A stretch of 64,000 nt of DNA, taken from NCBI RefSeq assembly GCF_037042905.1, contig NC_087245.1, forward strand, positions 26,476,001-26,540,000. The letters are read 5' to 3'. A model generated the notes under the pieces. That model did not search any database, was not told where the DNA came from, and was given only the letters and a program-made list of their open reading frames with translations. This DNA comes from Lytechinus pictus. Lineage: Eukaryota. Of the stretch, positions 1 to 64,000 are shown one piece after another (position 1 is the first letter of the stretch; each line of letters begins with the position of its first letter). The translations under genes were made by a program, and so were the position numbers.

Positions 1-597
1 TTTTTATGCCCCCGCAGACAGTCTGGAGGGGGCATTAAGCGTTGCCCCTGTCCGTCCGTCCCTTCACTTGATTTCCGCGCAATAACTCGAAAAATATTTT
101 TATAGATTTTAAAGATTTTTGGTGTGTAGGTAGATGACACCAAAATACAGGCTAAGTTTGAATTCGGAGTCCGCAGGTCAAAGGTCACAGCTCATTAAAT
201 ATGCGAGTTGGTTTCCGCATGATAACTTATGAAATATTCAACAGATATTGAAAATGTTTGGGTGTGTAGGTAGATGACACCAAACTACAGGCTAAGTTCG
301 AATTCGGCGTCCGCAGGTCAAAGCGCACAGCTCATTATACACTACTCAAAAAAAGTTAAGGACCACTTTTTAAAACGTACATAAAGATTTTATACAAGGT
401 GTTTTATTTCTGGAAATACCTCAGTACAACTGTCCTAAATGTCCTTAAACACGCTGTAATCAATTTCACGCATGGGTGGTTTCAGTTGTTGCACAATGTC
501 TCTCGCATCACTGCACATCCTGAAAAGTGGGCCCCGAGGGGTATCAGCTACCGACATGAAGTGGTAAAAACGAATGTCTGAGTGTCTTTCAGGCAGT

Positions 598-1635
598 TCA
601 GTAACGAGTGTAACGAGTGTGACCACCTCCTGCAGCAATAACGGCTTCACAGCGCTGTCTCATGGAGCTGATGAGGCGATTGATGTCTCTGACGTCCAGT
701 GCATCCCATGCAGCCTCCAGAGCCACACCCAGCTGCTGCAGTCCAAGTGGATGGGCTTCGAGCTGCTCGAGACTCCTCCCCATCATGTCCCAGACGTGCT
801 CTATCGGGTTTAAGTCCGGGGACCTCGCTGGCCACTCCATACGCTCAATCCCCTGGCCCTCAAGGAACTCGGTCACCACCCTAGCTCGGTGGGCACGGGC
901 ATTGTCATCCATGAAAATGATGTTTTGTCCCACATTTTCTGCAAATGGCACCACTATAGGTTCAAGGACCTCATCCCTGTACCTCACTCCTGTCATTGCT
1001 CCCCCTGGGACCACGTAGAGACGAGTACGGTTGGCGTAGGTGATGCCTCCCCACACCATGACGCTGCCTCCCCCATAACGGTCATGTTCTGCAATACAGG
1101 GGTCTGCAAATCTCTCTCCTGGTCGCCTCCAGACTCTCGAACGTCCATCATTGTGGTCAAGGGAAAATCTGCTCTCATCTGTGAACAGAACTCTACGCCA
1201 TTGCTGTCTGGTCCATCTGACATGCTCCCGGGCCCAGTTGAGACGAATTCTTCTGTGAGCAGGGGTGAGTGGGACACACTGAGCTGGCCGTCTGGCATGC
1301 ATATTGGCTCTGTGAAGTTGGTTACAGATTGTTTGAGTGGAAACAATCACTCCAGTTGCTGCAGCGAAGTCATTGTTGAGGCGGCGTGCACTGTGAAAGC
1401 GGTTGCGGAGGCTGAGATTCGTCAAGTAGCGATCATCTCTAGGGGTTGTCGAAACTGGTCGGCCACTGCGGGGTCTCTCGGAGTATAGCCCTGTCTCTCG
1501 GTGTCTTTGATTTGCTCTGCTAATGACACTGTGTGACACGCCCATCATTCTGGCTACTCTTCGCTGACTGAGGCCAGCTTCCAGCATCCCTAGGGCTCTG
1601 GCTACATCTGTTTCACTTAGGTGGTGTCTTGGCAT
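598..1635 (-). CDS. Tc1-family transposase (DD34E), apparently intact, 345 aa
   Basis: ATG at 1635 (MPRHHLSE...). N-terminal HTH, RSGRP linker, VLFTDESRF, FMDDNARAH, WPARSPDLNPIEHVW with 34 residues between the second D and the E, GGHTRY terminus. No stops. Confidence 0.93.
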   Translation of the reverse strand: MPRHHLSETDVARALGMLEAGLSQRRVARMMGVSHSVISRANQRHRETGLYSERPRSGRPVSTTPRDDRYLTNLSLRNRFHSARRLNNDFAAATGVIVSTQTICNQLHRANMHARRPAQCVPLTPAHRRIRLNWAREHVRWTRQQWRRVLFTDESRFSLDHNDGRSRVWRRPGERFADPCIAEHDRYGGGSVMVWGGITYANRTRLYVVPGGAMTGVRYRDEVLEPIVVPFAENVGQNIIFMDDNARAHRARVVTEFLEGQGIERMEWPARSPDLNPIEHVWDMMGRSLEQLEAHPLGLQQLGVALEAAWDALDVRDINRLISSMRQRCEAVIAAGGGHTRYTRY

Positions 1636-2160
1636 TGCTGTTGTAGGCAAGTTGTTGATTGTACAGACTAAAGACGGAAAATGCTTTGGAAGACACTTGT
1701 CTTATGGCCCACTGCAATGATGCCAGAGACATCATGAAAGAACTGCATGTGTGAAATTGATGTCATTGTGTTTGATGGCATTCTGGACAGCTGTATCTTG
1801 GCATTGCTATTGTCAGCAAGTTGTTGATTGTAGAGACTAAAGACAGAAAATGCTTTGGAAGCCACTTTTGTACGGGCACATTGCAATGATGCAAGAGACA
1901 TGAAAGAACTGCATGTGTGAAATTGATTTCATTGTGTTTGATGGCATCCTGGACAGCTGTATCTTGGCATTGCTGTTGTCAGCAATTTGTTGATTGTAGA
2001 GACTAAAGACAGAAAATGCATTTGAATCCACATTTGTACCACTTCACAATGGGCCCACTTTTCAGGATATGCAATAATGCGAGAGACATCATGCAACAAC
2101 TGAAACCACCCATGTGTGAAATTGTTACAGGGTGTTTGAGGAGATTCAAGACAGCCATAT
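1628..2160 (-). repeat. Loop of the fold-back: Tc1 5' leader with ~167-bp tandem triplication and a partial diverged 5' TIR
   Basis: GGCATTGCT...TTGTTGATTGTA.AGACTAAAGAC.GAAAATGC recurs at 1631, 1800 and 1966. Segment 2051-2154 aligns with mismatches to the inner TIR at 3239-3345. Confidence 0.8.
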
Positions 2161-2164
2161 TTGG

Positions 2165-3175
2165 GTGAAACAGATGTAGCCAGAGCCCTAGGGATGCTGG
2201 AAGCTGGCCTCAGTCAGCGAAGAGTAGCCAGAATGATGGGCGTGTCACACAGTGTCATTAGCAGAGAGACACCGAGAGACAGGGCTATACTCCGAGAGAC
2301 CCCGCAGTGGCCGACCAGTTTCGACAACCCCTAGAGATGATCGCTACTTGACGAATCTCAGCCTCCGCAACCGCTTTCACAGTGCACGCCGCCTCAACAA
2401 TGACTTCGCTGCAGCAACTGGAGTGATTGTTTCCACTCAAACAATCCGTAACCGACTTCACAGAGCCAATATGCATGCCAGACGGCCAGCTCAGTGTGTC
2501 CCACTCACCCCTGCTCACAGAAGAATTCGTCTCAACTGGGCCCGGGAGCATGTCAGATGGACCAGACAGCAATGGCGTAGAGTTCTGTTCACAGATGAGA
2601 GCAGATTTTCCCTTGACCACAATGATGGACGTTCGAGAGTCTGGAGGCGACCAGGAGAGAGATTTGCAGACCCCTGTATTGCAGAACATGACCGTTATGG
2701 GGGAGGCAGCGTCATGGTGTGGGGAGGCATCACCTACGCCAACTGTACTCGTCTCTACGTGGTCCCAGGGGGAGCAATGACAGGAGTGTAGTACAGGGAT
2801 GAGGTCCTTGAACCTATAGTGGTGCCATTTGCAGAAAATGTGGGACAAAACATCATTTTCATGGATGACAATGCCCGTGCCCACCGAGCTAGGGTGGTGA
2901 CCGAGTTCCTTGAGGGCCAGGGGATTGAGCGTATGGAGTGGCCAGCGAGGTCCCCGGACTTAAACCCGATAGAGCACGTCTGGGACATGATGGGGAGGAG
3001 TCTCGAGCAGCTCGAAGCCCATCCACTTGGACTGCAGCAGCTGGGTGTGGCTCTGGAGGCTGCATGGGATGCACTGGACGTCAGAGACATCAATCGCCTC
3101 ATCAGCTCCATGAGACAGCGCTGTGAAGCCGTTATTGCTGCAGGAGGTGGTCACACTCGTTACACTCGTTACTGA
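2165..3175 (+). pseudogene. Inactivated inverted copy of the same Tc1 transposase
   Basis: Starts within codon 7 (no ATG). 8-bp deletion (CAAATCAA) near 2266 causes a frameshift, and AGG->TAG gives a premature stop at 2789-2791. Otherwise near-identical to the left copy. Confidence 0.92.
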
Positions 3176-4282
3176 ACTGCCTGAAAGACACTCAGACATT
3201 CATTTTTACCACTTCATGTCGGTAGCTGATACCCCTCGGGGCCCACTTTTCAGGATGTGCAGTGATGCGAAAGACATTGTGCAACAACTGAAACCACCCA
3301 TGCGTGAAATTGATTACAGCGTGTTTAAGGACATTTAGGACAGTTGTACTGAGGTATTTCCAGAAATAAAACACCTTGTATAAAATCTTTATGTACGTTT
3401 TAAAAAGTGGTCCTTAACTTTTTTTGAGTAGTGTATATGCGAGTTGGTTTCTGCATGATAACTTGAGGAATAATCAATAGAATTCAAAGAATTCTTGTGT
3501 GTAGGTAGATGACAGCAAAATACAGGCTAAGTTCGATTGCAAAGTCCGCAGGTCAAAGGTCACAGCTCATTATATACATGTATGCAAGTTAGTTTCTGAA
3601 TATAGTAACTTAGGGGATAATCAACAGATTAACGAAATTATTGGTGTGCGAAGTTTTCTACACGATATTAAGTTCAATCATATTAAATGAATTTTTGATC
3701 GCGTTAAGCGGGGGCATCTGTGTCCTTTTGACACGTCAAATTTCTAGTTTAATTGTTTTTTTACATAAGCACATAAAAAAGATTGGACACATTGATTGCC
3801 AACTTCACGTAACGCTTTGCATCGATTTATGTGTAAAATAATTTTAGTGCCTAGTCTTTCCCTTGTAGTGTCTTTGATATGAACATAAATCGCCCTCTTT
3901 AGACGAAAAATTTGAAAAAAGGCGAGTCAGCTCAATTGTCCTGTCCATTGTTCGTCAACGAGAAGAAAAATCAGAGCTTAAATGTATGTATTTGAGGAAT
4001 ATTAGCGGAAATTTGATTCATATCGTTCGGTAATGTTCATAGAATAATGTTATTCTATTTAAAATCTAAAAGCTACAATATGTATTTTTAAATCTGCAAG
4101 TGTTGCATGCGCCGTGCCTGCGCTTTTCTGTGCACGACGGCATGTAATGCACCCATGGGTGGCTCATGTCTGATGTCGCCATCTCCAAGCATAAATTGTA
4201 GTTCTTCCTTCACATCTTGCTTCTCCTTGGCAATAGTTCTTTCAAGCATATCTTTATTTTTTTTCCTGATTTTTCATTTTAG

Positions 4283-4395
4283 GCAATTTCTAAGTTACAT
4301 TGGAAACAGCAAAGTGAGGAATACAAATCAGAAATGCATTTTGAAGACCAACATAAAGCATGACGGAACTGCTCCTGCAGTTCACATTAATTATG
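4283..4395 (+). CDS. MRPL53: Mitochondrial ribosomal protein L53, internal coding exon
   Basis: ttttag|G...TAT G|gtatg. (R)QFLSYIGNSKVRNTNQKCILKTNIKHDGTAPAVHINY matches the recalled MRPL53 motif RTFL..VSSEKVRSTNLNC.V..DVRHDGSEP.VDV.F. Confidence 0.88.
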
Positions 4396-4849
4396 GTATG
4401 TTTGAGTACATGTATGTATCACAATTACAACTCTTTAAAAAAATGTTTTTTCAAAGTTTTCAAGTCTGGGAATACTATTTCAGTATTACTCTGATTGAAT
4501 TAGCTCACCATAAAATGGAAATGAAATATCACTTTGTAAACCTATTTCAATGTTTGACCTGCAGTTACTAGTGAATGATATTTAACATGTTCCAGCTCCT
4601 GAATCAAGAAATCTTAATTTCTCTATTTACTATAGGTTGTTACTTCTCAATCATACAAACTCATTTACATCATGATACCACCCCACTGAAAACTCAATCA
4701 GTTATAAATTAAACATCTAAAAATATTCCTGAAACTCTGTGAAGTTCATCATAAAAAAGTCAGATTATAAATGCAAGAGAAGATTGTAGGAATCATCAAC
4801 ATTTTGCACTTGTCTTAAGTATCAGACTACTGCTGCTAAAAGCTTTGGG

Positions 4850-5480
4850 GTATCAAGGTCAAGGGTAATAAGTCACAGTGTTAGAGTAAAAATGTTGTCA
4901 CGATAAATGAAGAACAGTTTTAATCAACTTCGAAGCTTGGCTCATGTATGCTAGAGTGAAAGAAAATCTTTGGTGGTCATGAAGTCAAAAGGGTACAGAC
5001 GTCATATGAAATTTATTTTCTCTAGTGATAGATAACAAAAAATAAAAATTAGTTGATTATTCAACATTGTCATTTGATATGGGGGTAACAATTGAATATT
5101 CTGATGAGATTTTGGTTTAATAATAAGTTAAAATTCAAAGATCACAGAGGTCATTACCTATTAAAATTACTTGTTTTCATGATAAACTGAGGAACCGTTT
5201 GATGGATCAAATTCAAACTTGGTTCAACTGTTTTTTTGGGAATGACAATGATCTGATGTGATTTTGAGGTCATAAGGTCAAAAGTCATAGAGATCATGAC
5301 TCTACACATTATCTTTTAGATCCAACAAATCAGAATAATACTTGGCTCATGCATGTGTATTGGAGTGATTAGATTCTGACGGTTTTGAAATTGTAGCGAT
5401 GTTTGTTCTTAGATCTGGCAATGTTGAAAGCATCAATTTAAGACTGCATGCAGTTGACAAGCTATCCACTTATTTTAGTT
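4850..5480 (+). mobile_element. Degraded HINE-like tandem-repeat element in MRPL53 intron 2
   Basis: Degenerate ~145-bp periodic motifs (AAGGTCAAA.GTCA, AAACTTGG.TCA, TGATAA) resembling the repeat unit at 100-330. Confidence 0.4.
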
Positions 5481-5606
5481 GCTTCTACACAGAGCGATCC
5501 CATAAGTTCACTTGCCCTGTTAGGTCTTATAAATATCTGAAATTATAAACGTACATTCCTTCTTTTTTTTTACATAAAAATATTTTGCATTATTTTGATT
5601 TAACAG

Positions 5607-5719
5607 CTGATGGCCAGAATCTTCTCTTCAAGACCTCTCACCTGTCATTGTCTGAAATGGTCCAGAAATTTGCCGAATTGAATGAGATTAGGCTGAATAA
5701 AGAAACGTCAGAAAGCTAA
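5607..5719 (+). CDS. MRPL53: Mitochondrial ribosomal protein L53, last coding exon
   Basis: taacag|CT GAT GGC, phase-compatible with the previous exon. (A)DGQNLLFKTSHLSLSEMVQKFAELNEIRLNKETSES* matches the recalled DGHRLIMRGAHLTALEML motif. Confidence 0.85.
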
Positions 5720-8104
5720 CAGGATGAACACTTCACACGAGCACTGATAAGTGATAAGGATACAAGGTTTAAGTTGTGTGAAGTCTGCTTTTTATTCACT
5801 TCAGTAAGAAAAGAATGATTCCAATTCCATACACTGATGTGAATTTGGGAGTTGGGATATACAAGGAGTGAGATCTCTCTTGGAGATTACGTGTATTAAG
5901 TGTGAAGTGACATATTTGTGTGATTACAATTTAGCAAAAAGACAGGAAGTGTGCCAACCCATTGTGCTAAACATGGATATTCTTCTCCAGTAAGAGTTAT
6001 ATGATCCAATCTAATTGTCTTCCTGCTTGTAAGTCATAGAAATATCTAAAGCAAATCAGGAGTGATGCAGTTTGCATCAAGTAACAAGTACCACAAATTG
6101 ATTCATGGCAATTCTTTGCAGACTTCCTGCCCAAAAGATGTCAAAATTTTATGAAATGTGATTTGCATTTGAAATTTCAGTGAGAGATCCATGTTCATGA
6201 TTGAATGAAAAGTGTTGCTCTTTAGATTGCTGACTAGCCTCTTCACCAGTCGTGTAATACTATGAATTCTACATGTACAATTGAGAGTCATGTCGCCCAA
6301 TATACATTCAATACCTTCTAATAGCTGTATACAGCTTTCAGCAAACTTCTGAAATGTATTTGTAGGAAAAAGGTGTGAGTGTTATTGCTTCCAAAGAGTT
6401 TCATCTTTGTGAGCAGTGGTCAAGCAAAACTGTACATTTTCCAATCAGAGTGTAGTCTTAACGTAAATGTACTGGTTTTTTTTACTACATGTACATGTAC
6501 ATAATTGGATCGTGTGGCATATATTGTGGCATGTCAATCTTAAATGCCAAGGGAATATAAAGGGTAAACCAGTAGAAAAAGTAGAGAAAATAAAAATCAT
6601 GAGAAATCAGTGTTTGCAATTTATGCAATATTAAAAAGATGATATAAACACATATGTATGTTATGTTTTTGTATTCATTTTTAGAAAGTCTCATACAGTT
6701 TATACAGCATTCCAATATTAATGGAGAATATATTTGCACTCTGAACTGTTTTGCTGATAATAATCATGATATGTGCATACTAATTCTCAATTGTAATCGT
6801 GTGTTTGCTGTAAATAGTGTACATTGTATCAAAAGATAATTCAATGAACTCCTTGAGATCGGTTTGATTGGATTGAACAGGAAAACCAAGAAACAGATCC
6901 AATTATAATTTGATAAATCTTTTACACAATGAGAAATTTATCAGCATTTAATGCCATGGAGATTCTCCCAGTGGCAATGCAACCAAGATACGTGAGTCAC
7001 ACACATGAAAACTTCCCAATTACTTAAATCATAAATATTTTACTTAATATTATCTCAAATTAGAATACAAAATAGAAATTCATAAATAAAAAATTATAAA
7101 GCAAATTGCAACAAATAATATCCAACTATACAGAGCAAATCCCAGTTGTTTTGGTCCCTTAAAACCCCCAAACATGAAATTACTACAGTCACCTTGCTCC
7201 TGTCTGACAACCATGGGTGTCAATCGGTGTTCATGGGGGGGGGGGGGGGATGACCAACACAAAATTTGCTCATTGTGGGTGATCTAATCTAATTTTGTGA
7301 TATATTTTGACATAATATATATGAAAATGAAATATATATAAATTTCACCCTTTTTCTTTTCATTTTATTTCTTTTCTCCTTTCTTGGTAGTGAAACTTTT
7401 TTTTTTTTTTTTTTTGGGGGGGGGGCGGGGGTCCGTAAGACTGAAGTTATAAGTATGTTACTTTTTTCCTACAAGAATAGGTACTACATACATGTACAAT
7501 GTAAATGCAGGAGCTAGATCAAAATATGCGAGCATGAAGTGCGAGCTGAATTTTTTCAAAAAAAATTACCTGAAAATGAGTCATTTTGATAATAGCAAAA
7601 TTGATTCGTCATTCAAAAGGGTATTCAAATAAACAGGGCACACCCCATGCGCTAGGTTGCAGGAAGGGGTAAATTCTAATAAAGTTAAAAATTAACAGGT
7701 TCTATTTTATCCTGGAATTTTTGCTTTCTCCATCCATCTCATTCAAACTTTTTTTAGAGGAATGATTTCTCTCAATAACAATAAACAAGAGAATTCTGAA
7801 AAAAATTATGTTCATGTGCATGTGACAATCAATACTATCATCATCATGATCATAATAATCTTAATCTCTCCTTATCATTATCATACTTGACATATGCTTC
7901 ATCATAAATGTTGTGATGTTCTACCGTAAATTAATAGGGGGAGATGATAAAAAGGCAACCCCTCCACCTGCAAAATTAGGAGGGATATATCCTTGACTTT
8001 CCTTGGATTTTGATCGGCTGAAAAGCACATATGTCTTACTGTTACTATGTTGAAACTGTCGGATAAAACATCCTATCAGTCCTTTCATTAAACAGTCCAC
8101 AGAT

Positions 8105-8298
8105 CTAATTACTAATGTGTGTCATGATAAATTGGGCGTACTCGACAAGACCTTCAAAGGTCTCTTTCCCGGTCGGGATGATCTGATCAGCAGGGAGTAG
8201 GAATCCATACTCTCCCATGTCACGAAGCTCAAGCGTAGCAGAATAAAGGATATCAGCGTTGTCATACGTCCAATCTACAGAGCTGCCGGAGGCTTCGT
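8105..8298 (-). CDS. Carboxypeptidase exon 11 (last)
   Basis: tgcag|AC GAA; (Y)[50 protein letters not shown]...SN*. Confidence 0.92.
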
Positions 8299-11200
8299 CT
8301 GCATTATAATAAAAATGAAGAAACAAATGGTTGGCCTATTATATATATTATTGAATAGTTTCAAATAAGGATACATCTTTGAAACATGATTATGTGAGTA
8401 TGAAACTGCCAGAGAGTCACAAAATTGGTAGGCCTAAATGTTGACTTCTAGCTTGCGATTCTTACCATGTCAAATATTCTGATGAAAAGTTGTTTTCAAG
8501 TGGCAACCCTTTTTGATGAAGATCTGGTGAAAAATTATTCTGCTCTGAAATATTTGTCAGGGCACATTGAGTTTTAAAGGTTGGCATTGTATGAACCATG
8601 CAATCAGATGCGTCCCAAAATAACACCCAATGCTAATAATAGATCCTAAACTTTTTTGATTGGCTATGGTAGCCTTGCCTGTACTAAAGAAATAAACTTA
8701 GTCTATACTGAAAAAAAGGTAGACTGCCCATTGTCCTTCACTAATTCAAGTTTATTTTACTAATACAAAATATCAAGAGAACAAAATGAATACGAAGTGA
8801 AAGAGGTAAAAATATGGTGCAATCAAAATTTGTGTAGTTAGTGGATGTGACATCACTCAATGACTCAAATAACTTTGTCAAGTATATATATATATTTTTT
8901 TAAAGTATATTTCTGTTTATTCAAGTCAAAGAAAACAATAAGAGGTCAATAAACTCCATTGGCTTTCTGTTACACGAGTCCTCCATGCTTAAAATGATGA
9001 CTTCTATATAGTAAAACTAAATGAGTGATGTGCTAAGAATGTCATCAAAATCAAATAAAAAAATGAAGTTATCGATATTTGAAGCTCAGCAATATTTTGT
9101 GAAAGCAGCTAAATGGGTATCTGGGCTGCAAATAATTATACCTCATTAAAGTTAATTTACAAAGCAAAATGCTGAAAGTTTCATCAAAATTTGACAAAAA
9201 TAACTGGGTTATTGGTATTTTGTAAAAATAGTTAATTTATCATGCATTAGGTGAGCCTAATCATTGCATATTTTCATTGAATGTATGTATAACATGTTTC
9301 TATGGCAATAATGATCTTATCAATCAAGTCAGTAGTCAATCCTATTTCTACATCCTTGTATGATAAAATATAGATAAAAATGATTTCATACAATAAAATT
9401 CTAAAGAATAAATATGGAGATGCCATCATCAATTCCTCAATTGCATATTAACAAAAAATATGGGAAGAACTGTTTCACCAAAATAATAATGCAAAACTCT
9501 AAAATGTCATTTTTCATGCCTTGTCAAATTTTAATGAAATTGTATTCTTTCATTTTGATTTAATATTATCTGTTCAAATCACATTGTTAGCCTAAGCTTG
9601 AAGTATACCCCTTTATAGGGGAATCCAACCAAAATGAAAACTTGATTTTAGAGGAAAGAGAAAAAAAAAAGACAAATGGATAGGTGAAATTTTGAAAAAT
9701 ATTTGACAAAGAATATGAAAGTTATGAATTTTTAAAAGTTGTAAATATTGGTAATCACTATTCCCATGGAGACTTCAAATTGGCCGCATAGTGATGTAAG
9801 GCATGGACAACTCGTCCATGTACTCCAATACATAAAATGGCTAAAATGTCATTTTCTCAAAAGTTTTACTTCAAATTAAATTTTTCTTTCATGAGGACAC
9901 AAAATAATATACTACCTGAGTTATATTTAGATTACTGCCCCAGGGGAATGGGTACTAATAGGAAAACAACCACAAAACCCTGATAATTTAGTACATGGCC
10001 TATGAGAAAGTTGTCCTTGCCTCTTGTCATAATTTACTTACCCAGTTGCCAATTTGAAATCTACATAGTCTTAGGGATCTCAATTTTAAAGCAGCCATAA
10101 CTTTCTTATTGCTTGTCTGATTTCTTCAAACTTTCACCATTTTGTTTTATTTATTTTTCTCCTTTTCAATACAACATTTTATTACCAAGGCTGGATTTTT
10201 AAATATGACCGTCTTACACAGTGTGTTAGCTATGCTTCCATACTCATATACTGTTCCAAACACTCCGCTGAGGGCCCGAACGCTTAGCTTGCTCTGTGTA
10301 TTCTGCAAGAGAGAATTAGATGATAGTGGTTCTGAAATTTTCAAACCACCTGACGTTTTTTGTTGTATTTTTCTATACAAATATATTTGAATTATTCTTA
10401 TTGTTTTTATTATTATAATCATCATTCATCATCATTATTATTGTTATTATTATTGTTGTTGTTAATATAATTATTATAGTTATTGTTGTTATCATCATCG
10501 TCATCTCATCATCATTATTATTATTGAAACAAACAAAAAACGGAATAAACTGAATCTGTCCAAATTGATTTTTTGGACTACATGAATCTGTTCAACTTTG
10601 ACGAAATAAGATTTAGATCATGCACTTAACTCATGACTGCAGCAAATCACATTGAATGTTTTCAGTAACTTTTAACTGTTATTAGCGAACTTGCATAACT
10701 ATAATATGTCTGCATTAAATGCATATTGACCATCATCACCATCTCCTTACAATCGCCGGCTAACCTGTTTAATATAGTCACTTGGAAATGATGTGCTGTA
10801 TCCGTATGGAGTCATCCATAATTGAGAGTAACTATGGATATCGATAAAGCCAATGAAATTGATGCCAGAAGTAAGGAAAGTTGAGACCGCCTTGACTTCA
10901 ACCTCAGAAAATGGACCAGATCCACAATACGTTTCACTGCATGGATTCTTGCTTGCCCCTGCCTCTGCGATTCAAGATATAAACACAGATTCAATGTCCA
11001 TCTTTAAAGGGAGCAATCACTGGATAAGATACAGTTATAAAACCAAATAAAAAAATTGATGATTTTAGTAAATTATGGATCCACATGCACCCATAGGAAA
11101 TCTGCTGATTTTATAACTTTATGGTAGTTCACATGGATTTTTTTTTCATATCATTTTTAAAGACAGCAAAATTGAAAGAAAGAAAACCTGTAGAAAGTCC

Positions 11201-14200
11201 CCTTTCCTGGTCAGTTTTTTAAAGTAAACTTTGAATATCAATTGTTCATGTTGTTTCGAACTTGACACCCCAAAGGAGAGTAAAATGTATGTGCATAGTA
11301 CAATACTCCCTCCATTTCACCCGCCCCCCCCCCTGCGCATGTCATTCGTGTGATAGTAAGAAGTTTTTGCAACACTACTCAGACGCTTCCTGTAAATGCT
11401 GAGAATCTATTGTTATAAAGCCCTTCATGACAAAGCATCCTTTGTCGAAAACCACTGAATCAAAACAGCAGTGTTGTCCTGGAATCTGGACAAACAACAA
11501 ATTTGCAATTTTCGTCAGCTCCGAATCTTAGGACGATCTGCTTTCCCGGGTCACCAATTTTCGACAAAGACCTCTAAGGTGCCCATTGTGACTTGACAGG
11601 CATTTTTAACCATTTTGTAGAATTGGTCCCTGTTGCCATTGCAAAAACTCGCTAGCATGTAGGAATTATAAAGACGTAACACACATACCACACCAATGGT
11701 TATCCCAATTTCGGTTTGGATCTGTTCCTTTGCAGTGTTGGATGCTTGTAGGAGAGCGGGTTTTGCGCCAAAGGCGATCCTAGGGGAAAAAAAAAGAACA
11801 CAACAGCCACACACCTTAAGCATTATTTTCTATCATAATACTTAACAGTGGGGCCCATAGGATTCTGACACGCTATTAAGATAGAAAATAGTACCAGTGT
11901 GTCAGAATCTTATGGGACCCACTAATCATTTTTTTAAGTTAGAAATAATTGTGTTAAAGGGATGGTCCAGGCTGGAGATATTTATATCTAAATAAATAGA
12001 GTAAACTTCACAAAGCAAAATGCTGAAAATTTTATCATAATATTTAACAAATAAAGTTATTGAATTTTTAAGATTTGCATTATTCCGGTGAAACAGTTCT
12101 AAGCATGTCTTTATGAATATTCATTAGGTGGGCTGATGATGTCATATCCCCACTTGTTCTTTTGTATTTTATTATATGAAATTAGGTTTATTCAAAATGT
12201 TTCTACCAAACACTAAAACAATTGGATTGACAACTGATTTAAGTGCATTAGTTATTTACTGCCGCAACTTATTTCATCACAATTGAGACATATCATGTAT
12301 GAAAAAATGAAATAATTATGATTACATGTAAAAACATAAGAAAAAGGAAAGTGGGGATGTGACATCATCAGCCCACCTAATGAATATTTATGACGATGTG
12401 CATATAACTGTTTTCACAAAATATTGATAAACTTTAAAATTCAATAACTTCGTTACTTGTTATCCGATTTTGATGAAATTTTCAGCATTTTGCTCTGTGA
12501 ATTTTACTCTATTTATTTAGATATAAATATTTTCATCCCGGACCATCCTTTAAAGCCAACATATATCACCTACACTTTGAACAGTAGGCCTACCTACTCT
12601 AGACATAAGCTTCTCACAGGGTTCCCTGATCGTTACCATGCAGGATACATCATTAACATGTAATCCAATCATACCCAAGAATGATAAATATTTTGTTGGT
12701 ATATGAACTTTAAAACATTAACACTACAATATCTGCCCAGGATGGGAGGGGAGCACTGTAATATTAAGATGGACACCAAACTCCTCGACTTCAGGGGCCT
12801 AAACAAGTACTTTGTCATGATTTTACCACCTCAAATAATGGCTCAAATCCCAAATATCTAATTTTTGTGATGATCGGGTGAAAGTATACCCTTTTCCCCT
12901 GATTGTAATACATTTTCAGGACACCCCTTTTTCAGTTGAATAACATGGGCGACATTTTCCACTCTTAGGCCTATAATTTCTCTATTCCATTTTCTCCTCC
13001 CCCTTCACGAGTTGAAAAATCATAGCGCTGCCCCTGTATAGTTACATTGGTCCATGTGTATTCGTATCCATCAACGTTGAATACCGGTAAGATATACCAG
13101 TCAAAATTATCCAACATCATTCTTACGTCTTGTCGCTTGTCATACTGCTTCAATAACTGTTGGACAGGTGGAGAAAAAAAAAAACAATATTACGAATATA
13201 AAATCAGTATTTAGTTGTCTTCAGTGGCTAATTGATAAATTAAAGTGATCATCAAACCAAGTCTTTTGTGACGGGCATAATATGTGTCTAACATGCCATG
13301 GCCGTACTATGCAGCATGAGGGGCAGGTAGCAATTGGCCCCCAGACATTTTGAAAACTTACAGTTTACTGAACATTTTAACAAAATTCAGCAATAGTCTG
13401 CACAAAAATCCTTGTATTTCACTTTCGAAAATGCAAAACTCCACAAGCTCATCGATTCACTCATCCACTATTGAGTTTTTCAAAATTGTGCATCTCGTCC
13501 CACCTCCCCCCCCCCCCCCCCGCCAGGAAAAAAATGTCACCCTGCATACAGCCATGGTGTCTAATCATTGTCTTTGAATATAATATTTGCAATCAAGACT
13601 ATAAGCTTCAGGATAGTTCCATAAAATAATCAACCTTTTGTAGGTCTAGCCCAAGAGATCACAAATTGAGAGCAATATGTTAATGGAACTTTTCTTATAA
13701 AGAAAAAGAGAGAGAATTATGTCTGGAATGTCCCATGTAAATATCGCGATCGGATGTCCATACTTCATGCGTAAATAGCGATATCTATTTTAATGAAGTG
13801 TCATTTTTTACTATTTAATATTAAATGAGTATTGTCTCCCGTGATGCATCTCATCCCTTTATTGACCTTGTCAGTAACCATGGCAATATGTTAGTTTATG
13901 ATATTTTCTCATAATTACGTTCCCAAACAATTTCGAGTCCATGGTACAATAGGACAAAAATAAGTTATAAAAGTAAATATTAGACATGAAATAAAATTCC
14001 CGGTGCCTAGAGAATTATTCTGATAAGTTAGCGATTCCACACATGAGGTATTTTGTTTGTATATAAAACATGAATTCAAGGAGAATTTTTATCAACTTGA
14101 AAAAAAAAACGATCAAACCATACAACATCAAAACAGCAAACGGAGATATATTGCTCATAAACATATCCGATATTTGACATACTTGATTAGTCATGTAGAT

Positions 14201-17200
14201 GACGGTGGCTGGAGATATCCACTCACGGGCGTGTATTCCTCCTTGAATGAAGATGGATTTGCGAGGTAGAGTTTCGTTGCCATGGAAACGTGATTGTTGC
14301 ACAGGAACGCTGATCTATAATTATTGCAAAAAAAATAGTATGAATGTATATTGACAATGAGAATGGTAACATGAATAACTATATAGACAAGAGCTGATGA
14401 CGGATTGGCCGTGGGGGGGGGGGGGGGGGTGAGTGGTGTAATAAAAAAAGTCCCCACCATTATATTAACCAAAATATGCAAAACGTGGCAAGCAAAACGG
14501 GGTCTAGACATTTTTTTTTCTTTCTCTTTGGCCCAAGTTTTAGAACTATAACGCTGTCACATAGAAATAAAGAGACTTTCCTCTCCTCGAATTTATGCTG
14601 AACTTCCATGCATATCTTTCTATCTTGAAACGCACGACTAAGAAACCTGCCCAAAAGATTAGATCTGATGTTGAGTTGAATAATTAGAGAAAAGGCTTGG
14701 ATATAAAAAAAATGAAATTTGAGATTTTTAAAGTTTTTCACTTATTTTCATAAAACAGTTCTATTTATAAACATATCATATGCTGTATGCAACTGGGAAG
14801 CCGGTGATAGCATACACTCCCTATCAGCATAAGTCAACGAAAAGCTTCTTTACTACCAATGTTACTTATAATAAGACTTTACTGTGTGACATCATAGGCT
14901 TCTTCTACATTCTGACTAGCATGTGCATAATTGTTTTGTGATAAAAAATCAAAGGTTATAACTTTCTTATACTGGACTTGATGGAACAAGTCCATGTTAT
15001 CTAGTTAGATTTATTCTCTATTTACAAGTGTTCAAATCAAACTGTCATTGGGAGATCTTCAAACTTGATTCAACTTCTGATACCCGTGTGTTTGATCCAT
15101 AGAGGTGGAAACAATAAGCTTACTCAACCTCTATCCTGTCTATGGTTTGATCCAATTTATATATACAGGGACTCTAAAAAATTAAAATGCGCAAGTCCGT
15201 TGAGTGTTTTCTAAATATAGATTATACTCCGGGATTATACGCATGTATTGCATGCACCAGCGTTCTTGTGTCCTAAGGGACATTGTAAACAATTTTTTTT
15301 TACGAAGAACAATGACATTGATGGATTTACATGGTTGAGACCGATCGGATTAATTACAACTCTTAGTGAGACGCGTCCTTATATACCTTGAGTGCCCTTA
15401 TAGTCCTTCCTTCATAAGATGTACCGATCGTAATTATGGTGACAACACCCTTGTGTTTTCTCTCGATAGAATCAATCCATCTGTTGATCTGAAATTAAGA
15501 CAAATAGTCAAACAAATTTGCAGAAACACATTTAAAGCTTATATAGTTTTCCCGAAATTTATGGTGATTTACAACTACCTCCCCTTCCCTCTGCCTATAA
15601 CGTATATTATGAGAACATAACTCCCCCAAAGTACCAAGCATTGTTTACATTATTATATTACAGGACCCAAAATCTGAAATACTTTTGACAGAAAAATAGA
15701 AGAGGTAACTAATTTGAACTGATTTAAATTACTCATTAAAAATCTTCTTAATTCTTATTGATTTAATAAAATATCTTGTGAACTTAATTATTTTCCACGG
15801 TAGTGCTACAATTTCAAAATACTTTACTCTGTAATGCTGCCAAGAATCACGAATATTACCCCGAGTTTGAATAAATGGTAGAGTGGTTTTGATTTTTTCT
15901 TCACATAGATACAAAGCATTCGGCGCATTTTTGGTGTTTTTAAAAGCACATTTGCTCTAATAAAAATACTGATAGTTTAAAAACAAGCACATGAACCCCT
16001 ATTTTTGAATGTTTGTTCCTCTTAGGTATACCTTCCTCTACAACTCTACAAATTTTGGTGAAAATGACATGGATTTTGAATAAAGTGCAGCATTTATTGT
16101 ACTTTTGTAGTTTGTTACTGAAATTTCACATTTTTTAGATTGGGATTTTGTTATCTTTTACGCCATTTTTAAGAACTGACAGTGCTGTTAAACTTAAAAT
16201 TGCAAACAAATAGCACTATAAATATATTCTCCATTCTAACGATACAATTATTAACTCTCTTGCAAAATTTGATGACTTTTTCATGTATTTTGACTGAGTA
16301 ATACAGGTTTAAACTCATTGTAGTAATCTTGGGCGGTCTAAAAATGCCAAATTCTTTTGAATGCGCAATTCTTAAGAACATCAATTTGGGTGAACTTCGA
16401 AGTTCTATAGCAAAAAATCAAGCACATGGACCTATGTTAATTTTTGCATATTTCGAATATTAAGGTTCTAAAGTATCTATGTGCAAAGTTTGGTGAAAAT
16501 GACATGGATTTCACTTTAACTGTGGAACGTCCTTAAGTATATTAATCTTGTATGAAATGTTGGCAGGGGGCAAGCTTTGCTTTTTCAGTAGACCCCTCCA
16601 CTTTATTCATTTTATAGAAACAAATTAAAATCTGCTTATTTCATGCAGTTGTATTTTTTTCAACTGTATTGGTATATTTTGAAATGTACTTTCATGATTT
16701 GTGGAATATGAATGAATGCGTATATCATGTTTATCAAAGAGATATAATGTGGACGATGTAGAATAAAAATGTATTTTATTGGAAGAACATTTCCATTTTA
16801 CTGATTAATTTTGGTTGGGTGCTCAATCAAAATAAATAGAACGTTTGATATTTTTATTTTATAATGATGATGACAACAACAACAATAACAACAACAACAA
16901 CAACAACAACAACAATAATAATAATAATAATGATGATGATAATAATGATGATAATAATGATAATAATGATAATAATGATAATAATAATGATAATGATGAT
17001 AATAATAACGATACTGATAATGTCACGTCTATCATGAGTGTCGATCCATGGGGGTTGGGGGATCTCCCAATATTTCAGGCGGGGGATTGCATGTGTTATT
17101 ATCCTCAATACTTTTAGGTCGAACATCATAATATTCTAATATGATGAATCATTATGACAAGTATCATCATCATCATCATCATCACATAACAATACTACTA

Positions 17201-17218
17201 CTACTACTACTGCTTCTG

Positions 17219-17267
<49 letters not shown>

Positions 17268-20200
17268 AATTACTACTACTACTACTACTACTACTAATAA
17301 TAATAATGATAATAATAGTGATAATAATAATACTGTTATCAATATCTTCAAAAAGACAATTATTCAGTGTGTGCATACCTGACTAAGGTTGTTGTATTCA
17401 TCATATGTAAATCCCAAACCAGTCTGAACCCTGTTCATATACTGCTTTGTAATGACCCGTTGAATATCCGTCTGTAAGACCTATTAAATCAAAAGAAATA
17501 ATTTCATTAGGTAAAAGATGTAGCCCTCCTTTGGCAGGCAGTCGGTGTTCAGATTCATAACTCGAGATGTTGAATCAGTAGAAAAGGGTAAAGAATGATG
17601 GCGATATTATAAGATATGCCTCGTTTGTCGATTACCCAAATGATTGGCATTTAATTTATCAGACTCTACCTCACCTATAGATATGGCTTTCCTGACGGAA
17701 ATAATAGTCAATAGAGTAGAGTAGACATAGTGTAGAGGTGTTTTGGTTATACATGGTGTTTCTTTTAAAAAAAGGAACAGCAGTTCAAAGGTCAAGTACC
17801 GTGGGTCACGGCATTGGGGGGCACCAGAAAATGTTTTGAGTCACTAAGTGAGCGCGCGAAGCGCGCTCAGTTGCCAGGTATACTGACCTAATAGAGACAT
17901 TTTAAGGACAGTGCCATTAAACGGATATGTCTTTCACTGGTCAAATAATGCGAGCGCGCAGCGTGAGCTTAAAATTTTTGATATTCAGACCTAAAAAGGG
18001 ACTTTATAATCAATCTTTTGTAATCATCATACGTACCTGTCTCGCTAAATAATGCGAGCGCGAAGCACGAGCTGAAATTTTTGTAAATACTGACCCCCAA
18101 ACAGGAAGATTTTAAGGACTATATTTTAGGAATCCATTATGAGTATACACATATCACCATAGTCATTTAATGCGAGTGCCAATAAGCGCTTGCTGATTTT
18201 GTTAGAATTACATCTAAACATGCACATAAAGCACTTGTAATCATGATTAACATACCCATCTCACTAATCGAATCTTGCGAGCGCGAAGCGCGAGCTGAAA
18301 ATTTAGGAAATTCATACATGAAGAAGGCTTGTTTGTAGGAATTCACGGAGACCATACGTAGTTGACTAACCAAATGAAGCGAGCGCGAAGCGCGAGCTTA
18401 ACATTTTTAATATTCAGATTAGAAAAAGGGACATTTTAAGGACTGATTCTAGGAATTCATGGAGAGCAGACATATTTCACCAATCCACTACTGCAAACGT
18501 AAGCACGGACAGGAAATGTTTATATTAAGACCTTAAAATGGGGCAATCACTTTAAGTAGTCATGAAAAAGAAGCATACTATTGTACATAATACCATAATA
18601 ACTCGAAGTGTGAGGAAATATATTTGGCAGTTTGGTGTATATTGACTTGAAAACGGGAGGCTTTAGTATAACAGGATTATATATCTCAGTGAACAGACAA
18701 TGCGAGCACTAGGAACAATGAAGACATAGGCCCTGAACAAATTATGTTTCATTAAGTTATGAAAACAAATGTTTCTTATGTAATATAACATAACATAATT
18801 ATGATATAATATAACATTATAATGAACAATAATGTCTTCTTTCCCACTACGTTTCTCTTCCTTTCTCCCTATTTTTCTCCTTTTCCCCGTTTTTTTTTTT
18901 TTTTTTTTTTTTTTTGGTCAGCCGATTGGGGGGGGCACGTGCCCCCCCCCCCCATGCCCCCGTAGTTACGCCACTGATCCTGAATATACAATTTTATTCT
19001 TGTGAATTCGATTCTACATAAGTGAGTAACTCATCAACTATAATTTGACACCTTCCTTGTGTCACAATTGTCACGTGTAATAGATTTATGGTCCTTCGAA
19101 GGCGAAGGGTACAAAATCTACCTTTTCCAAGTTTCGGGTTTTATATGATGTACATGAAACCAACTTTGTTGTAAGGTTTTGATTTCATCAGAATTTTCCC
19201 CTTCAAATTTCAGTGAAATGCTGTCCCCTCTTAACTTTTTGCGAGTGACTGGCATTTCCGCATTAATTGCCTAGCTTCTGTTGGGCAAGTATTCATGCCT
19301 ACCTTTGCACCAATATAATGTTTTCACAGTATACCTCCCCTATCAAAGCTGCATGTCTTGCATTGCTCTTCTAGCCATTGCTGGATTGTGACGAGGAACA
19401 TCTATCTCATGCCAAAGAAGCATGTGACACTGCAAGTCACCAAGGATGTGCTCGACCAAATTGCAGCTAGACACGAGCTATGTAACATTCACTCGCAAAA
19501 AAATAGCAAAAGGGACAACATATTAATGAAATTTGCAGGGAAAAACTCTGAAAAAACCACGACCTTACAACAAAGTAGATTTCTTGCATATTCGTTAAAA
19601 CCAAAAACTTTGAAAAAGTAGGTTCTGTACCCTTCGCCTTCGAAGGACCATAACTCTATTACACGTGAGAATTGTGACGCAAGCAAGGTGTCTAATTAAA
19701 GTTGATGAGTCACTCAGTTATGCAGAATAGAAATCACATGAATGAATCATGTATTCTTGGTATAGCTGACCTTTGAACTTCGGTTACCTTTTTTAGAAAC
19801 ACCCTGTATATTTGACCTGACGAGGTTATCAGAAGTACGGAAAGAGAGAGAAAAAAAAAGACAAAAAACTCGTAGGAAAAACAAGTTCGCCAAAATGTGG
19901 TCAGCCACATTAGCCCAAGATGGCCGAAACAATTATTACCGATCATGACCCCCCCCCCCCTGGTGTGCTGCTTGCTGAGGACCCGTTGAAATCGGGAATA
20001 AGATTTTTCCGTTCCTTTGTATTATTGTTAATTAATTTTCAAAATTATTATTCATATAGATTTTTTTCACAGTATAATTGGTGTTTCACTACACTGTGGT
20101 CACTGTGTGGCTGATGGAGATACACATTTTATTCATATTATTATGTTCATATATTAGTGATCGTTCTACTGCTTAGGTACGTCGCGCGATTTTTTACTCT

Positions 20201-23200
20201 GTGGTTAATATACTATTCACAGTGTTGGCACACTGTGTAACCATAGGCGGCGGAAGCGGGGGGAGGGGGGGGGGGGGACGTGTCCCCCCTAAATTTGAGG
20301 TGGGGGACGATCCCCCCCTAAATTTTTTGTTGACTTTTTTTTTCTTTTTTTTTTTGCTTGTCAAAAAATTTTGGTATTCCCTCCCTGAAATTTTGGTTGC
20401 TAACCTTTTTTTTTATTTTTTATTTTTTTGCTTGTCAATTTTGTTTCCTGCGTCCCCCCTAAAACTTTTGGCTTCCGCCGCCAAAGTACAAAAAGGTGTT
20501 CCAGTTTATCACAGTGGGATAACTATGTGAACACTGAGTGAAACACAAGAGTGGTTAGTAGCTCCATGGTGGTACGTACCTGCATGTTCTCTCTCTGCAG
20601 TTACCCCCCCCCCCCTCCCCACACTCTTCGCGCGAATAATGGGGGGTAAAGTACAGACGCTTAAAAGTGCAAAAGATGATGAGATAAGAAGACGAGCCAT
20701 ACGAGAAGACGAGTTGTTGGAACTCGGCAAGTCGAATCATTTGGGCCAAGAAGACAAGATTACGAGTTGTCTTCTTGTTCCAATCAAGTCGAGTTTCCAA
20801 GTTCAAACAAATTGATACTCATCCGGTCTTCCTCTCCCAAACAAGTGGACTTGCCGGGTTCCTACAAATCGTCTCCCCGTCCTATAACCCGTTTTTTCGT
20901 CGTATCTCGTCATCTGGTTTGCACTTATAAGCTTCCGTAGTGTGTGAAGGAAAAAAAAAGAAACAATCTCGAAGGAACAGCATCCCGAAAATCTGAACTC
21001 TTTTGACAAGCGAGGCCCTATACCAAAAGATCAGTCCTAACCTAAAGATTAGGTGTGCCATGCGACAAAATTTGTCCTCGCCAGGTGAGGTCGCACGCGA
21101 CAGAGATTTGTCCTCGCCAAGGGAGGTCGCACGCGACCAACTTTCTGCCCTGCAGGCAATGTTTTACCATTACGTAAGACCATTACACCCACTAGCGTAC
21201 CTACGGGGGGGGGCAGGGGGGCACTCTGCCCCCCCTGACGAGCAACAACCCATACAAAAGACATATACCTGCCCCCCTGACAAGCTTAAAAGACATTTTT
21301 TGCCCCCCCCTGACGAGCTTGAAGACCTATACTGCCCCCCTGATGAGCTTGAAGACCTTTTCTTTTTTTTTTTTTTTTTTTTTTTTTTGCTTGTCAATTT
21401 ATTTTCTGGTACGAAAACCTATATTTTTTTAATTGAAGACCTTTTTTTTTTTTTTTTTTTTTTTTTTTGCTTGTCAATTTTTTTGGCGGCCGATTCCCCC
21501 CCCCCTGTGGAAAATCCTAGGTACGCCACTGATTACACCCTTCTTGACTGACAAGCGAGGTCATTGCATTAACATATAGTCTGCAAGCACAGACTCATAT
21601 CTGACATTTTAACCTATTATACCATGTGTAGGGTGGAGACTAGACGCCAAACTCTCTGTCTGTGTAAAGCCAGCCACAGTTACTGCGTGTATAGCAGGCC
21701 TACATAGTGATTTTAGTCTCACCACTTCAAGACTCCGCATTTATATGCACTATGCGAATTGTGAAAAGCAGTGGTCTGTGCCTGCAGACTAGCATAAACA
21801 CGCTCACGCAGTAAATTGGACTGAGAACCCCCTCCCCACGATTTATTTAAAGGACACGTCTACCCCAACAAAAAGGTGATTTGAATAAAAAGAGAAAAAT
21901 CCAACAAGCCTAACACTGAAAATTTCATCAACATCGGATGTAAAATAAGAAAGTTATGACATTTTAAAGTTTCGCTCAATTTCACTAAACAGTAATATGC
22001 ACATCCTGGCTATTTCCTTTGTATTTTATTATATGAAATATGAAACGTTCTAATTTTCTCCCCATTGTCAAGTGATACAACGATTAATTCCTACCTGAAC
22101 ATATGGAATTGGTATTGTAAAATACTATATATGGTTCAATCAAATTGGTCCTTATTGTCAAATCTGTTTAAAAAAAATGAAATATTGTATAATTCAAACA
22201 ATAAAAAAAGAAATAGTGAGTGATGGACATCATCGACTGACTCACCTAGTTGTGCATATCACTGTTTTGTGAAAAATAAGCGAAACTTTGAATGTCATAA
22301 CTTTCTTATTTTACATCCGATTTTGATGAAATTTTCAGTGTTATGCTTGTTTGATTTTTCTTTATTTATTCAAGTCAGCATTTTCCTGGGGTGGACTGGA
22401 CCTTTAAAGGTCAAGTCCACCCCACAAAAAAAAGTTGATTTGAATAAATGAGGATTCACATGCATGGTATTGTGTAATACCTCAACCAGATACTGTGGTA
22501 CAATTGTATTGAATGCTGACGAGAAGTCAATGAACAATACTCTGACATAGGTCTTAGCCTCTTCCAAGTGCTTACAAACTGTGTGTGTTAAGAATGCAAG
22601 AGCATCTTCCACACTTCTGTTTCTTCTATATGCGAACTGGAGAGGGTCCTGATAGTCTACAGTCTCTTTCATCAAGACTTCTTTCACTATTTTTTCAAAG
22701 CACTTCATGATTATGGGAGTCAGTGCAACCGGTCTGAAGTCATTGAGCACACATGGTTTTGACTTTTTAGGGATTGGAATGATTATAGCTTTTTTCCAGA
22801 GGTCTGGAACATGTGAAGTGTCAAGAGACCATTGAAACAAAAGACAAAATAATTAGTGCAAGTAAAAAAGAGTCCGTGGTCGCCGCTGAGCAGCAAATAA
22901 CGTCAGCTTCATCATCTTCATGTTGCTTTGCCCCCTCCACTCCTGTTGAAATCACATTTCACCTCCCTGTGTGAAACCACTATGGTTAATATAACGGTAC
23001 TAGGGGGGTGGATAGTTCAAAGAAAGATGTGATTCAAATTATTTTTTCTTGCGCGGGGGGTGGGGGTATTTGAATGACGACTGGGCACCGCATCCCAGGT
23101 AAACGATGATGAAAATAGATCCCCACCAAAATCATCGCCCATACTCTACAATCACTGGTTTCATCTCATAGAATAATACTTCTTACCTCGAATGATGAGA

Positions 23201-23847
23201 AGGATCGGTTGAAGAATGATGCAAGATTATCAGCCGAGGAAGGAGGTACCATTACATCAACTGGTCGACCAACAGATGAAGGTTCTATCCAGTATGATAG
23301 CTGAAAACATGGAAAAGACGGGTTGTGGAATAAAAAGGGGGTTTATTTAGAAATGGACCTTAAGGGGGTTGCAATGTCACTTTATTTTTTTAATGTCATT
23401 TACCGAAAAGAACATACTTTGACTATTTTCTACTTTTTACATTGACTGTCTTCGATTACCATGATCACTGAAGTTCAAGTTCCTCTGCCCAGAAATGGCA
23501 ATTCTTCTTTAATCACTCAATGCATGCTTAATGATAACTTACATTGTTTCTATCAGAGATGAGTGTCAACGCCTCTAATTCTACATCCGACCGAGGTGTC
23601 ACTCGCCAAACCTGGTATCTGTAGCGAAGAAGAGAAGCTTATATGATTGTAGGAAGCTAAATTTTGATAGGCCTATGGGTTGGGGTAAAATATCAATAAA
23701 TAGTTGCAGGAGAGGTCCATTGAAAGTATACAGGGAAAACACCAGATCAGATTCGTAATAGGTCCATGATCAGATTAAGTGATCTGAGAATTTTATTAGG
23801 TGAGGAAGTATAGGGGAAGAGAGGAGAAAGAGAGAGAGAGAGAGAGG

Positions 23848-23885
<38 letters not shown>

Positions 23886-26800
23886 TAGAGATAGAAAGAT
23901 ATAGAGGGATGTAGATAGATATAGAGATAGGTAGGTAGGTAGATAGATAGATAGAGAGAGGGGGATTGGAGGCAGGGGCGACCACCCCTATTTGAAGTAG
24001 TGAATATAAAAATAAATAGAAGATAAAAGGAAGAGAGGGAAATAAAACTATATTAACAGGTTCGGCTCGTGTAGCTCTATTATATCCTTATTAACCAATT
24101 TAGAGGGACACTACCCCTCTTATAAACAACAACAAAATTTTTTGAAATTCAGACCTCAAAAGGAACATTATCTCGTTTAACTACAATGGGTCATATATTT
24201 ACTCATTTTTTCTAGGGGAAGAAGCTCAGATTCGAACCCCAAACCCTTTATGATCTTGGCTGAACCAGTGGCGTACCGTGGGTCACGGCATGGGGGGGGG
24301 GGGGCACCAGCAAAACTTCGAGTCACTTAGTGAACGCGCGAAGCGCGCTCCGTTGCCAGGTATACTGACCTGATAGAGATATTTTAAGGACAGTGCCATT
24401 AAACGGATAATATCTCACTGATTAAATAATGCGAGCGCGAAGCGCATGCTGAACATTTTTGAAATTTAGACCTAAAAAGGGACATTATAAGCACATTTTT
24501 GTGATCATGATACGTACCTGTCTCGCAAAACAAACAAGGCGAGCGCGAAACGCGAGTTGATTTTTTTTATATATTGACCCCAAACAGGGAAATTTAAAGG
24601 ACTATATAGAAACCATTAAAAGTATACATATCTTACCACAGTCATCTAATGCGAGTGCCAAGCGCTGCCTGGTTTTGTTAGAATTACATCTAAAAACATG
24701 AAGCACTTGTAGTCATTGTAATCATTATTAACATACGCATCTCAATCAAAATATTGCGAGCGCGAAGCGCGAGCTGAAAATTTAGGAAATTCAGACATGA
24801 AGATGTGAATTTTAAGGACTGTTTGTAGGAATTCATGAAGATCATACGTATTTCACTAACCAAATGATTCGAGCGCGAAGCCCGAGCTGAAATTTTTGAA
24901 TATATTGACCCCAAACAGGGATATTTTAAGGACTATTTTTTTAAGGAATCCATTAAGAATATACATATCTCACCATAGTTATCTAATGCGAGTGCCAAGT
25001 GCTTGCTGATTTTGCTAGAAACACATTTAAGCACATGAATCACTTTTTGTAGGCATTGTAATCATGATTAACATACGCATCTCACTAATTAAATATTGCG
25101 AGCGCGAAGCGCGAGCTGAAAGTTTAAGAAATTCAGACATGAAGAGGGGCATTCTAAGGCTTGTTGGTGGGAATCGACTTAAGTATTTCCCTAACCAAAT
25201 GATGCGAGCGCGAAGTGCGAGCTGAGAATATTTGATATTCAAATCAGAAAAATTTACATTTTAAGGACTGATTTTAGGAATTCATGAAGAGCAGATATAT
25301 CTCACCAATTCACTAATGCGAACGTAAGCAAAAAATCAGCCATTTTGAAGCACGTTTGCCAATTTGAGGATCCCCATTGAAAGTACAACAAGACTTTTTA
25401 AACATCCATAATTTGCCTATTTCTTAATCGATTTTGATGAAACTGTTTTTTTTTATTGTTCCTCTCATTTTATCTTTCCAATGAGATTGCTTCTCTTCTT
25501 GGGCTTTGGTTTCCTTTAAAATGGGGCAATCACTTTAAGTAGTCATAAAAAGAAGCATATGCCACTACATAAAAAAAATAATAACTCGAAGTGCGAGGAA
25601 ATATATTTGGTGTATATTGACATGAAAACGAGAGATTTTAGTACAACAGGATTATATATCTCGTTAAACAGACAAATCGAGCACCAGGAACAATGAATAC
25701 ATACGCCCTGAGCAAATTTTGTTTCATAAAATTATGAAAAATTGTTTCATATGTAATATAGCATAACATAATTGAAATATAATATAACATTAAAATGAAG
25801 AATAATTTATTCTTTCCCGCTAAGTTTCTCTTCCTTTCTCCCTCTTTTTCTCCTTTCCCCCGTTTTTTTGCCAGCCGATGGGGGGGGGGGGGGGGGGGGC
25901 ACGTGCCCCCCATGCCCCCTGTAGTTACGCCACTGGGCTGAACCACTATAAAATAAATCGGACTTCAGAGCACTGATTTTGATTTATTCATTTCCGTTCA
26001 ACAAAAGGAGATAAAATCGAAGTAACAATACATATTCAAAATAAAATACAGACAGTTCAATAACATTTGATAACAAATATTGAAGATAAATGGACTGAAC
26101 GGACAACGGAGTGACTGTAAATTATTATGGCAGCCATAACTTGGGAGATGGGAGGGAGCTCCCAAAAAAAAAATCCGAATCACCACATGGATTATGCAAT
26201 GAGTCGGGTGCGTTGCTACGTCAGCACGTGAATTTCCTTTTGTTAGGCATAATTGAAGCCCCAGGACTGTAAAGAATACCATTAAAAGCAGAATGCAAAC
26301 CAAATTGCAACTTCAGTGATTCACCATGTTCACCATATGTTAATTTCCCAAATCCTACTGATCAATTCATGTAAACTGGACTGAGTATTTAAATGGCCCG
26401 ACTCAAAGTTGTCCATCGATTTATCATGTATATAATGTTATAGATTATTGGAGGCTTAAATACGTCTAGTACGTCGAGTGGCGGTTATCATGGTCCAGCA
26501 GAAACAAATTCCTTCCCGACCACGGTGAGTTTATCTTGATTAATAAAGATGCGAATAATACAGACAAGTTGTTGTTTTACCTATCAATGTTCTTTGAGCT
26601 ATATGTAATACAACTGAAGCCTGCAGATATCCGGTACTAAATTGTACTTTGGGTTCATTATGACTCTGGAACTCTGAATGAATGTATGATTGTATTATTT
26701 TTCATGTATATATCCAAAAATATGATTAAGTACATCAAATGTTTCTTTTTATCATGTTAATTATGGAACACCAATTATCAGAAACATTGCTGGATTCACA

Positions 26801-28205
26801 ATGATAGATTCATTAGTTCATTCAATCATTGCGGTTCACTAAAACAAATCCATACGGCAGCCGAGAGACTATAGGATACAGATTAATATCACATAGGCTA
26901 CGAGAATTAGTAATTACAAATCAATATGTAAAATAAAGATGATTTAGGGGCAATAAACTGTAATCATTTAAACTTATACCTATAACACTTGAGGAATTAC
27001 ATCAATATCGAATTAACATATCATTCCAATTCAGTTAGAGTGCAGTAAAGTATATTAGCATGATTAGTTTTAACTTTGGGAGGGGGTGGGGACGGATTCA
27101 AGTATGCATGACAAAATAATAATTTATGCACCGACATAGCAACGGACCTGTCTCATGGTAAATACAATTGAAAGTACTTTGTTTTCGAAACCCCACCCAC
27201 CCCCTTCATATTCAGGGGGTCGGGGAAGCGGGGGCTGAGGGGGGGGGATTCAGAGAGAAAAAAAATGAGGGAGAATACTATACAGAGGAGAAGCATACAG
27301 AGCGAAAAGGCAGGATGGATAAAATCAAACAAAGGAAATTATATTCGCCCATTCTTTTGGAGATTGAAAAATCGTTCCGCGGCCCTTGATCTTTGCGCTT
27401 CCTGCCCTCGATCGTTTATATAAATCAAGTGATTTAAAAACATACAATAATTTGTTTAACCGATCAGGGGTGGGTCTAGCTTTCGCCAGGAGGGCCGGAA
27501 AATATTTTTGTCCACGTTTTCCCGATCGGCTCGAAAATAGCTGTTTATTTGAGAGGGGATCGGGGAAGTCCTAACTTCAGTCTGAAGTTTTAAGTACATC
27601 TTAATTTTTTCTAAGGAATCTCACAAGACCTAAATGAACAATTTAAGCGCGAAGCGCGCGCTCAAATTTTTGAATATATCACGTAGTTATTTAGACCTGA
27701 AAATTGAATATTCTGAGCATTCTTTTTTAATCAAGCGCGAGCAGAAACTTTTTTTAGCATACTGACCTGAAAAAGGACTAAAAAGGAATGTTTGTAGTGA
27801 CTCGTGAAGAGGATACATATCTCACCAATCAATAAGACGAGCAGATCATATTGTCTCAATTGTGGAGATCTGATTTTAATGAATGTTATTGAATAGAATC
27901 GAATTGATATAGTAGGTCTACTTTGCTATCTTATAAAAATTGTTCAAATTATTTACATTATTACATTATTATGTGCAAATTCGGATGGTGATAAAAATAT
28001 AATATATGAAAGTATTATCATGATTATCGATGAATACTAATCCTCAGCGATCTGTTACTTTGAACAAATAATATATACAATGAGTTGACATGTAGGATCC
28101 ACGGTTCTATTCAACTCACCCATCATATCGAACCAGTGGATCGTCTGACCCCGCTCCTGTCCCGTACAGGACCAAGCAAATTACGATGGTCACAGCCACT
28201 CTCAT
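8105..28205 (-). CDS. M14A zinc carboxypeptidase (procarboxypeptidase A/B family), 11 exons, 430 aa; whole-gene span
   Basis: Exons 28120-28205, 23543-23618, 23187-23300, 17379-17480, 15387-15488, 14183-14314, 13046-13156, 11689-11779, 10765-10964, 10218-10302, 8105-8298. Sum 1293 nt, all GT-AG with consistent phases. Signal peptide, activation peptide, IHARE, WRKTR, NRNW, IHSYSQ, LYEASG, LELRD motifs. Confidence 0.93.
9110..10202. mobile_element. Two adjacent degraded Kolobok/T2-like MITEs (~9110-9614 and ~9615-10202)
   Basis: Share the GCTGAAA.TTTCATCAAAAT / ATTTT.ATGAAATT and AAGTTAT/ATAACTT palindromic motifs with the cleaner copies; junction CCCCTTTA-TAGGGG. Confidence 0.55.
10218..10302 (-). 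CDS. Carboxypeptidase exon 10
   Basis: [28 protein letters not shown]; cag| and |gtaag. Confidence 0.9.
10765..10964 (-). CDS. Carboxypeptidase exon 9
   Basis: [26 protein letters not shown]...[17 protein letters not shown]...KQ; cag| and |gttag. Confidence 0.92.
11689..11779 (-). CDS. Carboxypeptidase exon 8
   Basis: [30 protein letters not shown]; tag| and |gtatg. Confidence 0.92.
11958..12549. mobile_element. Kolobok/T2-like MITE with TTAA TSD
   Basis: TTAA-AGGGATGGTCC ... GGACCATCCT-TTAA. Long internal inverted repeats (TCATTAGGTGGGCTGATGATGTCA / TGACATCATCAGCCCACCTAATGA). Confidence 0.8.
13046..13156 (-). CDS. Carboxypeptidase exon 7
   Basis: [37 protein letters not shown]; cag| and |gtaac. 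Confidence 0.92.
13292..13556. mobile_element. Small hAT-type MITE
   Basis: CATGGCCGTA ... TACAGCCATG termini; GTGTCTAA at 13284-13291 and 13557-13564 (8-bp TSD). Confidence 0.6.
14183..14314 (-). CDS. Carboxypeptidase exon 6 (HxxE zinc ligands)
   Basis: [44 protein letters not shown]; tag| and |gtatg. Confidence 0.9.
15387..15488 (-). CDS. Carboxypeptidase exon 5
   Basis: [34 protein letters not shown]; cag| and |gtat. Confidence 0.9.
16862..17335. repeat. Compound trinucleotide microsatellites (AAC/AAT/GAT; CAT/TAC/TAA)
   Basis: Visible runs at 16862-17010 and 17163-17335. Confidence 0.9.
17379..17480 (-). CDS. Carboxypeptidase exon 4 (propeptide/mature junction)
   Basis: [34 protein letters not shown]; tag| and |gtatg. 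Confidence 0.85.
17752..19806. mobile_element. Tc1/mariner-type MITE with long TIRs, interrupted by a hAT-type element
   Basis: TA-CATGGTGTTTC...GTTCAAAGGTCA (17750-17793) mirrors TGACCTTTGAAC...GAAACACCCTG-TA (19767-19808). The arm continues at 18980-19150 and pairs with 19600-19760. Confidence 0.7.
17796..18976. mobile_element. Non-autonomous hAT-type element with internal GCGAGCGCGAAGCGCGAGC repeats (5' tip lost)
   Basis: Homologous to 24266-25935; ends GTAGTTACGCCACTG; ~120-bp internal tandem units. Confidence 0.8.
21190..21531. mobile_element. hAT-type MITE
   Basis: CACTAGCGTACCTA ... TAGGTACGCCACTG with a perfect 8-bp TSD ATTACACC (21182-21189, 21532-21539). Confidence 0.85.
21851..22403. 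mobile_element. Kolobok/T2-like MITE with TTAA TSD
   Basis: TTAA-AGGACACGTCTACCCC ... GGGGTGGACTGGACCT-TTAA; homologous to 46113-46703. Confidence 0.82.
22446..22842 (-). mobile_element. Non-LTR retrotransposon reverse-transcriptase fragment, Rex1/Babar-like
   Basis: [66 protein letters not shown] motifs; truncated at both ends. Confidence 0.88.
23187..23300 (-). CDS. Carboxypeptidase exon 3 (activation peptide)
   Basis: [38 protein letters not shown]; cag| and |gtaag. Confidence 0.88.
23543..23618 (-). CDS. Carboxypeptidase exon 2 (activation peptide)
   Basis: (G)[25 protein letters not shown]; cag| and |gtaag. Confidence 0.88.
23822..23960. repeat. (GA)n / (TAGA)n simple repeat
   Basis: Direct inspection. 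Confidence 0.9.
24266..25935. mobile_element. Complete non-autonomous hAT-type element with internal ~120-bp tandem repeats
   Basis: CAGTGGCGTA ... TACGCCACTG TIRs; perfect 8-bp TSD GGCTGAAC (24258-24265, 25936-25943); repeated GCGAGCGCGAAGCGCGAGCTGAAA motif. Confidence 0.9.
28120..28205 (-). CDS. Carboxypeptidase exon 1 (signal peptide)
   Basis: [30 protein letters not shown]|gtgag. Hydrophobic signal peptide; the phase-2 join gives the typical RYDGYQV start of the pro-domain. Confidence 0.85.
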
Positions 28206-29379
28206 CCCATTCCCTGCCAGTATCATTCTTGTTTGCAGGAAACTCTGTTCCGTCCAGAATGACCAAACGTAAACACCTGAACAAAGGTCCAGAACACACT
28301 GAATAGCCAGAGAGTTTTTACAGCAAAGGTGCAAATATCAGAGTCCTAGTCACTGAGTGCACTCAACTGTAGATTATGGATTCTATTATTCTGGGTGTCT
28401 AGAAAAAAGGGTAACCCATCTGTTATCCTTAATGAGAAAGATATTAAATCAGAGACAAGTTATCAAAATAATAGTCTTTCAATGACATAAAAGCTTTGAG
28501 ATATGGATGATATAGGCCTATACCTAATTGCTGAGGTTTGTTGGATCACCACGGATCGATCCCGCTAAGGATCACTAACACACCAACAAAGTTTACTTTC
28601 TAGAACTATTTTTTACAGTTGGTTCACTTCTACTGCAGATCAAAAAGGTTAAAATATGTGTGATCCAGAAGGGGGGGATGGCCCCTCCCCGCATAGCCTT
28701 CGACACACCCGTGCCCAGAAAAGGTGTCGAAAAGGGTCTCGTTCCATGCAACTAGGCGTCGTCAATGTCTTTTGGAAAAGGGAATTGCCTTTTCAGCACT
28801 ACTTGCCACTTACTGTTTTTCTTCTAGTCATCTCACATTTTGTTGCTAGTTTTGAAATGCAGGTTATGTTATTTTAAGGGATGCAGTTAAACGTTTAAGT
28901 TTTCATGAGGGAATTTGTAAGACTTATCCATTGTTTTACTTGGCCTCTTTGGATTGTGCGTGCATCGATGACTATAAGTAGATGAATATGGAAATCCCTT
29001 TAAGTTAATACCTTACCAATGTGTCCTTCTAGTCACATGTAATCATGATAATGCCTCATAACCATAGACAATGCATTTGTCATAAGAATCATATATTATT
29101 AGTTTTTTTAATACACCCTGTAGTACGATAAAACGACTGTAAAGCTGGATTGCTATGATTGCTTCCTCTGGTTAAGCCCAGGTTAAGACGTTACCTTTAA
29201 CATAGGCCTACAAATGAGTTAACGTTTTAAGCCGATATTTCTAATAATAGCAAAAAATAGGCGCAGTATTTATCATCACCATTCATTTGTTAGTGTAGCA
29301 AAGCGAAAAACATTGCATTTGAATCTCCAAAATAATGGGCCAATTTAAGTCTCTCTCCCTCTCTCCACAGCCTCGTCGC

Positions 29380-29694
29380 TAGGGGCATCGATCCATGTTT
29401 CGGGTGGAAAGGGGGGGGGGGCAAAAATAAAAAAATGTCAAAAAATTTCTGCAAATTAAAATACAGAATATGCGCGCAAAATGCGCCGAAAAAATGAAAA
29501 TTTTGTAGGTTTGATATTTTTATTCCGAGTTTGATGGTTTCATGGTGCTTTGTAATGCTGAAAAACATATATACAAGTATTTGCATTTCTTTTTATGAAT
29601 TTTTTTAAGTTGTCAAAATTATTGGGAGAGGGGGACAAAATATGTTTGAACCCCAATAATTTCATGGGGGTGATCCCCCCGATCGACTCCTCTG
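29380..29694. mobile_element. hAT-type MITE
   Basis: TAGGGGCATCGATC ... GATCGACTCCTCTG; TSD CTCGTCGC/CTCGTCAC (7/8). Confidence 0.65.
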
Positions 29695-32600
29695 CTCGTC
29701 ACCGTCATGATTAACTCCAGGGACCAATTTCATAAAACTTGTTATAATAACAGTTAAAAGCTACGGAAATCCTCCATTCTGACTGGCTGATAGTAAACTG
29801 GTTACTAAAATAATGCATTTGCTATTCTAACAAGTCTTTATGAAATGGGATCATGTTCTTTTCTTTTACACCAGCCCTTATAGGCCAACCGTATTCTCTG
29901 CATCTCAAATCCCTACTCTTTAACTCTCCTTTTACCCCATACTTGAAAGTTGGTTAATTTGCATAAAGATCATCATTAAGCATAGAAAATATACAGAAGA
30001 CATGTGCAAATAAACAAAGATAATTATATGGCATTTTGTTCTAATTTATTATTCTTTGATCACTATGCTCTAATAACAAATTTGCTTGTGAGAAAGTAAA
30101 CACAGAAAGACGAAATATATTGTGAGATAGTAGTTGGACGGATAAATCAATAAGTGCACGTTTTGCTTTAGAAATGTCACATAATTCAAACAGTAAAGCA
30201 GTGTTTAGTACAGAGCTTGCATAAAAGAACAAAAAAGTATAAAAACTCATTGCAATAAAATCCCACACTTGTATGGTTATGTTAATCTTATAATGCAAAT
30301 AGAGGCAAATCTGCATGGGAAAAAAGGGTAATGCTAATACAGTAATTGACATTACTAACATTGTTCAATGATATAAGAAGAAGTAAGGTGGAGTCAGTCT
30401 TAAAAATACGACCCAGGGCCCGAACCTATTAAAGGTGATGGTAGAGGAAGGGACAGGGGAGAGACTATACCATCCCCTATTTCTCATGTGATGAAAGGGG
30501 GTGGGAATAAACTTGTGTGTCAGTACAAATGTACAGCACCCTTGTTTTCCTGATGGAGTGATGTCACTCTGGATGCAACTAGATACAATTAATTTAGAAA
30601 CTAATAAACTTTTACAGAAAAAAAGGAAATGAAGATTCACTTGTGGTTTGTTTTTTGATGGACCCGAACACAATTTTATGATAAACAATGCTAAAAAAGA
30701 CTCTTACTTTCAACTGAAAGGGATCACTCTGTTTTCAGAAATTGTTCTGAAAATTCTATAAGCCATTTACTTTCCAACTTTATACATCCCTGTCCAAAAA
30801 TGTTAATTTCCCAGGATTTCCCTATGTAAATAATAATAATATTTATATTTCTTTTCCAAGAAAATATGAATATCATTCATAAGGCACCATCGGAAGGCAT
30901 TTTGTATGAATTCAATTTGAAAAATATAAATTGTAATGTATACACTTGGTAACATGAATAGCGTGAGTTTCATATCAGAAATTAGCATTAAAATATTAAG
31001 ATATTTTATTTTTTTCAAAAAAAGTACACTATGCAAATGACATATAGAGAGACAATGCCAATTTTTAAAGCCTGAACTTTATCCTGAAATGACATATGAA
31101 TGTAAGTTTTGCATCATCCCATCATATTTGATTTAATTGCCTTTTTTAATTGAATGCATGAAGAGATGAGAGTAAATTTGAGTTTGACCAGTAACTTTGG
31201 TAAACAACACAACAGTCAACTACAGCCCATTGCAAATCAGTATACTATCAGAGTTATAACAAGAACAACATTTTGGTGAGTGTATGGAAATATCAAGTGA
31301 CTAACAAACTCACGCAGGCTTACAAAATAGGATTTGCATTAAGATTAGTTTAGAAAAAGGAGTGATTATTAAATCCAAAGGGTGATTAGGATACTGTGCT
31401 TCTAAAGTAATACATTGATAATACAATATCATACAGTTTGTGCCATCAGGTATTAGTTACAGTATGTGCAGTTGTGGATTTTGATCAAACTGCTGTACAC
31501 AAATAGGCATCTTTCTTTCAATCTTTGACTTTATTTTTCATTCAAATCGCCAGATACATGCACAGATAGACACAACCATGACAGCTTAAAATAGCCTATT
31601 GTGATAATCAATTTGATATATCTATTTGATAAATCATTCAATCGCGTTAAGCTGAACAACTTCAATAATTCATTTTCATATTAGTACATTAGCCTCCAGA
31701 ATGATTTCACTTCTTGTACGATGTTAAAATCCCCACATCTCTCAAATTTTTTATAAACATGTACTAGTATTCAATTTCTTTGCTTTACTAACAAAATAAC
31801 ACTAGAATATACATACACATGACCATACATTATTAGAAATACACATGTACTTATCAGAATCATACAAATGAATCAAAATATCAAGTTCTTAGCATTCTTA
31901 TAATCAAATTCACTCCAACTGATAATGAAAAATTTGAAGAAAAGGTTCATCAAAAACATTATGATCACACATCATGCAGCATACTAAAATCACACACACA
32001 TTATACCTAAATGCTGCATTATAAGCCTGTAGAAGTGTATTCTATAGTAAGCTCAGTAGCAAAGGCTTCATAACATCAATTCAGAATTAGCAGAAACTAG
32101 GCAGAAATATCCAGAATGATGGATTTAAATTTACAATTTCTTTTTTAACAATCTCAATTATGCTTCCAATGAAATCAAATTGTTTTGAATTATTGTTGTT
32201 GGAATGTTGTTTGAATACAGATCATCATTATTCAGAGTACATTCAGAATGCTCTTCATTTGCAGTAAAATGTTTTCTTCTTCCAATGTACATCAAGCTTT
32301 TTTCAAGCAAAACATTAGGTCTGGACCCATGAATTGGTCCGAATATCTGGAATGCATTCACTTGTTTAAAGTACGGTAAAACAAAAGAGAGAATTTAATT
32401 CTGACTGCATTTCTGCTCATTCTTCTTCTCGTGTGAACATTATGGTTAACATAAAACATGCTTGAATATTGTAAAACTAAACATTCCTTAGTAAAATGTA
32501 TAGAAAATATATATTTCAATATCTTGCAAAGCCATACAATGTGCGAAGAATTTTGTTTGGCCACATACAATTAATGATGATATCAATTTCTGTACCAGAT

Positions 32601-34666
32601 CTGTACAAACTCCAATATTTTACAGATATAACAAAGTAAACAAACCACAATTACAGCTTCATTTAGGTGATTAACATGTAGCAACCTCTCTCTATATCAC
32701 AGATCTATTTCAATAAAATATTGTAATAACAATTATCCAAGTATGTTTATATGCATTCATAATTAACAAATAACAATCATTATATGTACATTACTACTTG
32801 CAACTGCTGATGAATATGAAAGTGACTATAGTCATTTATGAATAAAAATATCAAGAGGATAAAGTACAATTGAAAAATACATATTCTCCATACCTGTACA
32901 GAAAATGCCCAAGCAATTATCTCACATCTACATTGAAATATATTTTGTTAATTTCTTTTTACAATAAAGGAGATATTTCTTTACCATATATGTTTCTTAG
33001 TTTCAAGGTGGAAAGAGTGTGAAGTACTTTATTCTATCACACACATAATTAAAGGAATCATTGTTAATTCATAGGCAAACATAGATGTACTTGTTATTTT
33101 AGTTTTGAAGACAAAGCTATATCAAGGTAAAATATATAGATGTAATCTGATATCAAATACTAGTTGTCAACTAGTCAAGGTTTGATAATTAATTATTCTC
33201 ATTCTCTTTCTCTCACTCTCTTTCATTCACCCCCCCCCCCTCTTTCTACCTCTCTCCTCTTCTCTTCTCTTCTCTTCTCCCTCTCAATAAGACAGGATAG
33301 AGAAGAGTCTCTCTGAAATGATCATACATAATAATATATGGTAGCATTTAAAACTACAGATTTCACTTCGAAGATGTCTCTCTCTATATATACATATACA
33401 GGTTGATTTTATCCGTATCTAACCAGGGACGTTAGAGGGAGAACACATCCCTGATCTAACCTACAGTATACTCTTAAATCATCATCAATCACAACTGCAA
33501 CTTCTCAATTTGAATTGCAATTAAAATCTACTTAAAATAGAACCTTGATGATAATCATATCAAACTGAACATGCTATTTTTCCATTTGATTAGTATTAAA
33601 AATCATGCCTGAAATTGCCTTTAAAAATATACACGCATTAACCAATGAACATATATATAATACACTAACTTAGAATCCCCCAACATACTCAGACAGGTTT
33701 ATGATACAGAAATTGCACTCTAAAATTACATGTATACGCTAGATTACATCAGGTCAAAAGGCCTTACATGGTCCTACGATTTTCAGTCAGTACATGTAAG
33801 TCATTACAGTTTCATTAACATACAAAAATAACTTGGACATAGTAAAAATATATATGTATACCCTCATGTTAATGTTGAGGAGGTTTATGGTTCTTGTGTA
33901 GTTAGTACTGGGAAGCACTATGGCAGAATAAAAATATCAAATGAGAAATGAAAAAAAAGCAATGGAGTGGAATTTGAGAGACACAAAAGAGAAAAAGAGG
34001 GGGGGAGAGAGAATTACTTTGTGAGATTGGGTAAAGCCCTTGAAAGAACTGTAGGCTAGATGACAGCTAAAAGCAGATGAAGAGGTGATGAGATGATGAG
34101 GCTTGACACTCCAATAAGCTTGACATTGAGGGAATTTATTCCACCATCCTTTTCAGTACCCAACACAAGGTGAGCCATAAAACCTCCCCATATGTTATCC
34201 ATACCATCATCAAATCCTTTAAAGATCACCTCCCTCTCAGATTCTTTGACATTGGGAAGTTGTTTGACATCTTCCGGAAGACAGACTCAATAATTCTGCA
34301 AGCCTGCAACGAACCAAGTCTAAGAAGATGGGAATGAAATATTGTCACCATCTGTGATAGTAGGCATATACACTATCTTCATAAGATATGAAAATGCTAT
34401 TAAATTAAGGACCAATTTGCCAAGACCAAAAAAAAATTATGTCAGATAAAATAAAAACTAAGGGAAGTGTTCTCTGACATACTTGCCTTTATCACAATTT
34501 GCATACCGTGCAGGCAACTATTCACTTCTCTTTAAATGCATGTGTTGCTCACGAACAATGTTTCTTGTCTTGATATTCAGCTTTTTTTGTCTAGACATTT
34601 ACATCAGCTATTGAGCAGGTAACATTCACACATGAATAAGATCGATAGCAATCCTGTAATAATCAG

Positions 34667-35222
34667 TTACCAGATGAACTCTCCAGTTTTCAAGATCTCC
34701 TCAATCTCTTCAGCCAGTTCTTGCGTGACTTGATTATCCCTTACGAAGTTGATCGAGGTTAAGACACTGTTATCCTTCACCAGCTGCAGAAGGGCACGGG
34801 CGCTCTCATCGGTGATACCATTCCCTTCCAGATTCAGCTCACAAAGCGTGGGATGGTCACGTATCGCCTCAATGATCTCCCTGCAACCGCTGTCTCCCAG
34901 ACTTGCATACTCTATACTGAGAGTTGACAGGCTCTTGTTGCATCTGAGGCCAGCGGCAAGGGCCTTGCAACCGGACCGTCCCAGGGAGTTGTCACTGAGG
35001 TTGACGTTGGTGATGTTTGTGGGTAGTTTGAGGAAGTCTGCGACATCCACAATTCCCTTATTAGTGATCTTGGTGTCTCCTAGGTCTAGGTGTGTCAATT
35101 TTATCCCTGTCTTAGGTTGTTCCTCTGCATCTTCTGTTGCCTCAGGGATCTGATGGTGTAGGGTTATCAAGGATCGCATGATGGCTGATATACCTTTGTC
35201 CTCTAGTGGATTAGCGCGGAGT
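34667..35222 (-). CDS. LRR (RNI-like, LRRC73-like) terminal exon
   Basis: cctcag|A CTC; repeats LDLGDTKI, VNLSDNSL, LSIEYASL, LNLEGNGI; TAA stop at 34667-34669. Confidence 0.9.
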
Positions 35223-38200
35223 CTGAGGTGGGAATAAAAATGGAATAAGTTAGCATTTAAGACACAAGTCATATTTTCCTCTTTGTCATTGTTTGTCAAG
35301 GCAGTTCATCTTGGCAAATGCTTTACCAAGATTACTTCATAACTTCAATACAAGTGTGTAAATCACAACATCATGCGTGGAGATCGATGTAAACGAACAT
35401 GCTGTGTACAGAATTACAATTCTATTGGATGAAAGAACATAAAATCAATAACTTACATACATCAATACCATGATTTAAGCATTTGTGTAGATAACATTCC
35501 ATGGGATGTTAAAAAAAAACAACTTAGAACACAACTGATATTGGTAAAAAAAAAATCATTTGTATTTTGAGCACAGTGAATGGACACCTTTTTGCAAAGC
35601 AATATCAATTGCCACAATGCCAGATGGGATATAAAATCATGCAGTTTGCATGCACAAATGATAACATGACTCATGGCAAAAAGGTGTACGAATGAGCTTT
35701 ATCCCACAAAGATATCTCAAAACAGCATTTGAAGTTCGGAAAAAAGGTTAATATACATGTTTCCTCCACACAGCAAACAAATGCAAGTGCTTTTCCAAAT
35801 TTCCAACATTCATTTGTTTTAATTTTCTTTATAGAGTAAGGATAAAGTCTCTGCTTAGCATCCGTTATCAAAACGATCCATAAATATCACTCAAAGTAGT
35901 GAACTTAACATAGCAAAAGTGAAAAAAATAAGTTCACTCTGCTTTATTAAACAACTGAAGATGATGCACAAACTTTAAATCTAAGGAAAAAGAGAGCACA
36001 AATACAAATGCATGATATCATAAAAAAGACTTGCATTTTAAAATCCCTTGAAAGATTTAGTTCAGAGTTTGTAAATATCTATCAATCATGAAGTCTCTCA
36101 AAGAGTAAGTTTTGGTGAAAAAAAATTGGAGAAAGAACTATTCTACGTTCTAATCTACAAGGAATAATTAAAAATTGTTCTGAACTTACAGAAGATATTC
36201 AATAGATTTGTACTTGGGGTCTTCGAGCAAGGCCTGGGCTATCTGTTCGGCCTGATCACTACCAAGGCTCTTCTCATTCATGTTCAAAGCAAGTCGACTG
36301 TAAGACTGTCAACAAATTGATTCAAAACTTATTTTAATATTCATCTCCAGAAGATATATTCTAACTAAGTAGGGGCAAGCTTGGCAAAAAGGACTATCCA
36401 CAAAAAGAATATCAATGGATGTTAGCTTTTATTTTGAGGGTAGACTGTTAAAACTTTGTACATGAATCTAAAAAATTGATTCGATGACAGCTCAAGACAT
36501 GTCAGTTAAAGTAGCAACCCTTTCTTGCCTAGAAAGAGTTATCTAATTTCAGACAGTATTGGCAGCATTGCCATAATTGTAATATAAAGCTGTATCTAGA
36601 AAGTCCTCAAATTTGTTAAATTTGAGAAACAATACTCGAACAGCTCACCGATTATATATTACGCAAATAAGTTTATTTGTAAAGTTTCAAAAACATTCCT
36701 TTTGAAGGAATTACCTAAAACCAACTTGGATTATTGAATTTTCAATGGGCAATTATTTAAGACCAAATGCTTTGGGCAATGAAGATATTATCAATTCTGA
36801 ATTTCGATTCATTTTTAAATTATGTTAGTTTAGACGATTTAATTCTATATGGACTCAGTAGATAAGTTAAAACCTGATGTAAGAGGAGAACACTAGGTTT
36901 TGGTAAATTCCCTCCTTGATTGTCAAAGATTATAGGAGCCAATATCAAATGTGAATAAGAGGTATGATTAACATAATTAAAAAGCAATAATATATGGTCA
37001 TTATGGATGCATAACAGTTTAAATCTAAGACAGTGCTTGAATTATATATGTATAAATATATTAGATTTAAAGAAACTGAGATTTGTTTGAGTCTGAAGGA
37101 TGCTTCATGAAAAACAAAAATTTTATAAAAGCAAAAAAAAATGCGAGATTGTCCTCAGAAAACAGGATATAGCAGAATAAACCCTCTGTGGAAACTCTAA
37201 TTCTGTACAAAGATTTAAAATAAATTCAGATAGGCTGTGGTTTGTGATCAGTCATACATGTACTCTGGACTTAATTTGAATCTTGATTACTTATTCTTAA
37301 ATCTCAAAGAATAGGAATTCAAATCTATAAACTTTAAATAAAAATCCTTAAGGTTTAACTTTAAGTGGTAGATTGATCACTGATCACAGCTGATCTGGAT
37401 TTATTTTAAATCAATGAAATTTTCTTGATTAGAGTGTGAATGCAAATTAATAGTTTGAATCTAAATGTGTTGTGCTTTGTGCCATTCTTCATTCTTGCAT
37501 GATGAATTGCATGTTTCATGCTATAAGATTATTACTAAATGCTCACAATAGGACAAGAGTGTGCATATACATAAAGAGTGCAGATGATAATTGCATGCGT
37601 GACAGAATGATACCAAATTGAAAAGGATTGATAACCAAATGAAAGCAACTCTGATAAGGTTAAATAAGTATTGAAAATTTGGATAGAAAAACAAAGTTTA
37701 AAGAAATGATGAAGATGAACTTCAATTGTTGATGAATAAGAAAGACAGTCAAAGAGAAAGAGAAAAGCGCTATTGAAAAGAATAAAACAGAAAAAAGAAT
37801 AAGATTATTCTTTCCTGTCCAGACTTGTTAAGACATTTAATTTTTCCTGTCTGAGAGCATTAGTGTAAATATACACTCTAAATTCCAAGGACTTAAGATA
37901 AATCCAGATCGGCTGTGAATAGTGACCAGCCGAATATTAGATTTAAACCTTGTTGATTCAAATATAAATCTAAAAGATTTGAATTCAAATCATTTGAGAT
38001 TAAAAGTTAATCCTTAAGATTTAAAATAAATTCAAAATTCGGCTGGTCACTATTCACAGCTGATCTGGATTTATTTTAAATCCTTGGAATTTAGAGTGCA
38101 TATCCAGAAGACTAAAATAGTTTTTTAAAAATGTCTGCAAAAGTGGTTATTTGTGTGTTAAGTTGATTTCAAACCTACAGAGTAGGCTGTCTCCTTTTAA

Positions 38201-41200
38201 AAAATCAAAACACAATAAATTTTGGAATGATGTCAAGGGTATGTAATAATTAAATTATAATCTAAATAAAAAGAAAATCTAGCTTTAAGAAGTCCTACAA
38301 AACAAAAAAGGGGTAACAGGCAATAAATGTAATGAGATCATATTGGTGATTTTGCAACAAAATGAGAAAGAATATTTCACTGGTTTGGTAACTAATTTTC
38401 ATGGCAACTTATTTTTGTTAGAGAATTTGAAAATAACAACAGTGCAATCTACACTAGTTTATCAAAAAGAAAAGACTAGGAACTGAAAAAAAATATTGAG
38501 CCTGAATAATGCACATTCAATTTACAGGTACTTAGAAAACTGACTGGATAGAATAGTGCCAGACTTTATATGTATTCAAGCTAAATTACAGCAGCAATGA
38601 TATAGCAATGTCTAATCTATATTAAAATGCTGGTAAAATATATGCGGGCACAGCTAAAGTGCACTTAGTCATATAAATAAAAATAAGCATATTGTGAAAG
38701 TGCAAGGATGAGAGATTATACTGCTTTACAAATAGCCAACATTTGATCCCTAAAATTCTTTTTAAATCCAGCCACAATATATATCATTGGCTTATGGCAC
38801 AGACAGCCTTAATAGAGTCATATCCAGAGTCTTATCATAAATCCAAATGTATTTCTTTTACATATTTTATACCGTAGTAATTTAACATGCTGGACCTTGG
38901 TGGTAGTAGATGAATTATCCATATACAACAAAATATTCAGAATATTATAAGGGGGGGGGGTGGGAATAATTCTGAAAAGATTTTGATTCATAGATTAAGG
39001 TCTATCTATATCAGAAACACAATGTTCAATACATATGCATTTTTGTAATTTATAGAAAATAGAAGATACATGTTTGATTTGCTATATTACCAGATTTACT
39101 CCCTCCAGCCTCGACTAATGTTACTAAACTTTCAGTCCTTAAGAAATCCATAATAATTCTTCCTACTAACCTTATAGTAAAGTCACACCTCATTTTGCCA
39201 TCTTAGTTTTTAAACATAGGCAGATTGTTGAAATCTTTATTAAAGATTATGATGCATTTTCCATATTATATTTGCTAACACTAATTAATCAATTCAATCT
39301 CTTGAATCCACACACAAAAAAATAATTTATTTCTTATTGTTGCTGTATTTTCTAAGAAATGTCTATAAAATCAATGACCCCCTTGACCAGAAAGCAATAA
39401 AGCAAATGAATATTTGGCAAAGCTAAAAGAAAAGAAAAATCACCTGATCATTATCAAGAGGAGATTCTTTGTTGTTAGAATGTGACTGGTCTGGAATACC
39501 TGTATTATCAGGCTTCTACCCAGATAGAATAATAGAAGATATACACATAAGAATGATACACATACACAATCAGTCATATCATCATCATTTTCAGCCTATA
39601 ATCTGCAGCCATTATCCTTGCTGTTATGAGTAAGATGTGGCAAGATAATCGTCTTTGCTGTAAGCAATGTGTCTGATGTGTTGAGACTATCTAATAGTGG
39701 ATGAGAAGGCAAAGTCAACCCTCTTATCCTTCTTTATATTTGATAAAGCTGCAGTGTCCACCTTAGATTATAGTCTACATTTTCATGAAATTTCCTAAGA
39801 GACCAAAACCAATTTCAAACAATTATTGAATATACATTTTAACATATTAGCAAGGTATTTTTAAAAAATCACATTTAATCACATACTCCTATCCCTCCAC
39901 AACAAAATCTATATTTTCTCTTTAAAATCTTGTTCAGGGAATTTGTGAAAATGATGATGATATGAACAAATAGATATATAAGGATAGATTTCATTAATAC
40001 AAAGGATCATCAGATTAATTGTGTTAATGGATGAAAAATTAGTGCATGAACTCCAGCATAACATTCTTACAGAATGAAATATAACATTAAAATTAATGTT
40101 ATATAGCACTGCCATGAGTTGTCTCTCCAGTATTACAGCCCATATCTACTGTATTTGAACTAGCGCAAATTAGACATGTCAAAGAAATTAATCCATGATT
40201 GAAGTGAGGGATTATATCCCTCAGTTTAAAATTCCAATGGTTTTTACTTTTAAGCTTATGATGAAAAGAGAGCAGTCTTTTAATCAAACCACAGATTTTG
40301 CATGACATGTAGAATATGCCTACACATCTTAATCGTTATTGCATTTGAATTAAGATTTTGATCATATCTATTCAGAGATTATCTGTTTTTCTTACAGAGA
40401 ACAGAAAAAACAGGAACATATGGTGCGTGTTTTCATAATAAAAATATCCACATAAACCTCCCAAACAAATAACATGAAAGTGAATCAGAAAGGTGCAAGG
40501 ATCACAGAAGCAAACCCCAAAAACTACCGTTAACAACCTTAATAGATTTTTATATCATACCACTTACAAGAAATTAATGTTTTTATTCTTGTTTTTTCTC
40601 TTTTTGTTTGGTTGATTCACATTATCCATAGAAAGAAAAAGTTTTGTTCTAGAAAAATTTTCGTTTTCAGAAATGAACTTGATTCCAAAGCCTTTCGTAG
40701 TAGGAACACACATTATAGGATATTTGTTTCATTTTCGAAACATAATATTCTTGGTTTGCACTCAGAATTGTTCAAAGCAAAATCATAGAGTGTTTCCTGT
40801 GAAAAAGAAAAGTTTATCAATGTCAGGTCTCTTTTCATAGCATTTGATATCAAAACTGACCCTTAACTTAAAATGATATGAATGTTATGGCCTTCTTGTT
40901 CTCAAAATGAAATTAAGGTTAGAAATGATATTGGATGCTTTATATACTTCCATGCTAGATTGTGTAATATATGATTGAAATTCAAATGAGGCTAAATTGG
41001 AACTTACTGAATCAGTTGCCTGTTCTTGAATGAAACCAGATAGCTTCAACTTCTGTTTCTCCTCATCTTCAGAATCAGAGCTAGATGAGCTGGAGTCTGA
41101 TCTATATCCATCTTCCTTCTCTTTCTTCTCTTCCTGCTCTTCATCCTTCTCCTCAGCATCCTTCTTTTCCTCTTCTTCCTTATCATTTACAGTTTCTGCA

Positions 41201-44200
41201 GCCTCCTGTTGTTCCTCCATTTCTTCTTTATCTTGACGTGAATCATTAATATTTTCCTCATTCTCCTCCTTTTTCTGTGCACTTTCTTCTTCTGTTATTC
41301 CTTGTTCTGACTCTCTATCTTGGTTGTCCTGGGTTGGTTCATCGACAGGAGCATCTACAGTATCCTCAAGAGGCACTTCTTGATGCACCTCACTGTCCTG
41401 AGCCTCTTGGGGAGCAACTTCATCTGCTGGATCTGCCTCATCTTTTGGACCTTCTTCATGGGGTTCACCTTTCTGTTGAGTCTCTACAGGACCTTCTGAC
41501 TGAATGTCCTGTGACTGTTCAACAACATCTTCCTGTTCAACTTCAGGGACTTCCTGTTCTTCTGGTATAGGATCTTCCCTTTCAGTAGTTGCTTCATCAC
41601 CTGCCTCATCATGTTCTTGTCCAGGAGCACTATACATAGTTTCCTGAGGATATTCCTTTTCATCTTTTTGCTGAGCCTCTGAGGCATCATCTTTTGGCTC
41701 TTCCAACTGCTCTATCTCAGGCTCAACAGGACTCTGGACTGGCATGTCCTCATCTTGTACACTCTGGGTATCCTTCTCAGCATCCTCGGCATTACCTGCA
41801 TCATCATCCTGTGGGCTGACTTCCTCCTTCTCCTCTTCTTCTTCAACCTGATCTCTTTCAATCTGTGCTTCCTGCTCCAAGGTATTTTCATCCAGGGTCT
41901 GTTCCTCGGCTTGATCAGCATCATCCTCATCATTCTCTCTAACCAAGGTAGCTTCATGGACAAGAACAGCTTCTTGAGGAGGAGGATCCACTTCCATTTC
42001 TGCAGTAACCTCTTGAGTAAGACTCTCTTCGAGCACTTCTTCCGTCTCCTCCACCTCATCTCTGGCACTCTGGCCGATGTCCCTATCTGAGTCTTCATCT
42101 TCCTTGACCTCAGCTTTGTCTTCCTTTTCATCTTCAACTTTTTCATCATCTGAATCTTTCAAAGTCTGTCTCTCAGCCTTCTCTCCCTTTTCATCCTCAT
42201 CAGCAGAGCTTGAAATCTTGAAATCAGCTTCAGATTCTGTATAGTTTCTTTGACCCTCCAACAGACTCTTCTTATCCTCGTCTTCTTCGTCGGAAGACAA
42301 GAGCCGGTTATCTCCCTCAGATGCACTAAACAGACTCCTCTCCTCCTCTTTGTCATCTTCTTTTTCTTCTGGTTCATCTTTTACTTCTTCCTCATCTTCT
42401 TTTTGAAAATTCTCCTCCACTTCTTCAACGACACTCTTGTTTTGTTCACTGTCTGAGCCATATTTTTCTTCTTGAACCACCTCTTCTTCTTCTTTCTCCT
42501 CTTCTACTTCTTTTTCAGATTCCACCTCAAGGTCACTTTTCTCACCATCATCCTCTTCAACTTCCTCTACAACAACTTCTTTCTGCTCTTCTTTTTCTTC
42601 CTCTTCTTTTTCAGATTCCACCTCAAAATCAGAATCGCCATAATTGTCTTCCGTCTTCTTGTCTTCTGCATGAATAGACTCTTTTTCACTCTCCACTTCT
42701 GATGAGAAGCCATCTGATTCATAATCTGTAAGATGATGATTAAAAAAAGGGGAAAGTGGAAAAGGATATTGAATGACCAAAATGGTACTAATTAGTATCG
42801 AAAGACATAAGTAACAGTAACCAGTAATTCAATACTGTTACCGTCATCATAAAAAATTATTACCACTGCACGCTGTGCATTTATCATCGACAACATTATT
42901 ACCAATATCATCATTATCAACAGTCATAATTACACTTGCAACTGCACTGCTCACCACTACCATTACCATCATCATTATCATCATCATCATAGTCATCATC
43001 ATCATCATCAGCATCACAATCATCAAAAAGGACTGTTATGAATGTACTATCATCATTATGCACTTCGACAGCAATCGGGGGGGGGGGGGGGAGGGGGACA
43101 TGTCTCGCCCTTAAATTTTGTACAACACTCTATGGGAGGTAATTCCCCCCCCCCCCCCACCAAAGGAACCCAAAATCTTAAGAAACGGCCATGCATAATT
43201 ATGCGTCATTATCCTTAATCAAATCATTCTCACAAGCAACAACTTACCTAAATAAAATCTCAAGTGGGTACACATCTTGGTTGTGAAATTCTTATCTTGA
43301 GAGGAAATGTGTATTACCACAGTTTTTATATAGGCAACACTGTCTTTCATCATTCATTTAGTTTGATTTTTTCTTTACATTGTGCAAAAAAGAAAAAGGT
43401 ACAAAAACAAAACACCTTAAATGTTTAATCTGATGAATAACCAAAGAAAGCATCGGCCAAACAAGTTGGAAAAGTGCAATTTCACCACAAGTCTTGGTGT
43501 TAACTTTTGACGGGGTAATTAGATTTCAGCATTTGGCCCCAGTTGTGTATCTTCTTAGGCATGCAATTTATACCAAGTACCTCAATATGAAGAATAGAGT
43601 AGAGCACCTCTGCTAAAATAATATTATTTTGCACTCACCTTTCTCCTTCTCTTTATCTTCATCATCTTTTTGCTCTTCATCTTCTTCAAACTCATCGTCC
43701 TCGTAACCATCATTTGCTGCAAACCAAAATCACAAGGATATACTGTTTACAGTGTTCATAGCAAATGTAATTTTTAACACTGCACATTTCCTCAGTGGTA
43801 ATTTGAACTACAGTACTGTATTCATCACCAAGCTGTTTTACAGTGGGGTGGGGTGGGGTCCAATGCATGGTTCTGGCAACTATTCCACAAGAGTACTTAC
43901 ACATTAAACCATAATATTTCATATTGGTTAACTTTTAGTTTTGTTAGAAATCCATTGACTTAGAATTCCCAATTACATCCCCCTCTCTTCCTCCATCTAT
44001 ACGCCTCCCTCCCTCTCACCTTCTCACCTTCTCACATTCCCCCATTAAATCTTTTCATATATTTCTCCCTCCCCCTTTCTTTCTCTCACTCCTCTCTCTT
44101 TCTGCTTTCTCCCCCTCCTCTCTCACCACTGGCGTAAATCCTTGCGTTACACCTATTGTCGGGGGGGGGGGGGTGATCTAATGTTCACAGTGACATCATA

Positions 44201-47200
44201 CAATGAAAGTATCCGGCCCATGCATAAACATAATAGAGCCGCTTTGTCCCCAGACCATTGGGCCGGAGAAATGCATTCAATTCGGATATGTTGGATCCGC
44301 GCTTGATTGTTCCACCCCCCCCCCCCCCGAAGAAAAGGTGTGACGCAAGGATTTATGCCAGTATCTCTCGCATATACATGTACATTAGGCTTACTCCTTT
44401 TTATCGCCATTTTCACTATTAAGGTTGCAGTATTCATCATGCCCACCTATATAATGCCAGGAATAAACATGATACAAGTAGTCTACAGTCACCCTTCTCT
44501 CTGACACACTCTAGCTAACGTAACAGCAACCAACCTGTGGAATAAACTCCCATCTGAACTTGGAACAGTGCCAATCACTATTACACTTTTGATATAACCT
44601 TGAAAACCATCTCCTTAGATATTCATCTTATTTTGTATGATTATCTAAAGTACATGTCTTTGTTATTTGTTTCATTTTTGTGTATTGTATCTTTCTTTGT
44701 TGTCAATGACTACAGTGCAAGATTATTTGTATACCCTTATTTTTATCTCATCACATATTTACAATTTTTTTAATACATAACCATAACAAATAATACCCTA
44801 TTTAAAAAGCAGTAACTGATAATCATTAAAAAAAAGTTACTAAAATTCATCAATACAAATTTGTGAAAAAATGAATAAAGTATGTAAAGATTGTTTTAAA
44901 TGAGGCAAACAATAAACCACATATGTAAAAGTGAACTAAATGTATCAGGGTTTTATTACGCCATCGTAATATGCAAATGAGACTTTCTTCATGGAATTTG
45001 TAATGTTTCGTGATATATTTTTTGGGGGAAAATGGTTGTCATATTCAGTTTTCAAATCTGAAGCCCTACACCAAAGTTTTGTTCAATTCTAACTTGCATC
45101 TTATAGATTAAACCTTTCTAATAAAAAAAAAACAAATTTGTCCTAAACCTCCAAACTGGTTGAAAGAAAACTACAGTCATTTTTTTTTCAAGGGAGGGGA
45201 TACTGGGCAAAATATAAATGAATAATTGTTAACCTTACACAATATAGTTGAATGAACATACATGTAAGTGGTGACTTCAGTAAATATGAAATGAAATTTA
45301 ACCCATAAAGGTGCAGAAGATGTACATGTAAGTTCATAATTAATCTGCTTTGGCTCTGCAGATTGGCAACAGTCATAATTTTCTACTAATTTTAGTGAAA
45401 GAAAATAAATATGAATGTACATAAGTCAGAATGAATAATAGTAAACTTGTAATCGGATTTGCCAATTTGCACTCTTAAATAGTCATTTTGTCATTTTCAT
45501 TGCATTGCCAATTCAGAATGTGTCGTGTTAATTATAGCTTTTATTCAGGAAAACTACCATATAGTGCATTGGAATCACACCAATTTTTTCAGTACATTTT
45601 TCATATTTTAGTCATATTTCATGTGATTGCTAGAATTCCAAATACAGGGAAACTGCAAAAACATCAGATATGGGTTAATGTTTGCATGAGCTTTGCTTGA
45701 CAATGATAAGTGTTTTTTTTTTTTTTTCCAATTAAGAACATTAGGAGCAAACATTGTGGAATATAAATTCTGCAATTTGATCACAAAAAAGTGCAAAAGG
45801 TTAATATTGGTTTGATGACAGTTTAAAGAGGGGAAAGTTAACACTGAAATCAAGTTGGTTAAAGTATAATAGAGAGATGTCAAATAAAGAAATTACCAAA
45901 GGAAAACAGAGGGCTTTTTAAAATGATTTATGAAGTTTTTTTTAATTTTTGTGATACCACATGGAAGCAGGCCCCCCCCCCCATTCATTCATATCATCTT
46001 CTAATATAAATCTTCTTTAAAAAAAAAATGAAATGCAAAATGTGTGAATTCTATATTTTTACCATTGGACAATTTGAAAAATATATGATTCATGATTACA
46101 TAATGTATTTAAAGGACAAGTCTACCCCAACAAAAAGCTGGTTTGAATAAAAAGAGAAAAATCTAACAAGCAAACACTGAAAATTTCATCAAAATCGGAT
46201 ATAAAATAAGAAAGTTATGACATTTTAAAGTTTCGCTTAATTTCCCAAAACAGTTATATGCACATCCTGGTTGATATGCAAATGAGGGGACTGATGATGT
46301 CACCCACTCACTATTTCTTTTGTATGTTATTATATAAAATAAGAAATATTCTGATTTTCTCCCCCTTGTCATGTGAAATCGAGTTTTGTTCCTTCCTGAA
46401 CATGTGGAATGAACATTGTTTAACATTATGTGGTTCGGTTAAATGTCCAATTGGTAAAAATTGAAATATTGTATAATTCAAACAATAAAAAACAAAAGAA
46501 ATAGTGGGTGATGGACATCATTGACTCTCTCATTTGCATGTCACTGAGTTGTGCATATAACTGTTTTGTGCAAAATAAGCAAAATTTTAAAATGGCATAA
46601 CTTTCTTATTTTATATCCGATTTTGATGAGGTTTTCAGCATTATGCTTGGTTGATTTTTCTCTATTGATTCAAATCAACATTTTTATGGGGTGGACTTGA
46701 CCTATAAAGGAGTATTTTGAATTATGAAATTTACATCACAGAACATGAGGGAACTACTGAGATGTGATATCACAATATTAAATTCATATCTCTCTATAAT
46801 AGTTTTTGATGGCTTTCATCAAGCCTTCATCAATGTGTGGTTTTTTTTTCATTTTTTCTGTTTTTTACTATAACCAAATTGATTTAAAGGTGAACTTCCC
46901 CTGTGAAATACACATTAAAAGGAGAAAAAAAAGATAAATTGTGTTATGTAATGAATACACAAACACAGTATAATACAGTTTGAGATGAAGTGTTTATTCA
47001 CAAGCAATTTGATTAAATATAGACAAGATAAAAGTGAGAGTAAAGAACAGTGCAAAAAATATCACAAATGATGATCAAAACAAAAGTAAGGAAAAGATAG
47101 ACCCATTATATCTTTTCAAATATATTAAGTTTGAAAAAAGTACAGTGTTAATAACACACAGATAGAACTTTGATACAATTCACATCAATAAGAGTTTCAG

Positions 47201-50200
47201 CTTGAAAGGAAATGGAAAGTTATACAGACAAAATTCTCAAAGCATAGATCCTATTATGTTATGGCCTGTTTTAGTTTTATAATGAAATGATAGAGTATAT
47301 AACAATTATGAACAGAATGGACTAATAAAGTGCTGTTAGAGAATAGTGCAACTGTTATATATACCACTATAACCAGGTATTAATTGGATTTGATATCAGC
47401 TGCTGAATCAATAAATAATATCATGTCAATTAAAAATTTTAAAGCTTTCAAAAGCCAGAGATATGTACAAACATGAAACAAGTAGAAGTAGAAGTTGATC
47501 CATCTGATAGAGTTTGAGTCATAGTGCGAATGAAAGTGGGATGGACAGAATAGGAGAACGTCTCTAAATACAAAACATCTGGCAATCACCTTTTGCAGGC
47601 AGTGGCATGAAAATTTTAAGTACAAAGTATTGATGACACAATAAGATTAATAAATCAGAGGTTTTTCTATAGAAAATTGCAGACCTATGTTTTGTCTGAA
47701 AGCACTTTTTTTTCCAGTTCTAAAGTCTGTTCATGGTGGGGTGGGAGCTATCATTTTTCTATAAATTTTCAAGAAATTACATGTATGTATGAAATGACAC
47801 CACAAAGTTATCTACATATCCAAAAACATGTCAAGTATACCATTCACAGATTCAATTGAAACACAAACTAATGTCCACTCAGTGATAATATACACAAAGT
47901 GAAGAGTGGATGAAAATGACATCAATATTATAGAAACAATTAACAAAGAATTTTAAAGATATATATTTAAGTCCCACATCCAGCACTCCTTGTGCACTGC
48001 TTATTACAATTTGAAAATTTTAAAGCATCTATAACTGTATTTCATCAAAATGTCTAGAAAAACAACTGAAATCATGAAAATAAAACTGTTTTCCAAAAAC
48101 CAAATACAAATTCTTTTTATACAGAAGATTAATTATCATAGCAAGCATGTGTGTCATATTTCAAAACATGGACTGTTTGAAATTCACATCACAAAAATGA
48201 ATGCTCATTGTTCAGAGTAGCAGCAAGAGGGTGATCACAGATATTATAAAGCTAAAAGAGACTTTCAGATTTAAAGATGAAATATAGATGTTGGCAAAGT
48301 GAAATTAATATAAGGTGATTGCAGTTCAAAAGGTAAGAGCACATAGAGATACACTGTAGGTATTTTTCATTGTAATAATGCAAATAAATGAACAGATACA
48401 GAAATAGACCGATGGATGAAAGAAATTGTTATGAATGATACACATTGATAGTAAGACATCTCTGTGTACATGGGATTGTATCATTTTACTCTCAACAACT
48501 CTCTCTCTGTTTTTTTTTTGGGGGGGGGGTGGAGGGGTTTTAATGGGTGTAATTTCATTAGTATCCATTCAGCACACAACCTATTTGTCCAGTCCATTTC
48601 TAAGCCTCTATTATAAACAAAATATTTTAGTTGCTTTTCAATCCCAATGTCTGAAAAGAAAGTTATAAAAAATAATAATAAAAGAATGATGCTGAAATTG
48701 TCAGTTTGTGGAAGCATCATAAAAAATCAAAGTACTTTTTGAAAACATTTTGTGTAAAAACACATACATGCACTTTTGGCTGGAAATAAACAGACTACTA
48801 TATACTGTTGGAAGGTTTATCAATATCAATACAGGCCTTGTTTTGTCAGCGATGATAATCCTGTAGCAATTGTCAGTATTTTTTTTCTTTTTCTTTGTTT
48901 CTATCAGTAATCCACCTTCATTAACGAAGACTTGGTTTCCAGAAATAGACTTTGCTTGTCAAACTGAAGACTAATGAGGTCTTTTCATCATCATGCTGTC
49001 ACGTAATGCTCTCATTCTTTTTTTCTTCTTAATTATCTTTCCTTTCCTGATGCCTAGGGAACTGCATGGGTTCATTAATCATTGCACTGTATGTTCTAAA
49101 TTGGGAATGTTGAATGTACCTTGAACTGTGTGAAGTAGGTTGTTTGTTTCTACGACAGACAAATACTTCATTTTCAAAGGCTTGTAAACTTAGCTTTTCA
49201 AAATGCATGGAATTTAGCTTTTGGCACAAAACATGTGTACAATATGGCTGCAAAACAACATGCGTTGTTGGAACAGTTTTGATTCTTTGATTTCCATGTA
49301 TGTAGATTATGGATTTAGTTTGAACTACATGCATTAACTAATGCCCACATGTTACGCAGCTTCAGTAATTAATTTTTTCAAGAGGGGATACATTTTCTCC
49401 TCATTTTAATTTTTCATATTTGCAATTAAAGGATTTTGCATCCGATTGTGTGGACAGGGACAAACAAATAAATGTACATTGGATGTCTATGTGTTGTATG
49501 CTATTGAATGATGTGATACCTTATATCACACATCAACTGCATCAGTTTGCAATACAATTACATACATTAAAAGCTCATTGTGGCCTTTCTGACACCCCCC
49601 AATTAACTTTGCATTACTACGCAAACATGAAGTTTGATTTGGGTATGAGGTATGGTGGTAATGGCGGTGATTACATTTTACCTGATTGCTAAGAAAGGAT
49701 GAATGCTTCTAATCAAGCAAGCACAGGACCAAAGGTCTACAGTCCTCTCCAAGGGACCTAATAATGAGGATAAATGCCTTATTAAAGGGCACTAGTTCAG
49801 CGAAAGGGAATCGAACCCGGGTCATTGGAATCCAAAACCCCGCTCTATACTGCTAAATAATTCAAAACAGTGAAACTCATTTGAGACAAACTAATGAGAG
49901 ATTTACGAGGACATAAAGAAACACAGAACACATGTTAGAGAACATGCAGACAAGACAGGCAAGATTGTTACAATATACAAAACAAAGAGCTTGGGAAAGT
50001 GCAGCATACTTTGACTAATGATATATGAAATTAATTATGAGCAAGTGCCATCAAAATAAATGCTTGAGTGTTGGTACAGGAAGGCAAAGTGATTTTAGAT
50101 CTATTAATAAAACATGCACGTGAACGTCAATACTATTGCACATATGAAGCAAAATTAATAATGAAAATGAAATGTCACTAAAACATGAAATTTCTATATG

Positions 50201-53200
50201 GACTAAGGTACTCGTGCTCTAATCTGGGTTTCCCTAATCTTGCCCTCATGCATCTATTTGGCAAACTAAGGAATTCAATTTCACAAGGTGTAATGGGTTG
50301 GATTCTAGCAAAGAAATAATATTGGTATTGTGGCTAATTTTGTGATATGATATGCCAAAAATCATTTGTCCAGTCAAAATGTGCATCAAAATGCAAAGAT
50401 GGAACCTTTCTCATCCAGCAAATGGATGACAGCTTTAGAGGTATAATGTCACGGAAACCATGTATTTTGGCTCTACCGAGATTCCATCAACTTAAATATG
50501 ATATAAATTATGTGTGATTGCAATTCCTTTGGGGACCATTTCATAAAAGACTTAAAAAACTTTAGCAACTTTGCCAATATGGTGACTACCATCATGGTAA
50601 CAGGGCTCTGCAGCTAACGACAAATAAATTTTCCATGGTGATTGCCAAAATGAAAGCTACCATAATCAAAAGTCCTCATGACACATGCCCTAGGATGTGT
50701 AATTGATGCTATGATGGTCCCCCATCACTAATCTGTAATCCCTCCAAGGTCAAATGTCCTGTGAAAATTTCTTCTGAATTCACCCGATATATCCTTCCTT
50801 CCCCTTGACCCCTTTCTGCCCTCTTCACCTGTGCTTTCTGACCTGGTTTCCCTTCAGGTTTAACCTTTGACCTTTGACCTCTGCTCTTAGCCAAATCACC
50901 CGATTCCATTTTCTTATCTTCTACCTTACTAGAAGTATTTGAAACCTGTCTTTCATAATCATTGTGACTGTATGGTGTCTTTGTTTTTTGCTTTTTAACT
51001 TTCGAGCCATTCTTGCCTTTGTCTAATACAGGTAGATTATTTTTCTGCTTTGATTTACTCCTTGTCTTTGTTGTTGTTTGTGTGATTATACCCTTGTACC
51101 GTCTTTCTTTGGTTGTTTTAGGACCTGATACAGCTTTAGCGGGGTTTTTCTCTTTAAACTGGTTACTTTCATTGTCTCTCCTCCCTCTGATTACTTTCTT
51201 TTTCTCAGCACATACCCTACTAACTCCAGTTTTAGTATTAACACTTTCCACCGGCTCATTACACTTACTACTCTCACTCCCCCTTGATGACTGCTGATTA
51301 TCTATTCTTTTCTTTGTCAAACCGCTTCTCTTTTTGTCCGATCCACTGGACACATTTCCTGTTTCCTCAATGTTTTCTGAACCGGAGGAGCTTTCAAAGC
51401 TGTTACCATATGTAACATCACTCCCACTGGAATCAACTGAATAACTGCTATCCCCAGCATCTCCCTTATCAGAGCCAATGGAATTAGAATCACTGGCATT
51501 CCCATCATCAGAGTTTACTCCCTCTGGGATTTCACTGCCATTGCCGTTCTTACAATTAGACTCACTCCTGCCGTTGTTAGTTTCCCCATCACCCTTTCCC
51601 TTGCCACTCTCCTCACCTTCCTCTTCCATTTGAGTTGATTCCTCTTTTCTTCCTTCATCTTCTTCATCCTCCTGCGGTTCTGTCTGGGTAGACATACCCG
51701 CATGCTCTGGTTCCGGCTCTGGCTCTGGTACGATAGTATCCGTCTGAACGTCCTTGTATCGCTGCCTCTCTCTCCTCGCAAACTCTGCTTCTACTAGACA
51801 TCTGAAGTAATGAATAAACAACACCAAAAACAATATAATAATGGGATGCTGAAGGCTTGGTGGGGAAGTTTGAATAATGTGCAAAGATATTTCTGACTAT
51901 CATGCAGTGAATAAGATTGAAAATTCAATCTGAAAAAAAAATCAGAGTGCTTTGGACCTGAAAGGAAAATTTGCTATATTAAATAAACATTGGGTTGGAT
52001 TGAAAAAAAAAATCTTGAATCTTTCAAATTGAACATTAAATCTTATTCACAGGGTGGTAGCCAAAAATGTCTTTGAATTAATTGCAGAAATGGTACAATC
52101 TCTACATGTTATCATACAAAAGATAAAAAGGTAATCAATTATAACATCCCATCCCGTCTGGATGTAATATTTTATTTGATTTTAATTCTTTCTCATATTT
52201 GCTATTGATATATAGGTCTATCAATATTGGATTTTGGTTTGCGTGGGCACTTTCACCACTCCCTGTTGAGCAATCCAGTGAGTTTCCATACTCAATTGCT
52301 GTATATACAACATTAAATTTTGCATCCTACTGGGTACCCATTTAATACCTGGGTAGAGAGTGGTAAAGTATAGATTGATGCCTTGAATGCTACCTGAGAA
52401 ATCATATGACATGAAATAATTGAATACTTACTTGTAGCAAGGAGATGATCCATGGACCCCAATGAATTTGAAATGTCCCTTTGAGCCTCCAAGCAACGCT
52501 CCCGGAGTATACTTATACTCACAGCATGCACTTAGACGAAGAACCTGAACACGGTTGACAAAGAACGTCACGCTGAATGGGTAACCACGGTGACGACGTG
52601 ACACAAAGATCAGATCATCTGGTGGAGGAAAATCGCCACAAAAGAGGCATTAATATCTCAAGCAAAAAAAAATTTTAGGAATAATACACAAGCTGATATT
52701 ACATGTTTTATTTTTCACCTTTCATAACAATGTAAAACACAGAAAAGACATTGGAAGAAAAGAATGATAATAATAATATTCAATTTGTACATGTAAACAT
52801 AGATGTAACATACACACAGTTCTAAGCACTTTACAGATATATAACAATCGACCTGCTCATAACATTTTTAATTGCCTGCATGCAATGTATGCACTTTTTC
52901 AATAATTCATTACTGCTTTACCTCACTTAACTTAAATAAGATGAAGTAAGCTTTAATGGAGTAAATTCTTAACAAGAACTAATCTACTTAAATAAGATTC
53001 TTAATCATTTTGATTCCCATCAGCTTACATTGAAATCCCATCTTTCTAGATTATAAGTAACTATCCACTTTTAGGCATGTAAGGTAAAATGCACTCTCAT
53101 GTTAAAACGGTGAAAATTTGAGATCTTACATTTAGCCCCCAAAACAGTCACCAGTAGTGTGTAAAGTTGTGCGTAACTAAGGAACATCCTTATAAAATGT

Positions 53201-56200
53201 CTCCCCATTCATCCCGATACTTACTCCCTTTCTCGGCAAAGCCCTGAAACACCACAAGGTTCTCGCCTCCGCAATGCTGCTGGTAGACTTGAATCTCGTC
53301 TCTCTTATCCTCCCTCTCATACTGAAGTTTGAGGCCGGTACCACGGTACCTCACCGTCACATCACACATACTCTGAAGCTGGGTGGCATGGGGGTAGGCT
53401 GGCTCCTTCCGATGGAGGGCAAGGGAACCCTGAGTGAACAAAATACAGTGAAAACCTGCTTTAGCAACAACTTGCATAGAAGGACAACCTGTCCATGCAA
53501 ACCATTATTTTGGTTTCCCTTGAACAGTCCCCCCCCCCCCAACTGACACATGTATTATATGGACCTGTCCAGAAAGGCCAGCTATTTATAAAGACCATTG
53601 TATCATCATCATTGGGTGGTCTGTATAGACAGGATCGACTGTATTTACAGAAACATGTTTATAAAGACCATTTTATCATCATCATTGGGTGGTCTGTATA
53701 GACAGGATCGACTGTATTTACAGAAACATGTTTATAAAGACCATTTTATCATCATCATTGGGTGGTCTGTAGAGACAGGATCGACTGTATTTACAGAAAC
53801 ATGTTTATAAAGACCATTTTATCATCATCATTGGGTGGTCTGTAGAGACAGGATCGACTGTATGTACAGAAACATGTTTATAAAGACCATTTTATCATCA
53901 TTATTGGGTGGTCTGTATAGACAGGATCGACTGTATTTACAGAAACATGTTTATAAAGACCATTATATCATCATCATTGGGTGGTCTGTATAGACAGGAT
54001 CGACTGTATTTACAGAAACATGTTTATAAAGACCATTTTATCATCATCATTGGGTGGTCTGTATAGACAGGATCGACTGTATTTACAGAAACATGTTTAT
54101 AAAGACCATTTAATCATCATCATTGGGTGGTCTGTATAGACAGGATCGACTGTATTTACAGAAACATGTTTATAAAGACCATTTTATCATCATCATTGGG
54201 TGGTCTGTAGAGACAGGATCGACTGTATGTACAGAAACATGTTTATAAAGACCATTTTATCATCATTATTGGGTGGTCTGTATAGACAGGATCGACTGTA
54301 TTTACAGAAACATGTTTATAAAGACCATTATATCATCATCATTGGGTGGTCTGTATAGACAGGATCGACTGTATTTACAGAAACATGTTTATAAAGACCA
54401 TTTTATCATCATCATTGGGTGGTCTGTATAGACAGGATCGACTGTATTTACAGAAACATGTTTATAAAGACCATTTAATCATCATCATTGGGTGGTCTGT
54501 ATAGACAGGATCGACTGTATTTACAGAAACATGTTTATAAAGACCATTCTTCTTGACCACCTTTGGTGGTCCTTATAGGCAGGCTAAAGTATTAGAGGAA
54601 TCTGCATGCATATATGAGCCAAGTTTGAAGTTGAAACCTCAAACGGTTCTTTTAGGTTTGATATCAGAAGAATGTAGAATTGGTATTCAGGTATTGATGA
54701 CTTCTGTGACCTTAGACCTCATGAAACCTAATACTTATTAAATCATCAGCACTCCTATGGTATAAAATATAGTATTCTGTGACCTACTCTACAAAAAAAA
54801 ATATCCTAATCTGTTGAACATTTCAATATCTTACCAACAATCTGTAATAAAATTTACCTTATTCGATCTGGGCCTATAGCCCCGGCCATTTTTGGAGACT
54901 ACTCCGCCTCCAGTCTTGTTCCTTGGTGATCTTTGACCCTTTGACCTGGCCGCAGGGGGTCGCGGGGTCACGTCTGGGGAGTATGGAGAGAGACCTTCTT
55001 TCTCATCAGGTCTCAGGTTCAAAGAGATCCTGTGTAAAATCTTAGGGTCCAACTGGAGAGAAGAAAAAAAAAGACGATCTGAAATCAATTCACTGAAACA
55101 TTTTATTTAAAGACATAGAATTTAGTCTTCTCTGTTTGGTTGATAGATGCTCAAATGTATATTTACACTTCCAATTTTTATTTCAATTTCATTTTGTTAA
55201 TTTTTGTTCATCAATATAGAAAATGACGGAATATTATGCATACATACATATACTGTAGTAGATATTATACTTTTACCTTTGGATAATGAAAGTTTATCCT
55301 GGAAACCACTTTCCCATTATCATTTACATTTTGAAGGTCAGTTGTAGAAATTGAATGAATGTGACGAATGAAAAACCTTCTTTTTGTTGACTATCTTCTA
55401 TTCATTTCATGCAATGTGTTATTTGAAAATATAATTACCTCTCTGAGTGCAGGGGAGTCGACTTCACCATTACTGCTTGTATCAGATCTGTCTGACCTAG
55501 CAGATTCACGATGTACAGGGAACCCATCCTGGTCAACATATACCACACCCTATTAAATAAACAGATATATTGCATACATGTTAACGTATACCATACAATT
55601 TAACTTCATGTACATTAATATACATTTATACAGTGCTTTTACACTGTCAAATTTGCTCTGAGCCATTCAGCAAGGATATGACAGTTTATAATAGTCAGTG
55701 AAAAAATTACTGACCATTTGTTTCATGAAATGGTTTTCAGTTAAACATATACCATACTATATCAAGAATTAAAACCGACAAAAAAGTATTAAAACAGACA
55801 TTCTATTCTGGTACATTATGCAACACAAGAGAAGTATCCTTTTGCTAGCTGCAATTTTTTACATGTAATTTTCTTCATTTTTTTGTTTCCATCTGTATGT
55901 GATCGTGATTGTATGAGATAAAAAGAGATAAACAAATCATTATGGGGTACAAAACTAGTCTGCAAGTACAGACTAATATTTGACTCTTTAACCAATTATA
56001 CCATGTCTAGAGCGAAGAGTACATGTAGATGGCAATCTTTCTGTCTGGTAGATGGCAATCTTTCTGTCTGGTAGAGGCAGCTATATTACATACAGCTATA
56101 GTCTCACTACTTCAGACTCTGTATTATGCACTATGTGAATTGCACTAAAACCAAAGGGGCAAAACCGGTACAGCATACAGGTCTAGAAAGTTAGAACTGA

Positions 56201-57856
56201 CATATATATTCATAAATGGTATGGTTACATGCAAACTCAATTACGCGTATGTTTTATTTGAAATGAATCATTTTTACTCACCGCTCTCTTAGATGATGGC
56301 CTTTGTCTGGCTGGTGCAGTAGATGGCCTCCCTCCACTACGAGGTGGCTGTGGCTGTCTTGATTGGCTGTTGTAAGCAGATTTAGGTCTCCCCCTTGGGC
56401 TCAAGTATTGGGTGATATCTTCATCCCCTTTCCTTCCTCTATCCATCTGAAATAATTGAACGGAGGTGAACTACCGTAAGTAACGGACTATAAACCGTAC
56501 CCGTTTATCCTATCACAAAATTAGCTACCAAAAGTATCATCATCATCATCATCATCATCAGTGTACGGAAGAAGAAGGCAAGCCTGTCGAGACTTCCGGT
56601 CGTTCCTTCTGATAGTACTTGTTCCAACTTGACTATTTTAAATGTCTTGTAAAATTACATGCATGCATGTTGCGTGGAGGGTGGACGGATTCTTTTTATT
56701 TTTTTAGGGAAGAATTTGATGATGGCAAGACCAACATTACTTGTACTTAAAGGTCAAGTCAAGTTAAAGGTCAAGTCAACCCCCAGAAAAATGTTGATTT
56801 GAATAAATAGAGAAAAATCAAACTAGTAAAACGCTGAAAATTTCATCAAAATCGGATATAAAATAAGAAAGTTATGACATTTTAAAGTTTTGCTTATTTT
56901 TCACAAAACAGTGATATGCACAACTCGAATGAGACAGTCGATGATGTCCCTCACTCACTATTTCTTTTGTTTTTTATTGTTTGAATTATACAATATTTCA
57001 TTTTTCTATAGATTTGACAATAAGGGCCAACTTGACTGAATCATATAATATTAAGCAATGCTCATTTGTGTGATTCATTCATTTAGTGTGATTTTGAAAT
57101 TGTTAAAATTGAAAATTTCTTTGTAATCTAATGTAGCAATTCATTCATAAAAACTGAATAAATCAACGTTTGAGGAATAATATAAAGAAAGTGTAGAAAC
57201 AATCTAAATATTGCATGTAATTCTTATTGAACAGAGTCATCAATTTTAAAGTCAAGCTCCTATTGAGTCAGTATATATCACATAAAACATCATATTATCA
57301 CAACTGACACAAAAAGGTACATGTATGTAAAAGTCATATACATGTATGCATTACGCGTATATCAAGTACCGTACAGTGTAGAGTATGCACTAAGTAATTA
57401 ATTCTTCTCTATTTCTTATTAAATTTCTCAATTTAAGATCTTTATGTTCTATTCTTCTGCCATGCTCTGAGGTTACATGTACATTTGTATGGCTTCTACA
57501 GTGTACTTATTCATTCATATTACATAAATACTGTACAGGAAATGGTGAGAATATTTCATCCTACCCTGACTCTCCTGACCAACTCCACTTTCGAAATCTC
57601 CTCCAGCTTCTGCTTGATGTCTGCCTGCCTCTGTCTCTCCAGATCAAGAGTCTTGTGGACGATAGCTTGAGCCATCAGATCCCTGACATGGCGCTGGTGT
57701 TCCTTTCGCGCCATGTTGAGCCGGTAGGTGGACTCGGTGACCAGCTCACCGCGCCTGGTGACCAGTCCGGCCCTCCTCAGGTGTTTTTTCATGCGGGTGT
57801 TGTTGAAGTAACCCACCAGGTGCTTGTCCTGGAGGCTGCTATAGGTGGCCAAGGGG
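34667..57856 (-). CDS. ERICH3: ERICH3 (glutamate-rich protein 3, DUF4590) homologue with C-terminal RNI-like LRRs; span of identified exons (~1270 aa plus first exon)
   Basis: Exons 57565-57856, 56282-56446, 55439-55549, 54858-55052, 53225-53429, 52432-52618, 51617-51801, 43639-43716, 41008-42725, 36190-36305, 34667-35222; all GT-AG and phase-consistent. YSSLQDKHLVGYFNNTR and DEIQVYQQHCGGENL...SRRHRGYPFS...RLSACCEYK...SPCYKC match recalled vertebrate ERICH3. Linkage of the two LRR exons is inferred. Confidence 0.85.
36190..36305 (-). CDS. LRR exon preceding the terminal exon
   Basis: SYSRLALNMNEKSLGSDQAEQIAQALLEDPKYKSIEYL; CT|gtaag joins the next exon in phase. An alternative acceptor at 36297 is possible. 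Confidence 0.8.
37874..38098. mobile_element. Palindromic MITE (CACTCT...AGAGTG); older copy at ~37193-37437
   Basis: ~60-bp TIRs CACTCTAAATTCCAAGGA...ATCCAGATC.GCTGTGAATAGTGACCAGCCGAAT mirrored at 38037-38098. Confidence 0.8.
41008..42725 (-). CDS. ERICH3: Large glutamate-rich exon of the ERICH3 homologue
   Basis: tacag|AT TAT; 572 stop-free, E/D-rich codons; donor TCA|gtaagt at 41008. Confidence 0.88.
43639..43716 (-). CDS. ERICH3: ERICH3 acidic mini-exon
   Basis: ttgcag|CA ... AAA G|gtgagt; ANDGYEDDEFEEDEEQKDDEDKEKEK; phase 1-1. Confidence 0.82.
44127..44363. mobile_element. hAT-type MITE
   Basis: CACTGGCGTAAATCCTTGCGTTACACCT ... AGGTGTGACGCAAGGATTTATGCCAGTA; TSD TCTCTCAC/TCTCTCGC. Confidence 0.75.
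46113..46703. mobile_element. Kolobok/T2-like MITE
   Basis: TTAA-AGGACAAGTCTACCCC ... GGGGTGGACTTGACCT-ATAA; same family as 21851-22403. Confidence 0.82.
49690..49850 (-). mobile_element. tRNA-derived SINE fragment
   Basis: Minus-strand B-box-like CCGGGTTCGATTCCC followed by a GTGCCCTT...AAGGCATTT SINE body motif. Confidence 0.6.
50709..51801 (-). CDS. ERICH3: ERICH3 exon (51617-51801) with in-frame read-through to a stop at 50709 (candidate alternative terminal exon)
   Basis: ttcag|A TGT continues SPCYK-CLV. Internal donor G|gtgagg at 51617; the frame stays open ~300 further codons (S/K/R/G-rich). Confidence 0.75.
52432..52618 (-). CDS. ERICH3: ERICH3 DUF4590 exon
   Basis: DLIFVSRRHRGYPFSVTFFVNRVQVLRLSACCEYKYTPGALLGGSKGHFKFIGVHGSSPCY. 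Confidence 0.92.
53225..53429 (-). CDS. ERICH3: ERICH3 DUF4590 exon
   Basis: ...QSMCDVTVRYRG...RDEIQVYQQHCGGENLVVFQGFAEKG; cag| and |gtaag. Confidence 0.92.
53585..54548. repeat. 73-bp minisatellite, ~13.2 copies, inside a mariner/pogo-like MITE
   Basis: Unit TTTATAAAGACCATTTTATCATCATCATTGGGTGGTCTGTATAGACAGGATCGACTGTATTTACAGAAACATG with starts at 53585, 53658, 53731 ... 54461. Confidence 0.95.
54858..55052 (-). CDS. ERICH3: ERICH3 exon
   Basis: LDPKILHRISL...SPYSPDVTPRPPAARSK...RPRSNK; phase 0-0. Confidence 0.82.
55439..55549 (-). CDS. ERICH3: ERICH3 exon
   Basis: GVVYVDQDGFPVHRESARSDRSDTSSNGEVDSPALRE; tag| and |gtaat; phase 0-0. Confidence 0.78.
56282..56446 (-). CDS. ERICH3: ERICH3 exon
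   Basis: MDRGRKGDEDITQYLSPRGRPKSA...RPSTAP...KRA; cag| and |gtgag. Confidence 0.82.
56751..57065. mobile_element. Truncated Kolobok/T2-like MITE with duplicated tip
   Basis: TTAAAGGTCAAGTCAA occurs twice, followed by body sequence homologous to 21851-22403. Confidence 0.65.
57565..57856 (-). CDS. ERICH3: ERICH3 conserved N-terminal exon
   Basis: PLATYSSLQDKHLVGYFNNTRMKKHLRRAGLVTRRG...LMAQAIVHKTLDLER...IKQKLE; ctgcag| and |gtagg. Confidence 0.92.
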
Positions 57857-58296
57857 CTGCAGGGAAAGGAGAAAACATAAAAGAATCTTACTTAAAACCA
57901 CCACGATAACAAAGACACATGTAAAAACACATACATGTAGATCAAACAATGTATCTATACAATTGAAATCCCCTGTATGGCTGATAAAAATAACAATTTT
58001 TTGATGCAAGAAAAAGGGGGTATATTGTACATGTAAGTTGAAAAAAAGGGCTAGATTTTGATAGTATGGTGAACCATGTTACAGCAATATTTTTTTCAAT
58101 AGAAATTATTTTGACAATATAAAAACCCACATGAAATGATGAAAAAGAATTATGCATGGCTGAAATTCAATTGTTTTTCAGTAAGACAGTATATAAAGTT
58201 TGTTATGATTCTAAACCTCTTCGGTTCTCTAACATGACAATGCCATGGACATGGTCTACTTATTCAAGACAACTGTATCACATGTATTCAAATAAC

Positions 58297-58562
58297 CTTG
58301 CGCATGACGTCTGAGGTTGTAAATGAAAGCGACTGTTCCATGCCACTTCTCGCTTCAGATTGGTTTTGATTTGAGGGTTTTGTAGCTTGGCTAAGTCTTT
58401 GTCCTTCGCAAGAAATTTGACCATGCCAGCGCCCCCGATAGAACTCCATATTTCTGATCTACATCGACTGAAGCAGGTGGGGCACCGGCTGTCACATGCC
58501 GGGGGATTGTACGGATTGCGCTGGTAATCTGCATGCAGCAGAGGCACTGCAGGTAAACCCAT
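58297..58562 (-). CDS. Candidate first coding exon of the ERICH3 homologue (88 aa)
   Basis: Locally GC-richer ATG ORF (MGLPAVPLL...TSCA) ending AG|gttat in phase 2, as exon 57856 requires (AG+C = Ser). The donor is weak and no homology was recognised. Confidence 0.4.
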
Positions 58563-60059
58563 TCTGTCTGCACGAACTGGTACAATTGGACGTTAAACTC
58601 CTCAAGTTCAGGATCAAGACAAGAGTTTATAACGATTATAGATTCTACTTCAAGATCAAGTTGGGTTAAATTTCTTCCTGGAATCAATTACTGAAGCACA
58701 ATGTACATATTGGAGTAGGGAACTGTAAATAGTTCACTGAAATACAGCAAAGCTGGGACATCTATCTATTATTCAGTATCCATGTACATACTCTAGATAG
58801 AAAAAAATGTCCTAAATCGATAAATTCCTTGAGAATAAAGACAACCATGGACTTTACTTTAGCATGCAGGTATGCAGCTCCACTGAATACAGAATAAAAC
58901 AACCGAAAGTGAAGAAATCTGTATCTGACATCTTTAGAAGATATGAACACACCTACACAGGAATGTCATTACGGTGACAATTCTACAACTCTTTACTCTG
59001 ATTATTTGCATCCAGCTTTGAAATTATGGCAAAACAATAAATCAGTCCATGATAGTCACACCATAGGAAACAAAATCAAAGTGCAGAAGAGCAAAAGACA
59101 AAAGAGACGAAAGATTCTTGTAAAATATACTGTACATAGCAGAATTAGATTCAGAAGAGAAAATGAAGAGCAATTCCCATGATTTCTGGAAAAATTGTAG
59201 ACACTGCGGTTTAGTAGCATGTGCAGTACAGTAGGCCTACAGTGCAGTATGTTGGTTCAATTTAGTCTTTCTTAAGACATTCCTGAAAAAGAAGATACAT
59301 GTACATGCCAATGGAGATCTTACTCCACGGTTTGCAAAAGCAAGGTAAAAAATAAGATTTAAAAATCACTGTATGACAGTCACTTGCACAAGTTTGTGGT
59401 TTAACATGAGCATTCCAAATAAAAGCAAGAAACAGTTGGAGATGACAGCAACAGCAAATACGAGAATACCGACAGTGAATAGTGAAAACAAATATAGGTG
59501 TGTGAACATTGTAGGCTGCGACATACGATAATGCTCATTTCTGTATGAGGGTTGAGCACTTGTGGGTTGCTCTCTTTCTCTCTCTCTCCCCGCATGCACT
59601 GTGTGTTGGGACAGATGCTGAGACACACATACACATGTATCTTCAAAGCAAGTAGATTCCATCTCTCTCTGTATCATTTTCCCTCATCCAGCTAATTGGC
59701 ATGCATGCTGAACGGCCCTAATCTGGCAAAAGGGTCTATCTGCAAAATTTTGGATTTTTTTTTTTTTCATATCTAGGGTTTATGAGGCCAAAATTTTCAT
59801 CTGGCCAACTCTCAGTGGTGCTCGAGCTTTCGTTTTCGAGATACCAGAGGACACCAATATCAAATTCCATCATTTTACTGGTATCTAATCTGGCAGAAGG
59901 GTCTATCTGCACATAGACCCTATATAAAGTGGTAGTAATCTGGCAAAGGGGTTTATCTGCACATAGACCCTTTTGCCAGATTACATGGTGGAGAAGACGT
60001 ATTTATTTAATCAGGCAAAAGGGTCTATCTAGTCCAGTAGATATGTGAAAAAGATGCTC

Positions 60060-60790
60060 GAATCTGGCAGAAAGTGTAAAATTTGGCATACAGGGGTATT
60101 TTGGGGCGCTGATTAAAAAAATTGCCGGCCCCAAGCGATTTTACCATCGGGTTGGCTGCCATTTTGAAATGCAAGATGGCCGCCATGAAAAATCATTAAA
60201 TGTCATTTTCTTGAGTTTTACATGGCATGTGACACTGAAATTTGGCATATAGGGGTATTTTGAGGCACTGATTTCAAATATTACCGGCCCTCAGCAATTT
60301 GACCATTCGGCCGGCGGCAAAATGGCCGCCATCTTGAAATCCAAGATGGCCGCCATGAAATATCGTTGCAATCATTTTCTCGAGTTTTATATGAACTGCG
60401 GTATTGGAATTTGGCATATAGGTTTAATTTTGGGCGCTGATTTCAAATATTGCCGGCCTCAAGCGATTTGACCATCGGGTCAGCCGCCATTTGAAATCAA
60501 AGATGGCCGCCATGAAAAATCATTGAACTCATTTTCTTGAATTTTACATATGTGCCACTAAAATTTGTAGTATATGGGTATCTGGGTGCGTTAATAAAAA
60601 AAATTGCTGGCTCCAAGGAATCTGACAATTGGTCGGCGGAAAAATGGCCGTCATCTTGAAATCCAAGCTGGCTGCCATAGAAATTTTGCAATTATTTAGT
60701 TGAGTTTTATATGATCTGCGGCATTGCACTTTGACATATAGAAGAAGTGTGGGGAGCTTATTTCAAATATTGCCGGCCCTCAGCGATCTA
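60060..60790. repeat. ~165-180-bp tandem repeats with GCCATCTTG/CAAGATGGC palindromes
   Basis: TTTGGCATA.AGG, GCCGGCC and CAAGATGGCCGCCATGAAA recur four times. Confidence 0.8.
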
Positions 60791-62639
60791 ATCCCCTGAG
60801 TCAGGGTTATACGGGTGTAATTACAACTGGCAGGCCAAAGATATTCATTCGAGCAAAGCCACCCTAAATTTTTAATTTTGATATTGCTGATTTTCAAAAA
60901 TGAATATGATTGATAATCTTCTGATCTTACACTGATTCTAGGGAGGGTAACTTTACTGAACTTGCTTTTTTCAAATTGGGAAGAATATCACCACTTTGGA
61001 ACTATTTTTATACTGGCGGAAGAAGTATTGCCATTTTACTGTCTCAAGCCATGAATTTGATCCTGTCAGGTGTAGTCTTCATAAATGCTGATTTATTTTT
61101 AAAATGAGCTGCTCGAGGTACCCTTTTCTTAAGATGGCTGCCATGAAAACAAAATACATACATGTACATAATACCAATTTACAGTGTCACATGTAATGTA
61201 TAGCTCAGGAAAGATATTTCATAATAGCCATCCTAGATTTCAAAGTGGCGGCCATTTTCAGCTGACCTGGTGGATCAATTAATGGGGCAGCAATATTCTA
61301 AAACCAGCAGGCCAAAACCTGCCTGTACATGTATGTCTAAAATGCAGTGCCTCAAATTATTTAAAACTCAAGAAAATAATTTGGATTTTCATGACAGTCG
61401 ATCCTCTCTAGATTTCAAGATGGTGGCCATTTTGCAGCCTATCTATTGGACAGACTACTGGGGGAAATTTCAATACCCCAAGTGTCAAATTTCAAAATAA
61501 TATCTACGTTATAATTATAATACCTGATTTTTTTAAATAATTTTGTTTTCATGGCAGCCATCTTGGATTTCAAGATGGCTGCCAGTTTGCAGCTGAGGTA
61601 TCACGGGCCTAAAACATTTCACATAGACTCGTGTGTTAAAGAGGCGCTCAAAAAAAGGATGAAATTCGAGAATTGAATGTTTACTACCAGTGGATAGGAT
61701 ACATGTCTGACATTCCATATCTGACCAGAAAAGGGTACCTCGAGTAGCTCATTTTTAAAATAAATCGGCATTTATAAGGACTACACCTGACACGATCAAA
61801 TTCATGACTTGAGACAGTAAAATGGCAATACTTCTTCCGCCAGTATAAAAATAGTTCCAAAGTGGTGATATATCATCCCAATTTGAAAAAAGGAAGTTCA
61901 GTAAAGTTACCCTCCCTAGAATCAGTGTAAGATTATCAATCATATTCATTCATTTTTGTCAATCAGCAATATCAAAATTAAAGATTTAAAATGGGTTTGC
62001 TCGAATGAATATCTTTGGCCTGCCAGTTGTAATTACGCCCGTATAACCCTGACTCAGGGGATCAGATCGCTGAGGGCCAGCAATATTTGAAATAAGCTCC
62101 CCACACTACTTCTATATGTCAAAGTGCAATGCCGCAGAACATTGCAAAAGGTGAATACAGATTTAAGAAAAGAAGGATAGCACGAAAGAAGAAGAGTAGA
62201 GAAAAAGAACAGGAGAGCAAGGGAAAGAGGAGAAAAGGGCAAAAAATAGAAGAAATGAAAAAACACAATTGGTAGATGTTAGACTGCCATATAACAAATA
62301 AAATCATAAATTTTAGAAGAAAACAGATAGCTCTTAAAAAATGAAAGGCAAAGTAAAACTCTTCGTCAGTCTGTGGCATGAGAAAGAGAAATAAAAATAC
62401 AATTGGTTATAATTAATGAAGATCTTATAAGATGGATTAAATTTAAAAAAAAATATTGTTATGCCCAACTTTATAATTGATTAATTTTGTATAATCAACA
62501 ATATCCTAGCCAATTAAGTGTAAAATCTTGGATAGTGTCATCATTATTATTATTATTTTATTTATTTATTTATTTATTTATGTATTTTTTGTTGGGGGGG
62601 GGGTTAGGTTTTACATTTTCCAATCGCTAAGACACCCTG

Positions 62640-63252
62640 TGCATCCAACCAATTGCTTTCAGAACAAAGTCAATTAGTTATAAACGCCTAGTAAATCAAA
62701 TGGTTTTTGTAACATTCCTGGTAGACCAAATGGCTGGCTGTGGACCAAATGCCTACTTAGACCAATTAGTTACGGACCAAACGCCTAGTAGATCAAATGT
62801 TTTTTGTTACATTCTGGTAGACCAAATGCCTACTTAGACCAATTAGTAACGGACCAAATGCCTAGTAGACCAAATGGTTTTTGTAACATTCCTCGTAGAC
62901 CAAATGGTTGTGGACCAAATGAAATGACTACTTAGACCAAATGGTTGTAGACCAGACGCCTAGAAGACCAAATGATTGTGGACCAAACGCATAGTAGACC
63001 AAATAGTTTTTTTTGTATCAATGCCTAGTAGACCGAATGGTCGTGGACTAAACGCCTAGTAGACCAGTGGTTTTGTAACAACGTCTAGTAGACCAAATAC
63101 CTAATAGACCAAATGGTTGTGGACCAAACGCCTATTAGACCAAATGGTTTTGTAACAAATGCCTAGTAGACCAAATGGTTATGGACCAAACGGTCAGTAG
63201 ACCAAATGGTTTTGGACAAAATGGATAGTAAACCAAGTGGTTGTAGACCATG
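62640..63252. repeat. Degenerate short-period TAGACCAAATGG/GGACCAAACGCC tandem array (probable nested MITE)
   Basis: About 25 GACCAAA motifs spaced ~17-28 bp. Confidence 0.8.
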
Positions 63253-64000
63253 AAGTTGAGAGTCCTGCGCAGCCTGTCCAATATTATAATAGTTTACCAA
63301 CCGTGCAGATATACCTTTCTGCCTGGTTAAATTAACACAATTTCCCTCTGTAACAGGGTGTATCTGCAGATAGACCCCGATTGCCTGATAAAATAAACAT
63401 ATTATCTGCCATCATTTAATCTGGCAAAAAGGTCTATGTGCAGATAGACCCTTTTGCCAGATTACAGCCAATTTTTATAGGGTCTATGTGCAGATAGACC
63501 CTTTTGCCAGATAAATATCACTGTCTTCGCTCCCGAGATTAATCTGGCAAAAGGGTCTATCTGCATTAAATTGGATCTTACAAGAAAAGTAAAGGGATTA
63601 AAATAATAAAAAGGGACTAAAAATAATTTTTCAAAGATAAACTAAGTGATAGAATAGAGTCCACCAGCTAAAATTAACTCTCAAGTATTCTACAAGTAAA
63701 TTAAATGCTCAAACTTCAAAGCTGATTTTCTCAGAAAGTTTTTCGAGGGCGAATGTGCAGATAGACCCTTTTGCCAGATTAGGGCCGTGAAGTGACCAAC
63801 ACTTTGAAGGTCCAACCAGCATGCTGAACGATCGCTACAAATGTTCATGTATGGCTTTCTGAACCATGATTAATTTTAGACAAAAATAGTGCTACATGTA
63901 GAAGAAAATCTCTATACCGGTAATTACAAAAATACAGGCTTTGCATAACAGAGCACATGTAAGGTTTGATGTCTGACTCGAACACTTGACAGTTTTCTTC

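Follow-up and report, generated by a model that had tools for sequence, protein, structure and literature searches.

A mobile right-right fold-back derivative of a Tc1 transposon in intron 1 of MRPL53 in Lytechinus pictus

The stretch of DNA analyzed here (64,000 nt; hereafter the window) begins inside the first intron of MRPL53, which carries a palindromic Tc1 derivative inserted into a host repeat. The features are listed below in window coordinates, except for exon 1.

G000:C1:26475182-26475276, outside the window: MRPL53 exon 1
1..4282, + strand: MRPL53 intron 1 (5006 nt), the start of which lies before the window
1..337, + strand: left part of a HINE/DINE-1-like host repeat (subterminal inverted repeat, GTCC microsatellite, ~140-nt central repeats)
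338..339, no strand: left TA target-site duplication
340..3433, no strand: right-right (3'/3') fold-back derivative, 3094 bp, of a 1896-bp Tc1 element
340..1616, - strand: left arm, i.e., right terminal repeat (340-534) and almost complete transposase ORF
598..1635, - strand: unbroken ORF for a 345-aa DD34E transposase
1617..2164, - strand: loop of 548 nt with the parent start codon region, 5' UTR, and inner left terminal repeat
2165..2166, no strand: fold-back junction (element 79/629) with 2-nt microhomology
2165..3433, + strand: right arm, element 629-1896 inverted, with the right terminal repeat at 3239-3433
3154..3177, + strand: stretch containing a 9-bp tandem duplication common to both arms (also 596-619)
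3365..3370, + strand: the sole + strand AATAAA within 1-4400, a possible intronic poly(A) signal 3' of both arms
3434..3435, no strand: right TA target-site duplication
3436..3745, + strand: right part of the same HINE/DINE-1-like host repeat (second subterminal inverted repeat, 3' stem-loop)
4283..4395, + strand: MRPL53 exon 2
5607..5719, + strand: MRPL53 exon 3, coding part through the stop codon

The exon at 4283-4395 belongs to MRPL53 (Pfam PF10780, E 9e-7) and starts with an AG acceptor in mid-protein, as described in the original prediction. No N-terminal exon had been found between 3750 and 4283, and three-frame translation of 3720-4283 on the + strand agrees, yielding none. Exon 1, which the prediction placed upstream, was identified 819 bases ahead of the window. 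This exon corresponds to residues 2-31 of the mammalian mL53 protein in PDB (E 8e-5), and its phase-2 GT donor together with exons 2 and 3 gives an open frame of 106 aa. This exon was recognized by reading the sequence; a scan of the 39 kb upstream with an overly narrow motif missed it, and the Pfam search for the MRPL53 family recovered exon 2 only, exon 1 alone giving no match. Splicing of exons 2 and 3 was detected in run X1, apparently from the same species (GT..AG joint 4394/5606). Because exon 1 lies upstream of the window, the element is within intron 1, as had been proposed, and a duplex of 1269 pairs could arise within the pre-mRNA.

In the window element, a DD34E Tc1, an inverted copy of the element's right part stands in place of the left end. 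Aligned to the parent, it runs from position 1896 to 79 on the minus strand and then from 629 to 1896 on the plus strand; the left end lacks its outer 78 bp (positions 79-195 of the left terminal repeat remain in the loop), and the inverted copy of the right 1268 bp leaves the element with two right ends. The 5' UTR in the loop contains three tandem repeats of 166-169 nt each. Inverted repeats were found at 336-1506/2267-3437 (99%) and 1515-1616/2165-2266 (100%). Direct alignment of the arms gave exactly seven substitutions (left/right: 502/3271, 571/3202, 983/2790, 984/2789, 1029/2744, 1319/2454, and 1326/2447) and one 8-bp deletion, located in the right arm after 2266, which agrees with the earlier count by eye of about seven substitutions, an 8-bp deletion, and a ~550-bp loop. 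The arms had been read as inverted transposase copies; the inverted ~1.27 kb is real, but the arms are not equivalent. The left arm is part of a nearly whole minus-strand parent element (340-2166) and the unbroken ORF runs through it, whereas the right arm begins at codon 7 without an ATG and is broken by a frameshift and stop at 2789-2791. Nested insertion of one copy into another was ruled out, as the junction coincides with no element end and no TA. The flanks of the insertion rejoin into an intact unit of the host repeat; its HINE/DINE-1 likeness comes from a comparison by eye with features given in PMC4067079.

Assignment to the Tc1 family (IS630-Tc1-mariner) is based on the DD34E motif, a paired-type HTH, a single ORF of ~340 aa, terminal inverted repeats, and the TA duplication. 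The 345-aa ORF matches PF13358 (DDE_3) and PF13936/PF01498 (N-terminal paired-type HTH), and the triad is D153, D244, and E279, with a D-to-E spacing of 34 residues. Relative to the family protein, the window transposase carries R104C and R106Q (second HTH domain) as well as a duplication of three residues at the C terminus. The unequal terminal repeats of the parent (~195 bp) are identical over the outer 34 bp and 84% alike overall.

The window copy is one of about 145 right-right fold-backs in the genome (a figure derived from end-motif counts) and is itself a mobile form. Genome-wide, the end motifs matched 423 right ends and 134 left ends. The first 100 right-end matches listed included, by eye, 38 inverted right-right pairs and 24 singles; no left-left pair was seen among the 100 left-end matches listed. 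We examined 41 right-right copies in detail (L097-L100 on C4 and L029 were left out, as was L061 from the normal set; L007 and L028 were skipped at one step as fold-backs). TA flanks were present in all 41. The copies measure 1.4-3.1 kb (median 2566 bp, largest 3112 bp) and mostly exceed the parent in length; arms of at least 1 kb were found in 25 of 41, and a full transposase ORF (at least 342 aa) is kept in 27 of 41, as it is in 16/26 normal copies. In no copy does the short arm begin upstream of element position 606. Twenty-five junction classes were distinguished, five of them with 2-10 copies each at different sites, and at least five junctions are underivable by central deletion from any other sampled junction. 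Microhomology of at least 2 nt occurs at 12 of 18 insertion-free junctions compared with 16% expected (p=3e-6), a test that leaves out 12 of the 30 junction rows, which had insertions or nearby changes. The 79/629 junction of the window has one other copy, the sister L041 (G000:C7:3619140), and the four genome-wide matches to the 9-bp duplication are both arms of the window copy and both arms of L041. Since this junction also sits at an independent TA site on C7, the right-right form is mobile; two TA sites with a common junction and a private duplication mean that the window form has transposed at least once. Variant 1479C is present in both arms in 5/5 carriers whose two arms cover it (three junction classes), and L051, L063, L071, and L074 each have a both-arm variant missing from their classmates where sampled. 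Arm-to-arm conversion, as an alternative to joint origin, could also put variants in both arms.

Divergence is 0.175% for normal copies and 0.167% for right-right arms, indicating one age with Poisson scatter and no overdispersion. Steady activity up to the present was rejected (P=0.0002), and no young tier was found in the age analysis of normal and right-right copies. The common age of normal and mirror copies argues that the burst has stopped. Near-identical copies are the best-scoring tail of a single Poisson. The idea that the family jumped on after this insertion, and hence was not silenced, was dropped: the window copy (7/2536) does not exceed the mean age (P=0.14). Contigs from another haplotype of the same intron differ at 35 of 1331 nt (2.6%). 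With an age of 0.17-0.26%, the insertion is ~10x younger than this haplotype split and is therefore probably polymorphic, not fixed. Its private substitutions include five CpG transitions out of eight, vs. 22/148 in a further 37 copies (p=0.004 in a post hoc test; L041, L048, and L069 were left out of the count, as loop repeats misalign).

In our judgment the window copy is most probably (probability about 0.7) a mobile, routine by-product of a recent Tc1 burst that landed in MRPL53 intron 1, a polymorphic passenger with no role as a dedicated silencer. Formation could have started with a transposase-made break at the left end of an element. Repair of the break would then switch template to the right end, on the same molecule or the sister chromatid, and copy inward, with closure by microhomology end-joining; the class may have formed repeatedly in this way. 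Right-right forms would survive and spread, and left-left forms would be missing, if the right end were the better transposase substrate. This preference is deduced here from the census alone; it has been measured for Mos1, where activity rises 26-fold with two right ends and falls 50-fold with two left ends (PMC4505599). Mboumar-9 favors the left end and Drosophila mariners replace the opposite end (PMC4161770), both of which count against the right-end explanation.

A different origin would be one or a few head-to-head dimers, created by adjacent inverted insertions, mobilized through the outer pair of right ends, and cut down in size by successive central deletions. Long palindromes tend to undergo central deletion, and 20 of the 25 junction classes are derivable from another by such a deletion, only five being minimal. 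Deletion repair would explain the microhomology equally well, and a model of this type has already been proposed for Rpmar17 (PMC4678618). However, no full or near-full dimer is present among the 41 copies, and three backgrounds (the 9-bp duplication, 1479C, and the common type), each in both arms, call for at least three founders or conversion. All classes are as old as normal copies, which leaves little time for serial deletion. Taken together, we regard dimers as an unlikely source, though one that deserves serious attention; a large number of the junctions could have arisen secondarily from a few founders through central deletion, which would speak against repeated origin. It is scarcely credible that the palindrome is an assembly artefact produced by a fold-back read chimera. 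The window junction is crossed by no read or contig in the sequencing runs checked; nevertheless, the arms are set apart by the seven substitutions and the deletion, the TA duplication is clean and lies within an intact host repeat, the identical junction occurs at the independent C7 site, and one junction class has 10 copies at unrelated sites.

For a passenger insertion of this kind, MRPL53 pre-mRNA in carriers would cross both arms and could fold into a ~1.27-kb nuclear duplex, to be removed together with the intron by splicing. The duplex would likely be A-to-I edited and degraded, and its contribution to family-wide silencing would be small at most. For the + strand pre-mRNA, 1262 Watson-Crick and 2 G-U pairs over 1269 positions were computed. 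The dsRNA that had been predicted is thus borne out in pairing capacity (1264/1269 arm positions), but no read with the alleles or junction of this copy was recovered. Alleles or junction private to the window copy were absent from 4/4 sequencing runs; contigs drop rare variants, so this absence is weak evidence. No fold-back junctions were seen in the RNA runs. Joints at 2142/2684, 2040/2724, and 2070/2165, reported as lying on opposite strands, were rejected as transcribed fold-back junctions: the loop is reversed in the window, so they join sense sequence to sense sequence in copies that are normal or internally deleted (element 103->1156, 205->1196) and are no evidence of hairpin RNA. A T>C change at 3310, in the right terminal repeat, was detected in the RNA-type runs X1 (42/71 contig depth), X21 (3/21 reads), and X24 (5/9), in the latter two confined to one mate direction. 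The DNA-type run X9 lacks the change, and C occurs at this place in no genomic copy of G000; the pattern fits A-to-I editing of paired ends. A change of the 2105 type is carried by one genomic copy. Places with A>G or T>C outnumbered those with G>A or C>T by 21 to 2 in X21 and by 19 to 4 in X24; this excess is no more than a lead, as five of the places are the window copy's own changes and most rows are unshown, and both runs are apparently from another species without matched DNA.

The original prediction saw a candidate killer of its own family in this locus. A Mu-killer-type structure, with an inverted transposase duplication and two copies of one terminal repeat, is present (as defined in PMC3440606). 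A dominant silencer of this type, fed by MRPL53 read-through, would be favored by the position in intron 1 of a housekeeping gene, by the 1264/1269 pairing, by the AATAAA at 3365 behind both arms, which could allow a stable polyadenylated hairpin, by the end of the burst, and by the excess of CpG transitions, which suggests methylation of the window copy. However, gene-body methylation of a housekeeping gene predicts CpG decay equally, and animal Dicer is mostly cytoplasmic whereas the intronic hairpin is nuclear and spliced out. With about 145 similar copies (25 of the 41 sampled with arms of at least 1 kb), a mobile sister, a probably polymorphic insertion, and private alleles or junction in 0/4 runs, the killer claim is unsupported; RNA of the family with common alleles is also present in X1, at a contig depth of 69 vs. 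25-31 for the MRPL53 exons (a poor measure of level). We consider a single dominant silencer very unlikely. Collective self-silencing, in which many intronic right-right copies jointly made long dsRNA and ended their own burst, is compatible with the passenger explanation of the window copy. One age, Poisson scatter, and the lack of a young tier despite retained ORFs point in this direction, as does T>C at 3310 in RNA-type runs; given one age and the rejection of steady activity, something halted the family, one candidate being hairpin RNA. In C. elegans, read-through fold-back dsRNA silences Tc1 (reviewed in PMC3878927). On the other hand, a burst followed by a stop is typical of mariner lineages, most of them without such hairpins (PMC4161770), the possible editing site falls in a part, the terminal repeat, that is paired in normal copies as well, two of the three runs with the change are the unmatched X21 and X24, and the RNA runs yielded no fold-back junction. 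Collective silencing is therefore improbable, though not far-fetched. Equally doubtful is a self-ending Tc1 invasion, in which right-right palindromes outcompete the parent for transposase while keeping the gene, and the intronic ones then silence the family. Shutdown would come once about half of the family consists of kilobase mirror images, including landings in introns such as that of MRPL53; if true, an animal transposon family would have generated its own multi-locus counterpart of Mu killer.

End replacement has already been published for mariners. In Rpmar17 and Rpmar49 of Rhodnius prolixus an inverted 3' part replaces the 5' part, creating very long terminal repeats, and the 227 rearranged Rpmar17 copies have variable breakpoints and were mobile after rearrangement (PMC4678618). 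The window element shares end replacement with transposase sequence in both arms and subsequent mobility. Rpmar17/49 are DD34D mariners, nearly all below 1 kb and described as non-autonomous (PMC4678618), whereas the copies studied here are DD34E Tc1 elements, 27/41 with the whole ORF, and have about equally many normal copies alongside. The window element is not MITE-like (shorter than its parent and non-autonomous): it measures 3094 vs. 1896 bp and its ORF is unbroken, which makes it a variant of the end-replacement derivatives and not a plain member. What is new is the existence of still-coding derivatives larger than the parent, with strict right-right polarity (for the 100 left-end matches listed). 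The Dromar7/11/28/36 MITE sublineages of Drosophila also have a systematically replaced end and unusually long inverted repeats, but the 3' end is replaced by the 5' end, and they are short and non-coding with a single breakpoint per sublineage (PMC4161770). In Goblin, a MITE from the Tc1/mariner element Ozma of Aedes aegypti, right subterminal sequence flanks a microhomology junction, and the same mechanism was proposed, a template switch from left to right repeat in gap repair followed by end-joining; Goblin differs in its 213 bp, 54-bp repeats, one junction, and non-coding nature (PMC3814204). Engineered Mos1 right-right transposons likewise have two identical preferred ends instead of an unequal pair, but they are artificial with 28-bp ends (PMC4505599), in contrast to the natural kilobase arms here. 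Maize Mu killer resembles the window copy in its partial inverted duplication of the transposase gene and in having one terminal repeat twice; it is read through from a flanking host gene, and the element here lies within an MRPL53 intron. Mu killer was defined genetically as a dominant locus and its silencing has been demonstrated (PMC3440606), whereas the window copy is one of many mobile copies, entirely intronic, and known from sequence alone. The text on Bari elements (PMC4877112), in its available part, contains nothing close to right-right derivatives.

As a probably polymorphic intronic insertion, the window locus singly carries little weight. The origin of Tc1/mariner end-replacement derivatives has been called elusive (PMC4161770), and the family provides a clean natural data set on this question, with 25 junctions, one age, a microhomology signature, and right-right polarity. 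It also bears on what ends bursts of animal DNA transposons, since activity ceased at the same time in normal and mirror copies. Because each arm carries alleles of its own, small RNAs derived from a hairpin can be traced to individual loci.

The window copy, a 3094-bp fold-back Tc1 derivative at 340-3433, was found to be as originally predicted: direct alignment of the arms gave 7 substitutions and one 8-bp deletion, the loop between them is 548 nt, and a TA is present on both sides. The following features define it and its surroundings in the window (G000:C1:26476001-26540000).

Features of the window copy and of MRPL53
340-1616, minus-strand element part: left arm, from inverted-repeat comparison
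2165-3433, plus strand: right arm, inverted copy of element positions 629-1896
102-201, 242-341 and 3477-3576: ~140-nt host repeat units, from recurrence in the window sequence
G000:C1:26475182-26475276, 819 bases before window base 1: MRPL53 exon 1
4283-4395, plus strand: MRPL53 exon 2 (Pfam PF10780, E 9e-7)

The parent element is 1896 bp long and encodes a 342-aa DD34E transposase between ~195-bp terminal repeats (outer 34 bp identical, 84% alike overall); its 5' UTR is made of tandem 166-nt repeats. In the window copy the parent, shortened by its first 78 bp and lying on the minus strand (340-2166), meets an inverted copy of positions 629-1896 at a joint with 2 nt of microhomology. The 345-aa ORF of the left arm is unbroken and carries two changes in the second HTH domain, R104C and R106Q, both CpG transitions, which may impair DNA binding by the transposase. 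In the right arm the ATG is missing, and a stop codon and a frameshift interrupt the reading frame. Compared with other copies, the window copy alone carries all 7 substitutions that separate the arms, the 8-bp deletion and one change in the loop. Removal of the element and one TA makes a ~140-nt host repeat unit whole again. The host repeat around the insertion has subterminal inverted repeats, a GTCC microsatellite, central repeats and a 3' stem-loop; compared by eye, these resemble the features listed for HINE/DINE-1 elements as outlined in PMC4067079. The 5' UTR (element 206-621; window 1564-2039) comprises three tandem 166-169-nt units, each with a degenerate version of the inner terminal repeat; one unit was lost in L041, L078, L080, L089 and L096, and one gained in L094.

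MRPL53 exon 1 aligns with residues 2-31 of the mammalian mL53 protein (E 8e-5; PDB, where seven of the eight sequences listed are mL53), and the three exons form one open frame of 106 aa with agreeing donor, acceptors and phase. The exon 2-3 splice was observed in sequencing run X1; the exon 1-2 splice is that which we infer, exon 1 lying outside the compared stretch (2040-5900). Since exon 1 is upstream of the window and exon 2 begins at 4283, the fold-back sits in the 5006-nt intron 1, where the original prediction had put it. Computed pairing of the arms in plus-strand pre-mRNA gave 1262 Watson-Crick pairs, 2 G-U pairs and 5 mismatches, so the predicted capacity for a near-perfect duplex of >1.2 kb holds at the sequence level. 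A ~30-nt tandem repeat array (L031:6940-7580) was noted about 1.1-1.7 kb upstream of exon 1.

Such copies, in which an inverted right part replaces the left end (right-right copies), are common. With one mismatch allowed, a right-end-specific 31-mer matched the 812-Mb genome 423 times and a left-end-specific one 134 times, giving about 145 right-right copies if normal copies each have one of both ends. The first 100 right-end matches listed fell into 38 inverted pairs, their members 1.4-3.1 kb apart, and 24 unpaired matches, and the one unpaired match checked (L079) is a fold-back too; no left-end inverted pair was found among the 100 left-end matches listed. The 38 pairs and three more copies, on C7, C9 and C14, were examined (n = 41). 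All 41 have TA flanks, 27 retain an intact ORF of at least 342 aa, sizes range from 1416 to 3112 bp, and the arms reach at least 1 kb in 25. They represent 25 junction classes, of which five have more than one copy (10, 4, 3, 2 and 2); these were obtained from 30 junction rows by script, five being merged by hand where a nearby change or later deletion was the sole difference. The window copy shares its class with one other member, L041 on C7, and a genome-wide motif search found a 9-bp duplication in both arms of these two and nowhere else. Across the 25 classes the short arm begins no earlier than element position 606, four bases 5' of the start codon. The 5' UTR thus never stands in both arms of one copy, perhaps because of a size limit near 3.1 kb. 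At L037:1790-4284 (G000:C1:7055289-7057783), a left end has lost its outer 16 bp and gives way to some 600 bp of other sequence, after which comes a short terminal repeat with TA; this left end seems to have been rebuilt beyond captured filler. Three copies are interrupted within one 8-bp stretch of the right terminal repeat (element 1787-1794). The interruption measures about 580 bp in two of them (L049 and L062) and about 3.8 kb in L089; either a second transposon targets this stretch or it inserted once in a common ancestor.

Microhomology of at least 2 nt was present in 12 of 18 insertion-free junction rows against 16% expected (p = 3e-6), and none of the 18 was blunt; such an excess is a signature of microhomology-mediated end-joining. 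In carriers whose two arms both span the site, the 9-bp duplication and variant 1479C are found in each arm, as expected if the template was the same molecule or its sister, although apparent later arm-to-arm conversion in four copies weakens the same-molecule argument. We favour repeated template switching, as proposed for Goblin (PMC3814204): a transposase-made break would be followed, during repair, by a switch from the left end to the right end, many times over. The model put forward for Rpmar17 (PMC4678618), in which a head-to-head dimer undergoes serial central deletion, is a less probable route. Five junctions cannot be derived by central deletion from any other junction in the sample. 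For Mos1, activity relative to the natural pair was reported to be 26-fold higher with two right ends and 50-fold lower with two left ends (PMC4505599); by analogy, the strict right-right polarity would be most simply explained by the right end being the better end.

Over positions 629-1896, normal copies differ from the common sequence at 56 of 31957 nt (0.175%; n = 26, all exact left-end matches on C1-C3 except one) and right-right arms at 155 of 92591 nt (0.167%; 82 arms). No overdispersion was detected in normal copies (p = 0.52) or arms (p = 0.30), and steady activity to the present was rejected (P = 0.0002). Thus normal and mirror copies arose in one short burst, now ended, and the notion that the family kept moving and was therefore unsilenced was dropped. 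The age of the window copy (7/2536) does not significantly exceed the family mean (P = 0.14). CpG transitions make up 5 of the 8 substitutions private to this copy, compared with 22 of 148 across 37 further fold-backs (p = 0.004, post-hoc test); gene-body methylation of a housekeeping gene would account for them.

Four of 24 listed runs were compared with window 2040-5900, and no fold-back junction was seen in RNA over this stretch. X1 looks like same-species RNA, as it contains MRPL53 exon 2 with zero differences and the spliced exon 2-3 joint. Low-depth contigs of the intron in X1 depart from the window at 35 of 1331 nt (2.6%), ten times the insertion age, so the insertion is probably not common to all haplotypes. 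X21 and X24 (raw poly(A) reads) contain the transposon with few differences and almost zero MRPL53 exon reads at 90% identity, and seem to be from another species. At 3310, T is replaced by C in X1, X21 and X24, a change absent from the DNA-type run X9 and from every genomic copy in the assembly; it is possibly A-to-I editing of paired terminal repeats, though not assignable to the window copy and uncontrolled by matched DNA. In X21 (organism E), a 2142/2684 joint (13 reads, 9 starts) marks an expressed internal-deletion derivative of about 845 bp, element 1-103 plus 1156-1896. An annotated transposase of the sea spider Nymphon striatum is 91% identical (305/337 aa), and a 1242-nt contig of X9 (organism B) agrees with the window everywhere but at 5 sites private to the window copy; the MRPL53 exon matches in that run, by contrast, differ at 5/102 and 5/76 nt. 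These similarities are signs of a recent horizontal spread of the family.

The fold-back Tc1 in MRPL53 intron 1 is genuine and well formed, and our main reading, at a probability of roughly 0.7, is that it is polymorphic and belongs to a large right-right class that is mobile. Replacement of the 5' part by the 3' part is described for Rpmar17/Rpmar49, with variable breakpoints and 227 copies (PMC4678618), end replacement of opposite polarity for Dromar sublineages (PMC4161770), and a comparable derivative for Goblin (PMC3814204). The window copy shares their structural and mobility features but is neither short nor non-coding, and is therefore classed as a variant of these end-replacement derivatives. 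It had been proposed as a special locus silencing its own family, like maize Mu killer. It shares the layout of Mu killer (PMC3440606), but is not placed among such loci, which silencing defines; a model of read-through silencing of Tc1 in C. elegans has been reviewed (PMC3878927). We consider a special role for this locus very improbable: it is one of many right-right copies, and the X1 Tc1 contigs have the common allele at every private position, with none crossing the window-copy junction. That the right-right class collectively ended the burst draws its main support from the shared, ended burst itself, and is rather unlikely; burst-then-stop is described as typical of mariner lineages in general (PMC4161770). 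In the literature searched (mostly titles and abstract openings, with few subscription journals), we found no report of a larger-than-parent, still-coding right-right Tc1 or of an animal intronic transposase hairpin as silencer.

Elsewhere in the window, a tandem array of a 73-bp unit spans about 1 kb (53585-54583) and a 420-bp inverted repeat pair (92%) lies at 60711-62142. Long open frames on the minus strand at 40888-42828 and 50712-51896 (647 and 395 aa) are probably large exons of a minus-strand gene.
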